From assembly GCA_963720265.1 (NCBI GenBank), contig CAVRET010000002.1, positions 136,704 to 200,703 on the forward strand: a stretch of DNA of 64,000 nucleotides, read 5' to 3'. Shown here in pieces: positions 1-64,000 of this stretch (the first letter of the stretch is position 1; the number at the start of each line of letters is the position of its first letter). Under the pieces are notes generated by a model. That model was given only the letters and a program-made list of their open reading frames with translations. It was not told the origin of the DNA and did no database searches. The position numbers were made by a program, and so were the translations under genes. The DNA comes from an uncultured bacterium (GTDB lineage: Bacteria > Patescibacteriota > Saccharimonadia > UBA4664).

Positions 1-325
1 TGTAAGCTTTTGCAAGCTCTACAACATCTCGATATATAGGTTGAAGACCTGGATGTTTCACCCGATATTCCCCGTTGAGCTGCTTGCATACGAGCTCTGA
101 GTCCATAAACGAATGTACACGTTGAGGCTGATATTTCTGTATGGCCTGAAGGGCTAACTTCACCGCCGTCCATTCAGCAACATTGTTGGTGCCGATACCC
201 AAATACTGGCCAAAATGCTCGATAACTGTGTCATCCATTGTCAAAATAACAACACCTGAAGCACTGGGCCCAGGATTCCCCCTCGATCCCCCATCTGTAA
301 AAAATTTTAGTTCATCAATTTGCAT
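1..325 (-). CDS. rnhA: Ribonuclease HI (RNase H), N-terminal part; the 3' end runs off the window start
   Basis: Minus-strand translation from the ATG at 325 reads MQIDELKFFTDGGSRGNPGPSASGVVIL...TNNVAEWTAVKLAL, the typical RnhA N-terminus (TDGxxxGNPGP, TNNxAE). A GAGG RBS lies upstream. Confidence 0.6.
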   Translation of the reverse strand, partial: MQIDELKFFTDGGSRGNPGPSASGVVILTMDDTVIEHFGQYLGIGTNNVAEWTAVKLALQAIQKYQPQRVHSFMDSELVCKQLNGEYRVKHPGLQPIYRDVVELAKAY

Positions 326-337
326 CGCAAATAAACC

Positions 338-895
338 TCACCTTGGTACGCTCTGCAGATCGCGCACCGACATAACTTTACCCACACAGGTCAAAAAAAA
401 CCTGACCGCGCTCGACTGGCCCAGCTCCCTGCTGGTATCACAGCAATCTTGCAGTACAAATACCTTGTATCCGAGCTGAGCAGCCGTGACACCGGTTTCA
501 CGCACACAGCAGTCGGTCTGCTGTCCCGTCAGATAAAGCTCTCGGACACCCGAGTCCGCCAGCACCTCCTCGAGCCCACTTTTCCAAAAGGCGTCATAAC
601 CGCGCTTGTGCAGCACCAGCTCACCGTCCAAAGGCGCCAGCTCAGCGATGACATTGGTATCTTTGCCTCCTTCCATCGCTTGTGGACGATGACCAATCAC
701 GTCGAGAATCGGATCATCGAGCCAAAACGCACAGTTAACATAGATTACTGGGATATCCCGCTTCCTTGCCCATGCTATCGCATGCTGAATATTTTCTATC
801 AGCCGGGGCCGCTTCTCCACGCGCACCAACGGCGTCTCGCCATATATGTAGAGATCGATCATGTCGAGCACCAGCAATGCTTTATCTGTCTTCAT
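338..895 (-). CDS. Isochorismatase/cysteine-hydrolase family protein (nicotinamidase-like)
   Basis: 185 aa ORF with a DIPVIYVN... core and a Cys-containing C-terminal block (VFVLQDCCDTS), typical of the isochorismatase family. Confidence 0.55.
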   Translation of the reverse strand: MKTDKALLVLDMIDLYIYGETPLVRVEKRPRLIENIQHAIAWARKRDIPVIYVNCAFWLDDPILDVIGHRPQAMEGGKDTNVIAELAPLDGELVLHKRGYDAFWKSGLEEVLADSGVRELYLTGQQTDCCVRETGVTAAQLGYKVFVLQDCCDTSRELGQSSAVRFFLTCVGKVMSVRDLQSVPR

Positions 896-914
896 TCCTA
901 AACCAATGATTACC

Positions 915-990
915 TGGTCGGGGTGACAGGACTTGAACCTGCGACCTCACGGCCCCCAGCCGCACGCGCTACCAACTGCGCCACACCCCG
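915..990 (-). tRNA. tRNA-Pro (anticodon GGG)
   Basis: Reverse complement CGGGGTG-T-GGCGCAGTTGGTAGCGC-G-TGCGG-CTGGGGG-CCGTG-AGGTC-GCAGG-TTCAAGT-CCTGT-CACCCCG-ACCA folds as a cloverleaf with anticodon GGG and an encoded CCA. Confidence 0.85.
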
Positions 991-1160
991 AAATGTACTC
1001 CGCACCACCGCCGGGCTTATCCAACTTTTCCCTGCGAATCGCAGGTGGGTGCCCTCAGTCACGCAGACCGCGGCCCCGGACAATCTTAGGCTCCCGTTGG
1101 TAATGGTACAGAGAAAAATTATGAGCCTTTAACGCGAGTGACGCAGAGTCAGACACTATT

Positions 1161-1790
1161 TTACGGCAAGGCAGCGCTTGGTACCAGTAATTGAACGATC
1201 GCTAGGACAATTTTACCCACAAACGGAGCTAAAAACTGGTAGCCGATGAGCATTACTGCCAGCAAAACGATAAATCCGGACTGCTCAATTCTGTCCATTA
1301 CGTCGCGTAGGGGCTCGGGTGCAACCGCGTACAGAAGCCTTGAGCCGTCCAGAGGCGGGAAAGGAATCATGTTAAACACGAATAAACTCACATTCACAAT
1401 AACCAATGCGCCCAAGAACAACGCAGCCACTGCATTGAACGGCACAATCCTAAACCATAGGGCAAAGAAAATTGCCAAAAACAGGTTGGTAAAGGGACCC
1501 GCCAGCGCCACCAAGGCCGCACCCCAGCGCCCGCCACGGACCGCCCAGGGATTAAATGGTACTGGCTTAGCCGCAGCAAATACCACCGGCGATCCAATTA
1601 GAATAAGCAACAGTGGTAGCGCTAGAGTTGCAAACGGATCGATGTGGGCCAAGGGGTTGAGGGTCAAACGCCCCTGATCCTTGGCAGTTGTATCGCCAAG
1701 ATAAAAGCCCATCAGCCCGTGAGCAAACTCGTGGAGTGTCAGTCCCAGCAGCAAAGCAATAAGTTGAGCAAAGATCTGCATACCCACCAT
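1161..1790 (-). CDS. Site-2 protease family (M50) zinc metalloprotease, membrane protein
   Basis: HEFAHGLMGFYLGD (HExxH) motif in a multi-TM 209 aa protein. Confidence 0.7.
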   Translation of the reverse strand: MVGMQIFAQLIALLLGLTLHEFAHGLMGFYLGDTTAKDQGRLTLNPLAHIDPFATLALPLLLILIGSPVVFAAAKPVPFNPWAVRGGRWGAALVALAGPFTNLFLAIFFALWFRIVPFNAVAALFLGALVIVNVSLFVFNMIPFPPLDGSRLLYAVAPEPLRDVMDRIEQSGFIVLLAVMLIGYQFLAPFVGKIVLAIVQLLVPSAALP

Positions 1791-1815
1791 TGTACATGAC
1801 GTTACGGTGAGGGCG

Positions 1816-1844
1816 TTGACTTATCAGATCATTTTCGCTAAACT
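1816..1844 (+). promoter_or_regulatory. Candidate sigma70-type promoter for rpmB (TTGACT-N17-TAAACT)
   Basis: TTGACT at 1816-1821, a 17 nt spacer and TAAACT at 1839-1844. An AGGA RBS follows before the ATG at 1872. Confidence 0.35.
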
Positions 1845-1871
1845 AGCCGAGTTATTTTAAGGATCACCGCC

Positions 1872-2111
1872 ATGGCATACGCGTGTGACATTACCGGCAA
1901 GGGCAAGCAATTCGGCAACTCTGTCCCGTTCTCTCAGAAAAAGACGCGCAAGGTCTGGAAGCCCAACCTACAGCCCAAGACAATCACGATTAACGGACAA
2001 AAAGTCCGGCTCAAGCTTGCTACTTCAACTATTCGTACGCTCAAAAAATGGGAGCGCGCTGAAACCGCAAAAAACGCCGCCGTAGATAATAAATCTGCGC
2101 CAAAGTCCTAG
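1872..2111 (+). CDS. rpmB: 50S ribosomal protein L28
   Basis: MAYACDITGKGKQFGNSVPFSQKKTRKVWKPNLQ... matches the L28 family pattern (CxxTGK...GNxxSHA/S..K..R...PNL). Confidence 0.8.
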   Translation: MAYACDITGKGKQFGNSVPFSQKKTRKVWKPNLQPKTITINGQKVRLKLATSTIRTLKKWERAETAKNAAVDNKSAPKS

Positions 2112-2138
2112 ACCCAGCGACCAATCGAGTCCGAGGGT

Positions 2139-2759
2139 TTACGAACTTCCAGCCCTATTGAGCAGGATTACTTGCGTCTCAGAAGGCGCTTCTTTTGATG
2201 TCAGTCTAAATTTTGATTGTGCTTCAGGCGTTGAGCCCATTTCTTTCAAAAAAGGGTCGGCATTATCCTGTGGCACTGGGTACTCAGTAACACCGTCATC
2301 GTAATGCACAGGAATAACGTAACTGGGCTCAAGCTGAGTCACGAGCGCCGCAGCTCCTTCGGCATCAAGTGTCAGCCCATGCCCGCCCACGGGCACAACC
2401 AGCACATCAATCTGCCCGAGATTTTCAACCTGATCGTCGTCCAGCTTGCCTGACAAATTGCCGGTTACAACTACGTTCACGCCGTCAATCACAACGCTGA
2501 AGGCTGTCCCGCGATGGCCTCCTTCGTCAATGTGCAAACGCGCCGGCACGCCCACAATCGTGGCACCCCTAACCTCATACTCACCCGGAGTATCAAACAG
2601 CATGGCATCTGCCGGCCGACCAAAAGCCTCTTCACCGCCGGTCGCTGACCAAGTTACAACATCACCTTTTGTCTTAACCCCGACAATCGGGTCACACACG
2701 ACTTCAACGTCCCGTCCGACCAGGCGCACGCCACCCCCTCCAAGGTATGTAATATCCAC
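2139..2759 (-). CDS. MBL-fold metallo-hydrolase
   Basis: 206 aa with a beta-lactamase-fold-like Gly/Asp/His-rich core (VVPVGGHGLTLDAEGAA...IPVHYDD). Confidence 0.5.
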   Translation of the reverse strand: MDITYLGGGGVRLVGRDVEVVCDPIVGVKTKGDVVTWSATGGEEAFGRPADAMLFDTPGEYEVRGATIVGVPARLHIDEGGHRGTAFSVVIDGVNVVVTGNLSGKLDDDQVENLGQIDVLVVPVGGHGLTLDAEGAAALVTQLEPSYVIPVHYDDGVTEYPVPQDNADPFLKEMGSTPEAQSKFRLTSKEAPSETQVILLNRAGSS

Positions 2760-3469
2760 TAGCGCCCCCGTCCTGGTCGCGGCATGAGCCGTACCGCTAC
2801 GGACTGAATTGGCTGTTGTCCGGCCAAATACTCACCAAAGCTGACGTCACTATGAGCCAGCGGCTTTTCCTGTCCATCAATAATCACGATTTTCTTTGCC
2901 TCAAGCACAGTTGTAATAAACCGATCGTTCAAGCTCAAACGATACTGATACTCCTCTGGAGACAACGCCGAATAATTCAGTTCGCGACCCATTTCCTTCT
3001 CCAAATCAGCCACTACTTTAGCCAAACGAGCTTTATTAATGTCGCCGACAACGAAAATATCAACGTTGGTACGATCATCGCGCGTAAATGTACCGGTCAA
3101 AAAAGCAAACGTTATGGACCCAGTGGACCGCAGTCGCTTAATAATCTTGTCCTCTTCTCGAGTCTCTTTCACCACCGGATCATGTGATTTAACGTGCATC
3201 GTTGTAAAAATTGCCCTGAGCTGCTCGTAATACTCGTATCTTGGGTTAACCTCGTAATATAGCCGGTTGTTTGAACCATCGGAACTAACAAGTCCGATCG
3301 AAAGTAAATTCGCCAGTTCCCGCCTAACCGAGTTGATCTGTTCATCAATCTTGCGAGTTATCTCACGGACATAAAATGGCCGACCGGGGTTGTTGAAGAA
3401 CAAGCTCAGTAGCTTAACACGAGTTTTCGATCCAAATAGTTGTTCGACCATAAAACCTCTCTCAGCCAC
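2759..3469 (-). CDS. Hypothetical protein, probable winged-helix DNA-binding N-terminus
   Basis: 236 aa ORF beginning KTRVKLLSLFFNNPGRPFYVREITRKI, which looks HTH-like. No enzymatic motif recognised. The start could be the internal MVEQ at 3451. Confidence 0.3.
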   Translation of the reverse strand: MAERGFMVEQLFGSKTRVKLLSLFFNNPGRPFYVREITRKIDEQINSVRRELANLLSIGLVSSDGSNNRLYYEVNPRYEYYEQLRAIFTTMHVKSHDPVVKETREEDKIIKRLRSTGSITFAFLTGTFTRDDRTNVDIFVVGDINKARLAKVVADLEKEMGRELNYSALSPEEYQYRLSLNDRFITTVLEAKKIVIIDGQEKPLAHSDVSFGEYLAGQQPIQSVAVRLMPRPGRGR

Positions 3470-3520
3470 ACATTCCGTCGCTAGGCAAAGTATACAAGAT
3501 GCCCACAGGTATGAAAAGCT

Positions 3521-4240
3521 CTATTGCGGCCTATTTACAGCCGTTTGTGCCGCCTCAAACTCAAGTGAATCATCGAGCGGCTCAAGCTCAGTAACCTTCC
3601 AACGCCGCTTGAGCGCTGCAAGTATCAAAAAATCCGCCAATTTCGGATTCTTAGGTAAAACCGGACCATGTAAGTAGGTTCCAATGGCATTCCGATACCT
3701 GGCGCCTTCAAGCCGGCTTTCACTATTGTTCCCAAAGCCTTTCCTGACCTTACCCAGCGGCTGCTGGCCGGATTCAAGCTCGGTCTGGCCAGAGTGGTTC
3801 TCGAACCCAACGAGTCTGCCAAACTCGCTTTCTATCGTAACGTTGCCGATCATTCGTTTAGTACTACCGGTTGTTGCAGCCCTAAATACCGAGATTCCTG
3901 GTATATCCTGCCCCTCCAACGTAGTGAAACCCCGGCCAAACAGCTGGTATAACCCGCAGACAACCAAGGCGGGCGCATCATCATCAATCAGCGCATTCAG
4001 ATGCTCGCCCCGTACTACTAGATCCGAACCAATCAAAAGTTGGCCAGAATCTTGACCACCGCCGCCAAAAATAATGTCAACCTCGTCCCAGTCGATTTTC
4101 CGCCCCAGCTCGACAGGTCTAACGAGGGCCTCGTAGCCACGCCATTCAATGCGCTTCTGAAGAGCAATGATGTTACCCAAATCGCCATAAATATTCATTT
4201 CGCCGGGATACAGATGGGCAATTACTAATCGTTTAGTCAT
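3521..4240 (-). CDS. gatD: Lipid II isoglutaminyl synthase, glutamine amidotransferase subunit (CobQ/CobB-type GATase)
   Basis: 239 aa with a GATase-3-like core (VVCGLYQLFGRGF, conserved Cys). It overlaps the upstream Mur-ligase-like gene by 4 nt, as in murT-gatD operons. Confidence 0.65.
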   Translation of the reverse strand: MTKRLVIAHLYPGEMNIYGDLGNIIALQKRIEWRGYEALVRPVELGRKIDWDEVDIIFGGGGQDSGQLLIGSDLVVRGEHLNALIDDDAPALVVCGLYQLFGRGFTTLEGQDIPGISVFRAATTGSTKRMIGNVTIESEFGRLVGFENHSGQTELESGQQPLGKVRKGFGNNSESRLEGARYRNAIGTYLHGPVLPKNPKLADFLILAALKRRWKVTELEPLDDSLEFEAAQTAVNRPQ

Positions 4241-5613
4241 GAACCCATCTCCGGAATGTGTACTAATTTTGACAACAGTTTACGAACTTCCAGCATTGCC
4301 GTATAGGTTGGCAGTATATACAGTGACTCCCCCCTAGGAGTAAACTCAATAGCCCGATTCAGCGCTGGGCCAAGCTCCGACACCATTTCAGATTTAATAC
4401 CTGCGTAATGAAGCCTCAAACGCATGTCTGTCGCGCGCAAACCGCTCACAATAACATTTGGCTGTCCGCCGGCAAGCACCTCAATCGGCACATCCCAAAG
4501 CCAGCTGACATCGCGGCCATCGGCTGCCAGATCATTTATTGCGATTAGCACTCTTTGCTCTTTACTGCCAACAAGAAAAGTTTCTATAATTTGGCTAAAC
4601 CCAACTGGATTCTTAATGAGCAGCAAATAAATCAGGCGGCCTTTGTAGTCAATCCGCTCAACTCGGCCAAACGCTGGCGAAGTCTTGGTCAAAGTGCTAA
4701 CTGAATCGCTTAAACTAAATCCTAAGCCTTGGCTCAAGCTTAAGGCGGCCAGGGCGTTGTAAAGATTATAATTTCCCGGCAACGCCAAAGATACGCTATG
4801 ACGTTTACCGTCGATTGCTACAGTGAAATTAGTACCAAGATGATCCGACTTATCAACGGCAGTGACAACAACGCTCGGACGCGGCCGGGAAAAATGTCCC
4901 CGATTACAACGATAATGACCAAGGTGTGCATAAAACTGTCGGCTAAACGTCAGCTGCTCACCACAAATCGGGCAGCGATCCGAATCAACTACTGTATTGC
5001 CGGCATTCGCCCGGCTCACGGGCAAGCCCTCTATCCCAAAGTAGTGTACCGCTGCCGGATCGTGCGCATACTTCGCCAAACTCACAACCAAAGGGTCATC
5101 GGCGTTGAGGTAAACATCGCACTCAGTTGCAGAAATACCACGTCCTATCATCGCTGCCGTTGTATCAAGTTCACCATATCGGTCAAGCTGGTCCCGAAAC
5201 AGATTGAGTACCACAATAGCTCTCGGTTGCAATTCAGCCGCAACCTTTGGCAAACTTGCCTCATCAACCTCAAACAACGCCATGGTGTAGCCACGTAAAT
5301 GGCCCGACCAAGTTGTAGCTGAAACAAAGGCCGAGGTGATTCCCCGCTTGAGGTTTGAACCAGTATTATTGGTCAAGACCTCCTCGCCGCCGCGCTCAAA
5401 CATTGCGACAGCCATTTTGGTGGTTGTAGTCTTGCCATTTGTACCAGTAACCAAAACAATACCATGCGGTAATTTAGACCCATACTTAGCCGCCAAATGA
5501 GGATCGAGTCGGTCGGCCACCAACCCGGGAAGGGCCTGGCCACGACCGCGCCCAGTCAGTCGGCTGAGACCGGCGGCGGTCTTGCTGAAGGCAATTGTTA
5601 GACCAGCTTTCAT
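4237..5613 (-). CDS. murT: Lipid II isoglutaminyl synthase, Mur-ligase-family subunit
   Basis: 458 aa with a Mur-ligase P-loop (VTGTNGKTTTTKM) and a Cys-rich ribbon (DRCPICGEQL...HYRCNRGH) characteristic of MurT. Confidence 0.7.
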   Translation of the reverse strand: MKAGLTIAFSKTAAGLSRLTGRGRGQALPGLVADRLDPHLAAKYGSKLPHGIVLVTGTNGKTTTTKMAVAMFERGGEEVLTNNTGSNLKRGITSAFVSATTWSGHLRGYTMALFEVDEASLPKVAAELQPRAIVVLNLFRDQLDRYGELDTTAAMIGRGISATECDVYLNADDPLVVSLAKYAHDPAAVHYFGIEGLPVSRANAGNTVVDSDRCPICGEQLTFSRQFYAHLGHYRCNRGHFSRPRPSVVVTAVDKSDHLGTNFTVAIDGKRHSVSLALPGNYNLYNALAALSLSQGLGFSLSDSVSTLTKTSPAFGRVERIDYKGRLIYLLLIKNPVGFSQIIETFLVGSKEQRVLIAINDLAADGRDVSWLWDVPIEVLAGGQPNVIVSGLRATDMRLRLHYAGIKSEMVSELGPALNRAIEFTPRGESLYILPTYTAMLEVRKLLSKLVHIPEMGS

Positions 5614-5620
5614 ACGTTCA

Positions 5621-6550
5621 TTATAGCTGAGAACGTGCTAGAAAGCGTTTTGCAAGCTCATACGCCTGCCCGCCGCGTCCTTCCTCTGTATCTGCGTCGA
5701 GCCAAATGATATCAGGATTACGTTTAAACCAAGTTTGCTGACGTTTAACCAATTGCCTGGTGTGTAAGCAGATAAGATTGGCCGCTTCATCCAGACTAGT
5801 CTTACCCTGCAAATAATCTACTATTTCGATATAACCAGGGCTCTTAAGCGGCTCGATCTTGCTTCTATAGTGTTCCAACAGGCCGACGGTTTCGTCCACC
5901 AAGCCTTGTTGAATCATCATCCGCGTGCGCCGTTCAATTCTATTATTCAGCTCGGCCGATGGTACTCGTAATCCAAGCAGCAAGATATTACCCGGTAAGA
6001 CTGTCAGTTGCTGCCGCGGTTGACCCAAGGTTTCCAGCGCCCGGATGACCCTGCGTGGATTTTTCAAATCAATACTGCTAGCTCGCTCCGGATCCTCGCT
6101 CTCAAGCCGCGCTACCAGATTGGCTAACGGCTCGCTCTCCAACCGTACTCGTTCCGCAGTTCGGGGTCCGGCTGGAAAACTATAGTTGTAAATAACACTG
6201 TATAGATACAATCCAGTACCGCCTACCAACATCGGTATCCTTCCACGACTCCAGATCTGCTCGCAAGCCTCCTCAGCCAGAGTTTTAAACAATGCTGCAC
6301 TCATTGCCTCATCAGGATCAAGAATATCGAGCAAGTGATGTGGAATTTTTGATCTTTCAGCAACGGTTGGCTTAGCCGTGCCAATACTCATCTCTCGATA
6401 AACAGTCCGGGAATCGCAACAAACAACTTCACCGTTAAATCGCCGTGCAAGCTCAATGCCAAGCGCCGTCTTGCCTGAAGCTGTCGGTCCAACAAGAGCA
6501 ATAAGTTTTTGGTTAGAGTCGCGCATCGGTGCTAGTGTTGCGGCCACCAC
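5621..6550 (-). CDS. miaA: tRNA dimethylallyltransferase
   Basis: GPTASGKTALGIELARRFNGEVVCCDSRTVYREMSIGTAKPT is the canonical MiaA N-terminus. Confidence 0.85.
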   Translation of the reverse strand: MVAATLAPMRDSNQKLIALVGPTASGKTALGIELARRFNGEVVCCDSRTVYREMSIGTAKPTVAERSKIPHHLLDILDPDEAMSAALFKTLAEEACEQIWSRGRIPMLVGGTGLYLYSVIYNYSFPAGPRTAERVRLESEPLANLVARLESEDPERASSIDLKNPRRVIRALETLGQPRQQLTVLPGNILLLGLRVPSAELNNRIERRTRMMIQQGLVDETVGLLEHYRSKIEPLKSPGYIEIVDYLQGKTSLDEAANLICLHTRQLVKRQQTWFKRNPDIIWLDADTEEGRGGQAYELAKRFLARSQL

Positions 6551-6927
6551 AACAATTTTTGTATATCAACATAGTAATCACTGCTTATTGCAACACCCTC
6601 AAACTCGAGTCGCCGCGCCTGTTCAGCGCGACCTCCATGAAATCCCGAAGCCAAGCCGCCGCTCTTATTAACAACTCGGTGCCAAGGCAAATCCTCCGGC
6701 CCATAATGTGCGATACCACCGACAATTCGAGCGGCTCGTGCATTGCCGCACAACGCCGCAAGCTGGCCATACGTCATCACCCGCCCGGGCGGAATCTCCG
6801 CCACATACCCATATACCATTTCCCGAAACTTCGAATCCGAATCCACGCCTAGACCTCCTGCCTGAGACGCCAGACACCGTCGACCCAACCATTCACCCCC
6901 GGATGAAATAACGTACGCTGATCCCAA
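6532..6927 (-). CDS. Alkyltransferase-like protein (ATL): MGMT/Ogt DNA-binding domain with Trp in place of the active-site Cys
   Basis: 131 aa. PWHRVVN replaces the canonical PCHRV, and the HTH block YGQLAALCGNARAARIVG is present. Confidence 0.6.
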   Translation of the reverse strand: MGSAYVISSGGEWLGRRCLASQAGGLGVDSDSKFREMVYGYVAEIPPGRVMTYGQLAALCGNARAARIVGGIAHYGPEDLPWHRVVNKSGGLASGFHGGRAEQARRLEFEGVAISSDYYVDIQKLLWWPQH

Positions 6928-7619
6928 CTCTGCTCATGCAAATCCCCCTCCCATTGATTTATTTTGATGTCCCTTATGGACACCCCGTCGCCGGTCTCGT
7001 AAGCACTGTCAGCATAAATTATAGAATTTTCAGCGAGCTCAAGCACCAATCCGATGTGATCCGCACCACGCTTGTTCGTCATACCAATCATATCCCCTGG
7101 CTTTATTTGGCTCGCACGCCTTATCTCATCCACTAACCGACGATCGAGCAACCGCCGAACTCCAGTTCGGTAAACCGAATCAGTACCCCAGATCCTTGAG
7201 GCGTCTTGCAACGGCATGAACACCGGCAACGGGTACTTACCCCGGCTTCTGGCCAACTCCGGACGCCGGCGATTGCGCTCCTCAATCTCCGGCCGATCAA
7301 TAACGAGAAATTGGGCCAAACGCAAACCAGATTGCTGGAGCCATTGATCCAGCACATGGTAAACAAAGCCGGAGCAGTCAACGCCTAATCCCTGACTGGT
7401 CATGTAGTTCCTCACTTCAGCAGTACTGTTTGAAGGAACCTGGCCCAACTTCAAGTTGCGATTAACAATGTACTCAAGCTGCCCAGGAGTCGCCTTTCCC
7501 CGATACGGAGCATCAAGCCAAAATGGATCCTCAGCCGAATTAATCCAATATGGCGCCCAGACCTGCAGTTCACCTATTCGTAAGCGATATCGTTCTGCGA
7601 TTGAACGTAGGTTTTTCAT
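6849..7619 (-). CDS. Papain-like / NlpC-P60 superfamily cysteine peptidase-like protein
   Basis: GVDCSGFVYHV (Cys motif) and a later DHIGLVLE (His) are present. The spacing is atypical, so the family assignment is tentative. Confidence 0.4.
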   Translation of the reverse strand: MKNLRSIAERYRLRIGELQVWAPYWINSAEDPFWLDAPYRGKATPGQLEYIVNRNLKLGQVPSNSTAEVRNYMTSQGLGVDCSGFVYHVLDQWLQQSGLRLAQFLVIDRPEIEERNRRRPELARSRGKYPLPVFMPLQDASRIWGTDSVYRTGVRRLLDRRLVDEIRRASQIKPGDMIGMTNKRGADHIGLVLELAENSIIYADSAYETGDGVSIRDIKINQWEGDLHEQSWDQRTLFHPGVNGWVDGVWRLRQEV

Positions 7620-9482
7620 TTACATCAAACTTTTGAGTGAGCGCTCAGCGACTTCTTGTTTCAAGTTTGATGTAAATTTATCAACAGATATCTTTCCGGC
7701 AAACTCACTGTGCCCCTGGCGCAACCTTGGGCTAAACTCATCTGTTTTCAGCTCCTGCTCACCAATAACGATCGTGTAAGGCACTTTTGCCACGCCGGCT
7801 GCCCGAATCTTCTTACCCACACTCTCAACTGAGTTATCAATTGCCACCCGCAAACCGGCAGACTCCAATTTGCCTCGGACCTGGTTCGCATAATCTGACA
7901 ATTCAGCTGAGTCATTGACCGGCGCCAGTCTCACCTGCTCCGGCGCCAGCCAAAGCGGGAATGCTCCCATGGTCGACTCAATCACGAGCACCATAAACCG
8001 CTCAATCGAGCCCATAATGGCGGCGTGAACCATCACGATCCGCTCGCGTCCGCCGGCCTCATTAATGCATGTCAGGTCAAAGCCTTCCGGCTGGCCAAAA
8101 TCAATCTGAACCGTTCCGGCTTGAAACTCGCGGCCAATTGCATCGCGACCCATAAAATCAAGCTTCGGACCATAGAACGCTGATTCGCCGAGACCATCAA
8201 TATAATCAACGCCCTTGGCTTCAACCACATTTTTGAGCTGCTGCTCAGCATGTGCCCACATCGCAGGAGTACCGAGGTATTTGTCCATTTGCTCAGGGTC
8301 GTGCCGACTCAGGCGTACCTGCAACTCAATCCCGAAAGTCTTATTAAATGTCGTAATGATATCCCAGATCTTACTAACCTCACTCTCGACCTGACCGGCC
8401 CTGGCAAACACATGGGCATCGTCTTGCGTAATGGCCCGCACCCGCGACAAACCCGAGAGCTCGCCGGTTTGCTCATCCCGGTATGCCATCGTCGTCTCAC
8501 GGTAGCGAATGGGCAAATCACGATAACTACGGGGCTGGCTGGCATAAATCTGCGTGTGATGCGGACACTGCATCGGCTTCATTGCAAATTCATGACCTTC
8601 GCGAGTTTTAATTCTAAACAGCTGCTCGGAAAACTTTTTCCAATGCCCACTCTTTAAATAGAGATCCTTTTTCGTGATGTGAGGAACGGTCACCGCCTGG
8701 TAGCCACCACCAATGGTCTGGCGCAATTCCTGCACATATCTATCCAGCTCTTCACGAATTATCGTTCCGCGCGGCGTAAAGAGCGGCAAGCCCGCACCGA
8801 CCAAATCCGAGAACACAAAAAGATCGAGCTCTTTCCCCAGTTTGCGATGATCACGCATTTCGGCTTCAGCCAGCATCTCTAAGTAGTTATCTAATTCCTT
8901 TTTCGTTGTAAATCCTACACCGTAAATTCGCTGCAACTGCGGATTCTTTTCATCCCCTCGCCAGTAGGCGCCGGATACGCGCATTAATTTGAAGGCACCA
9001 ACCTCTCCTGTCGATGCCACATGCGGTCCGCGACACAAATCAGTAAAGGGTCCGTCGGTATAAATGCTAACTTCTTCGACTTGATTGCCTTCATTCAAGC
9101 CCAATTGCGAGCGATCGATATCTTTAGCTACAGTGGTTCCATACTTTTTTAGATCATTTAGTAGGTCAACCTTGTAGGTCTGGCCTTTGTCCGCGAAGAA
9201 TTTGATCGCATCATCAAGCTTCATCGTTGAGTGCTCGAACTTATAGTTAGCCTTAACAATTTCGGCCATCTTACTTTCAATCTTCGCCAAGTCATCATTG
9301 CCAAGGCTATGCAGCAAATCCACGTCGTAATAAAAGCCGTTCTCTGCCACTGGGCCGATCCCAAACTTGGCGGTTGGGTAAAGTTCCTGAATCGCAGTCG
9401 CCATAATGTGCGCCAGCGAATGCCTCATGGCAAACAATTCCTGCTCATTTTGTTCAGATTGTTGTTGTAATTTACTCATCAA
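7620..9482 (-). CDS. thrS: Threonine--tRNA ligase
   Basis: 620 aa with class II aaRS motifs (RDHRKLGKELDLF, HRDLPIRY..., FRIKTREGHEF), a TGS/editing N-domain and a C-terminal anticodon-binding domain. Confidence 0.9.
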   Translation of the reverse strand: MMSKLQQQSEQNEQELFAMRHSLAHIMATAIQELYPTAKFGIGPVAENGFYYDVDLLHSLGNDDLAKIESKMAEIVKANYKFEHSTMKLDDAIKFFADKGQTYKVDLLNDLKKYGTTVAKDIDRSQLGLNEGNQVEEVSIYTDGPFTDLCRGPHVASTGEVGAFKLMRVSGAYWRGDEKNPQLQRIYGVGFTTKKELDNYLEMLAEAEMRDHRKLGKELDLFVFSDLVGAGLPLFTPRGTIIREELDRYVQELRQTIGGGYQAVTVPHITKKDLYLKSGHWKKFSEQLFRIKTREGHEFAMKPMQCPHHTQIYASQPRSYRDLPIRYRETTMAYRDEQTGELSGLSRVRAITQDDAHVFARAGQVESEVSKIWDIITTFNKTFGIELQVRLSRHDPEQMDKYLGTPAMWAHAEQQLKNVVEAKGVDYIDGLGESAFYGPKLDFMGRDAIGREFQAGTVQIDFGQPEGFDLTCINEAGGRERIVMVHAAIMGSIERFMVLVIESTMGAFPLWLAPEQVRLAPVNDSAELSDYANQVRGKLESAGLRVAIDNSVESVGKKIRAAGVAKVPYTIVIGEQELKTDEFSPRLRQGHSEFAGKISVDKFTSNLKQEVAERSLKSLM

Positions 9483-9710
9483 ATCCTCTCTTCATTCAAA
9501 AAATAACGCGCTGTAGCGAAGCGCGTCTGGACCCATATTAGGGCGGTTCCACCAGACTTCCTGAATGGCTCAGGCTCTCATATTCGCCGATGTGCGCCAC
9601 CGGCAGCGGAGCTCACGGGTTGGTGAATCCCGGTCACAACTCTCTTTAATTATGACGATACTATCACGATTATTATGCATGCTCAAGGCTAGGTGGGTCG
9701 GCCACCCACC
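9483..9710 (-). promoter_or_regulatory. Putative T-box leader upstream of thrS
   Basis: The minus-strand leader contains a T-box-like sequence (CTGGTGGAACCGCC, compare AGGGTGGNACCGCG). It is followed by a 7 bp stem hairpin (ACGCGCT...AGCGCGT) and a U-run (TATTTTTT) just before the thrS RBS. Confidence 0.5.
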
Positions 9711-10252
9711 TAGCCTTGTTCTGCTGCATCATCCTGAGCGCGAATGATGGCTTCGCGCTCACTGGCAGGCCTCGGCCGTGGCAACCCGCGTCTCACAGTC
9801 TCCATCAAGAGATCGTCTTCTTCACGCCTCTTCCGCGCATCACGGATCCCGTCAAGCGCAGCGTCTGAGTGCTTGTCAACGAGCTCTCGAGGAAACTCTT
9901 CGTAGTGAAGATACCTCGCCTCCCGGCGCCCATCTCCGGCGTCGGATGCTGATTCGGCCGCACCTGCGCGTTGTGCTTCGGCGGCTGCCTGAGCAGCCTG
10001 GTGCCTCGCCGCCCTTGCTTGCTCGTCTATTACTTCCAAAGCAAATAGCGCATTGGCAGTAGTCTCGGAATCGACCAACTTCTCCGACGTCTGATCCGCT
10101 CTCTCCGGAGAAGTCGGCGGGAGCATCTGCTCATTGTGCCGAGCAACCCTCGCTTGAATAGCGAGGGCACGCTGCTTCACGAGGTCAGCTGCTACCTCAA
10201 GTCGCTCTCTGTCCGGATTCGAATCCGGTCCCATCTCGCTCATATGCAACAC
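9710..10252 (-). CDS. Hypothetical protein (Ala/Arg/Glu-rich, low complexity)
   Basis: 180 aa ORF with no recognisable motif. Coding status is uncertain. Confidence 0.3.
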   Translation of the reverse strand: MLHMSEMGPDSNPDRERLEVAADLVKQRALAIQARVARHNEQMLPPTSPERADQTSEKLVDSETTANALFALEVIDEQARAARHQAAQAAAEAQRAGAAESASDAGDGRREARYLHYEEFPRELVDKHSDAALDGIRDARKRREEDDLLMETVRRGLPRPRPASEREAIIRAQDDAAEQG

Positions 10253-10298
10253 CCACTTAAACGAAATCCTACATTCAGGATAGCAGATAAATAATTCC

Positions 10299-10375
10299 TG
10301 GTGGGTCCTAGAGGACTCGAACCTCTGACCTCTTCCACGTCAAGGAAGCGCTCTAACCAACTGAGCTAAGAACCC
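10299..10375 (-). tRNA. tRNA-Val (anticodon GAC)
   Basis: Reverse complement GGGTTCT-TA-GCTC-AGTTGGTTA-GAGC-G-CTTCC-TTGACGT-GGAAG-AGGTC-AGAGG-TTCGAGT-CCTCT-AGGACCC-A-CCA. Confidence 0.85.
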
Positions 10376-10511
10376 ACGTTTCAAGGCCCAACTATACGCG
10401 CAAAGTCGCAAAGTCGCAATCGTCATGGCATAGTCCACCCGGAACCGCCCGCCCCTTTCACAGCCGCTCGAAATGCGCTATCATCACATGGTTTAGCCCC
10501 ACCGAAAACAC

Positions 10512-10588
<77 letters not shown>

Positions 10589-10647
10589 AAGTCATTATTT
10601 GAACCTTAAGCATTATTCCTGTACCCTTAAATTTGAAATGAGGATGC

Positions 10648-10833
10648 ATGATGCCCGCCACTAAGTCCAAGCCCGACCACTTTCTCGCTGACGCCGTTAA
10701 AGCTAAGAAGCCGGTGGTCAGTTACAGCGACGGCTTTCGCTTCGGCTTTGGTTTCTTCGTCGCCGGCCTGCTTGTGAGTGTAATCTTAGGTGGCCTGTCG
10801 TGGGGAGCCTACGCTCTCATGCACTTGCATTAA
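10648..10833 (+). CDS. Small hypothetical membrane protein (61 aa, one TM helix)
   Basis: The ORF sits between tRNA genes and has a hydrophobic C-terminal half (FFVAGLLVSVILGGLSWGAYALM). An RBS-like GAGGA lies upstream. Confidence 0.3.
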   Translation: MMPATKSKPDHFLADAVKAKKPVVSYSDGFRFGFGFFVAGLLVSVILGGLSWGAYALMHLH

Positions 10834-10879
10834 TATTGCTAGTTTTAGGAAAATCTGTTAACGTTCCACTGGTAATCAC

Positions 10880-10956
10880 GGGGCTATAGCTCAGTTGGCC
10901 AGAGCGCCTGCATGGCATGCAGGAGGTCCAGGGTTCAAGTCCCTGTAGCTCCACCA
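10880..10956 (+). tRNA. tRNA-Ala (anticodon GGC)
   Basis: GGGGCTA...TAGCTCC-A-CCA with the G3:U70 identity pair. The anticodon loop is AT-GGC-AT. Confidence 0.85.
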
Positions 10957-11077
10957 AGGAATTATTGAGTTCAACAGCCACAACTCCAATCCGCTTGTGC
11001 TTGCTACGTAACCACTAAGCACGTTAGGCTTAAATCGAGCCGTTTGGTGGAAATACCAGCATAAGGGGTTTGGACGC

Positions 11078-12211
11078 ATGCTGTCTCAGCAAATCGCCGA
11101 CAAAATCCGGGCAAAAGTGAGTGCGTTGGTTAGCCAAGAGCTAAGAGTCACCGACGCCGATGGTGGACCTTTGGCCACGACTTCCGGCCTTAAGTCGGAG
11201 ACGCTTACTATTACTCAGCTCCCTTGGGCGATACCATTTGCATACGGCGGTAATACAGTTGGCTATATCGTGCTAGCTGAAGAAATGCCCAACCACGACG
11301 AAATAGCACCACTCATCCGCTCGATCGCCGAGCTCGTCATGCACCAGTCGCTCGTGCTTGAACAAATCCCTCGCCAAGACGAACGTCTCGATAAATTCAT
11401 TTATGATCTCCTAAACCAGCCGCAACCAGAGTGGGCCCTACTGACAGCCGAGGCCAGGCTGTTTGATATCGAACTTGATCGTCCCCGCATCGCCATTGTT
11501 ATCCATATTGATGACCCAGCCCTCACTACTCGTTTTCGCGACCCGGCCGGCGATCGTGAAATCCGCCTCACCCGCTACAAACTGGGGATTACCCGGGCAC
11601 TCGATTCGTTCTATACCTCAAGCCGCGAAAACGTCGTCAGCTACCTTGGGAGTACCTCATTTTGCATTCTTAAAGACCTTGTAACCGCCGATGACGGCGA
11701 CCTCACGGCCGGACTGGAAAGCTTCAAAAAGAGTCTTGGCGCCATTTACACCATTCTCAAGAGTGAACTCAAGCTCCCTGCAACCGTCGGCGTCGGCAAT
11801 TATCATCCCGGGCTCGCCGGCCTGCGCACCAGTTACCATGAAGCCACCTCTGCAATTGAGCTCGGCGCTCAAACCTGGGACGCCGACCGCGTCTATCACA
11901 TCGACGACTTTGGCGTAGTAGCTCCCCTGCTCTCCGGTGTTGATGAATCCAACATCTACTTCTCACGCGAACTACTGGATCGCCTAGGTGAAAACCACGA
12001 GATCATTCAAACCCTTGAAGCCTTCTTTAACCTCGACATGTCGCTCACTCGCACGGCCGAAACCCTAAAGATCCATCGCAACACTCTGGTCTACCGACTC
12101 GACCGCATCACCGAAACCCTAGGCCTCGACCCCCGTGTATTTGAGGATGCTGTTCAGATCAAGTTAGCAATTCTTTACAGCCGCTTTGTGGAGCCTGATC
12201 ATGCAACTTAA
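11078..12211 (+). CDS. CdaR/PucR-family transcriptional regulator (C-terminal PucR-type HTH)
   Basis: 377 aa. The C-terminus LKIHRNTLVYRLDRITETLGLDPRVFEDAVQIKLAILY is a PucR/CdaR HTH. Confidence 0.55.
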   Translation: MLSQQIADKIRAKVSALVSQELRVTDADGGPLATTSGLKSETLTITQLPWAIPFAYGGNTVGYIVLAEEMPNHDEIAPLIRSIAELVMHQSLVLEQIPRQDERLDKFIYDLLNQPQPEWALLTAEARLFDIELDRPRIAIVIHIDDPALTTRFRDPAGDREIRLTRYKLGITRALDSFYTSSRENVVSYLGSTSFCILKDLVTADDGDLTAGLESFKKSLGAIYTILKSELKLPATVGVGNYHPGLAGLRTSYHEATSAIELGAQTWDADRVYHIDDFGVVAPLLSGVDESNIYFSRELLDRLGENHEIIQTLEAFFNLDMSLTRTAETLKIHRNTLVYRLDRITETLGLDPRVFEDAVQIKLAILYSRFVEPDHAT

Positions 12212-13391
12212 TACTGCGCTGGCCCGCCAAATCGCCGATAAGGCCAACCAGGTACTGAAGCGCGACATTCTCATTGCAGATTTGTCCGGGCAACTCCTGG
12301 CCGGTGCAGCCGGCCGGCATGTCTTTGTGCCCGAAGCGTTAAGTGTTGCCCAAACCGGCCACTCGCTCACCAGCGAGTTCGAAGACCACGAAACCAAATG
12401 GTGGCCGTTCGTATACGAAGACCAAACCATTGCCGTACTGGGCCTGCCCATGACCGACGCCGGCCCCATCACCCAGGAGGCCGTCACCTTACTGCAGGGC
12501 CTGGCCGAGGTCATTATTTATCAGCACTTTCTGCTCGACAAAATCCAATCAGCGGAACGAGTGCGTGCCGACTTTATCAAACTCCTGCTCACTACTCAGT
12601 CAATCGACGCCGCCGATATTTATCGGCAAGCCGACATCTTGCAGCTCAACCTCCGCACCCCTCAAGCAGTTATGCTCGTTCGTTTAAATGGCATTGAGCA
12701 CGAAAGCAAAGCCAACCATGGTGACCTCTCGCCTGAAGAACAACAGCTCAAACTCGACGCTACCACGGAATCAATCGCCGGCCGGCTGCGAGCAACGCTC
12801 AAGAACACGCCGGACAACCTTGCAGCGTACCTCGGAGAAGATCAATTTGTACTGATCAAGGGACTGACCACTGACACTCCCACCACACTCAACACCATCC
12901 GCTTCATGATGGAAAAAGCCGACCAGATCCATCAAGGTCTTCGCCAACCGGGCTTAAATTATCAAGTCACAATCGGGATCGGTCAGTACTACCCCGACCT
13001 CAGCGGTCTGCGTAAGAGTTATCAGGACGCCAAACTGGCGCTGGAGGTCGGATCTAAAGTCTGGGGGCAGGGCCGGGTCTACCATATCAAGCATGTCGGT
13101 ATGTTTGTGACATTAGCTCCCACCAGCCAGGACCGGAAAGCTGAGTTGGCCCACCAAATTCTTTCACCACTCCTCCACGATGACCAACTTTTTAAAACCG
13201 TCCAGGTCTTCCTTGCTAATGGCCTGAACCTAACTACGGCTGCCGAAAAACTACACATTCATCGCAATACACTTATCTACCGTCTTGATAAAACCAAGAA
13301 ACTCATCCAGCTTGATCCACGTCATTTTGATGACGCCCTGCAAATAAAACTCGGCCTCATGTTCTATCAAAATCCGGCTGTCCCACGCTAG
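12186..13391 (+). CDS. CdaR/PucR-family transcriptional regulator, tandem paralogue
   Basis: 401 aa. The C-terminus LHIHRNTLIYRLDKTKKLIQLDPRHFDDALQIKLGLMFY matches the same family. It overlaps the upstream paralogue by 26 nt. Confidence 0.55.
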   Translation: MWSLIMQLNTALARQIADKANQVLKRDILIADLSGQLLAGAAGRHVFVPEALSVAQTGHSLTSEFEDHETKWWPFVYEDQTIAVLGLPMTDAGPITQEAVTLLQGLAEVIIYQHFLLDKIQSAERVRADFIKLLLTTQSIDAADIYRQADILQLNLRTPQAVMLVRLNGIEHESKANHGDLSPEEQQLKLDATTESIAGRLRATLKNTPDNLAAYLGEDQFVLIKGLTTDTPTTLNTIRFMMEKADQIHQGLRQPGLNYQVTIGIGQYYPDLSGLRKSYQDAKLALEVGSKVWGQGRVYHIKHVGMFVTLAPTSQDRKAELAHQILSPLLHDDQLFKTVQVFLANGLNLTTAAEKLHIHRNTLIYRLDKTKKLIQLDPRHFDDALQIKLGLMFYQNPAVPR

Positions 13392-13606
13392 TTCAAGCAG
13401 TTAGGGTTGGCTACAAAAAGTATTCAATTCTATCAGTTGTGTCGGTTTATATCACAAATCCAGAGGGTTTTTCGTTGTATTTTTTGTAACGGATTGCATT
13501 TGACTGAGACCCCCAAGAATACTAACCTAATACAGTCAACAGTGTGTGTAAGCAAAAGATCAATTCCGAGGACGACCGTCTCGAGGGTAACTAATTTCTG
13601 GTAGGG

Positions 13607-13861
13607 ATGAAGTCAGATCAATTCAGTGACGAACTCGATTACTTCTACATGGAGCTGCCGCAGGCGGACTACATAGGCGACCTAACCGACATTCCGATCC
13701 AGGATGAACATTATGATGATAATGAACTTCCATGCATGCGGGGTCTGAGCGATGAGCAGGTCTCAAAATTAGCCGATGACTCGCGTAAAGATTGTGGTAA
13801 TGCCCAGCTCACACATGATAGTGCGTCAGAGCAGGAGTTATTTGCAGACGACGGAGAATAA
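13607..13861 (+). CDS. Small highly acidic hypothetical protein (84 aa)
   Basis: Asp/Glu-rich ORF next to the IS200 remnant. No motif recognised. Confidence 0.25.
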   Translation: MKSDQFSDELDYFYMELPQADYIGDLTDIPIQDEHYDDNELPCMRGLSDEQVSKLADDSRKDCGNAQLTHDSASEQELFADDGE

Positions 13862-13934
13862 TTTTTTTAACTTGCCTGCTCAGTATATATTCGGTATCTT
13901 CCGATATAGAGGGCGCAATTAGCTAAATTAAGTG

Positions 13935-14515
13935 AACCACCTCGGGCTAAAGCCCGAGGCTTCCTTGGGGCGGCATGCTGGGTTTAGCTTTCCATTGATT
14001 TTCGATATACCGTTTAATCGCCTGCTCGGTGTTGCGGCCCACACTCTCGGCGAAGTAACCATCCGCCCAGAAGCTATCTCCCCATAACCATTCTTCCAGT
14101 TCAGGATGCGTCTGGCGGATAGCCCGACTTGAGCCACCTTTGAATATTTGTACTACCTGTGACACCGAGATGCTGGGAGGTAGTTCAATAAGCATATGAA
14201 TGTGGTCGGGCATCACTGCCAGCCGCTCAATCCACCAGTCGTTCATTTCTGCGCACTGAAAGAATAATCGCTTCAGGTCAGTGGCGACTTCGCCCCGCAG
14301 GATGCTCTTTTGCGGTACTTGGGTATCCAGACGATATGAAATTGCAGGCGATATAGCGTATGCGCACCGGAATAATATTTTTTACCTGACTTCACATACC
14401 CAGCATGCCAGACTGTCGGCGCCAGCGCCAAGGTTGACCGCCATCCGACTTAGCCTTGGTGCTACCGCCTTAAGCGGACCCATTCATCCCTGGCCTAAAG
14501 GCCCAGGGGTCTCTG
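13935..14515. mobile_element. IS200/IS605-family element, degenerate
   Basis: Subterminal hairpins CCTCGGGC-TAAA-GCCCGAGG (13940-13959) and CCCTGGCC-TAAA-GGCCCAGGG (14488-14508) share the same loop. They flank a tnpA (Y1, HUH) reading frame that lacks a start codon. Confidence 0.5.
13947..14327 (-). pseudogene. tnpA: IS200-family transposase TnpA (HUH tyrosine transposase), N-terminally truncated or decayed
   Basis: The frame reads ...YRLDTQVPQKSILRGEVATDLKRLFFQCAEMNDWWIERLAVMPDHIHMLIELPP.... The HUH motif HIHMLIE is present. The frame extends upstream of the annotated Met, then hits TAA with no start codon. Confidence 0.5.
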
Positions 14516-14537
14516 GGAGGGTTACTAGAGCAATCCC

Positions 14538-14780
14538 ATGGCCGAGTCAATTGAACAACTTAGAATATACAAGTCCGCCCGTAGCGCCGAGAATCAGATC
14601 TATGAGCTGGTCAAGCAATTCCCGGCCGATCAATTCTAGGGCCTAGCAAACGACCTGCGCCGCTCAAGTGCAGCCGTCTCGCACCATATGATGAGCGCTC
14701 ACAGCCTATTTAGCTACCAGCTTAAGCTTAATGAACTGGTGGCCGCCAAAGAAGAGGCTGCTAGCACAGCAGCATCGTAG
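14538..14780 (+). pseudogene. Four-helix-bundle protein (23S rRNA intervening-sequence protein family) with an in-frame TAG and internal decay
   Basis: MAESIEQLRIYKSARSAENQIYELVKQFPADQF*GLANDLRRSSAAVSHHM... follows the family pattern (K.A..L...IY.L...FPK.E.YGL..QLRRAAVSI). TAG at 14637-14639 occupies the conserved Tyr/Phe position, and the C-terminal part is shortened. Confidence 0.45.
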
Positions 14781-14801
14781 TAACAGTTACAACAATATTG
14801 T

Positions 14802-16094
14802 TTAATCGAAGTATCGTACCGACCCAAACGGGACCTTATCCGGCATGCGGTTAAGAGCCCTAGCCGCCAATGCGGGCGCGATCGTTAGCTCACCGAAGCG
14901 ATCGTTAATGGCGTGCATCGCTGCCTCCAATTGTTCCGGACGAGAATCTTCAAAACCCTCAAATTGTAACTGCCCTGAGTCGATCTTAAGTAGGCCATAG
15001 GTCGTAATCATGAGGGAAGTCAAGACCTGGTTAGGCGGGCTTAATGCAAATAATTCAAGTGCTCGTTGGTACAGCTGGTCGCCACGCGCCACTGCTACCG
15101 TATAGAGCTTACAGCCACGCCATGAAGGCCATCCATACCGCCGGCTTGCATACATTGAGCCGCTGGTCGGAGACGTTGCTATTGGCCGCTCATAGCCAAA
15201 CTGCAAACGGAGGCCCCGAGCCGCTAAACGATGTTTCCGCAGCCGTCTGGCGACCTTCAAACAAGCGCGCAGCAACAGGGCGTTGATCTCTTCTGGATCG
15301 GCAGTCCTGTGTTCAAGGATATAGTTGCGCCCTACAGTGCGAATACCGTATTGAGCCTCCGTCTCGTAGCCCCTAAGCTTCAGGTACCACTGACGGCCCA
15401 TGATACTGCGAAATACCTGGCGCCTGAGCACCGGCTCCGGAGCATGCAAAAATTCCAGCGGACAAGTAATCCCAGCTTGGCGCAAGCGCCAAGCATTACG
15501 CTGTTTAATGTAGGGCAGGTCAGTCAGTGCCAATAAGCCATAAACCATCTCAAGATTGTCGCGCCCAATCGCGTAAAGCCCATCCGGCTTCATGAATCCT
15601 GCGGCAACCTTAGCCAACCAATGGTTCTGACCAATGCCAACATTCACTCGCATATAGTCACCGACCTCGTCACGGACTCGCTGCTTAATCTCGCAACCGA
15701 TGTCCTCAAGACTGCGCCCGCGGAGCAAGTTGCGCATGCCACGAAAATCAATCACTCCCTCATCAACCGACTTCATATATGCCGTTGGAGAATAGCTCTC
15801 AAAGATTTCGCGCATCAAGTGGTTCACATAATGATACTTGGCCGGGTCACTCTCCACGATTACAAAGCCCGGAGCCTGTTCTCGGGCCTCTCGCAGCCTC
15901 GTCCCAATACCCACGCCGTACTGCCTGGCCTCATATGAAGTGGTAATACAGATCGCAAAATCATTCCGGCGATTGGTCACTCCTACCGGGCGCCCCCTGA
16001 GCAACGGATTCGCTTGCTGCTCGGCCGAGGCAAAGGCCGAATTGAGGTCAATATGCATCACCTCCGGTGGCTCGGAATTAATACTAAGGCCCAT
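14802..16094 (-). CDS. Y-family (DinB/UmuC-like) error-prone DNA polymerase
   Basis: 430 aa. HIDLNSAFASAEQ (compare DinB HVDMDCFFAAVE) and SVDEGVIDF (compare SIDEAYLD) give catalytic acidic residues. Little-finger-like C-terminus. Confidence 0.7.
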   Translation of the reverse strand: MGLSINSEPPEVMHIDLNSAFASAEQQANPLLRGRPVGVTNRRNDFAICITTSYEARQYGVGIGTRLREAREQAPGFVIVESDPAKYHYVNHLMREIFESYSPTAYMKSVDEGVIDFRGMRNLLRGRSLEDIGCEIKQRVRDEVGDYMRVNVGIGQNHWLAKVAAGFMKPDGLYAIGRDNLEMVYGLLALTDLPYIKQRNAWRLRQAGITCPLEFLHAPEPVLRRQVFRSIMGRQWYLKLRGYETEAQYGIRTVGRNYILEHRTADPEEINALLLRACLKVARRLRKHRLAARGLRLQFGYERPIATSPTSGSMYASRRYGWPSWRGCKLYTVAVARGDQLYQRALELFALSPPNQVLTSLMITTYGLLKIDSGQLQFEGFEDSRPEQLEAAMHAINDRFGELTIAPALAARALNRMPDKVPFGSVRYFD

Positions 16095-16347
16095 AGAACA
16101 CCTCGGTTAACCGCCACTCCAGCGTCTCCGAGTCCAGCTCCAGCCGGAAAGCTATCTCGCCCGAGGCAAATCCAAATACATGCACATGCCTGGCACCGCG
16201 CCGTTCGGGATGATGAAGCCCCATAGTAGTGAGCCGAAACCTCCGGCCACGCCAACTAAGAGCATGTGGCACAACCCGAACCGAACCTCTGGGCCCAGGT
16301 GCGAACGAAGCTAGCACGCTCACAACATCATTGCACTCTTCTCGCAT
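16084..16347 (-). CDS. Hypothetical 87 aa protein, translationally coupled upstream of the Y-family polymerase (possible accessory subunit)
   Basis: Overlaps the polymerase start by 11 nt. No motif recognised. Confidence 0.3.
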   Translation of the reverse strand: MREECNDVVSVLASFAPGPRGSVRVVPHALSWRGRRFRLTTMGLHHPERRGARHVHVFGFASGEIAFRLELDSETLEWRLTEVFYGP

Positions 16348-16407
16348 CTGGCAGCCCTCCTGCCATCGATGCTATTCCAAACAGAAACCGAACGCAAGCA
16401 CGAGCAA

Positions 16408-16989
16408 TTAGCGAACCGTAGCTTCTTCCAGCCACGCCTGAAAGTTATCGACAACCGAGTCCACTGCTTGCTCAATGTTATTAACTTTCGTATCGACTAC
16501 CAAATCGAAGTTATGCTTATCAAAGGGATCAACGCCATAGCTACGGTGGTAGCGACGAATTTCGCTATCCAGCCGCCGCTGCAAGACATGAGCGTACTCA
16601 GCAGGATCAGAAGGTATGTGCTCGCTCATGAGCCTCGCCTCACCCATACCGCCAATAATTCGTTCAGCCGCTTCTCGTAGTTCGAGATCCAGGAAAACCT
16701 TAAAAGAAGCCGGCATCCAGTGCCAAGCTAGCCGGGAGTCAACTACTTGACGGTCATCTTTCTCGCCAATGTCTCTCAGACGTTGATCAACCCGCCTATC
16801 GAGTTCAGCGTTCTCCTCAGCAGTTAGATTGGTCTGCAAAATATCAAGACCCATTTCCTTGCCAATTGAGCGCAACAAATCGCCCGCAGAAAAATGCTCA
16901 AACCTCAGCCTAGCGGCAACCATCTTGGCAGTAGTTGACTTACCGCTCCCAGGACGTCCGGCAATCGTGATGATATGTTTCTTTACCAC
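16408..16989 (-). CDS. Cytidylate-kinase-like family P-loop NMP kinase
   Basis: IITIAGRPGSGKSTTAKMVAARL...FSAGDLLR gives a P-loop plus an NMP-binding-like motif. 193 aa. Confidence 0.5.
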   Translation of the reverse strand: MVKKHIITIAGRPGSGKSTTAKMVAARLRFEHFSAGDLLRSIGKEMGLDILQTNLTAEENAELDRRVDQRLRDIGEKDDRQVVDSRLAWHWMPASFKVFLDLELREAAERIIGGMGEARLMSEHIPSDPAEYAHVLQRRLDSEIRRYHRSYGVDPFDKHNFDLVVDTKVNNIEQAVDSVVDNFQAWLEEATVR

Positions 16990-17049
16990 TTGTTTGAATA
17001 CGTTAATTAATTATGGGCATATTAAAGACCTATTATAAATACCGAACGG

Positions 17050-17640
17050 CTACTCAGCAACAATCAAGGAACGAAACTGCCGCCATAGCACTTCAGGATC
17101 ACTCCCTGCATTAAGCACTGCATCAGCATGCTCCGCAGCCTCGGCACCATAGTGCGCAAAGGCTTGAACCATCACTTGTTCAAAGTAATCTCGGTCAAAA
17201 TTTGGCTCCCTCGCAAGCCGCCGTTCCAGTTGAGCAGAAAGCGGGATATCTAGATAGACTTTGAGTTCAAATAGATCCCTGAGTCGTTGTTCATAAAACA
17301 ACAAAAAGCCTTCAACCAGAATGATTGAGGCAGGTTGGGCAATACGCGCGCCAAGCTGACGACCCTCCGGCTTTGAATAGTTGGGAACCCGCGCCGGCTG
17401 CCCGTCTTTAAGGGCAATAAGCGCCTCGTAAAGTCCACCAAAGTTAATATTCTCTGGTAGTTCCCAATTACTCCACGGCCCAACCCGCGGAAATTCGCTT
17501 GCATCCTTAAAAAACTTATCAAGCTTAATGACTTCCACGCCATGGGGATGTTCAGCCAGCAGCCGCCTTGCAAGAGTGCTTTTCCCAGACCCACTGGGTC
17601 CAGCCAACCCGACCAAACGCACATTCATGAAGGAACCCAA
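17050..17640 (-). CDS. Uridine-kinase/phosphoribulokinase-family nucleoside kinase-like protein
   Basis: VRLVGLAGPSGSGKSTLARRL P-loop. 196 aa. Confidence 0.45.
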   Translation of the reverse strand: MGSFMNVRLVGLAGPSGSGKSTLARRLLAEHPHGVEVIKLDKFFKDASEFPRVGPWSNWELPENINFGGLYEALIALKDGQPARVPNYSKPEGRQLGARIAQPASIILVEGFLLFYEQRLRDLFELKVYLDIPLSAQLERRLAREPNFDRDYFEQVMVQAFAHYGAEAAEHADAVLNAGSDPEVLWRQFRSLIVAE

Positions 17641-18203
17641 CGCTGAAGCAACTTACCCGACTGATAAAAACTCTCCACGCTCCCGGGCTGCCACCAGCCG
17701 ATCAACTCAGGCTGCCGAATCCACTCCGGCCGGTGAAACGGCACCCGGCCAGGAGAAAGCGTTAGACTCAGCGGATGCACCGGAGGCTTTGCGTCCTGAT
17801 CACGAATTTGAATGAGCCGGGACCCCGCAAACTCACGACCAAATCTAATCACGCAACGCCGTAGCGCGATGTCCTGCAAATGCGTACGGCTACCCTCCTG
17901 CTTTGAATAGTCCAACCCGCTCGTAAGATTGCTGCGCTCGTTGTCGTAAACGTCCGAGGCAGTGGCAACAAATTCCTCAAGAAGCGCCGGCCGCAATGCG
18001 AGATAGGCAAAATAAGCATCCTCATACAGCATCACCACACCGTCAAAGCCAAGAACGCTCTCGCCCCTTGCCCACGCTATCCGCCACCGGCCTCGACCAA
18101 ACTGCTGATCATATTCCGAAAACCGCTCGTCACGATGCCGGCCAAAGTACCCGAGTTGTGTTTCAATAGTCTGCCACCGCATGCCCTCAAGCCTAGCAGC
18201 CAT
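17625..18203 (-). CDS. Hypothetical protein (192 aa) co-operonic with the two kinases
   Basis: 16 nt overlap with the downstream kinase gene. No motif recognised. Confidence 0.3.
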   Translation of the reverse strand: MAARLEGMRWQTIETQLGYFGRHRDERFSEYDQQFGRGRWRIAWARGESVLGFDGVVMLYEDAYFAYLALRPALLEEFVATASDVYDNERSNLTSGLDYSKQEGSRTHLQDIALRRCVIRFGREFAGSRLIQIRDQDAKPPVHPLSLTLSPGRVPFHRPEWIRQPELIGWWQPGSVESFYQSGKLLQRWVPS

Positions 18204-18287
18204 GTCGCAAAATCATAGCACCATAGCTTGTGTAGTTGCAGGCCACCTTTCCCCAATTACAAACCAGTTTTCCACTGGGCAAATCTA

Positions 18288-18303
18288 TAGTCATATGACA
18301 ATA
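18288..18303. promoter_or_regulatory. Operator-like palindrome immediately upstream of nrdR
   Basis: Perfect 10 bp palindrome GTCATATGAC within ATAGTCATATGACAAT, followed by a repeated TATAGTCATG that overlaps the nrdR start. Confidence 0.3.
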
Positions 18304-18310
18304 TATAGTC

Positions 18311-18754
18311 ATGAAATGCCCGTACTGCCGACAACCAACGACCGAGGTCTATAATTCCCGCACCACCCGCTTTGGCACCCAGGTGTGGCGACGACGGCGC
18401 TGCCAAAGCTGCCACGAATCGTTCACAACCTATGAAGCGCCCGACCTCGGCTTCCTCAAAGTAATCAAGAAGTCCGGCCGGCGCGAACGCTATAGTCGGG
18501 CCAAGCTCTACTCAGGCATCTACGGCGCGTTCCTCTCCATTCCCCACAAAGAAACCACGGTCGACGCTGTCACCGACACAATTGAAGCTAGGTTGCTCGA
18601 CACCAAGAAGCGCACCATTCGCACGCAAGAAATTGCCGACATTGTGTTGTCAACATTAAAACACTTCAACACCGCGGCCTTCGTCCGCTTTCTCGCCTAT
18701 CACGCTGACCTTGCCTCCGACGCTCAGCTCGCCCGCGAACTCAAAAAATATTGA
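18311..18754 (+). CDS. nrdR: Transcriptional repressor NrdR (zinc ribbon + ATP-cone)
   Basis: MKCPYCRQPTTEVYNSRTTRFGTQVWRRRRCQSCHESFTTYE is the canonical NrdR N-terminal zinc ribbon. Confidence 0.8.
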   Translation: MKCPYCRQPTTEVYNSRTTRFGTQVWRRRRCQSCHESFTTYEAPDLGFLKVIKKSGRRERYSRAKLYSGIYGAFLSIPHKETTVDAVTDTIEARLLDTKKRTIRTQEIADIVLSTLKHFNTAAFVRFLAYHADLASDAQLARELKKY

Positions 18755-18868
18755 TGCCAGTTAGATGTCAGTTAGATTAGTTGACATTAAGTAGAATAAT
18801 GTTATTATTATATAGTTAGCGTCAAACTGTAACGAACCTAGAAAACGATATAAGGCAGGTGAAGCATA

Positions 18869-19792
18869 GTGACTGCCGCTACCGGCATCCTTGAAACAAG
18901 GTACCTGGGCGCAGGTCAGACCATTGGCCCCTTTACCTTGATTGAGGCACTCGCGGTCACAGGGCTTTCGCAGGTCTGGAAGGCCGCCGAAACTCAGCTC
19001 CTCCTCACAACTCCGGCCGAGCAGCTACAGCCGGAGGATCTTAGAGTCTGCAAGCTCCCGCTCGGAACCGACCTTGAACGGCGAGGTCTCGCGGCCGAAA
19101 TGATCATCCGTGAGGCCGAGCTCCTCGAGCGACTCAAACGCCCACACGGCCGAAGGACTCCGCAAGTAGTAGAACTCCTCGGGCGCGAAAGCCGCACGCC
19201 GATTATGGTCGCGACGTACCTACCAGGCCGCGACCTTATGGACATCATCACCGAGGACGGTCCGCTGCCGTGGGCCAACGCCCTCGACATAGCGCAGCAA
19301 CTGGCCAGCATTGTCAGCTTTGCTGAGTTCCAGCGCATAATCCATCACGACGTCCGCCCAAAGAATATGCGGGTTGATGCCAACAATTATACCTCGCTCC
19401 TGGACTGGGGTATCGCAACTAGCCCCTACCTGGGGGCGTGGAGTGGCACTGGGCTCACCTTTGGCTCATCACTTTACGCCGCGCCTGAACGAATACGGGG
19501 CAACCCGGGCACCCCCGCGTCGGATGTCTGGTCCGTCGGTGCCACGCTCTTCTGCATGCTTACAGGATACAGCCCTTGCCGCCATACCGGGAAGGATCCT
19601 GACCAGATTTTCGCGGAGCGGCAAAAATCCGACGAGACTTTGCCGCTCGAGGCGGACGTACCGGACGAGGTTGCCAAGATCGTGGACTTTGCTCTGGCCA
19701 AGGAGCCCCACGATCGCCCAAGTGCGTTCCAGCTCGGCTGCCTCATGCGGACGTTTCTCGAACTCGACCGCCGTGATTACTCGACGTCCTAA
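18869..19792 (+). CDS. Ser/Thr protein-kinase-like protein with an atypical catalytic loop
   Basis: HHDVRPKNMRV (compare HRDLKPxN) and DWGIA (compare DFGIA). GTG start. 307 aa. Confidence 0.6.
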   Translation: MTAATGILETRYLGAGQTIGPFTLIEALAVTGLSQVWKAAETQLLLTTPAEQLQPEDLRVCKLPLGTDLERRGLAAEMIIREAELLERLKRPHGRRTPQVVELLGRESRTPIMVATYLPGRDLMDIITEDGPLPWANALDIAQQLASIVSFAEFQRIIHHDVRPKNMRVDANNYTSLLDWGIATSPYLGAWSGTGLTFGSSLYAAPERIRGNPGTPASDVWSVGATLFCMLTGYSPCRHTGKDPDQIFAERQKSDETLPLEADVPDEVAKIVDFALAKEPHDRPSAFQLGCLMRTFLELDRRDYSTS

Positions 19793-19898
19793 CCGAGAAA
19801 CGGCATCGTACCCAGGTGACGGTTTGACGTTGAACGAAGGGAGCCGCCCTCACCGGCGGCCCCTTCTTCAACAGCAATCATATAAGCAGCCGATGCTG

Positions 19899-20633
19899 CT
19901 ATTTTTTGTCCCGGCGATCCTTGTCGCCTTCGTTCTCCTCACTCACTACTGCCGGCTCATCCTCTTTAGCGCCTTCAGGCAGCTCGGCTGACTCATCAAT
20001 CGCCTCATCGAGCTCAGCGATCTCTTCATCACTACGCGGCGGTTCAACCTTGGCCACGAGCACGTCGGTATCATCCGCCACTAATTTCACCCCAGCAGGC
20101 ACAGCCAGATCGGCCAGTGTGATCGTCTTGTCAAAATCGTCCAGGATCGAGATATCTACCTCAATTGCTTCCGGCAAATCAGCCGGCAGACATTCCACCT
20201 CGACCATTTCAACATTCTTTAGCAAGGTACCCTCATCTTGATACACAGCCGTCGACTCGCCGACAAATCTCAGCGGGATTTCGGTGCGCAAAACTTCATC
20301 CATACGTACGGCGTAGAAATCAACGTGGAGCAGCTGGCCCCGCAATGGTCCCAGCTGAACATCGTGGATCAACACGTTGCGTGTCCGTCCGTCCCCCACT
20401 TTCAATGCCACGATCTTGTTGCCGCCGGCATGGGCATATACCCGCTCAAGCAACCTGGCCTCAACCTCGAGGGGCTCAGATTTTACCCCGCGCCCGTAAA
20501 TGACAGCCGGAACCATACCCTGCGTGCGCAGGGCTTTAGTTTTATGCCCCAGCGTTGTGCGCTTGGACGCGAGCAGTTCAATTTTTTCCATTACTTCCCC
20601 TTCTTCACGAAATGCTTTGACTTCGAAATCCAA
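19899..20633 (-). CDS. rplY: 50S ribosomal protein L25 / general stress protein Ctc, with a long acidic C-terminal extension
   Basis: EKIELLASKRTTLGHKTKALRTQGMVPAVIYGRG... is an L25 N-domain. The Glu/Asp-rich tail is typical of the Ctc form. Confidence 0.8.
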   Translation of the reverse strand: MDFEVKAFREEGEVMEKIELLASKRTTLGHKTKALRTQGMVPAVIYGRGVKSEPLEVEARLLERVYAHAGGNKIVALKVGDGRTRNVLIHDVQLGPLRGQLLHVDFYAVRMDEVLRTEIPLRFVGESTAVYQDEGTLLKNVEMVEVECLPADLPEAIEVDISILDDFDKTITLADLAVPAGVKLVADDTDVLVAKVEPPRSDEEIAELDEAIDESAELPEGAKEDEPAVVSEENEGDKDRRDKK

Positions 20634-20920
20634 CGATGGAACTCCGCGATTTCACCGGCCGAAATCGCCCCTTTGGCTGCAAACTTTGCCTCCTCGCTTT
20701 GCCTGAGATCACTCTTGCGCTTGCCGCCGGTCTTGCCGTTAACACTCACCGTTGCCAATACCGGCAATGAACAATTGTGGCAAGACAATTGCACAAAGCA
20801 GTACAAGTCTATTTCTCCCAAGAAACGAATGTCGTCGAAATGGTAGTTTGTCTCGCACGACGGGCACTTATAGAACTCCTGCAGATTACGGATGAGCTCT
20901 TGAAGGTACTTTGGGTGCAT
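20591..20920 (-). CDS. Hypothetical zinc-ribbon-containing protein (109 aa)
   Basis: CPSCETN...CHNCS gives two CxxC pairs. It overlaps the rplY start by 43 nt, so the true start may be downstream. Confidence 0.3.
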   Translation of the reverse strand: MHPKYLQELIRNLQEFYKCPSCETNYHFDDIRFLGEIDLYCFVQLSCHNCSLPVLATVSVNGKTGGKRKSDLRQSEEAKFAAKGAISAGEIAEFHRWISKSKHFVKKGK

Positions 20921-20987
20921 GTTGGGGGCCTCCCCTTACAAGCCCATCTTAGCACCCGCAGGGTACCTGCAACAAACATATGAGGTT

Positions 20988-22049
20988 CTAGGACGCCGCT
21001 TTGCCCCGCCTAACCCAATCGCGCCACAGCAAAGCCGTAATTGCGCAGGCCATGAGCACAACCACCGCAATCAGGGCCAAAAGCTTATCAAACGAACCCA
21101 CTCTAAGCGCTACCACCCCAAACAATGCCGACACTGCATACAACAAAAGCACCGCCTGGCGCTGGGTCATGCCGGCGTCCAACAGCAAGTGATGAAAATG
21201 CCGACGGTCGGCCCGAAACGGCGAGGTTCCCCTAGCCAAGCGCCTGGTCGCCACCCACAACGCGTCGACAATCGGAAATCCCAGCACCAACACAGTGGTA
21301 GCAAGTTTAGCCCCAGAATAGATTGCCAGCATCGCCAGGCACAGACCCAAAAAATAGGCGCCTGAGTCTCCCATAAAAATTCGGGCCGGATAAAAATTGT
21401 AGGGCAAAAATCCCAATGCCGCTCCGGCCAAAATGATTGCCAGTAGCGCTACCTCAGGTTGGTTGACGTGCGGCCCCACGGCCACACCAAACATCACCAG
21501 TGCCGCGATCGCGGACACACCTGACGCCAAGCCATCAAGGCCGTCCAAGAAATTAATCGTGTTGGCCAACCCCACCATCCATAGCAGACTCAACGCGTTG
21601 GCAACCGGAGTAATGTGAAAGTGAACCGTTGCAACTTCAAAACTGGTCCGCCCCCAACTTAAATCAATGATCCCTCCAAACGGGTTCGTCAGCGTTGTAA
21701 TACCAATTCCGCCCGCCAGCGCCACGCCTGCTGCAACAAACTGGCCGACTAGCTTAACGCCCGGTGACAGTCCTCGGATGTCATCAATGACACCTATCAC
21801 GACCAAAATCGCGCATCCCGCAATCAGCGCGTCGAGCTGTCGACTACCCGGCAAAAACACCGCCACCCCAGCCAAAAAGCCTACAAAAATCGCCACTCCG
21901 CCAAGATAGGCAATGGGACGCTTATGAATCTTACGCCCCTCAGCATCCGGCTGGTCGACAATACCGTTTGCCAGAGCCATGCGCCTCACGGCCGGTGTTA
22001 AGGCCGCCGTCACCCCGGCCGCCACCGCAAACGCCAGCACATAGCTCAT
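20988..22049 (-). CDS. Glycosyltransferase family 4 (MraY/WecA/TagO-type) polyprenyl-phosphate sugar-1-phosphate transferase
   Basis: Multi-TM 353 aa protein with NTINFLDGLDGLASG and a VIDDIRGL motif. Confidence 0.7.
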   Translation of the reverse strand: MSYVLAFAVAAGVTAALTPAVRRMALANGIVDQPDAEGRKIHKRPIAYLGGVAIFVGFLAGVAVFLPGSRQLDALIAGCAILVVIGVIDDIRGLSPGVKLVGQFVAAGVALAGGIGITTLTNPFGGIIDLSWGRTSFEVATVHFHITPVANALSLLWMVGLANTINFLDGLDGLASGVSAIAALVMFGVAVGPHVNQPEVALLAIILAGAALGFLPYNFYPARIFMGDSGAYFLGLCLAMLAIYSGAKLATTVLVLGFPIVDALWVATRRLARGTSPFRADRRHFHHLLLDAGMTQRQAVLLLYAVSALFGVVALRVGSFDKLLALIAVVVLMACAITALLWRDWVRRGKAAS

Positions 22050-23743
22050 TTCTTGGTGGCTTTCTCAGTTACATAGAAACCAACGTATTTGCCAAACATC
22101 AACCTGGTCTGTGCATTGATCGCAGCAAAAGCCGAAAAAGCAATGCTGGTGACCGGCAGCAAAAACCATTGCAGCATCATGGGGATATACCTCCATCCCC
22201 GATAGCGCGCCGGCTTGGGCGGCAGCGATACGAGACTGACGAACATTGTAATAACAATCGTTATCGAAGCCAAAGTTAAAATCCGTGAGGTAATAATCGG
22301 CAAATTGTGCGCCAACGCCTGGTAGGAAAATTGCCGGTTCAAATACAACGGCAGCCAGGCCACAAACGTAAGCAAAAGCGGGGCCGTGGCCCACGAAAAG
22401 TGACCTTCAAACAGTCGACCGATCTGAGGCAACTTCTCCGACCACGGAATCCGGCGATTGGCGATGGAGTTACGTACCACGTACTGGAAGTCACCGATCC
22501 CCCACGCCCACCGCCTCAGTTGGTAAAACTGGGCTTTAAATGTCTTGAGATACGTGGCCGCCAGTACCGCATCCTGGTACACCGGTGTGTAGACCGGCAC
22601 GACTTCATGGTCGCCGTCAAACGTAAAATAGGTGCGCCAAAACTGAAAGCCGTCTTCCACAATTGAGGTAACGCTCCAATAATCGGTCGCAATTAGTGCT
22701 GCCAAGCTCTGAGCGTGCGCCGCGAAATTGCGCAACCGATGTGGCCGCATCGTCTCCATCAACAGCCAAAAGGTATTACCGGTGGCAATAACGCGCATTG
22801 GCGCCGGTGCATCCCAAATGTTGTTGTAAAACATCGGAATCGGCTGAAAACTCTTATGCACACGGTTTGGATCGGTGGCATAAAGATAGGTTAAGTAACT
22901 GAAGTAGTTTTTGCTTGCGCGATTGTCGGCGTCAAACGTTGTTATCACAATGCGTTCGGGATCAATCTTGCGCCGCCGTACCTCGGCTGTCAGCTCCCTG
23001 GCCGCATAACTAATGTTTGCCCCTTTCACGCGGCCCTCACCCGGTCGGCCGTCAGGGTGTTTAATCGCCATTGCCATCGCGAATTCGTCGCCGTAGCGGG
23101 CAACCAGCGTTTCGGCGTTAGCTTCGGTTTGCTCACCTCCGCGCGCTTCATAGGCGACCACCAGAATTATCTGCTTCAGATTAAAATCTGACTCAACTAA
23201 CGATCGCACCGAGGGTTCAAGAATATCGATCGACTCGTTTACTGTTGCAAAAATTACAGCGTTATATATATCATCCGGGTTCATGATTACGCGCTCATGC
23301 TGGCGCAAGACCGCTAGACGCTCACGTTCGTCAAGGAGAACCGCGTATCGCCTCCGAGCCTTGGTCCACCCAGTCCACCAGCGTTTAAGTACCTCCGGAT
23401 GCTTTGCTACCAGCTCTTCAAGTTCTTGCTCATTCTGAGCCTGTGCGCCGGCGATATCGTGAAGCTCTTCAAGTCGACCGTTCCAATCAACCGTTTGCGC
23501 CACATGTAAACGCCCATATCCCCGGATCAAATTAACCGCCAGCCTAAATGACTTAATCATCCAATACAGATCAAACGCGATAATAAAGTATGCCACCCAC
23601 ACGGGCTCAACCAAACTCAAGACCACGGGCAAGACCAAAACTGCCCACGTAGTAGCGCCGGGAACTATCTCAAGAAAACGAATAAACCAACGCTCGTCAA
23701 TAAACCGCGGCGGCACGCGTTCCGCTACAGCCACACCACTCAT
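22046..23743 (-). CDS. Processive family-2 glycosyltransferase (cellulose/chitin/hyaluronan-synthase-like) with a QxxRW motif
   Basis: TTFDADNR (DxD region) and QLRRWAWG (QxxRW) motifs, with N- and C-terminal TM segments. 565 aa. Confidence 0.65.
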   Translation of the reverse strand: MSGVAVAERVPPRFIDERWFIRFLEIVPGATTWAVLVLPVVLSLVEPVWVAYFIIAFDLYWMIKSFRLAVNLIRGYGRLHVAQTVDWNGRLEELHDIAGAQAQNEQELEELVAKHPEVLKRWWTGWTKARRRYAVLLDERERLAVLRQHERVIMNPDDIYNAVIFATVNESIDILEPSVRSLVESDFNLKQIILVVAYEARGGEQTEANAETLVARYGDEFAMAMAIKHPDGRPGEGRVKGANISYAARELTAEVRRRKIDPERIVITTFDADNRASKNYFSYLTYLYATDPNRVHKSFQPIPMFYNNIWDAPAPMRVIATGNTFWLLMETMRPHRLRNFAAHAQSLAALIATDYWSVTSIVEDGFQFWRTYFTFDGDHEVVPVYTPVYQDAVLAATYLKTFKAQFYQLRRWAWGIGDFQYVVRNSIANRRIPWSEKLPQIGRLFEGHFSWATAPLLLTFVAWLPLYLNRQFSYQALAHNLPIITSRILTLASITIVITMFVSLVSLPPKPARYRGWRYIPMMLQWFLLPVTSIAFSAFAAINAQTRLMFGKYVGFYVTEKATKK

Positions 23744-24147
23744 TTAATTGCCCCGAACGCCATAGAGATAATAAAGCTAAAGAACGCCACCACATTTGAG
23801 CCCGCCAGCAAGAAAAAACTACTTAACCGGCTGCGACCGAAACTGTGATATGCAATAAAGCCATTCAGCAATGTCAAAACAATCGCGAGCAGTGCAATCT
23901 CAAACGGAAAGTACCACGGCCCTAGATTTTCGAATCCGCCTCCGAGATTCGTGTAATGCGTCGGAACCTCGACACCGTTTGGACGCACCCGAAACGCCAA
24001 CGCCATAATATCGAGACCATTTACAATCAGGGCTACCACGAGAAGGGTCACTGACAAGCGATCATGAAAAAACCGCGCCTGGCGGGTAGTCGTCAGTATA
24101 TCCCCGATTTTGCGCCTAGCCGCCGTCGCGGCTTGGAGACCTTTCAT
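23740..24147 (-). CDS. Small polytopic membrane protein (135 aa) coupled to the GT2 gene
   Basis: Overlaps the GT2 gene start. Three or four TM helices. Confidence 0.35.
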   Translation of the reverse strand: MKGLQAATAARRKIGDILTTTRQARFFHDRLSVTLLVVALIVNGLDIMALAFRVRPNGVEVPTHYTNLGGGFENLGPWYFPFEIALLAIVLTLLNGFIAYHSFGRSRLSSFFLLAGSNVVAFFSFIISMAFGAIK

Positions 24148-24306
24148 GCCTGGGATTATACCACCCCGCCCTAAATGTAAGCGAGACCAGATGGCAAATA
24201 CTCATGGATAATCAATTTATTCATTCAAATATCAGCCAACCATCACCATCTATTTGGATGATTTACACAATATCGTTGACTTTATTACAACGACATTCAA
24301 TAGAAC

Positions 24307-25542
24307 TCAACGCGGCATGTAACTACTCCACATAAATAAATAGGTAGCATAAGCACTCAGCCCCACTGACAGCAACCACAGTCCAGCCTCCAACTTAGTA
24401 ATATGGTTGGGCAGGTATTCAACCATGAGAACCAAAAACCAAGGTAGCAAAATCATGGCATAGCGGTATGAGTACTGCCAGCCGCCCGGGTTCCCGTGAA
24501 TCCATAGTACAAATGTCAGGACAACAATACTCGCCCATGCCAATATTACGCGGAGCTTGTCGCCCGTTGGTTTGCGAAACAGCAGCAACAAAAATGGACT
24601 TGCAAGTAATATCGAGCCACCCCACCCTGTAGGCACGAGATATGGCCAGCCATGAGCCCTCTGCCATCCATCCCACAGCATTTGCCTAGCATTGCCGCCT
24701 ATCGCATATAGCGAAAAAATTCCATGCTGATACCACGGCTCACGCAGCACCCCTGGTATATGCGCATAACCAAAATCCGCCACTGAGCCAAAACGCGCCT
24801 CATTATATATGAGTGTGGCAATACCCAACACCACCGGCACTGCGCAAAACTTCAGGACCATCGGCCAAACGCGCACCACAAACGCTCGCCACGACCCTAA
24901 GCTGCTCCAATATGGCCGCAATAAAAACGCCAGCAGCACCGGTGCCGTCAACAGCACTTCGGTCCGGTTCCCAAATGCCACCGCGAGCGCGACACCGGCC
25001 AAAAACGGTCGCGGCCGTACCACGCTCCAATATAACGCCGCGAGCTCCCCCGCCACCGCTAACCCAAGCGCCAATTGCCAGGCTCCGGCAAACAACAAAT
25101 TCGTCATAAACCACGTCCCAACTACCAGCCAAAGCGCCAACATTACCCGCTTGGAAATACTCAATTCATGACGCACAAACGTATAAGCATAGGCCAGGCC
25201 CACGCTGCCCGCGGCCAACATCGCCACGAAAAAGTTCACCGGATACGTCGTTAGCAATCCAGCAGCCACCAGCGCCGACAACGGCAGTACCGACAGCACC
25301 GCCCCGAGCGGAAACACCGAATAATATAACCCGCGACCCGCGGGTACCAGTTCATTCAACCACGACGGCGCATAGTTCGTACCAAGCTGTCCATGCAAAA
25401 ACGCAGTCGCGATGACAAACGTATAATTTAACAATTGATAATACTGCTGCTGGGCCAGCAACCAAAAACCCAACCCGGTTACGGCCGTGAGGAGCAGTCC
25501 AATCCAGACATTTCTGCTCTTAAGTTTGCTCGCATGCAACAT
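24307..25542 (-). CDS. Polytopic membrane protein, putative GT-C-fold glycosyltransferase / polysaccharide-processing protein
   Basis: 411 aa with about 10 or more TM helices, Trp/Tyr-rich loops, and an acidic loop early in the sequence. Confidence 0.3.
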   Translation of the reverse strand: MLHASKLKSRNVWIGLLLTAVTGLGFWLLAQQQYYQLLNYTFVIATAFLHGQLGTNYAPSWLNELVPAGRGLYYSVFPLGAVLSVLPLSALVAAGLLTTYPVNFFVAMLAAGSVGLAYAYTFVRHELSISKRVMLALWLVVGTWFMTNLLFAGAWQLALGLAVAGELAALYWSVVRPRPFLAGVALAVAFGNRTEVLLTAPVLLAFLLRPYWSSLGSWRAFVVRVWPMVLKFCAVPVVLGIATLIYNEARFGSVADFGYAHIPGVLREPWYQHGIFSLYAIGGNARQMLWDGWQRAHGWPYLVPTGWGGSILLASPFLLLLFRKPTGDKLRVILAWASIVVLTFVLWIHGNPGGWQYSYRYAMILLPWFLVLMVEYLPNHITKLEAGLWLLSVGLSAYATYLFMWSSYMPR

Positions 25543-25762
25543 ACCCGAAGCATATCAAATTTCAACATGTCTGCGATGGGAAAAACTGCATAAGCGTTGT
25601 ACAGAAAACCACACATGTCATTATTTTTATCTTTATTTTGAATCACAATTCTGGTAAAAGTCATGATTAATGTGAGCTTGTGGACTGCTAGCTTTGAAAG
25701 GTCGTGTTCGCACGACGGCTGTCTAGAGAGCGCGGGCCACAACGGAACCCGCCACAGCCAAA

Positions 25763-26638
25763 ATGGAAGGGGCAGCAATGTCTCAGGACCGTAACCGGCA
25801 GGACGGGCGTCAGCCCCGTCAGCCTGGGGATCAGCTCACGTTGGGTCAAACCGGTCAGTCGAGCTTCTACTCGCCCGAGGCCATCCGCAAGCGCCCGGTC
25901 TTCCCGTGGCAGCCGGCCCAGAGCCAGGAGGTTATCGCGCATCTCGATGACTTCGCTGTCCGGCTCTTCCGCGGCGAGCTAGATCACCCGTACGAGGAGC
26001 GGACGCGCCCGGGAGGCGTGCTTGTGCTCTTCATCCCGACCTGCTTCCAGGGGCCGCACCACACGCTCGCCCTGAGCAAGATGGCCTACTACATGGCGGA
26101 GACACCGGTGAACCCCGGTATCGCCAGCGTATTCAGCCAGGCGGCCGACAACGCTGCCGAGACCGACATCGAGTCCTGGATGACAGACACGGTCCGGGCC
26201 ATCGAGTATGGCAGCCTCTTCTGCGTCTACCAACGCATCCAGGGCGTGCCGGCAAGCCGTCTCGCCACCACCGCACGCGCGATCCGGCGCAACATCAAGT
26301 CGGTGCGCCCGGTGCTCGAGGCGAAGGACAGCACCAGGCGCCTCGCCATCTGCGAGATCTGTGCCACCGCACTGCAGCTGATCAGCGCCGACTACGACGG
26401 CGTTCCGCCGCGCCTTCTGAGCATCATCCGTCTGCTCGGCGAGGAGTTCACCATGCCGGATGCCGCTCAGCAACTCACCCGCGGCCTCATGGGCGAGAGC
26501 GAGTGGGCACTGAAGTCCGCCCAGGCAGGCGCCACCTTCCAGCGCGGATCCGAACTCGAGCGGAGCGCCAATGCAGCCAACACCGGTGCCGGTATGCACC
26601 CGGCCACCATTCGCGCCGGCCAGCCCGCCCACGCCTGA
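25763..26638 (+). CDS. Hypothetical protein (291 aa) encoded in a GC-rich block
   Basis: Long ORF with consistent codon usage in a roughly 65% GC segment. No motif recognised. Confidence 0.35.
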   Translation: MEGAAMSQDRNRQDGRQPRQPGDQLTLGQTGQSSFYSPEAIRKRPVFPWQPAQSQEVIAHLDDFAVRLFRGELDHPYEERTRPGGVLVLFIPTCFQGPHHTLALSKMAYYMAETPVNPGIASVFSQAADNAAETDIESWMTDTVRAIEYGSLFCVYQRIQGVPASRLATTARAIRRNIKSVRPVLEAKDSTRRLAICEICATALQLISADYDGVPPRLLSIIRLLGEEFTMPDAAQQLTRGLMGESEWALKSAQAGATFQRGSELERSANAANTGAGMHPATIRAGQPAHA

Positions 26639-26766
26639 CCACTGGCAGGCACGGGCAACACGATCACGCCGCAGTAGTGCGGCCTAACAGCACAACTCCG
26701 GACCATCTGGTCCGGGGAGCCGTGCGATCGGGGGCCAGTTCCCCCGGCCGCACGGCCAACCCGTAA

Positions 26767-27465
26767 TCATATTCCTAAATATTGCCAATGCCAGGGCTCA
26801 GGGCGCATGCCAAACTCGTTACCCTCTTTCCAGCTCTCGAAAAATCCGTACTCTGCCGCGTGCACCTGCAGCCATGCATACTCGGCCGTATCCCGAAACC
26901 CATCGAGGTCGTCCGCCGCAGGCTGGCCGTCTACATTCACAACATCAATCGCCGTCTTACTCGCACTCGTGTGCTGCGAATACGCCGGCGGCGACGCATG
27001 CCGAACCGTCCGCGCAATATCGCCCTCATATGCGCTATTACACCAACTGATAAAGGTAACTATCTGGCTCGCCGGTGATCGATAACCCGACGAAACCAAC
27101 AGTTTGCGCCCTGAATGTGCCGCCTCAAACGCGCGATTCATTCGCTCAAATGCCATATATATCGGCCGCGGCATCAACTTTTCGCTAATGATATGGGCTT
27201 CACCATTGCGCCACACCCTCTGGCCCGTCACCCTTACCAAATCATTCGGCACCGCTTCCACGCCCAAATATGGTATTGTCACGCCGTAATCCTTAGGATC
27301 AAGCGTCAATATCCGCTCTACCACCTCACGCTGTCTTGGATTGAGCGCCCCTTCTAGCTCCCCGAGCGTCAGCGCCGGTGTCAGCCGCCCCTGTTCCTTT
27401 AGCCGGTCAAACACCGCCGCAAAGCTATCCAGTACCACCTTCGGTGCGAGTCTTCTAATATCCAT
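26767..27465 (-). CDS. Peptidase M15 family (VanY-like D-Ala-D-Ala carboxypeptidase)
   Basis: LLVSSGYRSPASQ and QHTSASKTAIDVVNVDG motifs, with a C-terminal EPWHWQY. Confidence 0.6.
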   Translation of the reverse strand: MDIRRLAPKVVLDSFAAVFDRLKEQGRLTPALTLGELEGALNPRQREVVERILTLDPKDYGVTIPYLGVEAVPNDLVRVTGQRVWRNGEAHIISEKLMPRPIYMAFERMNRAFEAAHSGRKLLVSSGYRSPASQIVTFISWCNSAYEGDIARTVRHASPPAYSQHTSASKTAIDVVNVDGQPAADDLDGFRDTAEYAWLQVHAAEYGFFESWKEGNEFGMRPEPWHWQYLGI

Positions 27466-27472
27466 ACCAGTA

Positions 27473-27979
27473 TTATAAATTCAATGACGATACTGCCGCG
27501 CGCAAATCTGCAAGCTTAAGCTCAACCCGAAAATCGCGAATAAAACTACTACCACGCCGTTCAATGTCGTTGGTCCAGACGCGCCTCGGCATGCCCTTAT
27601 AGACGCGGCGAACCGCCGGCCCCAGAAAGTGGCCTGGATCGGCGCGTACATCTTCATGTTTCAAGCGCCGAGCCTTAATTACCTCCGCGGTGTCAGTCAG
27701 CTCCACGGCACTTGCCTCGAAATACACTCCTACACCCTGTCCTTCCGGAACAGTTGAATCATAGATTACGAGAAAAACCTCGCCGTTATCTTTCACATTG
27801 CGCGAATGCCGGCCTTCCTTATCCGAAAACCAATACCAGTTAAGCTCGTCGTCAAACACTGCCTGCACAGGCGAATTCCAAGGCCGTGCATCAGGAGTTA
27901 CCGAGGCCACCGTTATGTACTGAATGCGCCGGATGATATCGGCCGCGCGCCAGGTATAAATTTGGGTTGATCGTTTCAT
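27473..27979 (-). CDS. Pyridoxamine-5'-phosphate-oxidase-like FMN-binding split-barrel protein
   Basis: The start was moved to MKRSTQ at 27979 to avoid overlapping the divergent gene. A YITVASVTPDARPWNSPVQAVFDDELNWYWFSD core is present. Confidence 0.45.
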   Translation of the reverse strand: MKRSTQIYTWRAADIIRRIQYITVASVTPDARPWNSPVQAVFDDELNWYWFSDKEGRHSRNVKDNGEVFLVIYDSTVPEGQGVGVYFEASAVELTDTAEVIKARRLKHEDVRADPGHFLGPAVRRVYKGMPRRVWTNDIERRGSSFIRDFRVELKLADLRAAVSSLNL

Positions 27980-28020
27980 CAGAGACAAACCTACACCAAG
28001 TCGATAAATTTCAAAAATTG

Positions 28021-28039
28021 TTGTGCAAAAAATGCACAA
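28021..28039. promoter_or_regulatory. Perfect 7 bp inverted repeat, operator candidate, in the divergent promoter region of the TrmB-like regulator
   Basis: TTGTGCA-AAAAA-TGCACAA lies 18 nt upstream of the ATG at 28057. TAGAAT is positioned as a -10 element. Confidence 0.35.
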
Positions 28040-28056
28040 CTACTAGAATAAGCGCT

Positions 28057-28839
28057 ATGACAAATACCCGTACTGCCATTCGCAGCTACTTCACGCGCCT
28101 CGGTCTCACCGCCGAAATCGCTGATCTCTATCTGACACTCCATACGAACGGCCCACAGACCATATCTGAACTGTCTCGCAATGCCGGCGTCGAGCGTACT
28201 CGCATCTATCGCCTGCTTAAACAACTGCGAGCTGTTGGTCTCATCGAAGTCGCATCACAATACAAGCGCAGCATCATTAGCGCTGCACCGGCGTCCAACC
28301 TGCAAATCCTCGTAGGCCAAAAACAAGATTCCGCAAAGCGTCTCGAAACCGAACTGCCCGCCGTCCAGCAATTGTTAACGGCGGGCGCCGCCAGCTCCCC
28401 CACTACCCCCATTCAGTACTATCAAGGCGCACAGGGTTTGCGCCAAATGCTCTGGAACGAGCTCTGCGCCAACACTGAAATCATGGCCTACTCGTACCAA
28501 ATATTTGACGAGGGCATGGGCCGCCCGTTCATGACCAAGTGGGTCGTTGAGTTCGAGCAGCGCAACCTGCATAAGAAAATCCTGTTTAACGACGCCTATG
28601 TTAAAAGCTGGCACGACCGCCCCGGCAATCGAATCAAAGGTATGGAGTACCACTACATCAACCCACACATCCTCACTGTCCAGCACACCTGCAACATCTA
28701 TGACGAGGTCACCTGCTACCTCAGCTGGAGAGACGGCGAAATTTTCGGCGTTGAGATTTACAACCGCGACATCGCAAACGTCCAGCGTCAGTTGCTCAGG
28801 CAAATCTGGCCGCTCTCACAACCGGAAACCAGATTTTAA
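28057..28839 (+). CDS. TrmB-family (sugar-specific) transcriptional regulator
   Basis: Start reassigned to MTNTRTA. The N-terminal wHTH is LTAEIADLYLTLHTNGPQTISELSRNAGVERTRIYRLLKQLRAVGLIEV. Confidence 0.5.
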   Translation: MTNTRTAIRSYFTRLGLTAEIADLYLTLHTNGPQTISELSRNAGVERTRIYRLLKQLRAVGLIEVASQYKRSIISAAPASNLQILVGQKQDSAKRLETELPAVQQLLTAGAASSPTTPIQYYQGAQGLRQMLWNELCANTEIMAYSYQIFDEGMGRPFMTKWVVEFEQRNLHKKILFNDAYVKSWHDRPGNRIKGMEYHYINPHILTVQHTCNIYDEVTCYLSWRDGEIFGVEIYNRDIANVQRQLLRQIWPLSQPETRF

Positions 28840-28848
28840 AATAAGTCC

Positions 28849-28946
28849 TTGGTGCTCCATCGTCAGGGATGTTAGAACCAGAGTCATGGAGCTGGGGCTA
28901 GAGTATCCCCTTCCCAACTATTCCGCACAGAGTCAGATTTAGTTTT
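28849..28946. repeat. Structured intergenic repeat, copy A (about 95 nt)
   Basis: About 85% identical to copy B at 30116-30208. It has a 7 bp stem GCTCCAT/ATGGAGC around a conserved 25 nt loop, then a second GGGG/CCCC hairpin and a conserved tail CCAACTAT..CGCACAGAG. The reverse complement ends in GGAGCACCA, which looks like a tRNA 3' end. Confidence 0.5.
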
Positions 28947-29603
28947 TTATTGATTCTTGAGGAGCTTAATTTGGTAGGCATGGTAAGTAAAACCAGACCG
29001 ACCGCTCTTTGAGCCAACATGTTTCATCTCGTAGTCGTATTGCCTTGCCAGTCCGGGCAGCAGTTCTTGGTTTGCAAAGTCCGACCAGGAGATGTAGGCT
29101 GCGCCACCAGGAACGAGATACTCTCTCAATTCTTTAAAGAACGTCTTTACTACCCGATTACCTTCATCCCAGAAACAAATCGCAGTTTTATCAGGGGCCG
29201 GATGGTCAGTATACGGTGGGTTGATGGTAATGGTATTGAACTTTGAGCCCATCCTTGGAAATAAATCCGTCTCTATGAAGTGAACGTTCGCAACGCCCAA
29301 CTGCTTAGCATTGAGTTGTGCGTTTTTAATCGCAGCCGGGTTTAAATCTGTCCCGATAACGTGACCCGCCCCATGTAACGCCGCGTAAAGCGCAACAATA
29401 CCGTTGCCGGTGCACAAATCCAACACCGAATCCCCTGTTTTAATTTCGATGCTTTCGCAAAGCATCTCGCTATCTGCTCCACCCGGGTAAACATGCGGCA
29501 ATACCGTAAAACGTACACCCGCTAGTTCGTTTTCGAACGAAGCATCAAGCTGCCTGTAATCATCTATTTTCCGGGCTTGAAGCTGAAGCGAGGTTTCACT
29601 CAT
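28947..29603 (-). CDS. Class I SAM-dependent methyltransferase (NPPY motif; HemK/RsmC-like)
   Basis: VLDLCTGNGIVALYAA (SAM motif I) and ITINPPYTDHPAPD (motif IV). Confidence 0.6.
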   Translation of the reverse strand: MSETSLQLQARKIDDYRQLDASFENELAGVRFTVLPHVYPGGADSEMLCESIEIKTGDSVLDLCTGNGIVALYAALHGAGHVIGTDLNPAAIKNAQLNAKQLGVANVHFIETDLFPRMGSKFNTITINPPYTDHPAPDKTAICFWDEGNRVVKTFFKELREYLVPGGAAYISWSDFANQELLPGLARQYDYEMKHVGSKSGRSGFTYHAYQIKLLKNQ

Positions 29604-30060
29604 AACTGCTAAAACGATGAATCAAAAAAATTCTGCCCTGTTTCAAGCGCAACAAGATAATTCTCGACCGGAGGGAAAAGCGGACTAGGCAAATCGTCGA
29701 GAGCAAACCACTGCCAATCCGTTGTCTCTTCGGGCGCGTTATTTTAGTGGGTTCACCCGAAACCCAGTCAGCCACAAAGCTAATATCGACATAGTGTTTC
29801 GGCTTCAATTGGGTAAAATTCATAACACCCAAAAATCTCACATTGCCCACAACAAGCGCATCTCCAGCTTCTTCTGTCAGCTCCCTCAGAGCGCCAGCTT
29901 CAAATGATTCTCCGAGCTCAAGATGACCACCACCGCTGCCCCAATAGTCTTTTCCAAGACCATGCATGCCCTTGCGCTTATGGAGCATTACATATGATTT
30001 GCCATTCTCTTTTTTAAAAACGATAATGCCGACGCCGGCCTTTGGGTACGTTTTATCCAT
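29596..30060 (-). CDS. NUDIX hydrolase
   Basis: Nudix box GGGHLELGESFEAGALRELTEEAG. Confidence 0.75.
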   Translation of the reverse strand: MDKTYPKAGVGIIVFKKENGKSYVMLHKRKGMHGLGKDYWGSGGGHLELGESFEAGALRELTEEAGDALVVGNVRFLGVMNFTQLKPKHYVDISFVADWVSGEPTKITRPKRQRIGSGLLSTICLVRFSLRSRIILLRLKQGRIFLIHRFSSYE

Positions 30061-30075
30061 TGCGTTAATATAACA

Positions 30076-30100
30076 GAAAAGAGCCCCATCGGCTCTTTTG
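30076..30100. terminator. Bidirectional terminator-like perfect 9 bp palindrome
   Basis: AAAAGAGCC-CCAT-GGCTCTTTT, flanked by T-runs on both strands. It lies between repeat copy B and the NUDIX gene. Confidence 0.4.
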
Positions 30101-30115
30101 TAATACTTATGCTTA

Positions 30116-30208
30116 TTGGTGCTCCATCGTCAGAGATGTTAGAACCAGAATTGTGGAGCTGGGACTGGAGTACTCGTTGCCCAACTATACTACCGCACAG
30201 AGACAAAT
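30116..30208. repeat. Structured intergenic repeat, copy B
   Basis: See copy A. The 5' flank of copy B (CTCTTTTGTAATACTTATGCTTATTGGTGC) is about 85% identical to the 3' flank of tRNA-Gly at 30746-30775. Confidence 0.5.
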
Positions 30209-30254
30209 TTAGTTTATTGTTTGGTCACTGTTTAGCCTATAACCCAAAAAAAAA

Positions 30255-30710
30255 TTACTTAATGTGCTTCATTATTTCTTGCGCCAAAGCTCGCATTACA
30301 TCATCAGATAATACTACTGAGTGATGCGTGTCATAATGATGTCCAAATTCGGGGTCAGTGAACTCATCCCCCATAAAGTTAACCGGTCTGCTATAGCGTG
30401 GAGCCACACTCCAATGGACATGAGGTATGGCAGGACTAGACTGAAAGGCGTTGTTCATTAAGCATGTCCAGTTAAATAACTCGGGCTGGAACGCTTCTAT
30501 AATTGCCGACTCAAGCTTCTTCACAACACTTGAAAAGTCTAGCCATTCAGTATTCGAAAGCTCACTTAAGTTGCTCTTATGCTGTTTGAGATTTATGAAG
30601 CACTGACCTAGGTAGCCTTGGCTCGGTTCTAAGACCACATCCCATTGCTGCGTTTCCAGAATACTTCGATGACTTCCAAAGAGGAATTTGCAGGTCTTGC
30701 ATCCGTCCAT
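30255..30710 (-). CDS. HIT-like (histidine triad superfamily) protein
   Basis: A degenerate histidine-triad-like HVHWSV is embedded in a 151 aa alpha/beta protein. The third His is replaced by Ser, so the assignment is tentative. Confidence 0.4.
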   Translation of the reverse strand: MDGCKTCKFLFGSHRSILETQQWDVVLEPSQGYLGQCFINLKQHKSNLSELSNTEWLDFSSVVKKLESAIIEAFQPELFNWTCLMNNAFQSSPAIPHVHWSVAPRYSRPVNFMGDEFTDPEFGHHYDTHHSVVLSDDVMRALAQEIMKHIK

Positions 30711-30768
30711 AATACTGCAATTTTACCAAAAAAGACCCGAGATAGCTCTTTCATAATACTTATGCTTA

Positions 30769-30842
30769 CTGGTGCGGGTAGCGGGAATCGAACCCACCAC
30801 TCAACCTTGGGAAGGTCGCATATTACCGATGTACTATACCCG
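30769..30842 (-). tRNA. tRNA-Gly (anticodon CCC)
   Basis: Reverse complement GCGGGTA...CGACC-TTCCCAA-GGTTG...GTGGG-TTCGATT-CCCGC-TACCCGC-A-CCA. Confidence 0.8.
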
Positions 30843-30858
30843 CACGTTTAAATAAATC

Positions 30859-30934
30859 CTGGAGCCGATGAGCGGGCTCGAACCGCTGACCTTTGCTTTA
30901 CGAAAGCACTGCTCTACCAACTGAGCTACATCGG
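30859..30934 (-). tRNA. tRNA-Thr (anticodon CGT)
   Basis: Reverse complement GCCGATG-TA-GCTC-AGTTGGTA-GAGC-A-GTGCT-TTCGTAA-AGCAA-AGGTC-AGCGG-TTCGAGC-CCGCT-CATCGGC-T-CCA. Confidence 0.85.
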
Positions 30935-31053
30935 CGCGACGGACCGGCCTGGAGCCAGATTAGCAAAAATACAAAAAAACACCAATAGCCAGCCCGCAAG
31001 CGGCTATCAGTGCCCTTAGAACAAAACCGCGAGGTCCTACCTCGCGCTAGCTC

Positions 31054-31245
31054 TTAGCTGATTCCTTTATATTTGGGGAACCTCTGCTCATAGCGGTCGG
31101 CCAGAAATTCATACTTCTGCTCCAGCGCCCGCCTGGCTTCGTCCGGACTCATGTAGAACACGTCATACAAGTCCTGTTGCTGTGCTTGGATGTTAGAGCT
31201 TTTTATTTTCCGGATCCTGGAACGCCCCACTGTTGTTGCCCTCAT
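31054..31245 (-). CDS. Small hypothetical protein (63 aa)
   Basis: The ORF is followed on the minus strand by hairpin CGCGAGGT/ACCTCGCG plus a T-run (31026-31046), consistent with a terminated small gene. Confidence 0.25.
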   Translation of the reverse strand: MRATTVGRSRIRKIKSSNIQAQQQDLYDVFYMSPDEARRALEQKYEFLADRYEQRFPKYKGIS

Positions 31246-31361
31246 TAATTATCTTGGACTCACAGTATGCCTGTACCCATGCATGCAGGCATTGGCACAG
31301 TTTCCAAAACCGACCCAGCTGAGTCTCAAGTTATTTTGGCGAGACAGCTAAAGCCGCTTGC

Positions 31362-31772
31362 TTAATAGCTCAAATATGAGGTAAAGATATACCCGGTAAG
31401 TCCGTGGTACTCAACTTCCTGCCAATCGGCGTTGCCGCCCGAAAGCAATTGCACCACCGTGTCACCGTTGAGACTGACGAGAATCTGACTCGACGTCGAG
31501 GGCTGGGCGCGCAGGTGCACGAAAGCATTGGTCGTAGCAGTCGGCGCCGAGCTGGCGCTCGGGCTGGGGGTCGGAGTTGGGCTAGGAGTCGCACTTGGCG
31601 TAACCCGCGGCGTTGGCTGGTGTGACGGGCTGGCCATACCTGCGATCGGCTGCGAATCGGTATCATTACTCAAGCTGCCGCGCTGACCCACTGCAAGCGT
31701 TACTTCGGCCAGTCCCGCCGCCATTATCGCCAGGATAAGCGCCCCCACCAAGCTCGCAGCCCACCGGCTCAT
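31362..31772 (-). CDS. Membrane-anchored SH3b-domain protein with a Pro/Thr/Ser-rich linker
   Basis: N-terminal TM, a PTPSPSASSAPTATT linker, and a C-terminal SH3_3-like block (VHLRAQPSTSSQILVSLNGDTVVQLL...WQEVEYHGLTGYIFTSYLSY). Confidence 0.5.
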   Translation of the reverse strand: MSRWAASLVGALILAIMAAGLAEVTLAVGQRGSLSNDTDSQPIAGMASPSHQPTPRVTPSATPSPTPTPSPSASSAPTATTNAFVHLRAQPSTSSQILVSLNGDTVVQLLSGGNADWQEVEYHGLTGYIFTSYLSY

Positions 31773-31781
31773 GGTTATTCC

Positions 31782-32165
31782 CTACCCGTAAAAGTGGCCA
31801 TACAACCACACAATGGTACCCGCCACCACCACGATGATAACGAGGCCAAGCACAAATTGCAGCACAACCTTCCAGCCACCCCGCTTGGGCGAGGCAGCCG
31901 ACTTAGCCGCTCGCCGTTTTGGTTGAGTGGCGGCCAACTGTTGCTCGGTTGGCGCCTCATAGTTAGCCGCCGACGGGCGCGGTCCCGCCGGGCGCGGACC
32001 CACTGGGCGGGCCCCAACCGGCCTACCCACCGGCCTCGGCTGAGTTGTTGCTGCCCCGGCCTGGCCTGTCGGCCTTGTACCCGCCGGCGCGGCCGTCCGG
32101 CCAAAACTGTCCATACGCCTCGGCCCCATATCGTTCACCCTTCGAGCCGGCTTTTGCTGATCCAC
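31782..32165 (-). CDS. Pro/Arg-rich hypothetical protein with a C-terminal TM anchor
   Basis: RPVGARPVGPRPAGPRP repeats and a C-terminal hydrophobic helix. GC-rich. The coding call is tentative. Confidence 0.3.
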   Translation of the reverse strand: MDQQKPARRVNDMGPRRMDSFGRTAAPAGTRPTGQAGAATTQPRPVGRPVGARPVGPRPAGPRPSAANYEAPTEQQLAATQPKRRAAKSAASPKRGGWKVVLQFVLGLVIIVVVAGTIVWLYGHFYG

Positions 32166-32304
32166 GCTGATCCACCCAGGTTATTTACCCAAAATCATAA
32201 CACAAAACGCTAGGCTTGCTTACAAGTCGCTGGTGGGTAGCACCCGAACATGGCCAAAAATCTCACCCACTGCGAGACTATTTAACCATATTTTATCAAC
32301 CCAC

Positions 32305-33006
32305 CTAGCGGTATTCAGGATTTGCAAAGTCAAAATGCGAGCCGGCGTCCCATTTGCTCCGCTGGTTGCCATAGGCCGGCACACCACCGGCCGCTTTGAG
32401 CATTTTCGCCAGATGCATCAGGTTCCATGTCATGAACGTCGTATTGCGATTCGTAAAATCATTCGCAAAGCCCACCTTGCCACCGTGCCCATCGTCGTCA
32501 CCATAACTCGGCCCCGGACCGGCCTCACCAATCCAGCCGGCATCGGCTTGAGGCGGAATCGTATAGCCCAAGTGTTGCAGACTATACAACACATTCATCG
32601 CACAATGCTTAATTCCATCCTCATTTCCGGTAATCAAACACCCACCAACTTTCCCATAGTAGGCATACTGGCCGGCCTCATCGAGCAGGCTCGAACACGC
32701 GTACAGTCGCTCAATCACCTTTTTCATCTGCGAGCTATTGTCACCCAGCCAAATCGGGCCGGCCAGCACCAAAACATCAGCTGCCATCACCTGCTTGTAC
32801 AGCTCCGGCCACTCGTCTCGCTCCCAGCCGTGCTCGCGCATATCCGGGTAAATGCCTGTCGCAATATCCGGATGATCAATCGTCCGGATCACTTCCACGG
32901 TAACACCGTGCTTGCGCATAATCGCCGCACTCACCTCAATCAGCCGCTCGGTATGGCTCTGAGCCGGCGACTTTGTCAGCGTCCCATTAAAATATAGTGC
33001 CTTCAT
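32305..33006 (-). CDS. Flavodoxin-like-fold NAD(P)H-dependent FMN reductase family protein
   Basis: Start set at MKALYFNGTL (33006). An AADVLVLAGPIWLGDNSSQMKKVIERL core is typical of the NADPH-dependent FMN reductase / WrbA-like fold. Confidence 0.5.
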   Translation of the reverse strand: MKALYFNGTLTKSPAQSHTERLIEVSAAIMRKHGVTVEVIRTIDHPDIATGIYPDMREHGWERDEWPELYKQVMAADVLVLAGPIWLGDNSSQMKKVIERLYACSSLLDEAGQYAYYGKVGGCLITGNEDGIKHCAMNVLYSLQHLGYTIPPQADAGWIGEAGPGPSYGDDDGHGGKVGFANDFTNRNTTFMTWNLMHLAKMLKAAGGVPAYGNQRSKWDAGSHFDFANPEYR

Positions 33007-33119
33007 ACCGCTAAAATCATATGTTTCTGCCACCACCACGTTCCTTTTATAGGAGAACCATATCACGAAGAAGGCCCCTAAAGAGGCACCGTGTCACTAA
33101 AGATGCAATAAACGTGCAT

Positions 33120-34361
33120 TCAGAAATTGTTCGAGTCCCGCTCCCCCGGCCGGCTGGGGCGGTGAGACCGGCGCCAAACCGCCGAACCCAGAACCAGCAT
33201 GATCCCAATCACAACAACGGAACCCGCAATAACCGCTCCTTTGTGAGCGCTGTACGCCGCAGTCAGCGAATTGCGGCTTGTGCGCGGCTGGCCCGATCCG
33301 TTCTGTCCATTGCCGGAACTGCTGCCCGCGGGACCATAGCCGCCGGTGCTATCGCTGCCCACACCCGCACCAGTGCCGGCGGCGGAGCTCGCACTAGGCA
33401 TTGGCGTGGCCGCGCTAGATGTAGTCGAGCTTGACGCAGTAGCGGACGCCCCGGCACCGCTCGCCGATCCACTCGTACCAACCGAAGATGAACGTATAGT
33501 CGGAACCGAAGTTGACGCAGACCCACTATGCACGGGGGCTGGCGTTGGGGTATTCGCGCCCGCGTAACTCCACGCGCGCACGTAGTCTACCTGAACGTTC
33601 GCCGGCGCTACCGTAGAGCTGCCGCTTGAGGTTGTGTTTTGTAAAACCAAATACATTGGTGCGCTGGTAATTCCCGACGCAATCGTGCCAACCTTTACGC
33701 CGTCGTAATAATACGTCACGATTCCCGGCTCCCAATCCGCGCCAAATGTGTGCCACCCAGAGTAATTGCCGCTCGCACAGCCGCCCGGGCCGCCGGACGG
33801 ATCATGAAAATGCCAGCACGCCTGGCCCCCCAACCCCTCCAAAACATCCATCTCCCCGTCAGTCGGCCAATTTTGACCGTCGGTCCACCAGGCCGGCCAG
33901 TTGGCCACACTGCCGTTGCCCGGCAAATACATCCGGGCCTCGACGAATCCGTAGGTGAAGCTAAACAAGCCGTCCGAACGGACCAGCGAGCCGGTATACG
34001 GCTCATTGTGCCCGGCGCAGCTCGACGACTGATGGACGAGGTTAAGGTTGAGCACCCCACCACTCTCCGAAACGTTCGACGAGCTGTAGCACGCATCTTC
34101 GCTCGTATTCACCGGCCCGGTTGTACCAGTTCCAAACCAGCCAGGGATCCACTTGGTAGTATCAAGGCTGCTTCCGTTGAATTCATCGTCAAACACCAAG
34201 TTCCAGTTGCCCGCCGGCCCAATCGGCTGTACCGCAGCCAAGCTGTGCAGCACCACCAACCACCCAGTAGCCACGGATACTACAACGAGCGACACAAGGG
34301 CTGCACCGGTAAACTCCCGGCGTTTCCATATTCTCGCGGGCCTCTTGCGGCGTTTAACCAT
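33120..34361 (-). CDS. Glycoside hydrolase family 16 (beta-glucanase/laminarinase-like), membrane-anchored
   Basis: GEMDVLEG matches the GH16 catalytic ExDxxE. N-terminal TM anchor, C-terminal Ser/Thr/Gly/Ala-rich region and a second hydrophobic segment. Confidence 0.6.
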   Translation of the reverse strand: MVKRRKRPARIWKRREFTGAALVSLVVVSVATGWLVVLHSLAAVQPIGPAGNWNLVFDDEFNGSSLDTTKWIPGWFGTGTTGPVNTSEDACYSSSNVSESGGVLNLNLVHQSSSCAGHNEPYTGSLVRSDGLFSFTYGFVEARMYLPGNGSVANWPAWWTDGQNWPTDGEMDVLEGLGGQACWHFHDPSGGPGGCASGNYSGWHTFGADWEPGIVTYYYDGVKVGTIASGITSAPMYLVLQNTTSSGSSTVAPANVQVDYVRAWSYAGANTPTPAPVHSGSASTSVPTIRSSSVGTSGSASGAGASATASSSTTSSAATPMPSASSAAGTGAGVGSDSTGGYGPAGSSSGNGQNGSGQPRTSRNSLTAAYSAHKGAVIAGSVVVIGIMLVLGSAVWRRSHRPSRPGERDSNNF

Positions 34362-34419
34362 AACCGTATTATAACCGAGGTCACTGGGTAAAGTTCAACA
34401 ACTTCGGTTACACGTTAAA

Positions 34420-34444
34420 GATTGTTGTAATTTAATCAACAATC
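34420..34444. promoter_or_regulatory. 8 bp perfect inverted repeat, operator- or terminator-like, between tag and the GH16 gene
   Basis: GATTGTTG-TAATTTAAT-CAACAATC. Confidence 0.3.
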
Positions 34445-34468
34445 CTTAACAGGCCAACAGATACGTCC

Positions 34469-34936
34469 CTAGCGCCGGTCGTGCCATTCCTTGACAGTCC
34501 GCGGCAACTCCACGCCCACCGAAAACAAAAAGATCACCGTCGTCCCCTTACCCATAAACGCAAACTGCTTGCTAATATCAGCCTTCAGCGCATCTTCGCC
34601 TCCAACCGCCAGCTTGCCCAGATACTGCCCAAAGCTGCCGTGCTCGCGTGCGATCTCCTGCATTTTGGCCGCATTACCCACCACCGCCCGGATCTTGAGC
34701 AAATTACGGATCACTGCCGGGTCCGCCATTAACGCATCAATCTTTTGCTCGTCGTAATCGGTCACGGTAGCAATATCAAACCCATCAAACGCCTGGCGAA
34801 TGCCCGGCCATTTCTTCTCCAATGTCGCCCAATTCAGCCCGGCCGCAAAGACGACCTTGCTCATGCGCTCAAAGTATTCATTGTCATCTTTCGGCTTTTC
34901 AACCGGATGATTATGCCACTCAGAAGGCTTCGGCAT
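34469..34936 (-). CDS. tag: DNA-3-methyladenine glycosylase I
   Basis: FERMSKVVFAAGLNWATLEKKWPGIRQAFDGFD matches the Tag family pattern (F.AGLSW.T.L.K...FR.AF..FD). Confidence 0.7.
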   Translation of the reverse strand: MPKPSEWHNHPVEKPKDDNEYFERMSKVVFAAGLNWATLEKKWPGIRQAFDGFDIATVTDYDEQKIDALMADPAVIRNLLKIRAVVGNAAKMQEIAREHGSFGQYLGKLAVGGEDALKADISKQFAFMGKGTTVIFLFSVGVELPRTVKEWHDRR

Positions 34937-34984
34937 CTCGCACCTCCTTCTTATTTGCAGCCATCATAGCACGGGCGCTCACAA

Positions 34985-35032
34985 GTAAAGCGGCCTTGAT
35001 TACTCAAGGCCGCCGGGCTTGGCGGCTCCACA
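34985..35032. repeat. Direct repeat, copy 1 (about 48 nt, contains perfect hairpin GCGGCCTTGA-TTAC-TCAAGGCCGC); left boundary of the TA/IS island
   Basis: AAAGCGGCCTTGATTACTCAAGGCCGCCGGGCTTGGCGGCTCCACAAG is about 81% identical to copy 2 at 38066-38113. The hairpin is identical in both. Confidence 0.45.
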
Positions 35033-35152
35033 AGGCCCGCCTTGCCCACATCGTCGTCGTGACTACGTAGTAGTAGGCACTTGTACCTCTGCACCCACGT
35101 AGCCGGTTTCGTCACAGCTCGATACCGAGAATCTTATGAGTTGCCCCCAGAG

Positions 35153-35599
35153 TCAGGATGTGTCCCAACGCTTCGCCTCGTCCTCAAGCACCCTAAGCAA
35201 ATCAGCGACCACCACCTCAAGGCCCTCCTGTTGCTCTGCATCGCGCATTGCTTCGTCCAAACCGTCCCAGTACCCCTCAAAGTTGCCTCCGTCTCGGCGG
35301 ACGAGTGCCATTTGTACCATGAGACCAATCTGCGTTCGTGCAGAATCACCGCCGGATCTCTGACTCTCAAGAACCACTTGCTCACCTAGCAGCTGGTAGC
35401 GCGTAAGAAGCTCAGTTACTCCGGCTCCAGAAAGCATGGCATCGACCACCTGACGGCGCAGCTCGGCCAGTTCTTTGGTCTCCGCATAACCAAGCGCCTC
35501 AGGAAGCCTATCGATCTCAGGCTTTGGTTCCATCTCAACACTCCAATCAAGGCGCGATGCCTCTGAAGATCCTAGGTCTGGAGAAGGTTCAGACTCCAT
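35153..35599 (-). CDS. Acidic hypothetical protein (148 aa)
   Basis: Glu/Asp/Leu-rich helical ORF inside the island. No motif recognised. Confidence 0.3.
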   Translation of the reverse strand: MESEPSPDLGSSEASRLDWSVEMEPKPEIDRLPEALGYAETKELAELRRQVVDAMLSGAGVTELLTRYQLLGEQVVLESQRSGGDSARTQIGLMVQMALVRRDGGNFEGYWDGLDEAMRDAEQQEGLEVVVADLLRVLEDEAKRWDTS

Positions 35600-35701
35600 G
35601 GCCTAATAATACGTTATCCGTACAACGGCGCCAGTCGACTCCATCAACGGTTGGCAATCTCTCAAAAAATGCCTCGTAAAGGCTATAAATAGATCCTTGA
35701 C

Positions 35702-35752
35702 GGGAGCTAGCGAACGATTTTCGAATTATTTTGACTTAATGAAAGTCAAATC
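35702..35752 (+). repeat. Island repeat R1 (conserved core GAACGATTTTCGAAyTrTTTTGrCTTA plus a copy-specific hairpin)
   Basis: GGGAGCTAGCGAACGATTTTCGAATTATTTTGACTTAATGAAAGTCAA. The hairpin is TTGACTT/AAGTCAA. It abuts the IS982 left inverted repeat. Confidence 0.45.
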
Positions 35753-36671
35753 GTACCCCCTGAATCTAAAAACCTAGCCAACTAGAAAACGAGCGGGCGC
35801 ATACTGTTTCTTGTAAGAGAAAACAAACATGCAACCACTCGCTCTCGAATCACATCATATCGTGGATTTATTTGTCGTCATAGACGACGCCGTAGCAGAA
35901 CCGACCCGGCCGCAGGGTGGCCGGCCAAAACTTGTTCGTGATTCAGAAATCATTACCCTTTTAATCTGGAATTGTATATCGGATACGCGTCAGCGTACCC
36001 TTAAATCCATCTTTCATTGGGCCTTGTTGTACCACCGTCGTGACGTGCCCAGGCTCGGTACATATGGGGCTTTTGTGGCCCATTGCCACCGTCTTTTGCC
36101 TCAACTTCTCGAGCTTTTGGGGCAGATGCTGGTTCCAGCCGAGATCCAGCTAGTAGATTCAACCAGGCTGCCGGTGTGCCGTAACCACCGGGCCGACAGT
36201 TACAAAGTGGCAGCCGGTCTGGCGGGCTGGGGTAAAAACTGGCAGGGCTTTTGGTTTGGATTTAAGTTGCACGCGGCGGTGGACGTGGAAGGGTGGCTTT
36301 CGGCCGTGACCTTTACTCCAGCTGACGTCTACGACGGTCATGTGACGCCCGGGCTGGTACGGCCCGAAACTAAAATTGTAGTGGGCGACAGCCATTACGG
36401 CGACAAAATCGCCCGGGAAAAGCTTTGGCGCGAGCATGGTGTAGTGGTTGTAGCACCGGTTCATTACCGGCAAGTTTCTCGAATTATGGCTTCGTGGCAA
36501 CAAAAACTTCTTGCTGCACGAGTCAAAGTCGAATGCACATTTGACTACTTAAAAGAACATCTGAACTTAGTTAGTTCATTCCCGCGGAGCAAAAACGGCT
36601 ATCTGCTCCATTACGTCAGGATTTTGCTGGGCTACCAGATGGGACGGGGTTTTTAGATTCAGGGGTACCAA
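35753..36671 (+). mobile_element. IS982-family (IS4/IS5 superfamily) insertion sequence, apparently intact
   Basis: 21-22 bp terminal inverted repeats GTACCCCCTGAATCTAAAAACC (35753-35775) and GGTTTTTAGATTCAGGGGTACC (36650-36671) flank one DDE transposase ORF. Confidence 0.65.
35829..36656 (+). CDS. IS982-family DDE transposase
   Basis: 275 aa with a candidate DDE triad (DSTRLPVC ... VGDSHY ... ECTFDYLKEH) and an N-terminal FVVIDDAV. Confidence 0.7.
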   Translation: MQPLALESHHIVDLFVVIDDAVAEPTRPQGGRPKLVRDSEIITLLIWNCISDTRQRTLKSIFHWALLYHRRDVPRLGTYGAFVAHCHRLLPQLLELLGQMLVPAEIQLVDSTRLPVCRNHRADSYKVAAGLAGWGKNWQGFWFGFKLHAAVDVEGWLSAVTFTPADVYDGHVTPGLVRPETKIVVGDSHYGDKIAREKLWREHGVVVVAPVHYRQVSRIMASWQQKLLAARVKVECTFDYLKEHLNLVSSFPRSKNGYLLHYVRILLGYQMGRGF

Positions 36672-36710
36672 GTTGACATCGATTAGAAATGTGACTACAA
36701 TGTAATCACT

Positions 36711-36941
36711 ATGAAGGCATCGATTGTCACAATTGGTAATTCCAAAGGAATTCGAATACCTAAGCCACTACTGGAAGAGAGCGGACTTAAAGATAAAGTC
36801 GAAATCACCGCAGTTAAAGGCGAGATAAAAATCGTACCCCTCAAGGAACCAGTCGATCTTAGTTCAGCATTACTCGCCGAAGCAGCTTTAGGTGATTGGA
36901 ACAAGCCAGAAGAGAATGACGCGTGGGCGAATTTGCGGTAA
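36711..36941 (+). CDS. mazE: MazE/PemI (AbrB/SpoVT-fold) antitoxin
   Basis: ASIVTIGNSKGIRIPKPLLEESGL is a swapped-hairpin barrel DNA-binding motif. 76 aa. It overlaps the downstream toxin gene by 19 nt. Confidence 0.65.
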   Translation: MKASIVTIGNSKGIRIPKPLLEESGLKDKVEITAVKGEIKIVPLKEPVDLSSALLAEAALGDWNKPEENDAWANLR

Positions 36942-37252
36942 ACGAAGTCGTTTTAGTAATGTTCTCCTTCTCGAATCTCAAGGGACAAAAACTCAGACCC
37001 GCTCTTGTCGTTGCAAAAGCAGAATTTGGCGACTTGATTCTTTGCCAAATAACTTCGAAACCGTACTCAAGCAAAATCGCCATAGAATTGAACGCGAACG
37101 ATTTCGGCGATGGCCAATTGCCAATTACAAGTTATATCAGACCAGACAAACTATTCACTGCAGACCGAACCATTATTGCCAGCAAGGCAGGAACGGTTTC
37201 GGACGACAAATCAGCGAGGGTCACAGAAGCAATCCTCAATCTCTTTGCCTAG
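36923..37252 (+). CDS. mazF: MazF/PemK-family endoribonuclease toxin
   Basis: VVLVMFSFSNLKGQKLRPALVVAK ... ITSK matches the PemK/MazF signature. 109 aa. Confidence 0.7.
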   Translation: MGEFAVNEVVLVMFSFSNLKGQKLRPALVVAKAEFGDLILCQITSKPYSSKIAIELNANDFGDGQLPITSYIRPDKLFTADRTIIASKAGTVSDDKSARVTEAILNLFA

Positions 37253-37295
37253 AACGATTTTCGAACTATTTTGGCTTAAAGTAGACCAAACTGAC
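37243..37295 (+). repeat. Island repeat R2 (overlaps the mazF stop)
   Basis: TTGCCTAGAACGATTTTCGAACTATTTTGGCTTAAAGTAGACCAAA. The hairpin is TTTGG/CCAAA. Confidence 0.45.
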
Positions 37296-37304
37296 GCCAG
37301 TCGC

Positions 37305-37694
37305 TTATTTCGTAGAATCTAAAGTCGTCACTAAGCCAGATGCCAGACTAAGCAAAGGCTGATCTGACGTCATAACCTGCCATTTCTTTAGTTTAGCCAA
37401 GCCTACCAAAGCACAATCAAACGGATCAGAGTGATCAATCTCTACGCTCATCATGCTTGTAAGTTCATCCGCAAAGGGCCTATAGGCCTCTACCCCAAAA
37501 CGATCCAAAAATTCGCTTACCGGAGCATTAATCTCTAATTTTCGAATACGACGCTTAAGTTCAATTTCGAAAAGGGTCAACAAGCTGACAACTAATTCTT
37601 CATCTGCCGAGGCTAGGGTTTGCCTTGATTTTGGACCAAGGCGAGAATCCCCTACCATCCACCAAATCAACACATTGGCGTCAATTAGAATCAA
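37305..37694 (-). CDS. vapC: VapC PIN-domain toxin
   Basis: MILIDANVLIWW ... DPFD. 129 aa. Confidence 0.75.
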   Translation of the reverse strand: MILIDANVLIWWMVGDSRLGPKSRQTLASADEELVVSLLTLFEIELKRRIRKLEINAPVSEFLDRFGVEAYRPFADELTSMMSVEIDHSDPFDCALVGLAKLKKWQVMTSDQPLLSLASGLVTTLDSTK

Positions 37695-37700
37695 TTAAAC

Positions 37701-37949
37701 CTAGCTCTCACCTAACAACGCTTTGGCGACTAACTCATCCGTAGCTTTGCTAAATGCATCATTAGCAACTGATACTTTATCGCTCCAAGCTCCAAAAGCA
37801 TGAGCGCGATCAATTCTCTTCTCGGGCACTTTTGTTATCTTGTACTGCGCCTTCCCACGTGCACCAAAAACGACCTGCTCACCCTGATCGACTTTATTGA
37901 GCAGTTTAGACATATGTGTCTTCGTCTCGTGGATTGACAGAACTTTCAT
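37701..37949 (-). CDS. Phd/YefM-family antitoxin (VapB-like) partner of VapC
   Basis: MKVLSIHETKTHMSKLLNKVDQGEQVVFGARGKAQYKI matches the Phd/YefM N-terminal pattern. It ends 6 nt before the vapC start. Confidence 0.6.
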   Translation of the reverse strand: MKVLSIHETKTHMSKLLNKVDQGEQVVFGARGKAQYKITKVPEKRIDRAHAFGAWSDKVSVANDAFSKATDELVAKALLGES

Positions 37950-38029
37950 ATTTCTTAGTCTAATAGGCTAAGAATCCGCAGTCAATCGTTGTCACGCCCG
38001 CGCATCTCATAAAACACTCAGGGCTTCAC

Positions 38030-38082
38030 AGAAGTGAACAATTTTCGAACTGTTTTGGCTTAATTAAAGCAAAAGCGGCCTT
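38030..38082 (+). repeat. Island repeat R3
   Basis: CAGAAGTGAACAATTTTCGAACTGTTTTGGCTTAATTAAAGCAAAAGC. The hairpin is TTTTGGCTT/AAGCAAAA. It shares the upstream CACAGAAG with R2. Confidence 0.45.
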
Positions 38083-38113
38083 GATAACTCAAGGCCGCTG
38101 GGGCTATCAGCTC
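38066..38113. repeat. Direct repeat, copy 2 (hairpin GCGGCCTTGA-TAAC-TCAAGGCCGC); right boundary of the TA/IS island
   Basis: AAAGCGGCCTTGATAACTCAAGGCCGCTGGGGCTATCAGCTCCACCAG. See copy 1. Confidence 0.45.
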
Positions 38114-38169
38114 CACCAGACTGACTCACCCAATCTTCCAGTACAGCCCGAGCACTGACTGCTCACGCC

Positions 38170-38448
38170 TCTAATTGAGATCGGCGCGCAGCGTGTAATG
38201 AAAGACTACTCGATGCGTTCCCTCTCCGGCAGGCTCGATCGTGGGTGGATCGAAGTGCATGTGCTTCAAGATCTTAGCGTCCCCATCTATGAAGCCTTGG
38301 CCACCAGTCCCACTCGCGTCGGGCTATCGGCGGGCTCGTAGAGGGGCTTGAGATCTCCCATGCCAGCAAACTCGTCCACGATAAAGATAAAAGTGATCGA
38401 CGTGGGAGTCTCCTCGATGGAGGCGCTCAAAATGTTCATTGCCACTCC
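38170..38448 (-). pseudogene. Frameshifted remnant of an unknown gene
   Basis: Two adjacent minus-strand frames each contain a short stop-free stretch: MNILSASIEETPTSITFIFIVDEFAGMGDLKPLYEPADSPT... and ...GGQGFIDGDAKILKHMHFDPPTIEPAGEGTHRVVFHYTLRADLN. They overlap out of frame, and no ORF of 60 aa or more is present. Confidence 0.3.
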
Positions 38449-38517
38449 TGGTCCACTGAAAGACGCATCACCTGATACGCCCTTAAAATTATAACATAAA
38501 TTTTAGTATAAGTCCAA

Positions 38518-38575
38518 TGGCGGGAACTAGCGAACGATTTTCGAACTGTTTTGGCTTGAGAAAAGCCATATTCGC
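38518..38575 (+). repeat. Island repeat R4
   Basis: GGGAACTAGCGAACGATTTTCGAACTGTTTTGGCTTGAGAAAAGCCA. The hairpin is TGGCTT/AAGCCA. Its 5' part is nearly identical to R1. Confidence 0.45.
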
Positions 38576-38682
38576 ACAAATTCCCAAATAAGCCCTGACG
38601 GGGGCTACGCTCGTGCTTTAATTATGGCCCCCCAGATGGTATAAAGCTATAGTCCTCGCAACTTCAACAACCAGGAGGTACC

Positions 38683-39378
38683 GTGCGAAGGCCTGGCCTA
38701 GCAGTGGCAACCGCACTTCTTGCAGCCTCGCTGCTCGCCGTCGGCTGTAGTAGTCCCAGCAGTTCAACAGCAGACGCTCACAGCACCAGCAATACGAACT
38801 CAACGAGCACTGGCATAACGGTCAACAACGGGCCGACAGTCTCAACCATGAAGCCGGGTAAGCGGTTTACGGCCGTACCCGACTTCAGCGACTTTCAGGG
38901 TTGCGGGCGGCCATGCTGGCTGCCACTTTACGCTCAGCCGTGGGAGACGCCGCCGGCCGTAACCCACGGCTGGCCCTGTGAGTACTATGACCCGACGAGC
39001 TCAGACAACGGGCCGTACTGCCTGCACCCGCCAGCAAACCGGTCCAGGAACCAGATGGGCGACTCATCAGACCCCAACTCTGGCGACCGCGTGCTAGTGC
39101 TCTGCCAGACTACGACCCTGCCCAACGGGAGGCCAGCGCAAACGATTCGCAACGAAGCCGGCCAAGAGTCCGATGTCTGGGACAAGATAGCAGTGCCTAC
39201 GACTTTTATCGCGCCACTGAATCCGCCTATGGCGCTCATGCAAGTACCGGGCACCGAAGGTTACTTCTACGAAGCCTACGCGCCGGATATCTGGCTATTG
39301 AACAGCAGCATGAACACAAGCACCGGTCGGGCAAGTCTGCGGGTGCATAACATCCCCTGCAGCCAAGATGGTAGCTGA
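38683..39378 (+). CDS. Lipoprotein (hypothetical, Pro/Trp-rich)
   Basis: GTG start after AGGAGG. The signal peptide has a lipobox (LLAASLLAVGC-SS). Upstream TATAAA is a -10-like element. Confidence 0.5.
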   Translation: MRRPGLAVATALLAASLLAVGCSSPSSSTADAHSTSNTNSTSTGITVNNGPTVSTMKPGKRFTAVPDFSDFQGCGRPCWLPLYAQPWETPPAVTHGWPCEYYDPTSSDNGPYCLHPPANRSRNQMGDSSDPNSGDRVLVLCQTTTLPNGRPAQTIRNEAGQESDVWDKIAVPTTFIAPLNPPMALMQVPGTEGYFYEAYAPDIWLLNSSMNTSTGRASLRVHNIPCSQDGS

Positions 39379-39428
39379 ATGACTCCGTCTAGCAGAACGT
39401 CTTAACAATACGCCACGCACACTGGCGC

Positions 39429-39478
39429 TACCCCTGATGAATAAGGCAACAGACCTCCGTTCATCGGGGGCTGTTGTT
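39429..39478 (+). terminator. Rho-independent-terminator-like long hairpin after the lipoprotein gene
   Basis: CCCCTGATGAA...TTCATCGGGGG (11 bp stem with 1 mismatch) followed by CTGTTGTTTGTTCT. Confidence 0.35.
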
Positions 39479-39614
39479 TGTTCTACTTCGAGTAAACATT
39501 CATAAACCATACCGGGTGCCAAGGTTACCTTACAGCTTAACAACAGCTTTTTTATATGTCTCGTTCGGTCGGCGATTTACGAAAAATAGCTTTACCAAGC
39601 TATAAATAAGTACT

Positions 39615-39691
39615 TGGCGGGCTCGACCGGATTCGAACCGGCGATCTCCTCCGTGACAGGGAGGCGTGTTAGGCCTCTACACTACGAGCCC
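39615..39691 (-). tRNA. tRNA-Asp (anticodon GTC)
   Basis: Reverse complement GGGCTCG-TA-GTGTAGAGG...CCTCC-CTGTCAC-GGAGG...CCGG-TTCGAAT-CCGG-TCGAGCCC-G-CCA. Confidence 0.85.
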
Positions 39692-39852
39692 AAATAACCG
39701 TCAAATCGTAGCAGGTTTGAGGCTACGAAGCAACAACCTAGCGCGGAGGTAACGTTTGGAAGCCGAAGCGAGCGTGGTAGACATAGCGTAAGAGAATTAG
39801 CACCAAGCGCACGACCGTGAGCGAAGCTTCCGAGCGTTACCGCAGCGCTCAT

Positions 39853-40419
39853 CTAGTGATACCGGCTCTTCAGGTTCTCTCTCCCCCACTTGAGCGCCTT
39901 GGCCATCCAAATCAGCTCCTCGTACGAAGTCTCGATGTACTTCCGATACGCCGGGTCCGTTAGGTTGCCGTCAGCATCAAACAACTGCTCAATTTGCGGA
40001 AAATGCATATCAGTAAAGGTCGCCGCCAGCCCCAGCTCGCGCGTTGTCAGCGTCAGCGCCTCGATCGCCCGCACCCCTCCCCAGCGCTGGCTAGAGCACC
40101 CGGCAAATGCCACCGGTTTGTGAATGTAGTATTCAAGCTCCGAGTCGAGCATGCGCTTGAGCGAGCCCGGAAAGCTGTGGTTGTACTCCGGCGTCACAAT
40201 GAAGAACGCTTCCGAGCGCTTCACAATCTCGCCGTACCGCGGATCTTTACCCTCGGGATCATTGCCGTCACCCGGAAAGTTGAAATCCACCGGGTCCACA
40301 AACGTGATCTCCACTCCCGGCTGTTCCCGTCCGATCTCTGCTACTAACTTCGCAGCGTGAATCGACACCCGCTGGACCCGGGTTGTTCCGGCCAGTACGG
40401 CGATCTTAAGAGGCTGCAT
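39853..40419 (-). CDS. NADPH-dependent FMN reductase (flavodoxin-like fold)
   Basis: MQPLKIAVLAGTTR...FIVTPEYNHSFPGSLKRMLD is the typical FMN_red signature. Confidence 0.7.
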   Translation of the reverse strand: MQPLKIAVLAGTTRVQRVSIHAAKLVAEIGREQPGVEITFVDPVDFNFPGDGNDPEGKDPRYGEIVKRSEAFFIVTPEYNHSFPGSLKRMLDSELEYYIHKPVAFAGCSSQRWGGVRAIEALTLTTRELGLAATFTDMHFPQIEQLFDADGNLTDPAYRKYIETSYEELIWMAKALKWGRENLKSRYH

Positions 40420-40429
40420 ATTCCCTCCG

Positions 40430-41434
40430 TTATTGCTTAATGAAGACGTGAACCTTGGCCCTCTTGATCTGCCCTTGCATATAAGTGTTGAAGTCAGTCG
40501 TCTTCACCAGGATTTCCTGCGCATGAATTGAGCCGTCGGGGTTTTTGGCTATCACTTTGTAAACCGCATACCCGCCCGATACTTTCACCACGTCTGACAC
40601 CTGCCCCGGCTGCAGTGCATTCACTGCCGTCCACACATCACTCGGCACCTGGCTCTTGGTGAAGTTGCCCATGTCGCCGCCGTTTGCCGCATCAGTCGCT
40701 TGCGACTCCTTTTTTGCCAGTGTGGCAAAATCCGACCCACCCTTAATCTCGCTCAAAATGCTTTGCGCCTTAGCCTTGGCCGCTGCTGCCGCCGGTCCAT
40801 TCGTGACCGCGTTTTGCACATCTTGTTGCAACAGTTGCTCCCGGATTACTTTCTTGAGGTCATTCAGATTCCAGCCATAAACCTGATTAAGCATCTTGAG
40901 CAGTGTCGCCTGACCACCATACCGCTCATAAAACTGGCTCAACAGATTGTTAACGTCCTTGTCGCTCAGCTTCACGTGCTCCTGCCCAGCGAGTTGTGCC
41001 ACCAGCGCCTGCAGCTCCAACGTATTGAGCGACTGCTTCTTCATCGATGCCACCAGTTTTTTGCCACTCGCCGAGTTAAAGTTTACCGCCGCCTGGTTGT
41101 TGAGCTTGGAATTATACTGATACGCCCGCTCGTTCAGATTGAGCTGGAACAAATAATCGCTGTAACGTACCCAATGCCCGTTTACCGTCTCCACCGGATA
41201 TGGCACCACCTCTGCGGCTGCGTTAACGGCTGGATTATCACTCTGGTAGGCGTAAATCATGACCCCAAACAGCACCACGAGTATTACTGCCAGACCCACC
41301 ACTATACCTGCTACGATCATGGCTGGACGCTTCCAGCCGCGGTGCGCCTTGGACTCACTCGATGATTCAGTTGTCTCGCTTGGCATAAACTCCTTTATGG
41401 CCGCAGGCAGCTCACCGCCGGGCTCCGGCTTCAC
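40430..41434 (-). CDS. Membrane-anchored parvulin-type peptidyl-prolyl isomerase (PrsA/SurA-like foldase)
   Basis: N-terminal TM, a chaperone-like middle region, and a C-terminal PpiC domain (DFATLAKKESQATDAANGGDMGNFTKSQVPSDVWTAVNALQPGQVSDVVKVSGGYAVYKV). Confidence 0.6.
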   Translation of the reverse strand: MKPEPGGELPAAIKEFMPSETTESSSESKAHRGWKRPAMIVAGIVVGLAVILVVLFGVMIYAYQSDNPAVNAAAEVVPYPVETVNGHWVRYSDYLFQLNLNERAYQYNSKLNNQAAVNFNSASGKKLVASMKKQSLNTLELQALVAQLAGQEHVKLSDKDVNNLLSQFYERYGGQATLLKMLNQVYGWNLNDLKKVIREQLLQQDVQNAVTNGPAAAAAKAKAQSILSEIKGGSDFATLAKKESQATDAANGGDMGNFTKSQVPSDVWTAVNALQPGQVSDVVKVSGGYAVYKVIAKNPDGSIHAQEILVKTTDFNTYMQGQIKRAKVHVFIKQ

Positions 41435-41571
41435 ATGTGATTACAATGCTAACGTATGTATCTCGCGCTGTCGACCCAGGCTGTCCGACGATTTGCACCT
41501 TGCGGTCCGCTTGGTAGTTGGGTTTATAGTAGCCACATTGACAACTCCCTCAACCCGAGAGGCAGGCTCCA

Positions 41572-41970
41572 GTGTGGGTCCTACTATGGCGATGGTTCCG
41601 ACTGCTCGTACCAGTCCTGGGCGCGCAGTTCGCGATCCAGGCCGGCATCGAGTACCTCTGGCTCGACCGCACCTGGCACATGGGACGAATGTGGTTCAAC
41701 CTCGCGCTCGTGTCGTTCGTCATGATGCTGATAGTGATCTGGGTTAGTCGCATCAAGCGCGGATGGGTCTACATCCTGACGTTCATTATCCTCTTCTACG
41801 TCCTGCAAATTCAGCGGCAACTCCTCGAACCGATCATTACCAACGCGGCGATCCGCTGGCCCATCAACCAGCAACTGGCCTACTGCGGCGTAGTGATGGT
41901 AATGGCGCTCATCATCGCGACCCGCGTCGAGAGCCTATACCAGGACACCGAGGAAGTAATCTTCGGCTAG
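41572..41970 (+). CDS. Hypothetical membrane protein (132 aa, 3-4 TM)
   Basis: Hydrophobic ORF next to tRNA-Arg. No motif recognised. Confidence 0.3.
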   Translation: MWVLLWRWFRLLVPVLGAQFAIQAGIEYLWLDRTWHMGRMWFNLALVSFVMMLIVIWVSRIKRGWVYILTFIILFYVLQIQRQLLEPIITNAAIRWPINQQLAYCGVVMVMALIIATRVESLYQDTEEVIFG

Positions 41971-42072
41971 GACCCGCTCCGCGGTGCCGGAGACTATCAA
42001 GAGGGAGTGCCAATCACAAGCCGGTCGCGCGAATGCGGCCGGCTCCCTCTTTGCTATAATCGCTGTTAGCGT

Positions 42073-42148
42073 GCCCCGGTAGCTCAGCGGATAGAGCGTC
42101 TCCGTCCTAAGGAGAGCGTCGGGGGTTCGATTCCCTCCCGGGGCACCA
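42073..42148 (+). tRNA. tRNA-Arg (anticodon CCT)
   Basis: GCCCCGG-TA-GCTC-AGCGGATA-GAGC-G-TCTCC-GTCCTAA-GGAGA-GCGTC-GGGGG-TTCGATT-CCCTC-CCGGGGC-A-CCA. Confidence 0.85.
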
Positions 42149-43739
42149 ATGAAGCTTCTTCAGAACTACCGTCTAATAAAATAGGCTTAAGAGAAGCATT
42201 CCCATTGCCCGCACCGGCCGCCACCAGTTGGCGGCTTTTGGTTCGCATCACCGTAATCGTCTTAAACGGCTCCATGAGTACTGCTTCAGTAACGCCGCTT
42301 GGCACGTCCACCAGTACCCGCTCAAACAGGGCCTGGTTCATGCGCCGCCTTAGCATATCCGGAGCTAGCCGGTAGAAGCGGTCACAATCCTTCAACAGAT
42401 CGAGGGCCACTTGCAGTAAGCCTTCAACATCGGAAAACTGCTTCCGGGCACCTGCTAGTAGCCCTTCCGCTTGCTCTGACTCATGGTTAATACGCGACTG
42501 CTCTTCGGCTAACACATCTAGCTCAAGAGCGCCTGCATAATACGCCTGGAGCAATTTGGAGCGCTCCAGTTTGAGTTTACGCAACTTCTCGGCCTGGATA
42601 CGTTCGTCACGCTCATTTACTTCCTGGCGGCTTGTGAGCTGAACACGGATCTGTTCCTTTATCGCGCTAGCCTCGTCTTCGCTCAGCTTTAGCGTCCGGT
42701 AGTGCTCAACCAAGCTTTGTTCCGCATCTTCGGCCGCCACATATGGCAAGTCACACTCATGGCGATGCGGTCTAGCTGCGCAGAAGTAGTACAGGTACGT
42801 TTCCTTCTTTGCACTCGCTATACACATTCGTGACCCACACCGACCGCAATACAGAGTGCTTTTCAGATAGTGATTATGTCTGCGCTGCTTCTCGCCAGCC
42901 GACCGCGATTGCAATACCTGCTGCACTCGATTGAACAGCTCTTTCGGTACCAGCGGTTCATGCCGACCTTCGTACTCAACACCGCGATAGGTAATGACTC
43001 CGCAATAGTAGGCATTGTGCAGCAACTTTGCCAACACCTGGTGCCGTAGCACACGTCCATCAGTGCGCTTGCTACTGCGAGGTAATAGTCCTCGCGCGGT
43101 CATAATCTCGGCTAACTGTATTAATGAGTACTCGCCAGTGGCATACATCTCAAAGGCCAACTTCACCAATGGCGCCCTATGAGGGTCCACCACTACTGTG
43201 CGCACATCATGACCATCCACGGTAGCACTGGTATTAATATAGCCAACTGGCGCCAAAGTGAGTGTGCCACCGCTCTTGGCCTTTTGTGTCATGCCCTTTA
43301 TCACTTCGGTGGCCAAGTTCCCGGAGTAGAATTCGGCTATGGTCGCCATTATCCCATGGAGCAATCTTCCTGAGGGAGTGGCATCGATGTTCTCGGTCGC
43401 CGAAACTAACTGCGCCCCTGCTGCTCGAATGGCTAGGTTGATCGAAAAATCGTCATCCCGGTTCCGGGCCAGTCGATCCACCTTGTGAACCAGAACGTAG
43501 TCGATATCCTTATCTGCTTTGAGTTTGGCCAACATATCTTTGAGCCGTGGCCGGTCTGCAGATCGCGCCGATTCGCCACGGTCAATGTATTCGGCCACCA
43601 CCTCTGCACCAAGGCTATCAGCCTTGCGTCGGCAAGCCTCGCGTTGGGCCGGAATTGAATAGCCTTCCGGATCTTGATCTTTTTGAGCTTGTTCGAGCGT
43701 CGAAACGCGTAAGTAAATAACAGCTTTCTTCATAGGCAT
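42084..43739 (-). CDS. Large serine recombinase (resolvase catalytic domain + recombinase domain + zinc ribbon); the C-terminal ORF tail overlaps tRNA-Arg antisense
   Basis: The N-terminus AVIYLRVSTLEQAQKD...SIPAQREA...DRLARN is a serine-recombinase catalytic domain. A recombinase middle domain and LYCGRCGSRMC zinc ribbon follow. The last ~20 codons (REGIEPPTLSLGRRRSIR) are an antisense translation of the tRNA. Confidence 0.8.
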   Translation of the reverse strand: MPMKKAVIYLRVSTLEQAQKDQDPEGYSIPAQREACRRKADSLGAEVVAEYIDRGESARSADRPRLKDMLAKLKADKDIDYVLVHKVDRLARNRDDDFSINLAIRAAGAQLVSATENIDATPSGRLLHGIMATIAEFYSGNLATEVIKGMTQKAKSGGTLTLAPVGYINTSATVDGHDVRTVVVDPHRAPLVKLAFEMYATGEYSLIQLAEIMTARGLLPRSSKRTDGRVLRHQVLAKLLHNAYYCGVITYRGVEYEGRHEPLVPKELFNRVQQVLQSRSAGEKQRRHNHYLKSTLYCGRCGSRMCIASAKKETYLYYFCAARPHRHECDLPYVAAEDAEQSLVEHYRTLKLSEDEASAIKEQIRVQLTSRQEVNERDERIQAEKLRKLKLERSKLLQAYYAGALELDVLAEEQSRINHESEQAEGLLAGARKQFSDVEGLLQVALDLLKDCDRFYRLAPDMLRRRMNQALFERVLVDVPSGVTEAVLMEPFKTITVMRTKSRQLVAAGAGNGNASLKPILLDGSSEEASLVPREGIEPPTLSLGRRRSIR

Positions 43740-43826
43740 GTCCTCCCGATTAATGGATCAGGAGAGGATACCAGATCTGAAGCCGATGGAAAGAGGCGTT
43801 CTACAGATATAGCCTATAATGGAACC

Positions 43827-44078
43827 ATGAATTCTATCGATATTAGAATCTGGCCATCAGTGAGCCGTTACCCCAAGGGAGGTTGGGAACACGCCTATAC
43901 ACTGCCAGATGGCGGCAAAGGAGGTGGCGGTCATAGGAACGTAACTTTAGATCAGGCCAAATCACTTATCTCGACTACGCTCGCAGAAATGGGCTACGCG
44001 GACTATCAGCTCAACTTTATCGTTGGCGACATGGTATTTACGCCTCTAGGCGAGCACGATGATTCAGACTCTGCTTAA
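43827..44078 (+). CDS. Hypothetical protein (83 aa)
   Basis: TATAAT-like -10 at 43819-43824 and an ATG at 43827. No motif recognised. Confidence 0.3.
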   Translation: MNSIDIRIWPSVSRYPKGGWEHAYTLPDGGKGGGGHRNVTLDQAKSLISTTLAEMGYADYQLNFIVGDMVFTPLGEHDDSDSA

Positions 44079-44849
44079 CACCTCCATTACATGCTCAATC
44101 AGCTCAACCTGGAAGATACGCCGATGGTGAATTGGCAGGCGCTGGACGAGCTGGTCGATTACTGCCTTGCGGCTGTCATCTGGAACAAGAAATAGTACCT
44201 TCGGAAATACCCCGGTCTGATGCTGTTCGCGGCCTCTAGCCCAATACTTTGTGTAAGCATCAAGCTTTTGCCTCAGTTGTGGCCTGCGCTCGGTGCCCAA
44301 GTCCATCTCGATAAACCAGTAATAGGCATATTGACCAATATGCGTCTTCACATTAGCGTCCGGCCGCAGGAGCTGGCGCCCATAGACACCAACGTCCCGC
44401 CGAGGCTCAACTTGAAACGATTTAACGGTTAGCTTGTCTTCGCGCTCCAGCTCCTTTAGCCCCACGTATAACTCGGTAACGGCCAAAGCGTGACCGATAT
44501 ACTGCTCACCTGGGAGTTTCGGCGTCCTCACGGGTGATGTCCCACGACTCAGCAAGGCAATTGCCGGACGTGCCAGGGTAAGCACCATGCTAGCTGACCC
44601 GGCTCGTACACCCCCAACTTGTCGTGGTAAGCGAGTGATTATCCGTTGATCTGCCAATCGTTTAAGGATTCGAGCTGCCACACGTGTGTTACCAAGAGGG
44701 GTACCATCATATACATGAACTCGTTGTATCTGTCGGCTTGTAGCAAATCGTACTCGTAGTAGCGTCTTCAAAACTGCCAAATCACGTTCACTGAGCTCAT
44801 ATGCGTGCCTGTCTACGTAGGCGGTTATAGTACAGGATGTCATATACAT
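44064..44849 (-). CDS. Replication-relaxation family protein (plasmid/ICE-type)
   Basis: 261 aa. The N-terminal winged-helix LSERDLAVLKTLLRVRFATSRQIQRV and overall pattern resemble the Replic_Relax family of actinomycete integrative elements. The assignment is from pattern memory and is tentative. Confidence 0.45.
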   Translation of the reverse strand: MYMTSCTITAYVDRHAYELSERDLAVLKTLLRVRFATSRQIQRVHVYDGTPLGNTRVAARILKRLADQRIITRLPRQVGGVRAGSASMVLTLARPAIALLSRGTSPVRTPKLPGEQYIGHALAVTELYVGLKELEREDKLTVKSFQVEPRRDVGVYGRQLLRPDANVKTHIGQYAYYWFIEMDLGTERRPQLRQKLDAYTKYWARGREQHQTGVFPKVLFLVPDDSRKAVIDQLVQRLPIHHRRIFQVELIEHVMEVLSRV

Positions 44850-45341
44850 TCCTGTATATAAGTCACACGCGTACCTTTGCGTCCGGCACGTCCCCCAAGC
44901 GATTCAGCTTGTCTTGTGGACCACACGATTTGAATAGCGGTGCGAGCACTAATTCTTACTGCATTTATCTTCATATTCTGGGTCCTCCGCTTACTGAACT
45001 GGAGAGGATACCAGATGTGGGCACAAAAAATACAAAATCGCCGCCGGTAAACACTAAATAATGGCTGTACGTACAGGCATTAGGTTCATCCGAGAACAAT
45101 TAATTAGATAATGGTACATTTTGAAGAAATCACCGGTGAGGCTATAATGACATTACGCAATGAAAGTGCTTATGGTACATCATAAGCAGAGTAAGTTACG
45201 ACAGAAGGGAAATAGAACGAACATTATGTCTAGTTCTGACTAGTATTACCCGAAGGTAAAGGGGCTGCGAACGCAGCCCCTTTAAATTGCTCACGGAATT
45301 TTATTGCTTTAGGCTATGGTATAGGAAAAGAGAGACAACGG

Positions 45342-46244
45342 ATGATGATGCCAGACTGGGAAGACGTGCTCAAGTTCTTTCGAGATGTTTTCACTACCGC
45401 GATAGTCGAAAAAATTCTTGGTGTGGCAATTGGTGCGCTTATTGGAGCAGCCCTAGGTGGAGCAACAGAACGTGGAATTGCCCCAGAAATCGGCGGCGCC
45501 ATAGGTGCGATAGTAGGCTTCGTAACCGCCATGCTTGTCGTTCGTTCAAGAATAAAGAACGCAAAAAAGCCACCACAGATCACACTCTATCAACATATTA
45601 TTCACAGCTATGATAGTGAGCACAAACTCCGACGTGTGCGTGAGAAAAGACGCGTTAAAAACATGACCTCCGACAACATGGAATCGGTACGCGTAGGAAT
45701 TGGACCAGTCGGCCCAGATCTTCCTATTTACGTATCTACCGACACGCAGAAAATAGATGCAGCAAGGCAAGCTAAGCGCCCATATGGCGTGATCATGGCG
45801 ATTGATAGCGGCACTATTAACTATCGCGAGCAAGACCGGGATCCCATGACGCACGATATCCTGTTCGATTTTAACTTCGACTACCCATTACCAGGTCACA
45901 AGCGCCAAGAGGAGCATTTCATTTTCGAAACAACTTACTACGGAGAGTCGCATTACTACAAGCGAAATTATGTAAGCATACGACCACGAACAACTAGAAA
46001 AAAGGCGAGATTTACACTTGAGTTCACGGCTGATTCTCGCCCTCGTGGAGGGGTAGTCTACCCAACCAAATGGCCGTCAGGCCATGACGCGGAGGCCAAT
46101 GGAGATCGTATTGCTCACAAAAAGAAGATGGTGGATAGTGATAACCGATTGCACTATCGTTGGCCAGGCTGGCTTCTTGGAAGCCCAAATAAGAAGATAA
46201 CGTACGGTTTGTCTTGGGATCCTCCAACATCTCGGTCAACCTAA
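45342..46244 (+). CDS. Hypothetical membrane-anchored protein (glycine-zipper TM region, 300 aa)
   Basis: GVAIGALIGAALGGATERGIAPEIGGAIGAIVGFVTAML is followed by a basic soluble domain. No motif recognised. Confidence 0.35.
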   Translation: MMMPDWEDVLKFFRDVFTTAIVEKILGVAIGALIGAALGGATERGIAPEIGGAIGAIVGFVTAMLVVRSRIKNAKKPPQITLYQHIIHSYDSEHKLRRVREKRRVKNMTSDNMESVRVGIGPVGPDLPIYVSTDTQKIDAARQAKRPYGVIMAIDSGTINYREQDRDPMTHDILFDFNFDYPLPGHKRQEEHFIFETTYYGESHYYKRNYVSIRPRTTRKKARFTLEFTADSRPRGGVVYPTKWPSGHDAEANGDRIAHKKKMVDSDNRLHYRWPGWLLGSPNKKITYGLSWDPPTSRST

Positions 46245-46251
46245 GATTGCA

Positions 46252-47745
46252 CTAGAAAACTTTGTAAGAGGCGGCGGCACGTTTGTTCTGGAGCCGAATG
46301 CTCACTTGATAGCCGTGTTTGTTAAACAGATACATCAATTGCTCGCCATTAATGAGTGTTAACGGCTTGTCTTTGGCAAAGTCTCGGGCTTCGGGACCGT
46401 AGTAGCTGGTCGTCACCAAGATTCCCTTAACCGCACCCTCATTGAGCACCGTACCGTATAAATCGCGCACTGCGCTAACTGGAACGAGGTTATTGTAGCG
46501 CTTAGCCTGAATAACGAACTTGCCACCACGTATTGGGTCTGGGTCGTAGGCAATAGCGTCGACGCCTTCGTCGCGCGACGCTTGCGTTACTTCGACTTTA
46601 GCCCCGTCATTTCCAAACTCGCGCTGGAACAAATCGCGCACTAAGATCTCAAACTGTTGCCAGTCCATACTGGCTAGGTTCTGCGAGTCATCCACCGAGT
46701 CAAGCACCGCACTGGCCTCAATAATCCGCTTATCACTGGTGTTCATCTGAAGGATAGGCTTAACCGGAGCCAAGTTCACCAGGTTGCCAGCCGATACTCC
46801 TTTGAGGTGCCGGAAACAGTCTCTCGGACTAATGTGATCAAGTTGGAGCTCTTCAAACTCACGCCTATTAACCTGCAAGCTCAGTACACAATTTCGGAAT
46901 GCCTTTCCGGTCTGCGGGTCGAATCCTGAAACGTAGCCATTGAAACCGACCGTCACGACCGCGTTGGCGTAATCGGCACTAAACACTTCATGTAATGTCC
47001 GTAAGGCTATTTGATATAAGGTCGAATTATAGAACTCCTCGAATTCGCGCTGCTTCATCTCTTTCGCAACAGAGGCATCCTTGCTCGGGGAGTAAGCGTA
47101 CTCAGTCACCCGTGGTACCCGATCGGTATTGGGTAGCTCCACCTCCACAAGCATGAGCTTACTTTGCGGCTCGTACTGCACTTGAGGAGCCAGACTTAGT
47201 GAAGACGGGTATTTTGACAGCACCAAGACGCGCTGGATGTACTTCAGGACTGCCGCAGGCGTCTTGCTCTCATAAGCGGCTTTCATCCTGTCGACTTTCT
47301 TGTTGTGCTCAACTTGCTCAGCGAGGTAAAGCTCCTTGTCTTTCTCGTAGGCCCTCTGAGCTTGGTCAAAGGCTTTCTTTGCTTCTTCTTCTGCAATCTG
47401 GTGCTTTGCTTTCATGCCAGGCACCAATCCCGAGAGCTTGGAAAAATGTGGCGCAAATTCGTCCCATTGAGGCGGCTTCTTGAACGATTCCTTATCGTAC
47501 AATTCATCCCAATTGAGCTTATTCTCGTGCAATAGCGCTGTGGCCAACAACTGCTGAAAGGCCGAGATGTCAGCTTGAGCATGCGTCGACATATTCTGGG
47601 ATTTTGCTCGACTTAGATCCTTTTCCCAACGCTTCTGCAACACCAAAAGCTTATTGGCAACCACCGCCTGGGTACTCCCAGTTACGGTTACCGTTTCACC
47701 AGTTACTGGATGAGTGACTGTTTTGTAGTAAGACATACGACTCAT
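46252..47745 (-). CDS. Fusion protein: about 330 aa domain of unknown function (coiled-coil-rich) + C-terminal Mrr-cat (PD-(D/E)xK) restriction-endonuclease-like domain
   Basis: C-terminus WQQFEILVRDLFQREFG...KVEVTQASRDEGVDAIAYDP...KFVIQAKRYNNLVPVSAVRDLYGTVLNEGAVKGILVTTSYYGPEAR follows the Mrr N-terminal catalytic-domain pattern (D...E.K in ..D..A....V.QAKRY). Confidence 0.55.
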   Translation of the reverse strand: MSRMSYYKTVTHPVTGETVTVTGSTQAVVANKLLVLQKRWEKDLSRAKSQNMSTHAQADISAFQQLLATALLHENKLNWDELYDKESFKKPPQWDEFAPHFSKLSGLVPGMKAKHQIAEEEAKKAFDQAQRAYEKDKELYLAEQVEHNKKVDRMKAAYESKTPAAVLKYIQRVLVLSKYPSSLSLAPQVQYEPQSKLMLVEVELPNTDRVPRVTEYAYSPSKDASVAKEMKQREFEEFYNSTLYQIALRTLHEVFSADYANAVVTVGFNGYVSGFDPQTGKAFRNCVLSLQVNRREFEELQLDHISPRDCFRHLKGVSAGNLVNLAPVKPILQMNTSDKRIIEASAVLDSVDDSQNLASMDWQQFEILVRDLFQREFGNDGAKVEVTQASRDEGVDAIAYDPDPIRGGKFVIQAKRYNNLVPVSAVRDLYGTVLNEGAVKGILVTTSYYGPEARDFAKDKPLTLINGEQLMYLFNKHGYQVSIRLQNKRAAASYKVF

Positions 47746-47801
47746 ATGATTACCTCACGGCTCATCATAGCAAAAATCATGCAAACGACCATAAGACCGA
47801 T

Positions 47802-48665
47802 CTACTTCACGAGCTTAATCTGTCTCGCATAATGATCAATCCAAGCAGGCATCTTGGGCTCGGCCTCGTGAAAGATGTAGTGTTTGACCTGCCTGGTTAT
47901 CTCCCACTGGTAGGCAAATACTGCCCGGCACGACCGGACCATGCCTTCAACGTCAGTTGAGCCGTCTATTGATACGTCAATCCGTTCTGGCGATTCCTTA
48001 ATTACTGAAGCCAATTCGATGGGATCAGCATGGCTGCCGCCAGAGAAGAACGGGTATAACCGATCGTATAGCCGCACCATCGTCATAGTTTTCTTGCCGA
48101 TCCGATGATACTTCTGATTATAAAAATCAATAATCTCGCAACGTTGCTTCAGGCTGAAGCCTTTAGTGCGTGTGACCGGTGTCGTCTTGGCGGGGTTTAT
48201 CACTTCCGGGATTGCATCCGGCCACTTTGGGTAATCGAGAGCCACGGTACTCTCGATGTCTAGTAGCCGATTCTTGTGTTTAGCAAAATCCTCATCGGAC
48301 ACGTGTCCGTCACTATGGAGGACGGCCAACATCTCGATTCGCTTCCGCTCGCTGGTCATAATCATATATTTGGCATAGACCAATGACCTACAGCAGTAGA
48401 TTAATCGGACATTGATCCAGATCTCGAACAACGTTCGCGCTAAGGTGTAGCTAACACGAAATTGCTTGCTGTCGGCTAAACTGGTTATCCCTTGGACTTG
48501 GGCAATCGCCGAGATAAATAGTGTTAGTAAATAGCCATCTCGACCTAGCGAGTAGACATCGATCTTGGCCTGTTCCATCTCTTTGAGGAGTACAAACCCG
48601 TAGCCATGAAGTTCCTTGAGGGCGTGGATAGCTTCAACAAGTTCACGCTCAGCATCGGTTTGCAC
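47802..48665 (-). CDS. Hypothetical protein (287 aa), middle gene of the accessory operon
   Basis: No recognisable motif. 15 nt gap to the upstream gene and 56 nt gap to the downstream gene, all on the same strand. Confidence 0.3.
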   Translation of the reverse strand: MQTDAERELVEAIHALKELHGYGFVLLKEMEQAKIDVYSLGRDGYLLTLFISAIAQVQGITSLADSKQFRVSYTLARTLFEIWINVRLIYCCRSLVYAKYMIMTSERKRIEMLAVLHSDGHVSDEDFAKHKNRLLDIESTVALDYPKWPDAIPEVINPAKTTPVTRTKGFSLKQRCEIIDFYNQKYHRIGKKTMTMVRLYDRLYPFFSGGSHADPIELASVIKESPERIDVSIDGSTDVEGMVRSCRAVFAYQWEITRQVKHYIFHEAEPKMPAWIDHYARQIKLVK

Positions 48666-48680
48666 GGCTCTGTCCCATCG

Positions 48681-50240
48681 CTAGTCTTTGGCCTTGGCGT
48701 CGGAGTCTGCCATCTCAATCAGGCGATCTGCGAAATGATTCCAGCTAATGTTATCTTCACCGACAGCGGTCTTTATCTTATTCGCCGTCGCGCGCAGTTG
48801 CTCCGGATCATCAGAGATCCATCCTAGCTTCTTAAGGAGCGCCACGGTCTGATCTTCCTGAGCCGCAGTCTTTTCGGCATATTGCTTTTCTGCCTCCTGC
48901 TCAGACCCGACTGGTGTCCACTCGGCGCCCACGCGGCTCACATGGCCAAACAGCCGCCATCGGCCAAGACCTTCTTTAAACACGGCAAAGTTAGGATTGG
49001 GATCAGCCAAGTATCCAGAGTACACCCACAGGATCACAAACTTTGCAAATAAGATCGTCTCGACATCCGGAAATAAGTCCTCAACAGTGGCCTGAACGGC
49101 CTGTTCGTTGATCTCGTTAGCATAGGCCCACAAATCCCGCACCCAAAAGAGGAACAGGTTGGCTACCGTTTTGGTAATTACCGGCCTCTCGTCCACACTG
49201 GCAACGGTTACCCGCCACTCGGCGGGGATCGCGTCCTTCAGCACATAACTGCTATCACCAGCCTTAAAGAATAGTGCCCGCATACCAGGCATCAGCAATT
49301 GGCCGATGCGGCCATCCTGGACCTTAGATAGTGGTATGGCTAACAAAACCTCACGTACGGCTTCGTCGTAGTTGTCTTCGGTAGTAAACCGTTCAATCAC
49401 AACCCGGACTACTTGGGTGGCGTGTACAAGATTACCGCCGGCATAGAATCGCTTATCAGCAAACAGCTTCTTCAGTCCACCGTCGTTCCAGCTGGCCCAG
49501 AGCGTGATTGCGTCGCACTTGCGCAAGAAGTTATACAGGATAACCCAGAATGTGTGCCTGGCCACGCCCGACTTCTTGTCCTCAGTTAGCGCCGTCATTG
49601 CCCAAGATAAGAGCTGCTTAAGCGTAGAATCTTCATCTAGCTGCAATGTCCACGGTCTAGACTCGGCTACGGAAGTGCCGTCTGACTTGGCATCGGAACT
49701 GGCAATCGTAGCGGTTACAAGCTCGCCCATGATGTCCCGTTCCGGCAATGCCGTTCCCGCGGGGCGTAGAGCTTTAAGATCGTAAACGTATATCGGCTTC
49801 TTATAGAACGATACCCAGATCACATAACCAAGAAGCCACAGCCCAAATATCAGATCTGCGTAGAAGAGTGCCGTGTGACGGCTGAAGAGCGGCAGGATGC
49901 ATGTCCCAAACAGAAAGACCACCAGGTTGCCAACTGGCTCATGGAGATACCGAAGGCGGTTCTCTCGAACCCACTCGTCGTCGAGAGGCGTCCGTTTAGC
50001 CAAATTGTGGGTCGCAAATTGCTGTCTCCAGATCTCAATGGCGATTGGGATGAACACGGCCATCACTGCCGTCGCCAACGCCAAGTAATCCACGATCTGG
50101 TCGGTGCCGATCTCAAAATGGTAACAGCCAGCACTGCCACAAACGGCCCGCCCAAACTGAACCATTAATGTATACAGAGCTACATCTGCAATCAGGGCTA
50201 GGAGCCACAAATACGGCCGCCTTTCTGGTTTCCGTTTCAT
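48681..50240 (-). CDS. Hypothetical membrane protein: 4 N-terminal TM helices + about 370 aa soluble domain
   Basis: Hydrophobic segments within the first about 150 residues. No motif recognised in the remainder. Confidence 0.35.
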   Translation of the reverse strand: MKRKPERRPYLWLLALIADVALYTLMVQFGRAVCGSAGCYHFEIGTDQIVDYLALATAVMAVFIPIAIEIWRQQFATHNLAKRTPLDDEWVRENRLRYLHEPVGNLVVFLFGTCILPLFSRHTALFYADLIFGLWLLGYVIWVSFYKKPIYVYDLKALRPAGTALPERDIMGELVTATIASSDAKSDGTSVAESRPWTLQLDEDSTLKQLLSWAMTALTEDKKSGVARHTFWVILYNFLRKCDAITLWASWNDGGLKKLFADKRFYAGGNLVHATQVVRVVIERFTTEDNYDEAVREVLLAIPLSKVQDGRIGQLLMPGMRALFFKAGDSSYVLKDAIPAEWRVTVASVDERPVITKTVANLFLFWVRDLWAYANEINEQAVQATVEDLFPDVETILFAKFVILWVYSGYLADPNPNFAVFKEGLGRWRLFGHVSRVGAEWTPVGSEQEAEKQYAEKTAAQEDQTVALLKKLGWISDDPEQLRATANKIKTAVGEDNISWNHFADRLIEMADSDAKAKD

Positions 50241-50300
50241 GCTTCCAGACTAGCACAATGAATCCTATCTGGTAACAGATAGCGATTAATTCAAGAGGCT

Positions 50301-50573
50301 TTAGCCCATAAAGCCAGCATCACGCAACCGCTTCGCCACAGTTTCGCGGTCAATACCAAACTGAAGCGCCAGAGTGTACGGAGCAATGCCGGACCGATAT
50401 GCCGCGATCAACTTATCCATATCCAGGTTCAGCAGCGCTGGGGAGCGTAGTGGCTTGCGCTTCGTGCCCTGTGTGACACAGCTCGCCGCCGTCAGTGCTG
50501 AAAGATCGTGGTGTAAGTGCTGGAGGCTCTCAAGCCTTAAATCCTCCTGAAGCTGACAGATCAGGCGCACCAA
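50301..50573 (-). CDS. Small resolvase-type HTH (HTH_7-like) DNA-binding protein, 90 aa
   Basis: MDKLIAAYRSGIAPYTLALQFGIDRETVAKRLRDAG resembles the C-terminal HTH of Hin/resolvase proteins. No catalytic domain. Confidence 0.45.
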   Translation of the reverse strand: MVRLICQLQEDLRLESLQHLHHDLSALTAASCVTQGTKRKPLRSPALLNLDMDKLIAAYRSGIAPYTLALQFGIDRETVAKRLRDAGFMG

Positions 50574-50578
50574 AAATT

Positions 50579-51172
50579 ATGAAGACCAGATTTTTACTCC
50601 ACGGCGGCAGGGTCAAACTTTCCGACGAGCGCAACGACCGGTTCTTTCGCGAGCTGGTGAAAGATCTTGCCGACGGTGACCAGGTGTTGTCGATCGGCTT
50701 TGCCCAACGCGACGAGACCGTCCGGCAGAAATACTTCGAACGGGACAAGGGCTTTCTTTTAGCGCAAACCAAAGCCGACATTAATGTTATCAATGCCACG
50801 TACGACGACTTTATTGAGCAAATTGGAGCCTCCAAGTCCGTCTACATCACCGGAGGAGACTGCCCAGAACTCGTAAAAAACATCCAGCGCTACCAAGATT
50901 TCGATTCTCTCCTGCGCGGCAAGGTAATTGGCGGAACTTCGGCCGGGGCATGTTTATTCGCAGCCTATTACCTAAATCTTCCCGAGCCCGAGGTCATGTC
51001 GGGCTTAAGCGTATTCCCAATCCGACTCATGGTCCATTATGGCAACTCTGAATTCAACTCAACAGACAAGACATTACAGGTTTTGCAGCATGCCCACCCT
51101 GAGCTAGAACTGCTTCGCCTTCGTGAGTGCGAAAGACACCCCCACGGAGCAAGCTCCGTGGTTGTCACTTAG
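50579..51172 (+). CDS. Peptidase S51 (PepE/cyanophycinase-like, class I glutamine-amidotransferase-like fold)
   Basis: Start reassigned to MKTRFLLHGG. VYITGGDCPELV and VIGGTSAGACLF (the Ser nucleophile motif GxSAG) are present. The 3' end runs into the IS200 terminal hairpin. Confidence 0.5.
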   Translation: MKTRFLLHGGRVKLSDERNDRFFRELVKDLADGDQVLSIGFAQRDETVRQKYFERDKGFLLAQTKADINVINATYDDFIEQIGASKSVYITGGDCPELVKNIQRYQDFDSLLRGKVIGGTSAGACLFAAYYLNLPEPEVMSGLSVFPIRLMVHYGNSEFNSTDKTLQVLQHAHPELELLRLRECERHPHGASSVVVT

Positions 51173-51705
51173 GGCACCAGCTTCAGTTGGTACGATTTGG
51201 CCTGAGTGGGTCGGTGCTTACCTTGTTGCTCAACATACGTCTTTATAACTCCTTCCAACGGACCGTCAGAGACGGTCCTAATGTAATAGCCGACACTCCA
51301 CATCGCACCGCCCCACAAGAACTGTTTGACTTCGGGAAACTGGACAAACAAGGCCCGTGCGCTCTTGCTTTTTAAGATCTGTACCAACTTCTCTGGCGCG
51401 ATTTTTGGATGAGCACCTATAAATACATGGACATGGTCGTCATCGGTGCCAACAGCTTCCAGCTCCCAGTCGTAAGCCTGGGCTATCTCGACAAGCACCC
51501 GCTTTAAGTATTGGCTGCGGTTGGCTAGCAGTACCTTGCGTCGAAGTTTGACACCCCATACCAAATGGTACCGAATCTGATACCGACAGTGGGCACCGAT
51601 TTGAACGTCCATACCACCATTGTGCTAATGAAAGACTGCTGTGTCCACCAGAGGCGGACAGGTGCTCGCCGGCGCTATCCCTCCCCGGAGCAAGCTCCGG
51701 GGTTC
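51136..51705. mobile_element. IS200/IS605-family element, intact
   Basis: Subterminal hairpins CCACGGAG-CAAGC-TCCGTGG (51141-51161) and CCCCGGAG-CAAGC-TCCGGGG (51683-51702) share the same loop and flank a full-length tnpA. Confidence 0.6.
51169..51612 (-). CDS. tnpA: IS200-family transposase TnpA (Y1 HUH)
   Basis: 147 aa with YHLVWGVKLRRKVL, the HUH motif HVHVFI, and a C-terminal catalytic Tyr region (WSVGYYIRTVSDG). Confidence 0.8.
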   Translation of the reverse strand: MDVQIGAHCRYQIRYHLVWGVKLRRKVLLANRSQYLKRVLVEIAQAYDWELEAVGTDDDHVHVFIGAHPKIAPEKLVQILKSKSARALFVQFPEVKQFLWGGAMWSVGYYIRTVSDGPLEGVIKTYVEQQGKHRPTQAKSYQLKLVP

Positions 51706-51764
51706 CTCGCGGGGTTAATGGATCGAAAAAACCGCCGAGATATAAGACCAACTATCTTGATGAA

Positions 51765-52406
51765 CTATTGCTGTTGCTTGTGCTTCGGATACCAATTCTT
51801 GGTATATGCCACTTCGGTAATCGCGGTTTCGTAGTCCACGATCTCCTCCGGCTTAAACCAAAGCGCGATCTCGCGCTGGGCGTTTTCCGGGCTGTCGCTG
51901 CCGTGAATGATGTTCTTGACTGCCCAATCGCCGGCGTCTGACACTTCATACGATTCCAAGCTGTAATCAAATCCGAGCGTGCCCACCTCGGCCTGCAACG
52001 GGTTGGTAGTCCCACGCAATTTGCGCACCACTTCAATGACGTGCGCGCCCTCAAGCACCATCACCACTACCGGCCCAGCCGTCAGTGTCTCCATGAGCTT
52101 GCGCCTGGTATTAAGCGCCAAATCGCGCGGCTCCATGGGCGGCTCGATGCCACGGTCAACATAACCATCGTATGTCCGCTGGCCGGACGATTCCAGCCAT
52201 TCTTCGGTCACTACATAGTGTTCGCCAGCCAGCTCGTCGGACGGCCACACAAGCTTCAGCGCCGCAATTTTGAGCCCTTTGCGCTCAAACCGTGTCAGCA
52301 CCTCGCCCACGAGGTGTCTGGCAACCGCATCCGGCTTAATAATAACGAGACTCCGCTCGTGCTGCAGCTCCTGCAGCCGTCGTTCATCTGGTTCCATAAA
52401 TTTCAT
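51765..52406 (-). CDS. ndk: Nucleoside diphosphate kinase (with insertions)
   Basis: ERSLVIIKPDAVARHLVGEVLTRFERKGLKIAALK ... NIIHGSDSPENAQREIALWF are NDK signature blocks, including the catalytic His in NIIHGSD. Confidence 0.75.
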   Translation of the reverse strand: MKFMEPDERRLQELQHERSLVIIKPDAVARHLVGEVLTRFERKGLKIAALKLVWPSDELAGEHYVVTEEWLESSGQRTYDGYVDRGIEPPMEPRDLALNTRRKLMETLTAGPVVVMVLEGAHVIEVVRKLRGTTNPLQAEVGTLGFDYSLESYEVSDAGDWAVKNIIHGSDSPENAQREIALWFKPEEIVDYETAITEVAYTKNWYPKHKQQQ

Positions 52407-53671
52407 GAGTGTTCTTTCACCATTATTTTATCTTCAAAGTGATGTGCCAAACCGGCTGGATGGGGCGTAATCACCGCCAGTCGCAGACCCGCCGGCGCAA
52501 GCATATCCCCAGCCACGCGCTGGACGTCAGCCACGGTCACGGCTTCAATACCGGCGATGGTTTCATCAATCGGTTTGACTCGGCCAAGCAAAACCATTTG
52601 CGTACCGATCCGGTCCGCAATCGACGCGTTGCTCTCCAGGCTCATCTCAAGCCCGGCACGCAATTGTTGCTTGGCCTTATGGAGTTCCGCCTCACTCACC
52701 GGCTGGGTGCGGATAAGATCAAGCTCGTGTAGCAACGAATCCAGCGCCTGCTCGGTCTTGTCGAGGTTAACACCTGCGTACGTTTCAAACAAGCCGGTAT
52801 CCACATATGAGTTAACGTCGGCATATACCGAGTACGCCAAGCCTTGACGCTCCCGCACGTTAGTAAACAACCGTGAACTCATTCCGCGGCCCAGTATTGC
52901 TGCCACCACCCGCGATGCCGGCTCCTCGGCCGCTTCATAGGAATAACCCCGTGACGCCACCATAATATGAGCCTGAGCCGTGGCTTTTGCCTGTGCCATT
53001 ACTAGGTTATCACTCACATCAGCCGTCACTGCCGGCGGCGCAGACTGTTTCAGCGGCTTCATATCGCCCAATGCCTTTCGTACTTGCCGCACTACCTGCT
53101 CATGTTCAACTGCACCGGCCACCGCTACGACCATATTATTCGGCCGGTAGTGGGCCTGCATATAGTGCATGACGTCAGCTCGTGGCAAGCGCCGCACCAC
53201 CTCCTCATTACCAATGATGTCCTTTCCCAAAGGATTATTCGGAAAGATAAGTTCCGGTATAAACGTCCCGATGAACCTAGATGGGTCGTCACGAAAGACG
53301 TTCATTTCTTCCACGATCACTCCTCTCTCCCGGTCCAATTCCTCAGAGTCCAACAGCGGCGACTTCACCATGTCGCATAGGATATTGAGCGCCAACTCAC
53401 CGTGCCGTTCCGGCACCTTGATGTAAAACGAAGTTAAATCCTCGGCCGTGTAGGCATTATTGTAGCCACCGACCGCATCCACCGCCTCGGCGATGGCCTG
53501 GGCCGACGGGTATTTCTCTGAGCCCTTAAACAGCAGGTGCTCCAAAAAATGAGATACGCCGCCGTTGACATCAAAGTTCTCATACCGCGACCCACAACCG
53601 ATCACCACGTTGACTGTTAGGCTGCGCGCATCTGACAGGCTGGCAGTAACGATCCGCAAGCCGTTTTCCAA
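52403..53671 (-). CDS. Peptidase M16 family (insulinase-like) zinc protease
   Basis: Inverted zinc motif HFLEHLLFKGSEKY (HxxEH). 422 aa. Confidence 0.75.
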   Translation of the reverse strand: MENGLRIVTASLSDARSLTVNVVIGCGSRYENFDVNGGVSHFLEHLLFKGSEKYPSAQAIAEAVDAVGGYNNAYTAEDLTSFYIKVPERHGELALNILCDMVKSPLLDSEELDRERGVIVEEMNVFRDDPSRFIGTFIPELIFPNNPLGKDIIGNEEVVRRLPRADVMHYMQAHYRPNNMVVAVAGAVEHEQVVRQVRKALGDMKPLKQSAPPAVTADVSDNLVMAQAKATAQAHIMVASRGYSYEAAEEPASRVVAAILGRGMSSRLFTNVRERQGLAYSVYADVNSYVDTGLFETYAGVNLDKTEQALDSLLHELDLIRTQPVSEAELHKAKQQLRAGLEMSLESNASIADRIGTQMVLLGRVKPIDETIAGIEAVTVADVQRVAGDMLAPAGLRLAVITPHPAGLAHHFEDKIMVKEHS

Positions 53672-53678
53672 AGTTGTG

Positions 53679-54299
53679 TCACGTACTTTCAGTTCTATTC
53701 TCCCGGCGATGCCGAATAATGTGCCAGGCCAACAAGGCGGCTAGCCCCAATAATACTATCACGCCAATCTGCTTAATACTGTTATCAATGAGGTCCAGAT
53801 GGTCACCCAGTGCATAGCCCGCCGCAGTCAGCCCACCAATCCAAATCAGTTTACCAACCGCCGCCGATGCCACAAACCGCCCAAAATTCATGTCAGCTAG
53901 CCCTGCTGCATACCCAATAAACCCCTGAATCCCGGGTACAAACGCGCCCACCAGCACCAATGGGCCGCCGTATTTTTGCGACGCCCGGTGGGCTGATCGC
54001 AAATCGCGGGACGAAATCAATACGTACCGCCCATAGCGCTCCACCAGAGTGATACCACCGGAGCGGGCAATCACGTACGAAGCCACAGTACCGGCCATTT
54101 GCGCCACAAACACCACCGGCAGCAATACAAACGGACTGATCTTCCCTTCACGCACCGCTAGGCCGCCGATCGGCAGCAGCACTTCACCCAAGCCGGGCAC
54201 TCCAAGCCCATTCAAAAACACTCCGGCGGCGATGCCGACAACGTTAACATGACCGGCTACTGTGAGTGCAGTCGACGAAAAACTAGAGCCCTGCGACAT
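53679..54299 (-). CDS. DedA/TVP38-family membrane protein
   Basis: 206 aa polytopic protein with an LGVPGLGEVLLPIGG block and Gly-rich re-entrant motifs. Confidence 0.55.
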   Translation of the reverse strand: MSQGSSFSSTALTVAGHVNVVGIAAGVFLNGLGVPGLGEVLLPIGGLAVREGKISPFVLLPVVFVAQMAGTVASYVIARSGGITLVERYGRYVLISSRDLRSAHRASQKYGGPLVLVGAFVPGIQGFIGYAAGLADMNFGRFVASAAVGKLIWIGGLTAAGYALGDHLDLIDNSIKQIGVIVLLGLAALLAWHIIRHRRENRTEST

Positions 54300-54313
54300 G
54301 AATCTATACTATA

Positions 54314-56218
54314 CTAGCCGCCGGTCTTGCGCACTTGTTCCGCCAACGCCTGGCCATGCAGACTGGTTGGGTCAAGCTCGAGGGCTCGTTCGGCCGCTGT
54401 TTTTGCACCGCTCACATTCCCTTCTGCCAGCTCAATCGTCCCTGCAAACGCCTCCAGGTTGGCCAGATTTGGCCGGACCGTTGTATCGAGATTGCGATTT
54501 GCGACCACAGCCGGCGGATAGAGCTTGAGCATTCGCTGAGCCGTTGCAACTGCCGCCTGCGGCCGACCCTGCTCTAGTTGTGCTGTGGCTAAATCCAGAG
54601 CATACTCAGGGTGATTATAGGGATCGAGTTGCAACGCGGTAGCAAACGCCGCCGCCGCACCGTTCCAGTTACCAGTCAGAGCCAACACTCGGCCCTCCAG
54701 CTGATAATGCTGGCCGTCATGTGGATCGAGCACTTCAGCCTGCCGCGCACGCGCGAGCGCCACCTTTACATCAGGCGCCTGGCTTTTACCTCCGGCCGCC
54801 GCCATGGCATACCACTCAATGCCCTCCGCGTCGACGTAGTCGGGATTATAAGCCACGCCCCGATGTGCAGCCGCGTAATCAAAAGCCGCCGCCGTGTAAT
54901 TGTTGGCAGCCTCTGCCGCCTTTCCGCGCGTCGCCCACACATCACTCTCGTACAGACTAATAACCGGCACCAGCACCGCCACAGCCACGGCCGGCCACCG
55001 CCACGAAGCAGTACCCCGAACCGACCACCACTGCCGGTACATAATGGCAGCTAGCATAGCCGCCAGCGCCAGCAAGGCCGGATAGGACGCATCAATATCA
55101 AAGCCAAAGTGTACCAATAACGCTGCCAAACCCAAACCGACCGGCAGCAGTTCCGGACTGCGCACAATTCCCTGCAGGCACCCGACACCGACCGTCAGCA
55201 GCACAGCCGCCAGCGCCACGGCACCCACGAAACCCAGCTCGGCTAACGTTTGAATATATATATTGTGGGCGTCGGTTGACGCGCTCTGCACCCGCTGCTG
55301 ATACTGGGGATGAACATCACCATAGGTTCCGGCTCCCACACCAACAATCGGATGTGACCACCACATTGCGAATGCGCTCGTCACGTAGTTCACCCGGTCA
55401 CGAACGCTCGTCGGCTCACCGCTCGCCACCTGCGCCAACCGAGAGCCTGGTATTAAACTCCAGCTGTGATGAGCAGTTACAGTACTCAAAGCCGAAAAGC
55501 CGATACTCAGTCCAAAACCAAGTACCAAGCTGCATAAAATTTTTATCCAAACACGCTTTAAATTCGTTATCAACAGATACAGCGCGATAGTGAACACTAA
55601 TATTATGAGAGCTGCCCGCGAGTCGGTAAGAAGGAATGTTGCGACCAATCCAGCCGTTGCTGCCAGCCATCCAGCCTCTCGCTTGCCGTCCTCTGACTTA
55701 CGCAGCCGATCAAGGCTAATCAGGATGGCCGGCACAATATAAGCCGCTGCTGGATTGGGCCAATAGAATGTCCCTGTGAATCTCGGGTAGGCGCTCGTTA
55801 GATACAGCCACATGCCCGCCACACTAAAGAGTCCGGCGCTTATTAAATACGCCCGTATCAGCCACTCGCGCCCGCGTGGTTCATCCGCCACAGCATATGC
55901 CAATCGAAACGTCAGCCCGGCCAACACCCAGGCTATGAGCCACACCGCCGTTGAGTAACGAGCCGCGCTCCACCAAAAACTAAGCGTTGCCCAACCAATG
56001 AGCGCCAGCCAGCTGACCGATAGCGCGCCCCAATGCAGGAGCCGGCTCTGTGGTTGTCGCCACACGAGCAGTGCCCCCAGGAGCAGCGCTCCCACGCTAA
56101 TGAGCTGTGCCACCGGCTCCTGGCCGCCAGTCAACCACGGCGCCGTTGCCACTGCTACGCACACCACCAAAGTGCCGACAATCAACGGCCGCATTGGCAC
56201 CACCGCACGCTCATTCAT
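54314..56218 (-). CDS. O-antigen-ligase-family (Wzy_C) polytopic membrane protein with a C-terminal TPR domain
   Basis: About 12 TM helices with a large periplasmic loop typical of Wzy_C/WaaL/PglL-type proteins, followed by about 230 aa of TPR-like Ala-rich repeats. Confidence 0.55.
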   Translation of the reverse strand: MNERAVVPMRPLIVGTLVVCVAVATAPWLTGGQEPVAQLISVGALLLGALLVWRQPQSRLLHWGALSVSWLALIGWATLSFWWSAARYSTAVWLIAWVLAGLTFRLAYAVADEPRGREWLIRAYLISAGLFSVAGMWLYLTSAYPRFTGTFYWPNPAAAYIVPAILISLDRLRKSEDGKREAGWLAATAGLVATFLLTDSRAALIILVFTIALYLLITNLKRVWIKILCSLVLGFGLSIGFSALSTVTAHHSWSLIPGSRLAQVASGEPTSVRDRVNYVTSAFAMWWSHPIVGVGAGTYGDVHPQYQQRVQSASTDAHNIYIQTLAELGFVGAVALAAVLLTVGVGCLQGIVRSPELLPVGLGLAALLVHFGFDIDASYPALLALAAMLAAIMYRQWWSVRGTASWRWPAVAVAVLVPVISLYESDVWATRGKAAEAANNYTAAAFDYAAAHRGVAYNPDYVDAEGIEWYAMAAAGGKSQAPDVKVALARARQAEVLDPHDGQHYQLEGRVLALTGNWNGAAAAFATALQLDPYNHPEYALDLATAQLEQGRPQAAVATAQRMLKLYPPAVVANRNLDTTVRPNLANLEAFAGTIELAEGNVSGAKTAAERALELDPTSLHGQALAEQVRKTGG

Positions 56219-56235
56219 GGCTTTATCTTAACAGA

Positions 56236-57726
56236 CTAGCCAGTCCAGTGAGACAACAGGATAGACAGGTCGATAATATTGACCACTCCGTCGGCATTCA
56301 GATCACTTGAGTTGGCGCCAGTCTTCCCCCAGTTGCTCAGCAGTTGCGACAAGTCGTAGATGTTAACCTTGCCGTCGCCGTTTAAGTCCCCGGCCGTGCT
56401 CACCGTCACGTTCGTGGCCGTCGATTGCGATGAAACATTACCGGCCGCGTCCTCGGCCGCCACCATGTAAGCGTACGACCCTACAGTCACATTTGCATCA
56501 GTGAAGGCTGTGGTTGCAACAGTCGCGACCTGCGTACCACCGCGATACACCACATATCCAGTCACACCTACGTTATCAGTTGAGGCCGTCCACGAAAGTT
56601 GCACATTCTGGCCGCTCACCGTCGCGGTTACACCACTCGGCGTGCTCGGCGGCTGGGTGTCCGGCAACGTGCTAAGGCTTGCGGCACTCGATTGTGCCGA
56701 CACGTTGCCTGCCGCATCGTCCGCCGCCACCGTAAAGCTATAGTTCGTCCCCGGCACCAGCCCCGAACTGCTAAATGATGTGCTGGTGCTCGTACCCACC
56801 TGCGCGCCGTTGCGGTAAATCTTGTACCCGGCTACGCCTACGTTATCGGTTGAGGCCGTCCACCCAATGGTAATCGACGTCATCGTGCGCGATGTTAGCG
56901 TCGGCACTCCGGGCACGCTCGGCGCCGTTGTATCAGGCAGTGTAGTAAAGTTGGCCGATGTCGATTGCGCCGACACATTACCGGCCGCGTCATCAGCCGC
57001 CACCGCGTAAGTGTACGTCGTGGCGGGATTCAAGCCGGTATCGTGGTATGTCGTGCTGGTGCTCGTACCCACCTGCGCGCCGTTGCGGTAAATCTTGTAC
57101 CCGGCTACGCCTACGTTATCGGTTGAGGCCGTCCAGCTGAGGTCAATCGTGGTCACACTGTTGGTCGACATCGCAAGCCCAGTTGGTACGCTTGGGGGTG
57201 TCTGATCGGCCACAGTGAACGTTCCGGATGTCGTACCCACCAGCACGTTAGCCTGATCCGAAGCCCGCACCAAGGCCGAGCTTGAGGCAAACGCAATTGT
57301 CGCCTGCCCAATAGCAACCGTTTTGAACGTCAACACTGACACCACTTGGTCACCGGTCAGCGCCGTCTGGTTGCCGCGGCTAAGCGTCACCGTGCCGTTC
57401 CCGGCGGTATTAGCCGCCTGCACAGTAAACGGGCTGGTACTCGGATCAGAGCTGACGAACTGCAGCAAGTTGGACGGATACGTTAGATCAGCTTCAACCG
57501 CGTTCACAGCATCGGTACCGCTATTCTCATACACGGTTACCGTGAATGTCGAGCCCAGCGCGGTCGTCGAGCTCGACGGCGTCAAATACAGCGTGCCGCT
57601 GGCGGCAAAGATCCGCGATACCACATACGCGCCCACAGCCACGGTCAGCAATATGAGGGATGCGACCTGGTACGTCTGGATTGATGCTTTACGCTGTAAT
57701 AAGCCCAATCGTCTCTTTTTTGGCAC
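56236..57726 (-). CDS. Cell-surface protein: N-terminal TM/signal anchor, three fibronectin type III modules, C-terminal dockerin-type repeat pair
   Basis: Three about 91 aa repeats (...IDLSWTASTDNVGVAGYKIYRNGAQVGTSTSTTY...TYTYAVAADDAAGNVSAQS). The C-terminus GDLNGDGKVNIYDLSQLLSNW...DLNADGVVNIIDLSILLSHW is a dockerin-I-like pair of Ca-binding loops. Confidence 0.6.
   Translation of the reverse strand: MPKKRRLGLLQRKASIQTYQVASLILLTVAVGAYVVSRIFAASGTLYLTPSSSTTALGSTFTVTVYENSGTDAVNAVEADLTYPSNLLQFVSSDPSTSPFTVQAANTAGNGTVTLSRGNQTALTGDQVVSVLTFKTVAIGQATIAFASSSALVRASDQANVLVGTTSGTFTVADQTPPSVPTGLAMSTNSVTTIDLSWTASTDNVGVAGYKIYRNGAQVGTSTSTTYHDTGLNPATTYTYAVAADDAAGNVSAQSTSANFTTLPDTTAPSVPGVPTLTSRTMTSITIGWTASTDNVGVAGYKIYRNGAQVGTSTSTSFSSSGLVPGTNYSFTVAADDAAGNVSAQSSAASLSTLPDTQPPSTPSGVTATVSGQNVQLSWTASTDNVGVTGYVVYRGGTQVATVATTAFTDANVTVGSYAYMVAAEDAAGNVSSQSTATNVTVSTAGDLNGDGKVNIYDLSQLLSNWGKTGANSSDLNADGVVNIIDLSILLSHWTG
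56508..57143. repeat. Tandem about 273 bp DNA repeats encoding the FN3 modules
   Basis: An about 83 nt block (GTGCTGGTGCTCGTACCCACCTGCGCGCCGTTGCGGTAAATCTTGTACCCGGCTACGCCTACGTTATCGGTTGAGGCCGTCCA) occurs identically at 56781 and 57054. A diverged third copy sits near 56520. Confidence 0.6.
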
Positions 57727-57868
57727 CCAAAACGCCTATGCTTATGCACGAATATTACCACGAATAAGGCAAAACGTGCGAATTTCCGAGCACAATTTAC
57801 CCCTGCACAATACCGCTGGGCCAGCCGCGAAACATGCTATGGTGTAACCATAAAGTAAGCATGTAATC

Positions 57869-58789
57869 ATGGCCGAACTCCATCTCTCTGAACTTATCAC
57901 CGACTTTCTCGAGCACCTCGAGATCGAGCAAAATCGCTCGCAAAAAACCATTGCCAATTACGATCACTATCTCCAGCGCTTGGTTGAATTCACCGATGAT
58001 TGCGACATTGCGACACTCGATGCCGAAATGGTCCGCCAGTGGCGCCTCCACCTTAACCGCACCAAGGACGCCGCAGGCCGTGAGCTCACTAAGACCACCC
58101 AAAACTACCACCTCATAGCGCTCCGCAGCTTTCTCAAATACCTCACTAAGCGCGACATCAAAGCCCTCGACTCAGCCAAAATTGAGCTCGCTAAGGTGGC
58201 CAGGCCGCAAGTCACCTTTCTCACGTCCGAAGAAATCGACCGCCTGGTAGACGCCATCGACACATCCAACCCGATCGGCATGCGTGACCGCGCCCTCATC
58301 GAGCTGCTCTTTTCCGGTGGTCTGCGCGTCTCCGAACTCGTTGGCTTAAACCGCGACCACATCAACCTCGAGCGCCGCGAATTCGTGGTCCGCGGCAAAG
58401 GCCAGAAAGACCGCCCCATTTTCATTTCGCCCCGCGCCGCCGACTGGCTCGCCAGATATCTTGAAACCCGGCATGACACCGGGAGTCCGCTTTTCATCCA
58501 CTACTCCGGCACCAAAGACGAGCTCGAGGACGGCATGTACACTCGCCTCACCGCGAGAAGCGTCCAGCGCCTCGTCAATCGCTATGCCAAAGCCGCCGGC
58601 ATTACCAAAACCGTCACCCCCCACACCCTGCGCCACAGTTTTGCCACCGACCTACTCCAAAACGGCGCCGACCTCCGCAGTGTCCAGGGCCTCCTCGGCC
58701 ACGCCAACGTAGCGACTACGCAGATCTACACTCACGTCACCGACCCGCAGCTAAAAAGCGTTCATGAACGCTTCCACGCCAGCCACTAG
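57869..58789 (+). CDS. xerD: Tyrosine recombinase XerC/XerD family
   Basis: ARGKGQKDRPIF...HTLRHSFATDLLQNGADLRSVQGLLGHANVATTQIYTHV gives the catalytic R...HxxR...Y. Confidence 0.8.
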   Translation: MAELHLSELITDFLEHLEIEQNRSQKTIANYDHYLQRLVEFTDDCDIATLDAEMVRQWRLHLNRTKDAAGRELTKTTQNYHLIALRSFLKYLTKRDIKALDSAKIELAKVARPQVTFLTSEEIDRLVDAIDTSNPIGMRDRALIELLFSGGLRVSELVGLNRDHINLERREFVVRGKGQKDRPIFISPRAADWLARYLETRHDTGSPLFIHYSGTKDELEDGMYTRLTARSVQRLVNRYAKAAGITKTVTPHTLRHSFATDLLQNGADLRSVQGLLGHANVATTQIYTHVTDPQLKSVHERFHASH

Positions 58790-59805
58790 CACGGATACGG
58801 AGTCTGAGCTGTGTCGTTGATCACATTAAAGTCTTTGCAAACATTGGTATCTGAATAGATCACATAGTTAAGATAGCCCGACGCCTGATTTCCAATCGGC
58901 AACTCGGAAACCACCCGGCGATACTCGGTACCAACATGCGCCGTCACATCGATGAGCGCCGTGTTTGTCGGCACTTGCACCTCATTGCCGGTGCCGTCAT
59001 TTCCGGTCATAAAGGTCAGCTTGTAGGGCGTCGAGACATACCGCGACCGGAGACGAAAGAGATAGCCGTACGCGTTACTCGGCAGGCCCATGTACGTTAA
59101 GATCATCTCGCAGTTATACTGCTGCCCCGACCCTAGCGGCGTGCACTGGGCAGACACCGGGCTATTTGTTGTAAACGCCGGCACGTTGTATTCATCCTGT
59201 GTGCCGCCATGCGCGCCGCCGGGGTTAAGCACCGTATTCTCTAAGGTCAAACCGGCGCTTCCGGCAGTAAAGCCACCGGCCGGATATTGCACCACTGACA
59301 CTTCCAGCGGCGGCACCCCGGACGGCACGACGGTCGTATAACTTGCCGGCGGCGCCGGAAAGCTCGGCAGCGTGTAATCAGCCGCATTCGGATCGCTTGA
59401 TTGCCCCCACTGGATAATCACACTGTGAAAGGGCTGCGCCAGGGACGTGCCCGGATTAATCGTGGTTGCCACATCCGGCTGGCTCAAATTGCCAAACGGT
59501 GTGCCTGTGAATTCAACCTGCTGGCACGTCCAACCGGCCAGCGTGGGGTCAAACGGCAGAGTGCCGGCCTCACAGCCTTGATCAGCCGTAATTGTCCCAT
59601 CCAACACCTTGGCTGCTGCTGCCTCAATACCGGCCTCAGCCACGTAGTACGCCCGCACCGATTGCTCCGCATCCTCCGACTTCCTCAGCTGCACCGTCTC
59701 AATTGAGATGATTCCGAGCGAAATAATCGTCAGGAGGAGGCTTATAAAGACGCACGTTATCAGCGACACATAACCATCTTCATTGCGCACACGCAGGTAT
59801 TTCAT
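58786..59805 (-). CDS. Minor-pilin/pseudopilin-like protein (PilX/PilW-like), N-terminal hydrophobic helix
   Basis: GYVSLITCVFISLLLTIISLGIISIE resembles a class III signal peptide without the canonical G-F. It overlaps the upstream pilin-like gene by 4 nt. Confidence 0.4.
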   Translation of the reverse strand: MKYLRVRNEDGYVSLITCVFISLLLTIISLGIISIETVQLRKSEDAEQSVRAYYVAEAGIEAAAAKVLDGTITADQGCEAGTLPFDPTLAGWTCQQVEFTGTPFGNLSQPDVATTINPGTSLAQPFHSVIIQWGQSSDPNAADYTLPSFPAPPASYTTVVPSGVPPLEVSVVQYPAGGFTAGSAGLTLENTVLNPGGAHGGTQDEYNVPAFTTNSPVSAQCTPLGSGQQYNCEMILTYMGLPSNAYGYLFRLRSRYVSTPYKLTFMTGNDGTGNEVQVPTNTALIDVTAHVGTEYRRVVSELPIGNQASGYLNYVIYSDTNVCKDFNVINDTAQTPYPC

Positions 59806-60386
59806 CGCGGCTCAGCTCCTGAGGTTAACTTAACGACTGAACAAAATTGCAAATCGGCAGCCGAACCAGTACAGACAAAGTCGCTGCCGTTCCAGGTGGC
59901 AGTACCGTTATTCGGCGCCACTTCCAGTTTCAATTGCGTTTCCGGCTTCCACTGCGGGTCAGTCGGGTTTGCACTCTCAAGAGTTGCGTCAAAGTTGGCC
60001 TCCTCATTGCTGGCCGTTAGCGGCGTCGAAGTCGCATATGGCGGCGAACAATTGGTAGTCTCATACAGGACCTGTGACGACGAATCAACATAAAAACCAA
60101 CGTCCGGTCCGCCCGCACTAGTCAGACACAAGGTCGGGGAAGGTGCACCCTGCACCGTCGGTGTCACCACGCCGGACGAATCCCGCACCGCTGCCACCAT
60201 CGCATCCATGGCAGTCCTGGCGTTGTCTTGAGCGGCGTTTGATGTATAGGCCTCATTGTGTAGCCGCACCACGTTAATAAATCCGGTCACAATGATAAGC
60301 AAGAAAAAGCCAAAGATCGCCATGGCCAACACTAGCTCAATCATGGTAAAACCGTCAGCCTGCACTAATTCCCTGCTCATGGGCAT
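59802..60386 (-). CDS. Type IV minor pilin / pseudopilin (prepilin-type N-terminal cleavage/methylation domain)
   Basis: QADGFTMIELVLAMAIFGFFLLIIV has the G-F-T-x-x-E signature. Confidence 0.6.
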   Translation of the reverse strand: MPMSRELVQADGFTMIELVLAMAIFGFFLLIIVTGFINVVRLHNEAYTSNAAQDNARTAMDAMVAAVRDSSGVVTPTVQGAPSPTLCLTSAGGPDVGFYVDSSSQVLYETTNCSPPYATSTPLTASNEEANFDATLESANPTDPQWKPETQLKLEVAPNNGTATWNGSDFVCTGSAADLQFCSVVKLTSGAEPR

Positions 60387-60994
60387 GGACCCCCACCGGG
60401 CTGCAATCCTAAATTAACGAGTTGGGTTGGGATATCACTATAATCAACCGCACCGCTCCCACCGCGCGGGTTAAACTGGTAGGCCAAATCAAAGTCAAAC
60501 CCGCAGCCCTGATCAGCCAACGCGGTTGAACTGGTAATATCCATGATTGCGCTTGGTAGGGACAACAGATTATCAGTGTTCAGCGTTGAGGGCGTTAATT
60601 CGCCCACTACCGGCACCCATTGAGTAACACCAAACCCGGTATTTTGCAGCTCCATATGGAAGCAGCTAGTTGCACTATTGAGACAGGTGGTCGAGGCGGA
60701 CAGGGCTTGATCAACTCCGCAATACCCCCCGGCTCCACATCCGCTACCACTCTGGAACTCGGCCCAGGTATGATTGTCACGAAAATTCCGCAAGGCTTCC
60801 ATTTGCGACTGCGCCGCTTCCACGATCTGTGTGCGCTCGCTCGCATCCTGGCCGGTCCGGAGAGCCAGTGTCACGATTGAAATCGCACCCACCAGCACCG
60901 CGCCCAGGATCGTCAAAGCTAGCGTCACTTCAATCAAAGTGTCGCCACGCTCATTCCCCCGCCGGCGCGCCATCCTCAACTTAAGCATAACCAC
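60377..60994 (-). CDS. Type IV minor pilin / pseudopilin
   Basis: RGDTLIEVTLALTILGAVLVGAISIV is a prepilin-like leader with Glu at +5. Confidence 0.55.
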   Translation of the reverse strand: MVMLKLRMARRRGNERGDTLIEVTLALTILGAVLVGAISIVTLALRTGQDASERTQIVEAAQSQMEALRNFRDNHTWAEFQSGSGCGAGGYCGVDQALSASTTCLNSATSCFHMELQNTGFGVTQWVPVVGELTPSTLNTDNLLSLPSAIMDITSSTALADQGCGFDFDLAYQFNPRGGSGAVDYSDIPTQLVNLGLQPGGGPCP

Positions 60995-61040
60995 CTTTAC
61001 TATACCACGCGGCCATCAATTATTTCGCTCAAGGGGTGCA

Positions 61041-61802
61041 TCAATTGGCTCCGCTTAATCTCAGATACCAGCTCACGAGCTCAGACGTAAACCACATTGC
61101 CACAAACGTGCCGAGGACCAAGAACGGCCCAAACGGAATCTGGTCTTTCCGCCCGCGCCTGCGCAGCGCAATCAGGGTAAGCCCCACCAACGCCGCCGAG
61201 TTAAACGCCACCAGCATCGCCACCGCTGTCCCCTTCAGCCCCAACAACAAACCCATCGCTGCCGCCAGTTTAATATCGCCGCCGCCCATCGCCCGGCCCT
61301 GCGACAGCACCACCAAGGCATAGAAGCCTCCTCCGGCCAGCGCACCTGCTACCACCGGCCCAAGCACCATACGTGGCGCGTGCAGCATAAGCGCCAGCAC
61401 CACCTCGCCGGCAAGAGCCCAAGCCGTGAGCGGCAACGTCAGCTTGTCCGGCAACAGCATCCACCTTAGGTCATACACTGCCAGAGCTATGAGCATAGCC
61501 GCCGCCACCCACCACCACACCAATTGCACCCAGCCGATTGCGCCCATGGGCATCGCCACGTACGCGCTGACTGCAAACACCACGCCACACGCGAGCTCCA
61601 CTACTGGGCTGTCTTTAATGGGCTTGCGGCAATACCGGCACCGGCCGCGTAAAAGCAGCCAACTCACGACCGGCACCAAATCCTTGGCCGCCAGTTGGTG
61701 TCCGCATTCCGGGCATTCACTGCGGCCGTGCACCCAACTTTTACCCACATACAATCGCCACACCAAGGCGTTAATAGCCGAACCCACGATCAGGCCCAGC
61801 AC
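61041..61802 (-). CDS. pilD: Prepilin peptidase (A24 family)
   Basis: Zinc-binding CPECGHQL...CRYCRKPI followed by polytopic TM helices and the catalytic Asp regions. Confidence 0.8.
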   Translation of the reverse strand: MLGLIVGSAINALVWRLYVGKSWVHGRSECPECGHQLAAKDLVPVVSWLLLRGRCRYCRKPIKDSPVVELACGVVFAVSAYVAMPMGAIGWVQLVWWWVAAAMLIALAVYDLRWMLLPDKLTLPLTAWALAGEVVLALMLHAPRMVLGPVVAGALAGGGFYALVVLSQGRAMGGGDIKLAAAMGLLLGLKGTAVAMLVAFNSAALVGLTLIALRRRGRKDQIPFGPFLVLGTFVAMWFTSELVSWYLRLSGAN

Positions 61803-61830
61803 CGCCGCGTATACAATTAGCAGTATGGCG

Positions 61831-62295
61831 CTAATGGTTATCGATACAGGTCGTGCCGCCGCCCTGCTCCAACCGCATCTGCACCATAAACTCTTGGCTC
61901 GTCAGAGCCGTTACTCCATCACAAGCAGTACCGCCCAGCTCATACGATATACTGCCGGGCGTCGAACCCGGAGTCGCACCCGTCGTATAGCCAACGGTAA
62001 AGTAATCGGTATGCACAGATGGATCGTCAAAGTTCGCCGGTGTGTAGCTGCCGGTTGGGCCCCAATCAGCCGCACTGGTCAAATTAGCCGGATACATACC
62101 CTCGTTATTACCCGCATATAACTCAATCTGGGCTGCCAGCCGCTGAAGGTCACGCTTGCGCTGAGTGTCACGGCGGCTTTTCTGTGCTCCCCCAAGTGCC
62201 AAGAACACGATCAGCAGGATCAAGCCAGCAATCGCCAAGACTAAGGAAAGCTCGATCAGAGTGAAGCCATGTTCTCGTTTACTAGTCATACTCAC
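61831..62295 (-). CDS. Type IV major pilin (PilA-like)
   Basis: KREHGFTLIELSLVLAIAGLILLIV has a cleavage site after G, F at +1 and E at +5. The C-terminus has a Cys pair (CDG...CIDNH) forming a disulfide loop. Confidence 0.75.
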   Translation of the reverse strand: MSMTSKREHGFTLIELSLVLAIAGLILLIVFLALGGAQKSRRDTQRKRDLQRLAAQIELYAGNNEGMYPANLTSAADWGPTGSYTPANFDDPSVHTDYFTVGYTTGATPGSTPGSISYELGGTACDGVTALTSQEFMVQMRLEQGGGTTCIDNH

Positions 62296-62332
62296 CTGCT
62301 CTTACTCATATGTAACCATAAGTATTATATCC

Positions 62333-62359
62333 AAAAAGAGGCCCGAAGGCCTCTTTTTG
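62333..62359. terminator. Rho-independent terminator between the two pilin genes
   Basis: AAAAAGAGGCC-CGAA-GGCCTCTTTTT is a perfect 11 bp stem flanked by T-runs. Confidence 0.55.
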
Positions 62360-62375
62360 TTCAGTCAACTAACTC

Positions 62376-62813
62376 CTAATGGTTGTCGACACAGAAGCTA
62401 CCACCCTGCTCCTGATAGATAGTCACGGCATAGTTGTTGGCGCTTGGAGTGCCAGCAACATTCGGACAGAATGCACCGCCTTGGTATTCAATCTGGCCCG
62501 CCGTTGGAGCAGCGCCCACAATTGTGTAAGCACCACCGGTCGAAGGGTCCTTGCGGCTGAAGTACTGCGCGGTAATATCGGTCGCGGCCGCGGCAGCGTT
62601 CACCGGGTAAGTACCACCGTTATTGCTAGCCCACGATTCAACAGACGACACAAACGCGCTCGCATCATTCTTGCGCTGGTTGTCGCGCCGGGCCTTTTGT
62701 GCGCCGGACAGCGCCAGGAAGACGATCAGCAGGATCAAACCAGCAATCGCCAGCACTAAGACGATTTCAATGAGAGTGAATCCCCGCTCTCGCTTTATGA
62801 GACTTTTTGTCAT
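62376..62813 (-). CDS. Type IV major pilin paralogue
   Basis: Start set at MTKSLIKRERGFTLIEIVLVLAIAGLILLIV (62813, with an AAAGGTGAG RBS). The C-terminus CPN...CVDNH matches the paralogue at 61831-62295. Confidence 0.75.
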   Translation of the reverse strand: MTKSLIKRERGFTLIEIVLVLAIAGLILLIVFLALSGAQKARRDNQRKNDASAFVSSVESWASNNGGTYPVNAAAAATDITAQYFSRKDPSTGGAYTIVGAAPTAGQIEYQGGAFCPNVAGTPSANNYAVTIYQEQGGSFCVDNH

Positions 62814-62893
62814 GTAGCTCACCTTTCTTACGATATGATTTCTAAAACTTGTGCTCAGTATTACACTTATGCTTTTTCGCGTCAACTAACGGA

Positions 62894-64000
62894 TTAATGC
62901 AGGTTGCTGATACCGCCCGAGCCGACCAAACCGTAGACTGGCAACAAAATAGCCGCGATCACACCGCCCACCACCACGCCCAAAATCACCATCATCACGG
63001 GCTCAATCGTGGTCGACAGGTTCTTCACTTCTTCATCAAGCTCACCCTCAAAATACGTCGCCACCCGGTCGAGCATTGAGTCAATCGCGCCCGACTCTTC
63101 ACCGATCTTAATCATCTGTGGTACCAGGCGCGTAAACGTGGGCTGCTCTATGAGCATCGATGACAGCGCCTTACCGCCCTTCACACCATCCATGGCCTTC
63201 TCGATCGCCGCCTCCACGTGCACGTTGGAAACCGCTTCTTTCACAATGCGCAGCGCCTCCAGCATGGGGATACCGCTTTCGAGCATGGTGCCCAGTGTGC
63301 GCGCAAATCGCGCCATGTACATCTTGCGATAGAGCCGTCCAAAAACCGGCACATCTAATTTCAAGCTGTCAATCATGCTCCGGCCGGGCGGGGTGTGAAT
63401 GTAGCTGCGCAGTGCAAACACAGCACCCACCAGCGCGATCAGCACGAGTATCCACAAGTGCTGTACGATGTTCGAAATAGCCAGCAAAATGCGGGTCATG
63501 ATCGGCAATGTTTGGCCCAAGCTCTGGTACAGGTCCCCCACCTGGGGCAATACTGTGGTCAACATAAATATCAACACCGCGATGATCACAGCCAAGACAA
63601 TGATCGGATAAATCAGCGCGCTCCGGATCTTGCTCAAAATAGCCGCATCCTTTTCCTGCTGGTTGGCAATACGCTCCATCGTCTTATCAAGTGAGCCGGA
63701 CGCTTCGCCAGCGGCCACCAAGCTCACGTACACATTGCTAAACACCTTCGGAAACTGCGCGAATGACTGACTCAGTGAAACGCCGGATTCCACGCTCGTA
63801 ACAACTTCGGTGACCACCCTTTGCAGCGTCTGGCTCTGGAGCTGCTCACCGACAGTCCGCAAACTCTGGGTAAGGGGCAGGCCAGCGTTAATCAAGGTCG
63901 ACATCTGCCTCGTGAAGATCACCCGGTCCTTTGAACTGACATGCCCGCCAAAGCCGGTTTGGGCGAGCAGCCCGCTTTCGCTCTTTTGGTCGATTGAGAT
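62894..64000 (-). CDS. pilC: Type IV pilus assembly platform protein PilC (GspF/T2SS-F family); the 5' end runs off the window
   Basis: Two T2SSF-domain repeats (...AGLPLTQSLRTVGEQ... and ...SGIPMLEALRIVKEA...) with TM helices. The reading frame stays open to position 64000. Confidence 0.75.
   Translation of the reverse strand: MSIDQKSESGLLAQTGFGGHVSSKDRVIFTRQMSTLINAGLPLTQSLRTVGEQLQSQTLQRVVTEVVTSVESGVSLSQSFAQFPKVFSNVYVSLVAAGEASGSLDKTMERIANQQEKDAAILSKIRSALIYPIIVLAVIIAVLIFMLTTVLPQVGDLYQSLGQTLPIMTRILLAISNIVQHLWILVLIALVGAVFALRSYIHTPPGRSMIDSLKLDVPVFGRLYRKMYMARFARTLGTMLESGIPMLEALRIVKEAVSNVHVEAAIEKAMDGVKGGKALSSMLIEQPTFTRLVPQMIKIGEESGAIDSMLDRVATYFEGELDEEVKNLSTTIEPVMMVILGVVVGGVIAAILLPVYGLVGSGGISNLH

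Follow-up and report, generated by a model that had tools for sequence, protein, structure and literature searches.

Two short repeats beside a tRNA gene pair in a Saccharimonadales genome (Patescibacteria/CPR) have, in our judgement, an even chance of being ~105-bp cassette-end modules of a hypervariable cassette array located at the 3′ end of tRNA-Gly(CCC). Two copies (A and B) lie in the window, that is, the whole 64-kb stretch of DNA that was analysed, and a related metagenomic genome (L014/L015) has three more (c1, c2 and c3) at its syntenic locus. By sequence comparison, the copies constitute one repeat family and occupy the cassette-end position in both genomes, and flank exchange between tRNA-Gly and the module copies falls exactly at GCACCA. 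The substitution pattern of the five aligned copies is that of a protein-coding frame on the plus strand and not that of an RNA fold.

A sequence-only reading of this DNA had proposed a repeated, conserved intergenic unit, and this was borne out. Copies A and B are ~85% identical over the ~95 nt aligned, where 14 substitutions and a single 3-nt indel separate them, and are spaced 1.27 kb apart. A 33-nt core pattern matched the 64-kb window twice, against 0 matches expected, and neither this pattern nor nhmmer returned copies beyond A and B in the window. Module copy A, consisting of leader, micro-ORF and a short tail, spans 28850..28953 on the plus strand (nhmmer match 28846-28949, E 4.7e-32), and module copy B spans 30117..30222 on the same strand (nhmmer match 30113-30219, E 4.5e-28). 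The 36 nt-long leader of copy A (28850..28885, plus strand, TGGTGCTCCATCGTCAGGGATGTTAGAACCAGAGTC) is an imperfect palindrome, CTGGTGCTCCATC-GTCAGG-GATGTTAGAACCAG; the leader of copy B was placed at 30117..30152 (plus strand) from the alignment of the copies. The leader starts with TGGTGC at the junction, its first 6 nt being the complement of GCACCA, and nt 1-15 are invariant across the four intact copies. The short tail, TAGTTT(T)ATTGA, is conserved, and the minus strands of A and B both finish in GATGGAGCACCA, as had been described. A template/variable repeat pair of a DGR was considered and rejected, as the A/B differences are not adenine-specific.

The array is anchored by tRNA-Gly(CCC) (30770..30843, minus strand), with tRNA-Thr(CGT) 16 nt upstream of it (30860..30935, minus strand), and the order in the window is tRNA-Thr, tRNA-Gly, flank1′, HIT, B, flank1, NUDIX plus methyltransferase, A. 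The cargo of cassette 1 is a HIT-domain protein of 151 aa (30255..30710, minus strand), and that of cassette 2 comprises a NUDIX hydrolase of 154 aa (29596..30060, minus strand) and a HemK/MTS-type methyltransferase of 218 aa (28947..29603, minus strand). The GC content is 44-48% within the array versus ~52% around it. In L015 the order is tRNA-Gly, DUF6197, c3, HAD, c2, a unit lacking an ORF, and c1, with copy c1 visibly decaying. Both arrays are made up of same-orientation cassettes, each closed by the conserved repeat; the units measure 0.65-1.3 kb, lack an integrase and carry as cargo HIT, NUDIX plus methyltransferase, DUF6197 or HAD genes only. The cargo is wholly different between the window and L015, the flanking housekeeping genes are collinear, and both arrays occupy the same site, anchored by tRNA-Gly(CCC). 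Between the two genomes, the module copies are 80-87% identical versus 71-79% for neighbouring protein genes. The L014 locus was found solely by scanning metagenomes with the peptide pattern of the micro-ORF, and exact-core DNA scans gave 0 matches in GTDB species genomes and JGI metagenomes. The module was also absent from viral contigs, plasmids and phages, and it was not found at the loci of methyltransferase homologues (L002-L009), TrmB-like homologues (L010-L013) or HAD homologues (L018-L020; ~50% identity). As a side observation, the methyltransferase homologues tend to sit downstream of tRNA-Lys.

The junction is defined by what follows GCACCA. Flank1 (30061..30116, minus strand) comes after the GCACCA of copy B and reads, on the minus strand, ATAAGCATAAGTATTAC, followed by an intrinsic terminator (30099-30077) and by an extended -10-like element, TGTTATATT, 6 nt ahead of the NUDIX ATG. 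Its homologue flank1′ (30715..30769, minus strand) directly follows the GCACCA of tRNA-Gly and contains a degenerate hairpin and TGGTAAAAT ahead of the HIT ATG; the ~85% identity that had been noted between these two flanks was confirmed. Flank1 is common to tRNA-Gly and B in the window and to c3 in L015, and a second flank, flank2, is common to tRNA-Gly and c2 in L015. In every case the flank similarity begins at the first base past GCACCA, and to the left of the junction tRNA-Gly and the modules have just GCACCA in common. Because the CCA-like end lies exactly where the flanks are swapped with tRNA-Gly, the suspected link to the tRNA-Gly 3′ end is real, even though the interpretation of the repeat as a tRNA-derived element did not hold. 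A palindrome adjoins each copy, as previously reported: at B it occupies 30077-30099, has a 9-bp stem followed by a T run and scores as a minus-strand terminator; at A it occupies 28802-28836, has an 8-bp stem and a 19-nt loop and falls within the 3′ end of a TrmB-like gene. The sequence after the GCACCA of copy A (28802..28849; minus strand AGGACTTATTTT plus the palindrome AAATCTGG/CCAGATTT) overlaps the end of this convergent gene, and AGGACTTATTTT is the motif found in the trailers of tRNA-Ala, Val, Asp and Thr in this genome. Judging from this motif, 28802..28849 is probably the displaced native trailer of tRNA-Gly. Flank1 is not coding, since a 1-nt indel is found across its hairpin between B and c3. 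A dif/Xer site in flank1 was rejected because the spacer of CATAA-GTA-TTATG is 3 nt and not 6 nt, and ends of the IS200/IS605 type were rejected because flank2 has no hairpin and the hairpins are dissimilar.

Not every rearrangement at the locus follows the GCACCA rule. A population variant, L014/L017 versus L015, breaks 13 nt after CCA and not at CCA, and in L015 a GT2 gene has been inserted between tRNA-Thr and tRNA-Gly without a module, so that further processes must also remodel the locus. Counting against the cassette reading, a circular or empty-site form was not seen.

The plus strand of the module carries a micro-ORF, annotated in copy A at 28886..28942 (plus strand, ATG...TAG, MELGLEYPLPNYSAQSQI*, 18 codons) and in copy B at 30153..30212 (plus strand, GTG...TAG, (M/V)ELGLEYSLPNYTTAQRQI*, 19 codons), B having one additional in-frame codon relative to A, in keeping with the 3-nt, in-frame A/B indel. 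The peptides follow the pattern M/V-ELGLEYPLPNY plus a variable tail, giving 18-26 codons. A single plus-strand frame (frame 1) is open in all copies, save for a TGA at codon 1 of the decaying c1; numbered from the junction, codon 13 is ATG or GTG in five of five copies, and a common TAG stop ends the frame in A, B, c3 and c1 (4/5), c2 continuing for 8 codons to a TGA. Within codons 13-24 the variable sites are distributed 4/1/10 over the three codon positions. Among A, B, c2 and c3, pN/pS is 0.09-0.22, and in simulations the amino-acid changes were far fewer than under random placement, in this frame only (P<=0.001 in five of six pairs). The five copies of the family come from just two genomes and are not mutually independent, which weighs against the reading. 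By the codon-level measures the micro-ORF has evolved under purifying selection, and it may be translated. Its start codon sits in the 3′ arm of a 7-bp stem, which may gate access to it.

The expression signals of the micro-ORF are less clear. No promoter or ribosome-binding site was evident, nor was there an SD sequence; weak -10-like hexamers occur near the copies, e.g., TAAAAT at 28837-28842, ending 7 nt ahead of copy A. Expression is further argued against by the bidirectional-looking terminator that precedes copy B, and GTG starts, as in B and c2, are poor for leaderless mRNAs. In copy A, the stop codon lies 4 nt from that of the convergent HemK/MTS-type methyltransferase gene. An upstream extension of the ORF was rejected on account of in-frame stops and the missing start codon in B, c2 and c3, and a +1 frameshift from a 7-8-codon upstream frame (GTG...TAG) was rejected because slippery re-pairing is absent. 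A word search of 5.8e9 clusters yielded no homologue of the peptide, HMMER against 1.84e9 representatives gave just two chance matches to repeat proteins, and there was no match in Pfam, PHROGs or viral contigs; this lack of relatives is easier to reconcile with a micro-ORF that has escaped annotation than with the remains of a known gene.

The modules might instead be a structured RNA or 3′-UTR element of the minus strand with a tRNA-like CCA end, perhaps processed like a tRNA, which we regard as very improbable. Its appeal is that the module belongs to the 3′ UTR of the cargo genes, that a tRNA-type trailer and/or terminator stands behind each copy, and that the minus strand finishes in a 7-bp stem plus ACCA: the stem that had been pointed out, GCTCCAT/ATGGAGC, pairs 28854-28860 with 28886-28892 in copy A and 30121-30127 with 30153-30159 in copy B around a 25-nt loop in which A and B differ at 3 positions, and in A and c3 it yields on the minus strand an acceptor-like stem, discriminator and CCA (GCUCCAU...AUGGAGC-A-CCA). 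However, the GTGGAGC variant of copy B, described as a G-U pair, is one on the plus strand only and becomes a C.A mismatch on the minus strand, as it does in c2, and in c1 the stem is broken. Of its seven pairs, 4 are invariant, 1 shows the G-U change and 2 are broken in c1, with no double and hence no compensatory change; in a 4-bp inner helix there are 2 double changes, both confined to c1, and 23/500 shuffles reach the score. The second G/C hairpin (GGGG...CCCC) that had been proposed exists in copy A only, being absent or reduced to just 3 bp in B and the other copies, and its letters are Gly (GGN) and Pro (CCN) codons of the plus-strand frame. ARAGORN recognised genuine tRNAs only (window, L014 and L015) and none of the copies, and among 4227 Rfam families the copies were unmatched at the gathering thresholds and at E<=10 (window) and at E<=1 (L015). 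Local alignments of A, B, c2 and c3 to tRNA-Gly were within the range of shuffles (p 0.15-0.8), and against eight resident tRNAs the isolated matches of B to Ala and c1 to Arg did not hold across copies. These results speak against a tRNA-derived minihelix or pseudo-tRNA. An ncRNA or structured small RNA fared no better, since the folding energy equals that of shuffles (MFE z-scores -0.84 to +1.30, both strands, not below shuffles), RNAalifold was likewise negative or non-significant for either strand, its minus-strand consensus fold pairing the ACCA end instead, and the third-codon-position pattern cannot be accounted for by RNA constraint. A retroviral-type primer-binding site was rejected because the implied tRNA 3′ end is implausible as a tRNA. 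A MITE (also suggested by the sequence-only reading) or IS terminus, or a functionless local segmental duplication, is barely credible: two copies lie 1.27 kb apart and an IS5-like transposase is found 5.6 kb from the repeats, but the unit is not bounded by terminal inverted repeats, target-site duplications are absent, and what adjoins the copies on the two sides is either unrelated or one of the shared flanks. Dispersed copies were found neither in the 64-kb window nor at 20 related loci, plasmid and phage collections gave no match, and a second genome, with housekeeping genes of only 71-79% identity, retains the module at the syntenic position.

Two further explanations bear on the micro-ORF itself. 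The copies may be relic 3′ gene ends, i.e., the last ~30 codons of a longer plus-strand gene that spanned the attachment site of a mobile element or was the target of that element. They would have diverged under selection in intact donors and would by now be dead leftovers at the borders of elements; models for such relics are the SSV-type splitting of an integrase upon integration and the SCC-like duplication of the 3′ end of a target gene. We consider this unlikely, although several features point that way: the amino acids of in-frame codons 1-12 appear conserved right from the junction (WCSIVRDVRTR..., Arg being AGG, AGA or CGC) but no start codon precedes them, as might be expected of the remains of a longer gene; in the same window the gene of a large serine recombinase spans the tRNA-Arg junction; and copy c1 is in visible decay. 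Against it, the C-terminus ...WCSIVRDVRTRVMELGLEYPLPNY occurs on no protein among the 1.84e9 representatives or 5.8e9 clusters, and upstream of the junction there are terminators/promoters and opposite-strand genes, never a plus-strand ORF. Third positions vary in 3/12 of codons 1-12 versus 10/12 of codons 13-24, which fits a non-coding site followed by an ORF; the variable columns of the leader are spread 2/1/3 over the codon positions, so that a coding signal is not clear there. The retention of a start codon (ATG or GTG) as codon 13 of each of the five copies and the low pN/pS (0.1-0.2) of four copies, with little sign of decay, likewise disagree with dead remnants. Alternatively, an integron-like attC or another single-strand-folded recombination site would make the module a pure DNA site with an incidental ORF, which seems distinctly improbable. 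The architecture is indeed integron-like, with cassettes of one orientation that each finish in a ~100-bp repeat, one cassette without an ORF (c2 to c1), insertion beside a fixed anchor and a partly palindromic leader. But the RYYYAAC/GTTRRRY cores are absent at both ends when the sequence is read directly, there is no end-to-end hairpin, the fold energy is not significant with RNA parameters, no IntI-type integrase was found nearby among the ORFs scanned, and the synonymous-substitution pattern in codons 13-24 is unexpected for a pure DNA site.

Under the cassette-array reading, each unit would run, in the direction of the cargo (minus strand of the window), from a trailer-like flank with a terminator and/or promoter through one or two cargo genes to a module ending in GATGGAGCACCA. 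The module would offer on its plus strand a near-invariant, partly palindromic 36-nt leader as the junction site, followed by the 18-26-codon micro-ORF. New units would join exactly behind the GCACCA of tRNA-Gly or of a resident module, and this would leave the native tRNA-Gly trailer behind the outermost module, copy A. Site-specific recombination, for which the leader would be the site, may have created the junctions. A recombinase was found neither in the array nor adjoining it. No tyrosine recombinase was detected by a Pfam scan that covered the ORFs of at least 140 aa around the array (18-46 kb) as well as most of the larger ORFs in the window's left two-thirds; it took in all but 18, mostly located beyond 48.7 kb, of the 38 larger ORFs that then remained. 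The recombinase closest to the array is a large serine recombinase (42084-43739) at tRNA-Arg, at a distance of 11 kb, for which a look-up gave no record in other contigs. Its gene crosses the tRNA-Arg junction and ends inside the tRNA, so genes spanning tRNA junctions do occur in this genome.

A bolder proposal, which we put forward as speculative and improbable in this full form, is an undescribed integron-like cassette system in Saccharimonadales, with capture at the tRNA-Gly CCA end via a ~36-bp site fused to an opposite-strand gene of 18-26 codons and with a recombinase acting in trans, e.g., the tRNA-junction-spanning large serine recombinase. Small promoter-bearing cassettes would be captured successively, each bringing its own copy of the micro-protein, which might assist recombination as a cofactor, work as an addiction or regulatory peptide, or control the cargo as an antisense regulator. 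The Saccharibacteria live as ultra-small epibionts and have genomes of ~1 Mb, in which the acquisition and shuffling of accessory genes are, to our knowledge, poorly understood. If true, a cassette array with a junction site and a micro-ORF would provide a concrete, testable mechanism of gene flux for CPR genomes and would add a small protein family missed by standard gene callers. The methodological lesson is that an apparent tRNA-like structured repeat can be accounted for by selection that acts on codons of the opposite strand.

The arrangement resembles tRNA-anchored genomic islands assembled through successive integrations, such as the tycheposon arrays of Prochlorococcus, in which hypervariable cargo likewise lies directly downstream of a tRNA gene (bioRxiv 10.1101/2020.12.28.424599). 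The border repeats of tycheposons are partial tRNA copies acting as att sites of ~40 nt, and tycheposons carry tyrosine recombinases and replication genes (bioRxiv 10.1101/2020.12.28.424599). Tandem units with repeats at their borders, newer insertions that are inferred to displace older ones outward, and small accessory enzymes as cargo are further common features. In contrast, the module has only GCACCA in common with the tRNA and no significant tRNA similarity, the units are just 0.65-1.3 kb long without an integrase, and the repeat holds a selected micro-ORF. Composite SCC islands of staphylococci are located at the 3′ end of rlmH (orfX) and consist of tandem elements, some without recombinases, whose direct repeats hold the last codons of the gene and which are inserted by large serine recombinases over a very short shared core. 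The likeness lies in tandem elements bounded by coding-sequence repeats and in a large serine recombinase in the window, if at another tRNA, whereas the copies described here lack an intact target gene, the repeat is ~105 bp versus 15-20 bp, and the anchor is a tRNA. With type I toxin-antitoxin systems and antisense-overlapped small ORFs, the module shares multiple copies and a very short ORF that has its start codon in a stem and over whose full length the 3′ UTR of a convergent mRNA would extend; MELGLEYPLPNYSAQSQI, however, is polar and Pro-rich, not hydrophobic or membrane-like, and membership is not claimed. Unlike integrons, the array is anchored by the 3′ end of a tRNA and lacks attI and, among the ORFs scanned, IntI; the module has neither attC cores nor a hairpin and encodes, opposite to the cargo, a conserved peptide, and the cassettes seem to bring promoters of their own. 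Integrons nevertheless include chromosomal arrays with near-identical attC sites and ORF-less cassettes, and they share with the present array the short same-orientation cassettes that each end in a ~100-bp conserved repeat, the fixed insertion point at one end, an ORF-less unit, and cassette contents that differ completely between related genomes.

The two ~105-bp repeats in the window (copies A and B) are best described as a cassette-end module, made up of a leader at the junction site and a micro-ORF under selection, within a hypervariable array linked to tRNA-Gly in this Saccharimonadales genome. The repeat is real and non-random: a 33-nt core pattern has two matches against zero expected, and a profile of the unit matches at 28850-28949 (copy A, E about 1e-32) and 30117-30219 (copy B, E about 1e-28), with no further copies in the 64-kb window. 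Much of the description in the sequence-only reading holds, including the identity of about 85% (14 substitutions plus one 3-nt indel), the 7-bp stem with its conserved 25-nt loop and the minus-strand terminus ...GATGGAGCACCA in both copies. The flank of copy B (30061-30116) genuinely resembles that of tRNA-Gly (30715-30769), and palindromes adjoin both copies (28802-28836 and 30077-30099), the latter scoring as a minus-strand intrinsic terminator. The second G/C hairpin reported for both is present in copy A alone.

The proposed identity as a tRNA-like ncRNA or a MITE is not supported. ARAGORN returned only the eight real tRNAs, and Rfam gave no match over copies A and B even at E<=10, nor over three further copies from a related locus (c1, c2 and c3). 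The MFE of the copies equals that of dinucleotide shuffles on both strands (z -0.84 to +1.30), and in local alignments with the eight resident tRNAs the tRNA-Gly score falls inside the shuffle distribution. Across the five copies the stem has zero compensatory changes and two pairs are broken in c1; the pair that varies in B and c2 reads G-U on the plus strand and C.A on the minus strand, and in the minus-strand consensus fold the ACCA end is paired, not free. The unit lacks terminal inverted repeats at its borders, and the module was unmatched in plasmid and phage collections.

Homologues of the methyltransferase encoded between the copies and of the adjacent TrmB-like gene are found in Patescibacteria, Saccharimonadales. 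Searching GTDB species genomes and JGI metagenomes for the exact core at the DNA level gave zero matches; a metagenome peptide-pattern scan yielded a single 3-kb contig (L014) with c1 to c3, and a 30-kb ENA contig of the same locus (L015) was recovered via its HAD gene. L015 is collinear with the window on one side of the array (FMN reductase, SH3 protein, 58/63-aa protein, tRNA-Thr, tRNA-Gly) and past it (411/424-aa protein, 565/567-aa protein, glycosyltransferase 4), at DNA identities of 71-79% for protein genes, 96-99% for tRNAs and 80-87% for module copies. At loci of other Saccharimonadales (L002, L003, L007, L008 and L009), methyltransferase homologues are found at distances of 0.9-4.4 kb downstream of tRNA-Lys, surrounded by small variable genes and, in L007, accompanied by an IS200-type Y1 transposase; within this group, variability downstream of tRNA genes seems to be general.

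Read on the minus strand, the window array runs from tRNA-Thr and tRNA-Gly (ending ...GCACCA) through flank1', a HIT gene and module B (...GCACCA) to flank1 (17 nt, a terminator and TGTTATATT), NUDIX and methyltransferase genes and module A (...GCACCA), and closes with AGGACTTATTTT and a palindrome overlapping the end of the convergent TrmB-like gene. In L015, tRNA-Gly (...GCACCA) is followed by flank2 (TTGATT-17-TATTAT), DUF6197 and c3, by flank1, HAD and c2, and by flank2', 150 nt without an ORF, c1 and a membrane-protein gene. The cargo of the two arrays is wholly different, and the GC content of the array (44-48%) is below that of its surroundings. In front of the HIT, NUDIX and HAD genes, a TGnTAnnnT hexamer resembling an extended -10 element stands 6-9 nt before the ATG (window 30711-30740 and 30061-30076; L015 7758-7776) and there is no Shine-Dalgarno sequence, which suggests leaderless mRNAs. 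The ORF-less unit between c2 and c1 (L015 8501-8650), unmatched in Rfam, could encode a small RNA, given the strong promoter-like site in flank2' (TTGATT-17-TGnTATAAT) and the several hairpins in the 150 nt behind it.

One plus-strand frame of the module translates as WCSIVRDVRTRVMELGLEYPLPNY-SAQSQI in copy A and ends in TRIVELGLEYSLPNYTTAQRQI in B, TRIMELGLDYPLPNFTSKRQI in c3 and KTRVVELGLEYPLPNYAANIESKSVTADTL in c2, each closed by a stop; in c1 it reads CSIPGRARTSVMKLELEYPPPNYTPRCQI between two stops, and stops are present in every other frame on both strands. The A/B indel is one codon, and pN/pS is 0.09-0.22 among A, B, c2 and c3. When equal numbers of changes were placed at random, amino-acid differences this few were rare (P<=0.001) for five of the six pairs, a deficit confined to the module's plus-strand frame. 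The copies number five, come from two genomes and are not independent. Most of the signal comes from codon 13 (ATG in A, c1 and c3; GTG in B and c2) onward, with variable columns by codon position of 4/1/10 in codons 13-24 and 2/1/3 in codons 1-12. Before codon 1 the copies have unrelated flanks, which in B, c2 and c3 contain in-frame stops and no start codon. On these grounds we read the unit as two parts, a 36-nt leader that would be constrained at the nucleotide level and a predicted micro-ORF of 18-26 codons. The initial 15 nt of the leader are invariant across the four intact copies, the leader forms an imperfect palindrome (CTGGTGCTCCATC-GTCAGG-GATGTTAGAACCAG), and the start codon plus GAGC constitutes the 3' arm of the 7-bp stem. 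Copy c1, which closes the ORF-less unit, looks like a decaying copy, with TGA at codon 1, a broken stem and pN/pS of 0.8-1 against A and c3.

The micro-ORF peptide had zero candidates in a word-indexed search of 5.8e9 clusters, two chance matches to repeat proteins when 1.84e9 representatives were searched exhaustively with HMMER, and no match in Pfam; in PHROGs, c2 alone gave one weak match (E 0.008), with a family of unknown function. For the micro-ORF, no convincing candidate for a promoter or ribosome-binding site was found. Alternatively, the copies could be remnants of a gene that was longer and formerly extended across the junction, as codons 1-12 look amino-acid-conserved, with Arg written as AGG, AGA and CGC. 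However, this variable triplet lies in the middle of the leader palindrome, at a position where a spacer could vary freely, and no such longer gene occurs among 15 billion predicted proteins, and for these reasons we weigh the relic below the cassette-end module.

The key observation on how the array may have formed concerns the sequence that follows GCACCA, which tRNA-Gly and module copies have in common (flank1 in the lineage of the window, flank2 in that of L015). The similarity begins at base 1 after GCACCA in every case, and to the left of the junction only these six bases are shared. Behind copy A stands the trailer motif CCA-(A)GGAnTTATTT, as after tRNA-Ala, Val, Asp and Thr of the same genome, as would be expected had the insertion of two units separated tRNA-Gly from its native trailer. 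Across the window, (A)GGAnTTATTT directly follows the encoded CCA in five of eight tRNA genes (10299, 10588, 10956, 30860 and 39615) and is missing from tRNA-Gly. On the simplest account, which we infer from these alignments, units would have been joined repeatedly and precisely at GCACCA, the newest adjoining tRNA-Gly. No empty site or circular form was seen, nor a dedicated recombinase in Pfam scans of the ORFs around the array (>=140 aa, 18-46 kb) and of most larger ORFs in the left two-thirds of the window. The c1 leader (L014 1201-1230) shares with window 42124-42148 an 11-nt exact stretch (CCCCGGGAGGG) plus AACC, corresponding to the antisense tRNA-Arg(CCT) 3' end, a match that hints at exchange between the module and a tRNA-Arg-type site.

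The locus has also been remodelled in other ways. In other samples of the L015 population, tRNA-Gly and 13 nt are replaced by another gene end (...QAQLELE, then a stop) and a strong terminator; the breakpoint (L014 2930-3022 and L017 1-121 versus L015 6900-7021) is not at CCA, and the two variant contigs, L014 and L017, are 99.97% identical elsewhere and both end <=125 nt from it. In L015, a 251-aa family-2 glycosyltransferase gene (6121-6935), with no module copy beside it, separates tRNA-Thr from tRNA-Gly, which are 16 nt apart in the window.

Elsewhere in the window, a mobilisable element (42073-44849) appears to have integrated at the CCA end of tRNA-Arg. Its large serine recombinase (551 aa; Resolvase, Recombinase and Zn ribbon; minus strand, 43739-42084) extends its last ~21 codons antisense through tRNA-Arg(CCT) (42073-42148), with the junction between ...TCA and TTGGTGCCCCGGG, and is followed by a Replic_Relax gene (44064-44849); no second att-like copy of the tRNA-Arg end was found up to 64 kb. 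An IS5-like DDE transposase (DDE_Tnp_1_3, 35829-36656) lies 5 kb from the array, and the region at 36-38 kb is low in GC (44-50%). A segment of 65% GC (25763-26638), located between the genes for VanY and the conserved 411-aa protein and missing from the syntenic L015, contains a 291-aa ORF that matches nothing in Pfam, with a long shadow ORF on the opposite strand. Immediately downstream of tRNA-Pro, a 6S RNA (993-1152, minus strand) scores 48.7 bits in Rfam, barely over the gathering score. A large minus-strand ORF (56236-57726) contains three tandem repeats of ~270 nt (56405-57250) with 63-79% identity, so its protein has repeated domains.

That an integron-like capture mechanism and a micro-protein are both real seems unlikely to us. 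The array is similar to tRNA-anchored islands built by successive integrations and to integron cassette arrays. Tycheposons carry integrases and are bordered by repeats that are partial tRNAs of ~40 nt (bioRxiv 10.1101/2020.12.28.424599), whereas the array described here has neither partial-tRNA att repeats nor an element-borne integrase. From integrons it differs in lacking attC cores, the attC hairpin and, among the ORFs scanned, IntI. In SCC composite islands, the border repeats contain coding sequence and serine recombinases act in trans, with very short cores. Although no target gene is attached to the copies here, these islands are the closest precedent both for coding border repeats and for trans-acting serine recombinases of this kind.

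Follow-up and report, generated by a model that had tools for sequence, protein, structure and literature searches.

What built the block of toxin-antitoxin (TA) genes that lies between the tRNA-Asp gene and tag on a 64-kb stretch (the window) of a 1.1-Mb Saccharibacteria genome? The sequence-only reading took it for a 3.1-kb island framed by two copies of a 48-nt hairpin-containing repeat, here called H. The analysis showed that the block is part of a 4.7-kb array in which small gene units are stacked beside tRNA-Asp (Table 1). Five small self-contained transcription units are placed end to end between the tRNA and tag. Starting at the tRNA, the order is the lipoprotein gene, R4, gene D with H2, R3, the vapBC-like module, R2, mazEF with an IS982-like insertion, R1, and the acidic orphan gene with H1, where R is a second repeat family. 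The variable DNA lies entirely and directly 3' of tRNA-Asp, and the stretch from the tRNA 3' end (39615) to tag (34936) is probably a hypervariable insertion hotspot. The best reading, to which we give a probability of about 0.6, is a serial site-specific accretion of integrase-less mini-elements at tRNA-Asp, namely the orphan gene, mazEF, vapBC, a putative frameshifted gene and the lipoprotein gene. The repeats, the layout, the homology of R to the tRNA end with its flank, and the comparative series are direct observations. The general idea of a site-specific insertion hotspot that accretes selfish modules is supported, with the R copies as the att-like repeats.

Table 1. Features of the region from tag to tRNA-Asp (positions in the window).
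Feature	Position	Strand	Remarks
tag (3-methyladenine DNA glycosylase I)	34469..34936	-	First conserved backbone gene, far side of hotspot
H1, terminator-like 3' module of A	34987..35034	-	T-tract abuts tag promoter (TGCTATGAT, extended -10) and RBS
Unit E0 cargo A, acidic orphan ORF	35153..35599	-	148 aa (126 aa in NCBI annotation); no family
Beta-prime flank after R1	35664..35683	-	Small hairpin and TTTTTT; homologous to hairpin downstream of real tRNA-Asp
R1, long form	35698..35753	+	Core 35712-35739; minus-strand reading ...GTTCGAAAATCGTTCGCTAGCTCCCGTCA
IS982-like insertion sequence	35755..36672	+	Transposase 35829-36656; 18-nt terminal inverted repeats CCCCTGAATCTAAAAACC
Unit E1, mazEF	36673..37252	+	mazE 36711-36941, mazF 36923-37252; own promoter; GC 0.44
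R2, core	37252..37279	+	Starts at G of mazF TAG stop (37250-37252); orthologous to single R of L012, 26/28
Unit E2, vapBC-like	37305..37985	-	Promoter-like site 37985-37957; antitoxin 37701-37949; PIN toxin 37305-37694; GC 0.44
R3, core only	38036..38063	+	Pattern and profile searches
H2, intrinsic-terminator-like 3' end of D	38072..38119	-	Conserved tail (CTGGTGGAGCTGATAGCCCC), 11-bp GC-rich hairpin, TTTTGCTTT
Unit E3 cargo D	38171..38439	-	Two abutting frames, together ~89 aa; frame changes near 38290-38305
Alpha flank, directly after R4	38488..38516	-	Promoter-like TGGACT-17-TATAAT with TG
R4, long form	38518..38571	+	Core 38532-38559; minus strand: short hairpin, then GTTCGAAAATCGTTCGCTAGTTCCCGCCA, degenerate tRNA-Asp 3' end
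Unit E4 cargo, predicted lipoprotein gene	38683..39378	+	Signal peptide ending LAVGC
Beta flank, just downstream of tRNA-Asp	39582..39603	-	Small hairpin and T-run; homologous flank follows R1
tRNA-Asp(GUC), hotspot anchor	39615..39691	-	ARAGORN; Rfam 65.6 bits; same backbone position in L011, L013 and L012

The two direct H copies are real, although they start at 34987 and 38072 and not at 34985 and 38066 as first given. They are identical at 40/48 positions (83%, near the earlier value of 81%), and the 10-bp stem GCGGCCTTGA/TCAAGGCCGC is, as stated, the same in both. The hairpin pattern has 2 sites in the window against 0.01 chance matches expected. Pattern and profile searches detected no further copy in the rest of the window, viral contigs gave no match, and the metagenome matches were unrelated hairpins only. 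On the minus strand, a terminator pattern fits both copies, which end two unrelated minus-strand genes 50–120 nt past the stop codon on the same strand; H2 is 9 nt from R3. A third, diverged H in the relative L012 lies beside R and keeps the terminator shape despite stem changes. H is a shared 3'-UTR with a putative intrinsic terminator, and not an att site or island boundary. Its terminator activity we infer from this form: H would end minus-strand cargo beside R or the tag promoter, and insulate the next unit from read-through. The 11-bp GC-rich stem, 4-nt loop and T-rich tail are those of Rho-independent terminators. Unlike ordinary intrinsic terminators, H has a tail of ~20 nt 5' of the hairpin that is conserved in three unrelated genes, which suggests that it is part of a common element backbone. 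Units A and D are alike at their two ends only (H 83%, long R 81%), with unrelated cargo. H1 and H2, with their identical stems, are closer to each other than H2 is to its positional counterpart in L012.

Among the genes reported between the H copies, the acidic ORF and mazEF are present there, but the frameshifted remnant, D, is not, as it falls beyond the right-hand copy, H2. The acidic ORF matched only itself among 5.8 billion proteins and belongs to no family. The mazEF promoter (TTGACA-17-TACAAT, 36673–36701) is homologous to the promoter in the relative L013. The PIN toxin and the small upstream antitoxin (82 aa) of the vapBC-like module were also found, but the N-terminal Phd/YefM match of the latter is weak (17 bits; Pfam threshold 29.8). 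Similarly, the IS982-family element described as intact has a 275-aa DDE transposase and inverted repeats, but its NCBIfam IS982 score of 120.1 is under the cut-off of 130. This element is probably a secondary, later insertion; it adjoins the hairpin of R1 on one side and the mazEF promoter on the other, and both Logan contigs break inside it. Because D has no detectable homologue, the term pseudogene is read from two abutting frames, and D is a putative frameshifted gene; its sequence is identical in an independent Logan contig. The lipoprotein gene, taken before for ordinary chromosome, sits between R4 and the tRNA, matches no family in Pfam, NCBIfam or PADLOC and is without counterpart in any relative. 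The GC content of the mazEF and vapBC units is 0.44, versus 0.53 for the window.

R had been missed by the sequence-only reading. It consists of a 28-nt core and then a small hairpin. Four cores start at 35712, 37252, 38036 and 38532 on the same strand, every unit is separated by R, and the last copy lies outside the island as first proposed. The pattern has 4 sites in 64 kb, with ~0 expected by chance; pattern and profile searches gave no more copies in the window, and neither 185,579 GTDB species genomes nor viral contigs gave a match. The long forms, R1 and R4, comprise a degenerate tRNA-Asp 3' end, from the T-loop to CCA, and the normal downstream sequence. R4 with its flank was aligned to the tRNA-Asp 3' end and flank of L012 from GTTCG through CCCGCCA and for 25 nt more, with a score of 45, which was reached in 0/2000 shuffles and tops all non-self window tiles (<=33). 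The alpha flank is homologous to DNA just downstream of the real tRNA-Asp by flank-only alignment (p=0.0005 for L012, beginning at offset 0; p=0.04 for L011). R1 with its flank was aligned in register to the window's own tRNA-Asp end and flank (score 27, p=0.0025–0.0055), although the best chance tiles of the window control score in the same range, which counts against accretion. The beta hairpin is likely the tRNA terminator. R4 and R1 have real-tRNA flanks of two different types, each joined precisely at CCA.

The tRNA-like part of R alone showed no significant similarity to tRNA-Asp (p about 0.07–0.1), and the Rfam tRNA model was silent on R. The probable tRNA origin is read from the combined tRNA end and flank of R1 and R4 only, R2 and R3 being core only. 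Since the long forms join the tRNA-Asp 3' end to its flank, the R copies would be att-type junctions of successive insertions. The cores are 24–26/28 identical to one another and to the R of L012, and have derived differences from the real tRNA in common. The copies therefore did not decay independently from former tRNA ends, and accretion needs an extra assumption, either inter-copy conversion or an element-borne tRNA-mimic half-site.

The relatives share a backbone of tRNA-Asp, a variable part and tag. In L011, whose Tag is 65% identical to that of the window, the order is tRNA-Arg..PpiC-FMN_red-tRNA-Asp-[1.5 kb unrelated ORFs]-tag..SH3-tRNA-Thr-tRNA-Gly. This synteny indicates that the whole tRNA-Asp-to-tag stretch, continuing past H2, is the variable part, and not the H-bounded interval. 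Between mazF and tRNA-Asp, L013 has no unit and no R, L012 has one of each, and the window has three of each. mazEF lies beside tRNA-Asp in L013, with 41 nt between mazF and the tRNA. Clear R and H are present in one relative only, L012, whose 1.6-kb contig ends in tRNA-Asp. It has one R with one H-like terminator next to it; they lie beside mazF, and the vapBC unit is missing. L011 has an R-like relic on the predicted strand (18/19 positions match R1, p=0.002). It lies at the far end of the variable part in that genome, 96 nt from tag. In contig P0125, mazEF is ~100 nt from FMN_red, and this gap could hold the tRNA. A TfoX_N gene was seen beside mazEF at the hotspot locus in one relative.

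No integrase was detected in or adjoining the array. The 64 kb contain only two recombinases: a Xer-type enzyme at a distance of 19 kb, which is the sole tyrosine recombinase and passes the NCBIfam cut-off for 'XerA/integron integrase', and a large CcrB-like serine recombinase that overlaps tRNA-Arg at its 3' end. It is conceivable, though improbable, that no site-specific recombinase was involved, and that the tRNA-Asp 3' end was duplicated locally and incoming DNA, taken up for example by natural transformation, was inserted by homologous or homology-facilitated illegitimate recombination, with R and H as short anchors homogenised by gene conversion. This would explain the closeness of the R copies to each other rather than to the tRNA, and the excess likeness of H1 and H2; the lack of an integrase and the TfoX_N gene also agree with it. 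However, the exact CCA joins of two flank types are characteristic of recombination at a fixed point and not of random duplication, and all four R copies point the same way and mark unit boundaries. Moreover, RecA-type recombination works poorly on anchors of 28–50 nt at 83–90% identity.

To an equally low degree, the array may be an active cassette platform, in which R is a dedicated recombination site of small circular cassettes, comparable to attC/attI of integrons. R would be a conserved tRNA-mimic half-site for a recombinase encoded elsewhere, with insertion and excision at any R copy and not at the tRNA itself. Integron arrays and CALINs have small cassettes in either orientation, promoter-bearing or promoterless, with many TA modules; each cassette is followed by a repeated recombination site, and CALINs are attC clusters lacking an integrase. 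The units here are likewise 0.5–1 kb, promoter-bearing and in either orientation, without an integrase nearby as in a CALIN. The window and L012 differ by exactly one unit (vapBC) and one R, an internal one. The likeness of the cores, including that of L012, with their shared derived differences, the score of the window's tyrosine recombinase, and a weak R-like motif downstream of a distant mazEF in unrelated context (E 0.04–0.07) point the same way. Unlike integrons, there is no IntI, R derives from a tRNA 3' end, and neither the complementary R''/R' boxes nor the long imperfect hairpin that define attC are present; the R hairpin is weak (z -0.9 to -2.2). The array has no linked recombinase, and only two genomes carry R. 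R is conserved at 26/28 positions; compared with 85.7% for mazEF, this is no significant excess over background (binomial estimate, p about 0.2–0.25).

It is very unlikely that H, R or both are generic dispersed repeats (REP/BIME/MITE-like) clustered here by chance. Both have hairpins and the IS982-like element lies beside that of R1, but the remaining 60 kb of the window has no other copy, the copies all have one orientation at unit boundaries, and R is homologous to the tRNA end with its flank; the REP-like alternative in the sequence-only reading is not supported by the searches of the window, of viral contigs and, for R, of GTDB species genomes. Least likely, and already contradicted by the data at hand, is a single island in the tag/lipoprotein interval with H as attL/attR or a long target duplication: low-GC TA modules are indeed flanked by two direct copies, but the interval consists of several R-bounded units, H is oriented and placed as the terminator of two unrelated genes, the third H is found without vapBC, and variable DNA runs 1.5 kb past H2 as far as tRNA-Asp and takes in a further gene, R4 and the lipoprotein gene.

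Serial accretion at tRNA-Asp has known parallels. In Dehalococcoides, tandem islands at ssrA are bounded by repeats of the 3' end of this RNA gene, a conserved element-derived motif lies beside each repeat with insertion in the T-loop, and about half of the islands are without integration genes (McMurdie et al. 2011, PMC3146451). Here, too, tandem units lie immediately downstream of a small structured-RNA gene and are bounded by its 3'-end repeat, such a motif beside the repeat cannot be aligned with the RNA gene and places the junction in the T-loop (the similarity of R to the tRNA switches at GTTCGAA), and the region is hypervariable between strains. The CcrB-like recombinase overlaps tRNA-Arg as DsiB overlaps ssrA. 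In contrast to the several-kb islands, the units here hold one gene or one TA pair and no integration module, the target is tRNA-Asp, and R is a degenerate mimic with only GTTCGAA and CCCGCCA identical to the tRNA, versus an exact 20-bp copy. The CIME/accretion model has been reviewed for the 3' end of tRNA and other genes in streptococci (PMC5704250). Like CIMEs, the units would be integrase-less remnants that keep att sites in a tandem stack at one target gene, and their gain or loss by recombination between these sites is predicted here; unlike CIMEs, they have no functional ICE/IME partner, and the array has no conjugation or mobilisation genes.

From these results, we infer the recombination mechanism and the order of events. 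Successive site-specific insertions at or next to tRNA-Asp would leave R copies as junctions, and each would push the older units toward tag. Because no unit encodes a recombinase, the units resemble decayed or cis-mobilizable mini-elements. They would depend on a recombinase supplied in trans, and single units, such as the vapBC unit that distinguishes the window from L012, may be gained or lost by recombination between neighbouring R copies.

Judged by its layout, the island spans 4.7 kb and is an accretion array, anchored on tRNA-Asp, that comprises five mini-units. From the tRNA gene outwards, the units and repeats follow in the order lipoprotein gene, R4, split ORF D with H2, R3, vapBC-like pair, R2, mazEF with an insertion sequence, R1, and acidic ORF A with H1, beyond which lies the backbone gene tag. 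The source contig is 1,108,292 bp long. The nearest Tag relatives were found in Candidatus Saccharibacteria MAGs at ≤67% identity, and because the best Tag homologue is just 67% identical, an orthologous comparison with close relatives was impossible. On L011, a 283-kb contig of a relative, the order is tRNA-Arg .. PpiC - FMN_red - tRNA-Asp - 1.5 kb - tag .. SH3 - tRNA-Thr - tRNA-Gly, and the 1.5 kb consists of unrelated small ORFs. The backbone of the window agrees with this order, read on the opposite strand, and therefore the variable segment is all of the DNA from the 3' end of tRNA-Asp (39615) to tag (34936). The array starts directly 3' of tRNA-Asp and runs leftwards, and the same anchor was found in L011 and in two further relatives, L012 and L013. 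The orthologous site differs in these three relatives, which supports the general idea of an insertion hotspot in the sequence-only reading. The lipoprotein gene, which that reading had taken for ordinary chromosome, has no counterpart in any relative and belongs to the variable segment. The region upstream of tag is also variable and transposase-rich in L006, L015 and L016, with transposases and unknown ORFs in two of them. Between tag and SH3, the window carries a glycosidase-like gene and an FMN reductase gene, while L011 has a single 150-aa ORF, so that the other side of tag is variable as well.

Coordinates of the repeats, genes and mobile elements in the window
Feature	Position	Strand	Remarks
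FMN reductase	32305-33066		253 aa; tag-to-SH3 gap
GH16 glycosidase-like protein	33120-34361		long Ser/Thr/Ala-rich tail; tag-to-SH3 gap
tag promoter	34937-34990	-	extended -10 TGCTATGAT and strong RBS AAGGAGG, read from sequence
H1	34987-35034		
Acidic ORF A	35153-35599	-	no family; 148 aa, 126 aa in NCBI annotation
R1	35712		
IS982-like element	35755-36672		terminal inverted repeats at 35757 and 36665
IS982-like transposase	35829-36656		Pfam DDE_Tnp_1_3 83.6 bits
R2	37252		
R3	38036		
H2	38072-38119		
Split ORF D	38171-38439	-	putatively frameshifted
R4	38532		
Second mobile element	42073-51700		serine recombinase, then Replic_Relax protein
tRNA-Arg(CCU)	42073-42148	+	
Large serine recombinase	42084-43739	-	551 aa; best NCBIfam matches CcrB/CcrC
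Replic_Relax protein	44064-44849		second element
Mrr-type restriction endonuclease	46252-47745		second element
DUF5677 protein	47802-48665		second element
IS200-like Y1 transposase	51169-51612		second element
Xer-type tyrosine recombinase	57869-58789	+	sole tyrosine recombinase found in the window

The 48-nt direct repeat H, on which the sequence-only reading had placed the edges of the island, does exist. Its two copies are identical at 40 of 48 positions, with identical 10-bp stem arms and the loops TTAC in one copy and TAAC in the other, and the similarity stops at about 48 nt. The hairpin pattern occurs at these 2 sites only in the 64-kb window, where chance would give 0.01 matches. Both copies, read on the minus strand, have the pattern of an intrinsic terminator (11-bp GC-rich stem, 4-nt loop, T-rich tail), each 50-120 nt past the stop codon of a minus-strand gene, and a consensus fold of three H copies also gave the terminator shape. 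Directly 3' of H1 come a promoter with an extended -10 and the ribosome-binding site of tag, and 3' of H2 are R3 and then the vapBC promoter. H is a shared module, predicted to be a terminator, and not an island boundary; the boundary role goes to the repeat R, and the variable DNA extends to tRNA-Asp. The putative frameshifted remnant, which had been placed between the H copies, falls outside the pair, and its frameshift is supported by independent Logan contigs in 100% agreement with the window. Only 50 nt separate H1 from the start codon of tag, and they accommodate both its promoter and its RBS; the T-tract of H1 overlaps the -35 region. Pattern and profile searches of the 64-kb window detected no further copies of H or R outside the locus, so that within these 64 kb of the 1.1-Mb genome a dispersed REP-like repeat is not supported, and R and H had no match in viral contigs. 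Metagenome matches to H (L003-L005) were rejected, as these hairpins are unrelated and have the stem alone in common.

R, which was missed in the first reading, is present in four same-strand copies, with none expected by chance. Each unit ends on the right with one R; the fourth copy is past H2. The copies of the core, GAACGATTTTCGAAYTRTTTTGRCTT, are pairwise identical at 24-26 of 28 positions; R1 and R4 share a longer form (54 nt, 81%), and R2 and R3 keep just the 28-nt core. Four of the five known copies also have a short, thermodynamically weak AT-rich hairpin (5-8 bp) after the core. The units of A (H1-acidic ORF-R1) and D (H2-split ORF-R4) share both ends only, and their interiors are unrelated in DNA and protein.

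R resembles the tRNA from the T-loop heptamer GTTCGAA onwards. The minus-strand sequence of R4 is ...AAGCCAAAACAGTTCGAAAATCGTTCGCTAGTTCCCGCCA, then TTGGACTTATACTAAAATTTATGTTA, and the real tRNA-Asp of L012 ends ...GGTTCGAATCCGGTCGAGCCCGCCA, then TTGCAATTATATAATATTTATGTTA. When the flanks alone were compared, the R4 flank aligned with the L012 flank from position 0 (score 30, p=0.0005) and also matched the L011 flank (p=0.04). The R4 tRNA end together with its flank scored 45 against the L012 equivalent (0/2000 shuffles). Tiles of the window served as a control; beyond the tRNA-Asp locus itself they scored at most 33, with other tRNA genes next best. R1 with its flank gave a moderate match, in register, to the tRNA-Asp end and flank of the window itself, including the small hairpin and the T-run (p=0.0025-0.0055). 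The variable region of L011 has at its far end, 96 nt from tag, an R-like relic that matches R1 at 18 of 19 positions on the predicted strand. From these matches of the flank, of the tRNA end with flank, of R1 in register and of the L011 relic, R is interpreted as an att-type (recombination site) copy of part of the 3' region of tRNA-Asp. The explanation by a plain decayed tRNA end was rejected, because the tRNA-like part of R alone was not significantly similar to tRNA-Asp and the Rfam tRNA model was silent on R at E≤10; the one test that succeeded was that of tRNA end and flank combined. An exact duplicate of the tRNA-Asp 3' end was not found in the window. R1 and R4 deviate from the real tRNA by the same derived differences but carry two different types of real flank; this combination would require conversion between R copies or else a tRNA-mimic half-site borne by the element, with crossover at or after CCA. 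GTDB species genomes gave no match to R. An R-like motif, GGACGATCTTCGAACAATT, was observed at L017 5520-5537 and L018 1413-1430 (nhmmer E 0.04-0.07, weak), in surroundings without a tRNA; a distant mazEF (62%) lies about 185 nt upstream of it. The motif may be due to chance, or may be an R-like site travelling with that mazEF family.

The relatives differ in what lies between mazF and tRNA-Asp. In L013 (MazF 75% identical) the two are 41 nt apart with no unit and no R, in L012 (mazEF 85.7% identical in DNA) they are separated by one unit and one R, and in the window by three units and three R, with the fourth R beyond mazEF. In P0125, a 170-kb contig (MazF 74%), mazEF lies about 100 nt from FMN_red, and this gap could hold tRNA-Asp. 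A gene for a TfoX_N competence-regulator domain is situated directly upstream of mazEF on the P0125 contig (JGI 3300047160, genes 5385-6324; Saccharibacteria). L012 is the only relative with clear copies of R and H. Its order is mazF, R, a 29-nt spacer, an H-like hairpin, two unrelated minus-strand genes (encoding p128 and p76) and tRNA-Asp. This R begins at the mazF stop codon and is identical to R2 at 26 of 28 positions, and the H-like hairpin, the positional counterpart of H2, has an altered stem, a conserved tail and a good T-run. Compared with L012, the window has the vapBC unit plus one R as an exact one-unit difference at an R site, which would be at most an indirect sign of recombination between att sites.

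All the genes reported earlier between the H copies were recovered: the acidic ORF, the IS982-like element, mazE/mazF, and a PIN toxin with a small antitoxin. The mazEF products scored above the cut-offs (PF04014, 31.3 bits; PF02452, 44.2 bits) and their genes overlap by 19 nt; by sequence criteria they are a MazEF type II toxin-antitoxin pair, with an AbrB/SpoVT-type antitoxin overlapping a PemK/MazF toxin. For the vapBC pair, the PIN toxin was upheld (37.4 bits, above the cut-off), but the 82-aa protein encoded upstream matched Phd/YefM with just 17 bits, where 29.8 are needed. The GC content of the mazEF and vapBC units is 0.44, versus 0.53 overall. Acidic ORF A is a strict orphan, the sole match among 5.8 billion clustered proteins being itself. 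No homology was detected among the cargo proteins A, D, p128 and p76, and these four and the lipoprotein had no Pfam, NCBIfam or PADLOC family. Exact-protein look-ups returned the same sample alone, with no record for the transposase, and the island DNA had no match in plasmid and phage collections.

The insertion sequence had been described as an intact IS982-family element. A DDE transposase and perfect 18-nt terminal inverted repeats agree with this description, but the NCBIfam IS982 score (120.1) is under the cut-off of 130 and no target-site duplication was recognised. The element begins 1-3 nt past the R1 hairpin and is taken to be a later insertion than the array units. Two Logan contigs of the same organism stop 33 nt and 38 nt inside the element, which suggests that it is repeated, and probably multi-copy, in the genome. 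A 38-nt inverted repeat of the IS reaching into R1 was dismissed, since its right arm is the mazEF promoter, conserved in L013.

The layout suggests that elements were inserted one after another, site-specifically, at the 3' end of the tRNA gene; each insertion would leave a junction repeat on the distal side of the new element and would shift the older DNA away from the tRNA. The same idea underlies the streptococcal CIME (cis-mobilizable element) and accretion model (PMC5704250). The closest documented case is that of the tandem ssrA islands of Dehalococcoides, which are inserted in the T-loop, are bounded by repeats of the 3' end of the RNA gene, and have beside each repeat an element-derived conserved motif that cannot be aligned with the RNA gene (PMC3146451). 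About half of these islands are without integration genes, and the integrase is a CcrB-like serine recombinase with its 3' end overlapping the RNA gene (PMC3146451). We found no recombinase between 34.9 and 39.7 kb, and thus the array fits just the integrase-less (CIME or decayed) subclass; it would be a miniature, integrase-less version of the tandem islands at tRNA/tmRNA genes, in a streamlined Saccharibacteria genome.

In a Pfam scan of 49 larger ORFs of the window, the one tyrosine recombinase was of Xer type. This Xer-type recombinase passed the NCBIfam cut-off for XerA/'integron integrase' and was just under those for XerC and XerD. The CcrB-like serine recombinase is located 2.4 kb to the right of the array, and its 3' end overlaps tRNA-Arg by 65 nt in the manner of DsiB, the recombinase of the Dehalococcoides comparison. 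L011 has just Ppx-GppA between NDK and tRNA-Arg, and so about 9.5 kb appears to have been inserted at this locus of the window; a distal repeat of tRNA-Arg for this element was not found. L014, an unrelated contig, has the same recombinase-over-tRNA architecture at 3897-6330: a 579-aa serine recombinase and tRNA-Gln overlap on opposite strands, and mazEF (MazF 62% identity) comes directly after the recombinase as a toxin-antitoxin module at the element edge. From the tRNA-Arg and tRNA-Gln cases, CcrB-like enzymes are taken to circulate in this group, and such tRNA-overlapping serine recombinases are at most candidate enzymes for R.

A bolder proposal, which we consider improbable, at odds of roughly one in eight, is that R is the site of a previously undescribed Saccharibacteria cassette system. 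Circular gene-sized cassettes (toxin-antitoxin modules and orphan genes) with a 28-nt tRNA-mimic half-site, and sometimes the terminator H, would be inserted or excised at any R beside tRNA-Asp by a recombinase encoded elsewhere. Such a system would be integron-like in function and derived in evolution from a tRNA att site. The array is not an integron or CALIN: attC sites carry complementary R'' (RYYYAAC) and R' (GTTRRRY) boxes that fold into a long imperfect hairpin; such boxes are lacking in the R core, GAACGATTTTCGAACTRTTTTGGCTT, which is followed by only a weak short hairpin, and no IntI was found among the scanned ORFs of the window. A dif/Xer reading of the sequence directly after R4, which contains TTATGTTAAA, was discarded because the GC skew shows no terminus and this flank is explained as a promoter. 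A CRISPR array (28-37-nt repeats, ~30-40-nt uniform spacers) does not agree with R spacings of 1540, 784 and 496 nt with genes between.

Saccharibacteria (TM7) have streamlined genomes of about 1 Mb and an epibiotic lifestyle, and to our knowledge their gain and loss of accessory genes is poorly documented; a literature search on islands, integrons or attC in Saccharibacteria/Patescibacteria found nothing specific. The locus provides a concrete route for accessory genes. One hotspot, linked to a tRNA and kept at the same position in genomes with only ~65% Tag identity, holds a stack of gene-sized units that are separated by junction repeats; two toxin-antitoxin pairs, one of them putative, and orphan genes specific to the lineage are among these units. 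R and H are sequence handles for locating the hotspot in other CPR genomes; they could serve to track the gain and loss of units in read data, and a use as a landing site in genetic engineering is conceivable. Should the units turn out to be cassettes in active exchange, the locus would represent a new small-scale gene-capture system.

Follow-up and report, generated by a model that had tools for sequence, protein, structure and literature searches.

The 64-kb stretch of DNA analysed here (the window) contains an array of small gene units behind a tRNA-Asp(GTC) gene, separated by four copies (R1 to R4) of a short repeat. The tRNA gene is intact and stands at one end of the island, with FMN reductase and PpiC-type isomerase genes upstream of it. 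The informative strand of the repeats is the minus strand, the direction of tRNA-Asp itself. The features, read outward from the tRNA, are the following.

39563–39691, minus strand: tRNA-Asp(GTC) (39615–39691; ARAGORN, Rfam tRNA 65.6 bits) with its type A trailer (39614–39563), the anchor of the array.
38683–39378, plus strand: cassette 1, closest to the tRNA, between tRNA-Asp/A and R4; open reading frame for a secreted Cys-rich protein of 231 aa.
38467–38588, minus strand: R4, long form (nhmmer E 1.6e-23; covariance model 81.2 bits), made of hairpin, core, CCCGCCA at 38524–38518 and a type B trailer with the promoter TGGACT-17-TATAAT at 38516–38488 (promoter scan).
38130–38445, minus strand: cassette 2, a frameshifted pseudogene whose promoter lies in the R4 trailer and which ends in terminator T1 at 38099–38074 (three-frame translation, scans).
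38020–38092, minus strand: R3, short form (hairpin and core), right after T1 (38099–38074); covariance model 65.9 bits.
37305–37985, minus strand: cassette 3, vapBC, with vapB at 37701–37949 (weak PhD/YefM match), vapC at 37305–37694 (PIN domain, E 4.5e-09) and the promoter TTGACT-17-TAGACT at 37985–37957 (promoter scan).
37239–37308, minus strand: R2, short form (hairpin and core); covariance model 63.6 bits.
36673–37252, plus strand: cassette 4, inverted relative to the array, with the promoter TTGACA-17-TACAAT at 36673–36701 (promoter scan), mazE at 36711–36941 and mazF at 36923–37252 (Pfam MazE, PemK).
35753–36672, plus strand: IS982-like insertion sequence with a DDE transposase at 35829–36656 (Pfam DDE_Tnp_1_3, E 1.9e-23) and inverted ends GTACCCCCTGAATCTAAAAACC.
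35646–35757, minus strand: R1, the long form farthest from tRNA-Asp (nhmmer E 2.9e-26; covariance model 76.7 bits), made of a hairpin at 35751–35727, core, CCCGTCA at 35704–35698 and a type A trailer with a terminator at 35683–35671 (terminator scan, alignment).
34989–35014, minus strand: second copy of terminator T1, GGCGGCCTTGAGTAATCAAGGCCGCT (repeat search, terminator scan, blastn 77% over 69 nt).

The core pattern GAACGATTTTCGAAyTrTTTTGrCTTA matched the plus strand at 35712, 37252, 38036 and 38532 with 0–1 mismatches; shuffled sequence gave no match, and no copy is expected by chance. A covariance model run over the 64 kb with filters off returned R1–R4 as the sole copies, the next match having E = 0.6. 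The four plus-strand cores of the preliminary description are thereby borne out, as are the 5′ extension common to R1 and R4 (TGrCGGGArCTAGC) and the division of a low-GC island into an IS982-like element with mazEF, vapBC, and a frameshifted pseudogene. The common 5′ flank that it gave to R2 and R3 holds in part: CACAGAAG precedes both, though its distance to the core differs (31 nt in R2, 9 nt in R3), and the R3 copy is read as a remnant of the mazF 3′ end with a 22-nt deletion.

On the minus strand, a long repeat runs from a small hairpin through a conserved core of ~33 nt (AAGCCAAAAyAGTTCkAAAATCGTTCGCTAGyT in the direction of the tRNA) to CCCGCCA and then into ~65 nt homologous to the tRNA-Asp trailer. 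CCCGCCA is the last 7 nt of tRNA-Asp. R1 and R4 both end in these nucleotides, R1 running on into a copy of the trailer and R4 into type B; type A trailers hold a terminator and type B a promoter, and the type B trailer of R4 matches that behind tRNA-Asp in two related contigs, L019 and L014. The repeat profile aligns to the tRNA-Asp 3′ end and trailer in the window (nhmmer, E 1.5e-05) and in a third contig, L010 (E 2.1e-08). This alignment starts at the T-loop, where the T-arm region shows a loose similarity (11/17 positions after a 5-nt gap, at low posterior probability); CCCGCCA is the only exact tRNA-derived part, and the trailer is clearly copied. No part is better conserved than the core, although the tRNA-Asp locus itself lacks it: comparison of the window with L010 gives 90–92% identity, against 79% for the FMN reductase coding DNA and 60% for the neighbouring spacer, a difference that may reflect constraint or exchange. 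The tie between the repeats and tRNA-Asp had been overlooked in the preliminary description. An identity as tRNA genes or tRNA-like RNAs was rejected, no cloverleaf being detected in the repeats by ARAGORN or Rfam.

The short forms depart from this plan. Homology in R2 ends at GTTC/CTAG, overlapping the mazF stop codon (TAG), with neither CCCGCCA nor a trailer, and the same mazF–repeat junction is found in L019. The right flank of R3 resembles a deleted mazF 3′ end (CTTCTGTGA...). R2 and R3 are read as junctions of a mazEF-type cassette, the mazF at R3 apparently having been almost wholly deleted. Since R2, R3 and the L019 copy are without CCCGCCA, a second explanation is needed for these. At the outer side of the array, the IS982-like element, inserted just upstream of the R1 hairpin, is a secondary insertion between mazE and R1, outside the repeat. 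A 148-aa gene (35153–35599) comes after R1 and is followed by the second T1, which marks the far end of the array, beside a Tag glycosylase gene. By consensus scans only, promoter-like sites precede three of the four cassettes in the window, and terminator-like sites follow two of them and occur in the R1 trailer. The cassette 1 protein had no Pfam or NCBIfam match.

The family considered below has 10 members, R1–R4 and six copies in the relatives L004, L010 and L019, and is carried by only four independent genomes. Mean identity over the 26-nt core is 89% across the 10 copies. A small stem is possible in each of R1–R4; comparison with shuffles sets apart those of R1 (−6.7 kcal/mol, z −3.9) and R4 (−5.8, z −2.6) but not those of R2 (z −1.3) and R3 (z −0.1). 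The R3 5′ arm is the T-run of the preceding terminator, and the 3′ arms of the R1 and R3 hairpins are homologous. A true double change (G-C to A-T) occurs in R1 only, the central stem pairs are broken in 4–5 of 10 copies, and three copies from one relative barely fold. Stem positions are paired in 76% of cells versus 74% in column shuffles, with 55/500 shuffles equally high, and RNAalifold predicted no consensus pair for the family. The covarying hairpin with compensatory changes proposed earlier therefore lacks statistical support. Nor do the repeats themselves appear to be terminators, as had also been suggested, given that their hairpin has no T-run after it on either strand; the real terminators adjoin the repeats.

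Related Saccharibacteria contigs contain the same repeats at the same place with other cargo (GNAT, pentapeptide and NUDIX genes). In L010, L011 and L012 (FMN reductase 89% identical), tRNA-Asp is followed by a 389-aa gene, a repeat, GNAT, a repeat, a pentapeptide protein and a repeat; L004 has repeat, NUDIX, repeat; and L014, L017, L020 and L022 have tRNA-Asp and no repeats, as unoccupied sites. As in the window, an intact tRNA-Asp(GTC) stands at the island end in L010, and in L019, where the contig end cuts it. L019 reads tRNA-Asp/B, two genes, a T1-like terminator and repeat/mazF. Compared with it, the window has an extra unit of A trailer, 231-aa gene and core exactly at tRNA/B, L019 lacking cassette 1 there and passing from tRNA-Asp directly to the type B trailer, and, between R3 and R2, a vapBC unit that L019 lacks. 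Both units are thus missing in L019 exactly at repeat boundaries, a pattern of presence and absence between direct repeats that could also arise by deletion between them. Cassette 4 is 85% identical at the DNA level in L019, the repeat junction included. The cassette after the type B trailer differs, with no tblastx match between L019 and the window, so that the comparison rests on trailer, terminator and gene order.

The left partner (tRNA body or core) and the right partner (trailer A or B) are found together in each of the four possible pairings, with the switch at CCCGCCA: tRNA/A in the window and L010, tRNA/B in L019 and L014, core/A in R1, L10a, L10b, L4a and L4b, and core/B in R4. Like the anatomy, conservation, position and differing cargo of the repeats, this four-way combination is directly observed. 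Seven common bases are too few for RecA-type homologous recombination.

The best explanation is that an array of tandem small cassettes grew behind the tRNA-Asp 3′ end in one sub-lineage of Saccharibacteria. We give a probability of about 0.6 to the reading that site-specific recombination produced the repeats as att-type junctions between integrase-less cassettes anchored at tRNA-Asp; in this reading, the crossing-over, the circular intermediate and the enzyme responsible are inferred. A circular cassette would carry one site, core-CCCGCCA-trailer, which a trans-acting site-specific recombinase would cross with the tRNA-Asp end at CCCGCCA, giving tRNA/new trailer, cargo and core/old trailer. 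Because the new trailer would be left at the tRNA, newcomers would enter beside it and older cassettes would shift outward; in line with such entry, decay among the L010 copies has gone furthest in L10c, which lies at the greatest distance from the tRNA. Any stretch between two sites could be excised again as a circle, and a cassette, whichever way it points, would consist of a single gene or operon together with a promoter and a terminator of its own. Comparison of the genomes supports the main idea of the preliminary description, that recombination repeats delimit cassettes, in that the same repeat family bounds different single-gene units. Counted for this reading is also the foreign cargo of the TA cassettes, at ~44% GC in the TA part of the island versus 55–60% around it. 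Against it counts that neither a circular form nor an identical cassette at two array positions was seen, that the array and its immediate surroundings encode no recombinase, and that the family comes from four independent genomes only.

The repeats might instead be passive duplicates of the tRNA-Asp 3′ region without a dedicated site-specific system, a module of ~120–170 nt (terminator, hairpin, core, CCCGCCA, trailer) having multiplied through unequal crossing-over and through homologous recombination with DNA acquired from relatives. The ~65 nt of trailer homology in the long repeats would be enough for RecA, no integrase lies nearby, and deletion between direct repeats would account just as well for vapBC being present in the window and absent from L019. 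We nevertheless consider this unlikely: the ~33-nt core does not come from the tRNA-Asp locus and yet is best conserved (90–92% versus 60–79%), tRNA/B and core/A have only CCCGCCA in common and yet the reciprocal tRNA/A and core/B exist, and it would be left unexplained how unrelated genes of different GC each gained a repeat. It is quite improbable that the repeats act as an RNA or transcription signal, be it as a terminator, as the end of a small RNA, as part of a 3′ UTR or by imitating a tRNA 3′ end (with its final CCA) and being processed in the way of a tRNA, even though they are intergenic and, on the minus strand, a tRNA-like trailer and terminator come after the CCCGCCA of the long forms. 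Rfam searches up to E 10 matched only the real tRNA-Asp, ARAGORN under default and relaxed settings found no tRNA in six copies (a spurious R4 call appeared under mitochondrial settings only), consensus structure and significant covariation are both absent, and the promoter scan found none in front of the repeats. An A-run after the hairpin on one strand and a T-run before it on the other would not terminate transcription either way, and the terminator just before R3, apparently also present at the L019 and L10a copies, implies low read-through from the upstream gene there.

R1 abuts the IS982-like element, whose inverted repeat shows weak similarity into the R1 hairpin, and an IS200 transposase is encoded at 51169–51612, so that the repeats could be taken for transposable-element ends, whether as an extension of the left end of the IS982-like element or as terminal hairpins of an IS200/IS605-type element or a miniature derivative. 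Such an origin is very improbable. The preliminary description would have been overturned had the core proved to be an IS982 terminal sequence, but only R1 adjoins the element: nine of ten copies (R2–R4 and the six in relatives) have no adjoining IS982-like element in the sequence read, which largely refutes IS982 ends. Homology with the R3 arm assigns the 3′ arm of the R1 hairpin to the repeat, the hairpins that flank the IS200 copy (CCrCGGAGCAAGCTCCGkGG) are unrelated, and the repeats are found behind tRNA-Asp only. Hardly any weight can be given to the repeats being attC sites of a classical integron with its integrase elsewhere in the genome, despite a single-gene cassette array with integron-typical cargo (TA pairs, GNAT, NUDIX) and sites all in one orientation. 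An attC is an imperfect palindrome of 57–141 nt with R″/L″-L′/R′ boxes (RYYYAAC...GTTRRRY), conserved in structure and not in sequence, and integron cassettes are mostly promoterless and expressed from a common promoter, Pc. The aligned copies have no long imperfect palindrome and no GTTRRRY/RYYYAAC boxes, they conserve sequence (89% over the 26-nt core) and not structure, the opposite of attC, their cassettes have their own promoters and terminators, and the anchor is a tRNA 3′ end, not attI beside intI. The likeness to attC drawn in the preliminary description thus fails on both structure and sequence, and its statement that no integron integrase is nearby stands for the whole 64-kb window.

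The sole tyrosine recombinase in the 64 kb (57869–58789), a housekeeping Xer-type enzyme 18 kb away, scored far below both cut-offs of the integron-integrase models (145 versus 265 bits; 91 versus 435 bits); at the corresponding place, the repeat-free locus L017 has a syntenic gene of the integrase family. The window encodes one further recombinase, of the large serine type, within a distinct element at tRNA-Arg. None is encoded in or beside the array in the window, nor in L010 (a 15.6-kb contig) within 10 kb upstream of the tRNA or ~5 kb downstream. By eye, the core has no dyad of the Xer/dif type, which speaks against such a site; what it does have is GTTCG twice in direct orientation, 11 nt apart. 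Cumulative GC skew is monotonic through the locus, without a switch.

Several known systems share parts of this arrangement. Like integrons, the array has single-gene cassettes including TA pairs, each with a site in the same orientation, one fixed entry site and possible inversion; it differs in lacking IntI beside the array, and in its sequence-conserved sites, own promoters and terminators, and entry at a tRNA 3′ end. SCC composite islands of staphylococci insert at rlmH through the large serine recombinases Ccr, with repeats of ~15–20 nt copied from the rlmH end and units of many kb. They too have cassettes lined up in tandem at a housekeeping gene's 3′ end; many of these have no recombinase gene, short direct repeats separate them, and they are moved in trans. 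The Ccr-like serine recombinase of the window, by contrast, is part of the different element at tRNA-Arg, with no link to the repeats found. IMEX and the pdif modules of Acinetobacter use 28-nt dif-like sites (11-6-11), pdif sites alternating in orientation and IMEX lying at dif; these are also integrase-less modules, often of TA pairs, with short conserved sites and a host recombinase, whereas the present sites all run in one direction and contain no dif-like dyad, and no GC-skew switch marks the locus. In the tandem accretion of the ICESt1/ICESt3 family, the 3′ end of a target gene is where elements insert, and CIMEs have lost the integrase and kept the att sites, so that newcomers at the same site build arrays of direct att repeats, open to mobilisation in trans by an integrase (PMC5704250). 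The present array is similar in its place at a target-gene 3′ end, its direct repeats and its integrase-less units. Nevertheless, CIMEs are decayed ICEs/IMEs of many kb, whereas the units here are 0.5–1.5 kb with one gene or operon, none of ~12 cassettes carries integration or transfer genes, and the repeat, with 7 nt of exact tRNA sequence, does not reproduce the target end but has a separate conserved core of ~33 nt. The tycheposon islands of Prochlorococcus, in small, streamlined genomes, have a full tRNA at the near end, with partial-tRNA repeats separating tandem elements and remnants and newcomers displacing older elements further in; these elements bring tyrosine recombinases and replication modules with them, and the repeats between them are genuine partial tRNAs, ~40 nt long (bioRxiv 10.1101/2020.12.28.424599). 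The full tRNA at the near end of a variable island and the small, streamlined host genome are shared, as would be the displacement of older units by newcomers, whereas none of the elements here has a recombinase, and what the repeats take from the tRNA amounts to 7 nt and the trailer.

The known part is tRNA-anchored tandem accretion, of which the array described here would be a variant. Over the window and its relatives, the cargo comprises TA pairs, GNAT, NUDIX and secreted proteins. It is possible, though we hold this tentatively, that Saccharibacteria, members of the candidate phyla radiation, have an undescribed integron-like system of cassette capture, in which the tRNA-Asp 3′ end serves as the entry site, the ~33-nt core with CCCGCCA as the cassette site, and a recombinase encoded elsewhere, perhaps the single XerA-like enzyme, a serine recombinase or something new, inserts and removes self-expressed single-gene cassettes. 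If so, cassette capture would give the ultra-small genomes of episymbionts a channel for gene flux.

Four repeats (R1 to R4) divide the island into small units, and we put at roughly 60% the probability that they are att-type junctions of a cassette array anchored at tRNA-Asp. That the repeats are real and partition the island, as the preliminary description had it, is agreed on by pattern, covariance model, shuffles and gene layout. The core pattern matched at 35712, 37252, 38036 and 38532 of the 64-kb window, always on the plus strand and with 0-1 mismatches, and had no match in the shuffled window; a covariance model of ten family members (R1 to R4 plus six copies from three related contigs), run over the 64 kb with filters off, returned the same four repeats only, the next best match having E = 0.6. 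The extended 5′ flank reported for R1 and R4 was also recovered, TGrCGGGArCTAGC being common to both. The repeats lie within a low-GC stretch (about 44% at 36.4-38.0 kb vs 55-60% around). Its features are as follows, promoters and terminators having been placed by consensus scans:

35014-34989, terminator after a 148-aa gene
35683-35671, terminator in the R1 trailer
35829-36656, IS982-like transposase gene, between repeats
36673-36701, promoter before mazE
36711-37252, mazE and mazF, between repeats
37305-37949, minus strand, vapC and vapB, between repeats
37985-37957, promoter after R3
38099-38074, terminator before R3
38130-38445, minus strand, pseudogene, between repeats (one gene of ~110 codons with one frameshift; promoter TGGACT-17-TATAAT, terminator; no family match)
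38516-38488, promoter just after R4
39615-39691, minus strand, tRNA-Asp(GTC) (ARAGORN, Rfam)

Given these promoters and terminators, the cassettes appear to be self-expressed; both orientations occur. The strong terminator GCGGCCTTGAGTwATCAAGGCCGC with its T-run has two copies on the minus strand, at 34989-35014 and 38074-38099, which share 77% identity over 69 nt. Similar sequences, judged by eye, stand ahead of the repeat in the related contigs L019 and L010. This terminator has the look of a conserved module at the right end of cassettes. R2, R3 and the L019 copy end at GTTC/CTAG and are without CCCGCCA. Since the R3 flank (CTTCTGTGA...), read by eye, resembles the mazF 3′ end minus 22 nt, we infer that the short forms R2 and R3 are the junction type of a mazEF cassette, one such cassette having been deleted nearly entirely. 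The IS982-like element has inverted ends (35737-35774 and 36648-36685) that are clear over ~22 nt, with weaker similarity (14/22) outward into the R1 hairpin; the -35 box TTGACA (36673) of the mazEF promoter starts directly outside the putative right end. An exact-sequence database look-up of the transposase gave no record.

The link to tRNA-Asp comes from the long form, which on the minus strand reads hairpin, core (AAGCCAAAAyAGTTCkAAAATCGTTCGCTAGyT), CCCGCCA and trailer. Of the tRNAs in the window, only tRNA-Asp ends in CCCGCCA, and the repeat profile aligns to the real tRNA-Asp from the T-loop through ~65 nt of trailer (E 2.1e-08 in L010, 1.5e-05 in the window); the similarity is loose inside the tRNA body, the solid homology being CCCGCCA plus trailer. 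CCCGCCA has two kinds of left neighbour, the tRNA body and the core, and two kinds of right neighbour: the type A trailer, which reads AGTAyTTATTTAT, hairpin, T-run, AAATCGCCGAcCGAAC, and the type B trailer, which reads TTGsAmyTATA... and contains a promoter in R4 and L019. All four combinations were found:

tRNA body with type A trailer: window, L010
tRNA body with type B trailer: L019, L014
core with type A trailer: R1, two L010 copies (L10a, L10b), two L004 copies (L4a, L4b)
core with type B trailer: R4

Such reciprocal left/right partners would arise by crossover at CCCGCCA. Because the tRNA body with type B trailer and the core with type A trailer have only these seven bases in common, the reciprocal products are best attributed to site-specific exchange rather than to RecA-type recombination. 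By eye, GTTCG occurs twice in the core, 11 nt apart, and the tRNA carries GGTTCG and GGTCG at about equal spacing, which could reflect shared protein contacts. Several of the tRNA genes at 10299, 10588, 10956, 30860 and 39615 are directly trailed by similar (g)gAATTATTTAt sequences, the same motif as in the repeats' type A trailer, and this tRNA trailer may be a processing or termination signal shared in this genome.

Contigs for comparison were chosen around homologues of the neighbouring FMN reductase, labelled Saccharibacteria or Patescibacteria by their sources, and one MazF homologue. L010, L011 and L012, whose FMN reductase is 89% identical to that of the window, have the order tRNA-Asp, 389-aa gene, repeat, GNAT acetyltransferase, repeat, pentapeptide protein, repeat and following genes, and L004/L005 carry a NUDIX gene between two repeats. 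The repeats stand behind tRNA-Asp in 3 of the 4 genomes of the family, those with the tRNA in view, the 2.5-kb L004 contig showing no tRNA. L019 has tRNA-Asp with type B trailer, two genes, a terminator like that at 38099-38074, and then a mazF-repeat junction identical to that of R2, where the stop codon overlaps CTAG; one cassette separates this junction from the tRNA-Asp just named. Compared with L019, the window has two extra units. One of them, made up of A trailer, 231-aa gene and core, lies precisely on the tRNA/type B junction; the other is vapBC between R3 and R2, where the hairpins are too alike to place the crossover. Behind the type B trailer L019 and the window carry different genes, and the comparison rests on trailer, terminator and order. 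On two further contigs, mazEF directly follows FMN reductase (P0020), and the order vapBC-(gap)-mazE is as in the window (P0242). Between window and L010 the 40-nt core plus CCCGCCA is 90-92% identical, vs 79% for FMN reductase coding DNA, 60% for the adjoining spacer and 71% for the trailer, which argues that the core is under selection or exchanged between genomes.

The repeats are present in four genomes and absent from L014-L016, L017, L020 and L022, which do have tRNA-Asp, and the family is therefore limited to one sub-lineage; no other repeat family beyond chance was found in that region of the repeat-free relatives. The stretch from tRNA-Asp to tRNA-Thr/tRNA-Gly is variable in length and content (NUDIX, GNAT, HAD, small ORFs) in repeat-free genomes as well (L020 11600-17900; L022 10700-14700; L017 10700-19000), and this region is a general Saccharibacteria hotspot, beyond the repeat-bearing genomes. 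The strict core pattern had 0 matches in a genome contig collection, in which the neighbouring PpiC protein had no confirmed relatives either, and in metagenomes it found family members in L004/L005 only, together with chance-like matches within coding genes; it missed the L010 and L019 variants because it demanded TTTTCGAA, where these read TTTTAGAA. Matches in birA (L003, L006) and, from the covariance-model search, in a carboxylase gene of L006 lie inside coding genes and were judged chance. Viral contigs gave chance matches or nothing, BLAST of R1 plus trailer against phage and plasmid collections gave no match, and literature on Saccharibacteria/Patescibacteria with integrons or tRNA islands yielded no description of such repeats.

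The repeats had been proposed to carry covarying hairpins and to resemble integron attC sites. A small stem beside the core is possible in all four window copies. As single strands, two of them fold better than their shuffles, R1 with z -3.9 and R4 with z -2.6, which R2 and R3 do not; three copies in one relative barely fold, and what serves as the 5′ arm in R3 is the T-run belonging to the terminator ahead of it. Of the cells in the alignment of ten copies, 76% pair; column shuffles give 74%, and 55 of the 500 reach the observed value. Both sides of the stem are changed in only two cells, and RNAalifold predicted no consensus pair. The covarying hairpin is therefore unsupported as a conserved structure, and the conserved feature of the repeats is the core sequence; small "covarying" hairpins from four copies can disappear with more copies. 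A tRNA-like fold was suggested by a possible acceptor-like pairing of GGGAATT at the 5′ side of R4 with AGTTCCC; this pairing is not conserved among the other copies, ARAGORN and Rfam found no tRNA in any repeat, and the fold was rejected. As for an integron, the array is alike in cassette size and cargo, but it has no IntI, no attC structure and no promoterless cassettes, and an integron was rejected on these defining points. The array encodes no recombinase, and none of those encoded in the window could be linked to the repeats:

42073-51760, ~9.5-kb insertion between tRNA-Arg(CCT) and the NDK gene
42084-43739, large serine recombinase gene within it (551 aa; weakly CcrB/CcrC/XisF-like)
51169-51612, minus strand, IS200/IS605 transposase gene (element region 51143-51702)
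57869-58789, the sole Xer-type tyrosine recombinase gene in the window

The Xer-type protein passes the NCBIfam archaeal XerA cut-off (233 vs 220 bits) and not those of XerC, XerD or integron integrase, a possible sign of a single-Xer system; the repeat-free L017 has an integrase-family gene at the same place. The ~9.5-kb insertion, which is missing from L010, L017, L020 and L022, also encodes Replic_Relax and DUF5677 proteins, an Mrr-type endonuclease and an S51 peptidase. Its serine recombinase ORF lies on the strand opposite tRNA-Arg and overlaps that gene by 65 nt, a layout also seen in L018; a partial tRNA-Arg repeat was not found at the far end. The IS200/IS605 gene is flanked by near-identical direct hairpins, CCACGGAGCAAGCTCCGTGG (about 51143) and CCCCGGAGCAAGCTCCGGGG (about 51683); these are unrelated to the repeats, which were rejected as ends of this type.

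The att-type reading has counterparts in tandem accretion at tRNA genes, where integrase-less units kept between att repeats are known as CIMEs (PMC5704250), and in tycheposon islands (10.1101/2020.12.28.424599); the window layout works like both. Three points set it apart from classic tRNA islands: non-tRNA core makes up most of the repeat, every unit is tiny, and none has an integrase.

Saccharibacteria have genomes of ~1 Mb, and to our knowledge accounts of mobile elements in them are few; their gain and loss of accessory genes is poorly understood. A defined hotspot behind tRNA-Asp whose junctions can be recognised by sequence opens a practical way into this question: the core is a usable query for a cassette pool in metagenomes, excision circles could be traced in reads, and the recombinase could be sought by co-occurrence. 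If the reading is not true, the array still clearly exemplifies tandem accretion behind a tRNA gene; if true, it would be a sequence-specific counterpart of the integron in the candidate phyla radiation, with the integrase acting in trans.
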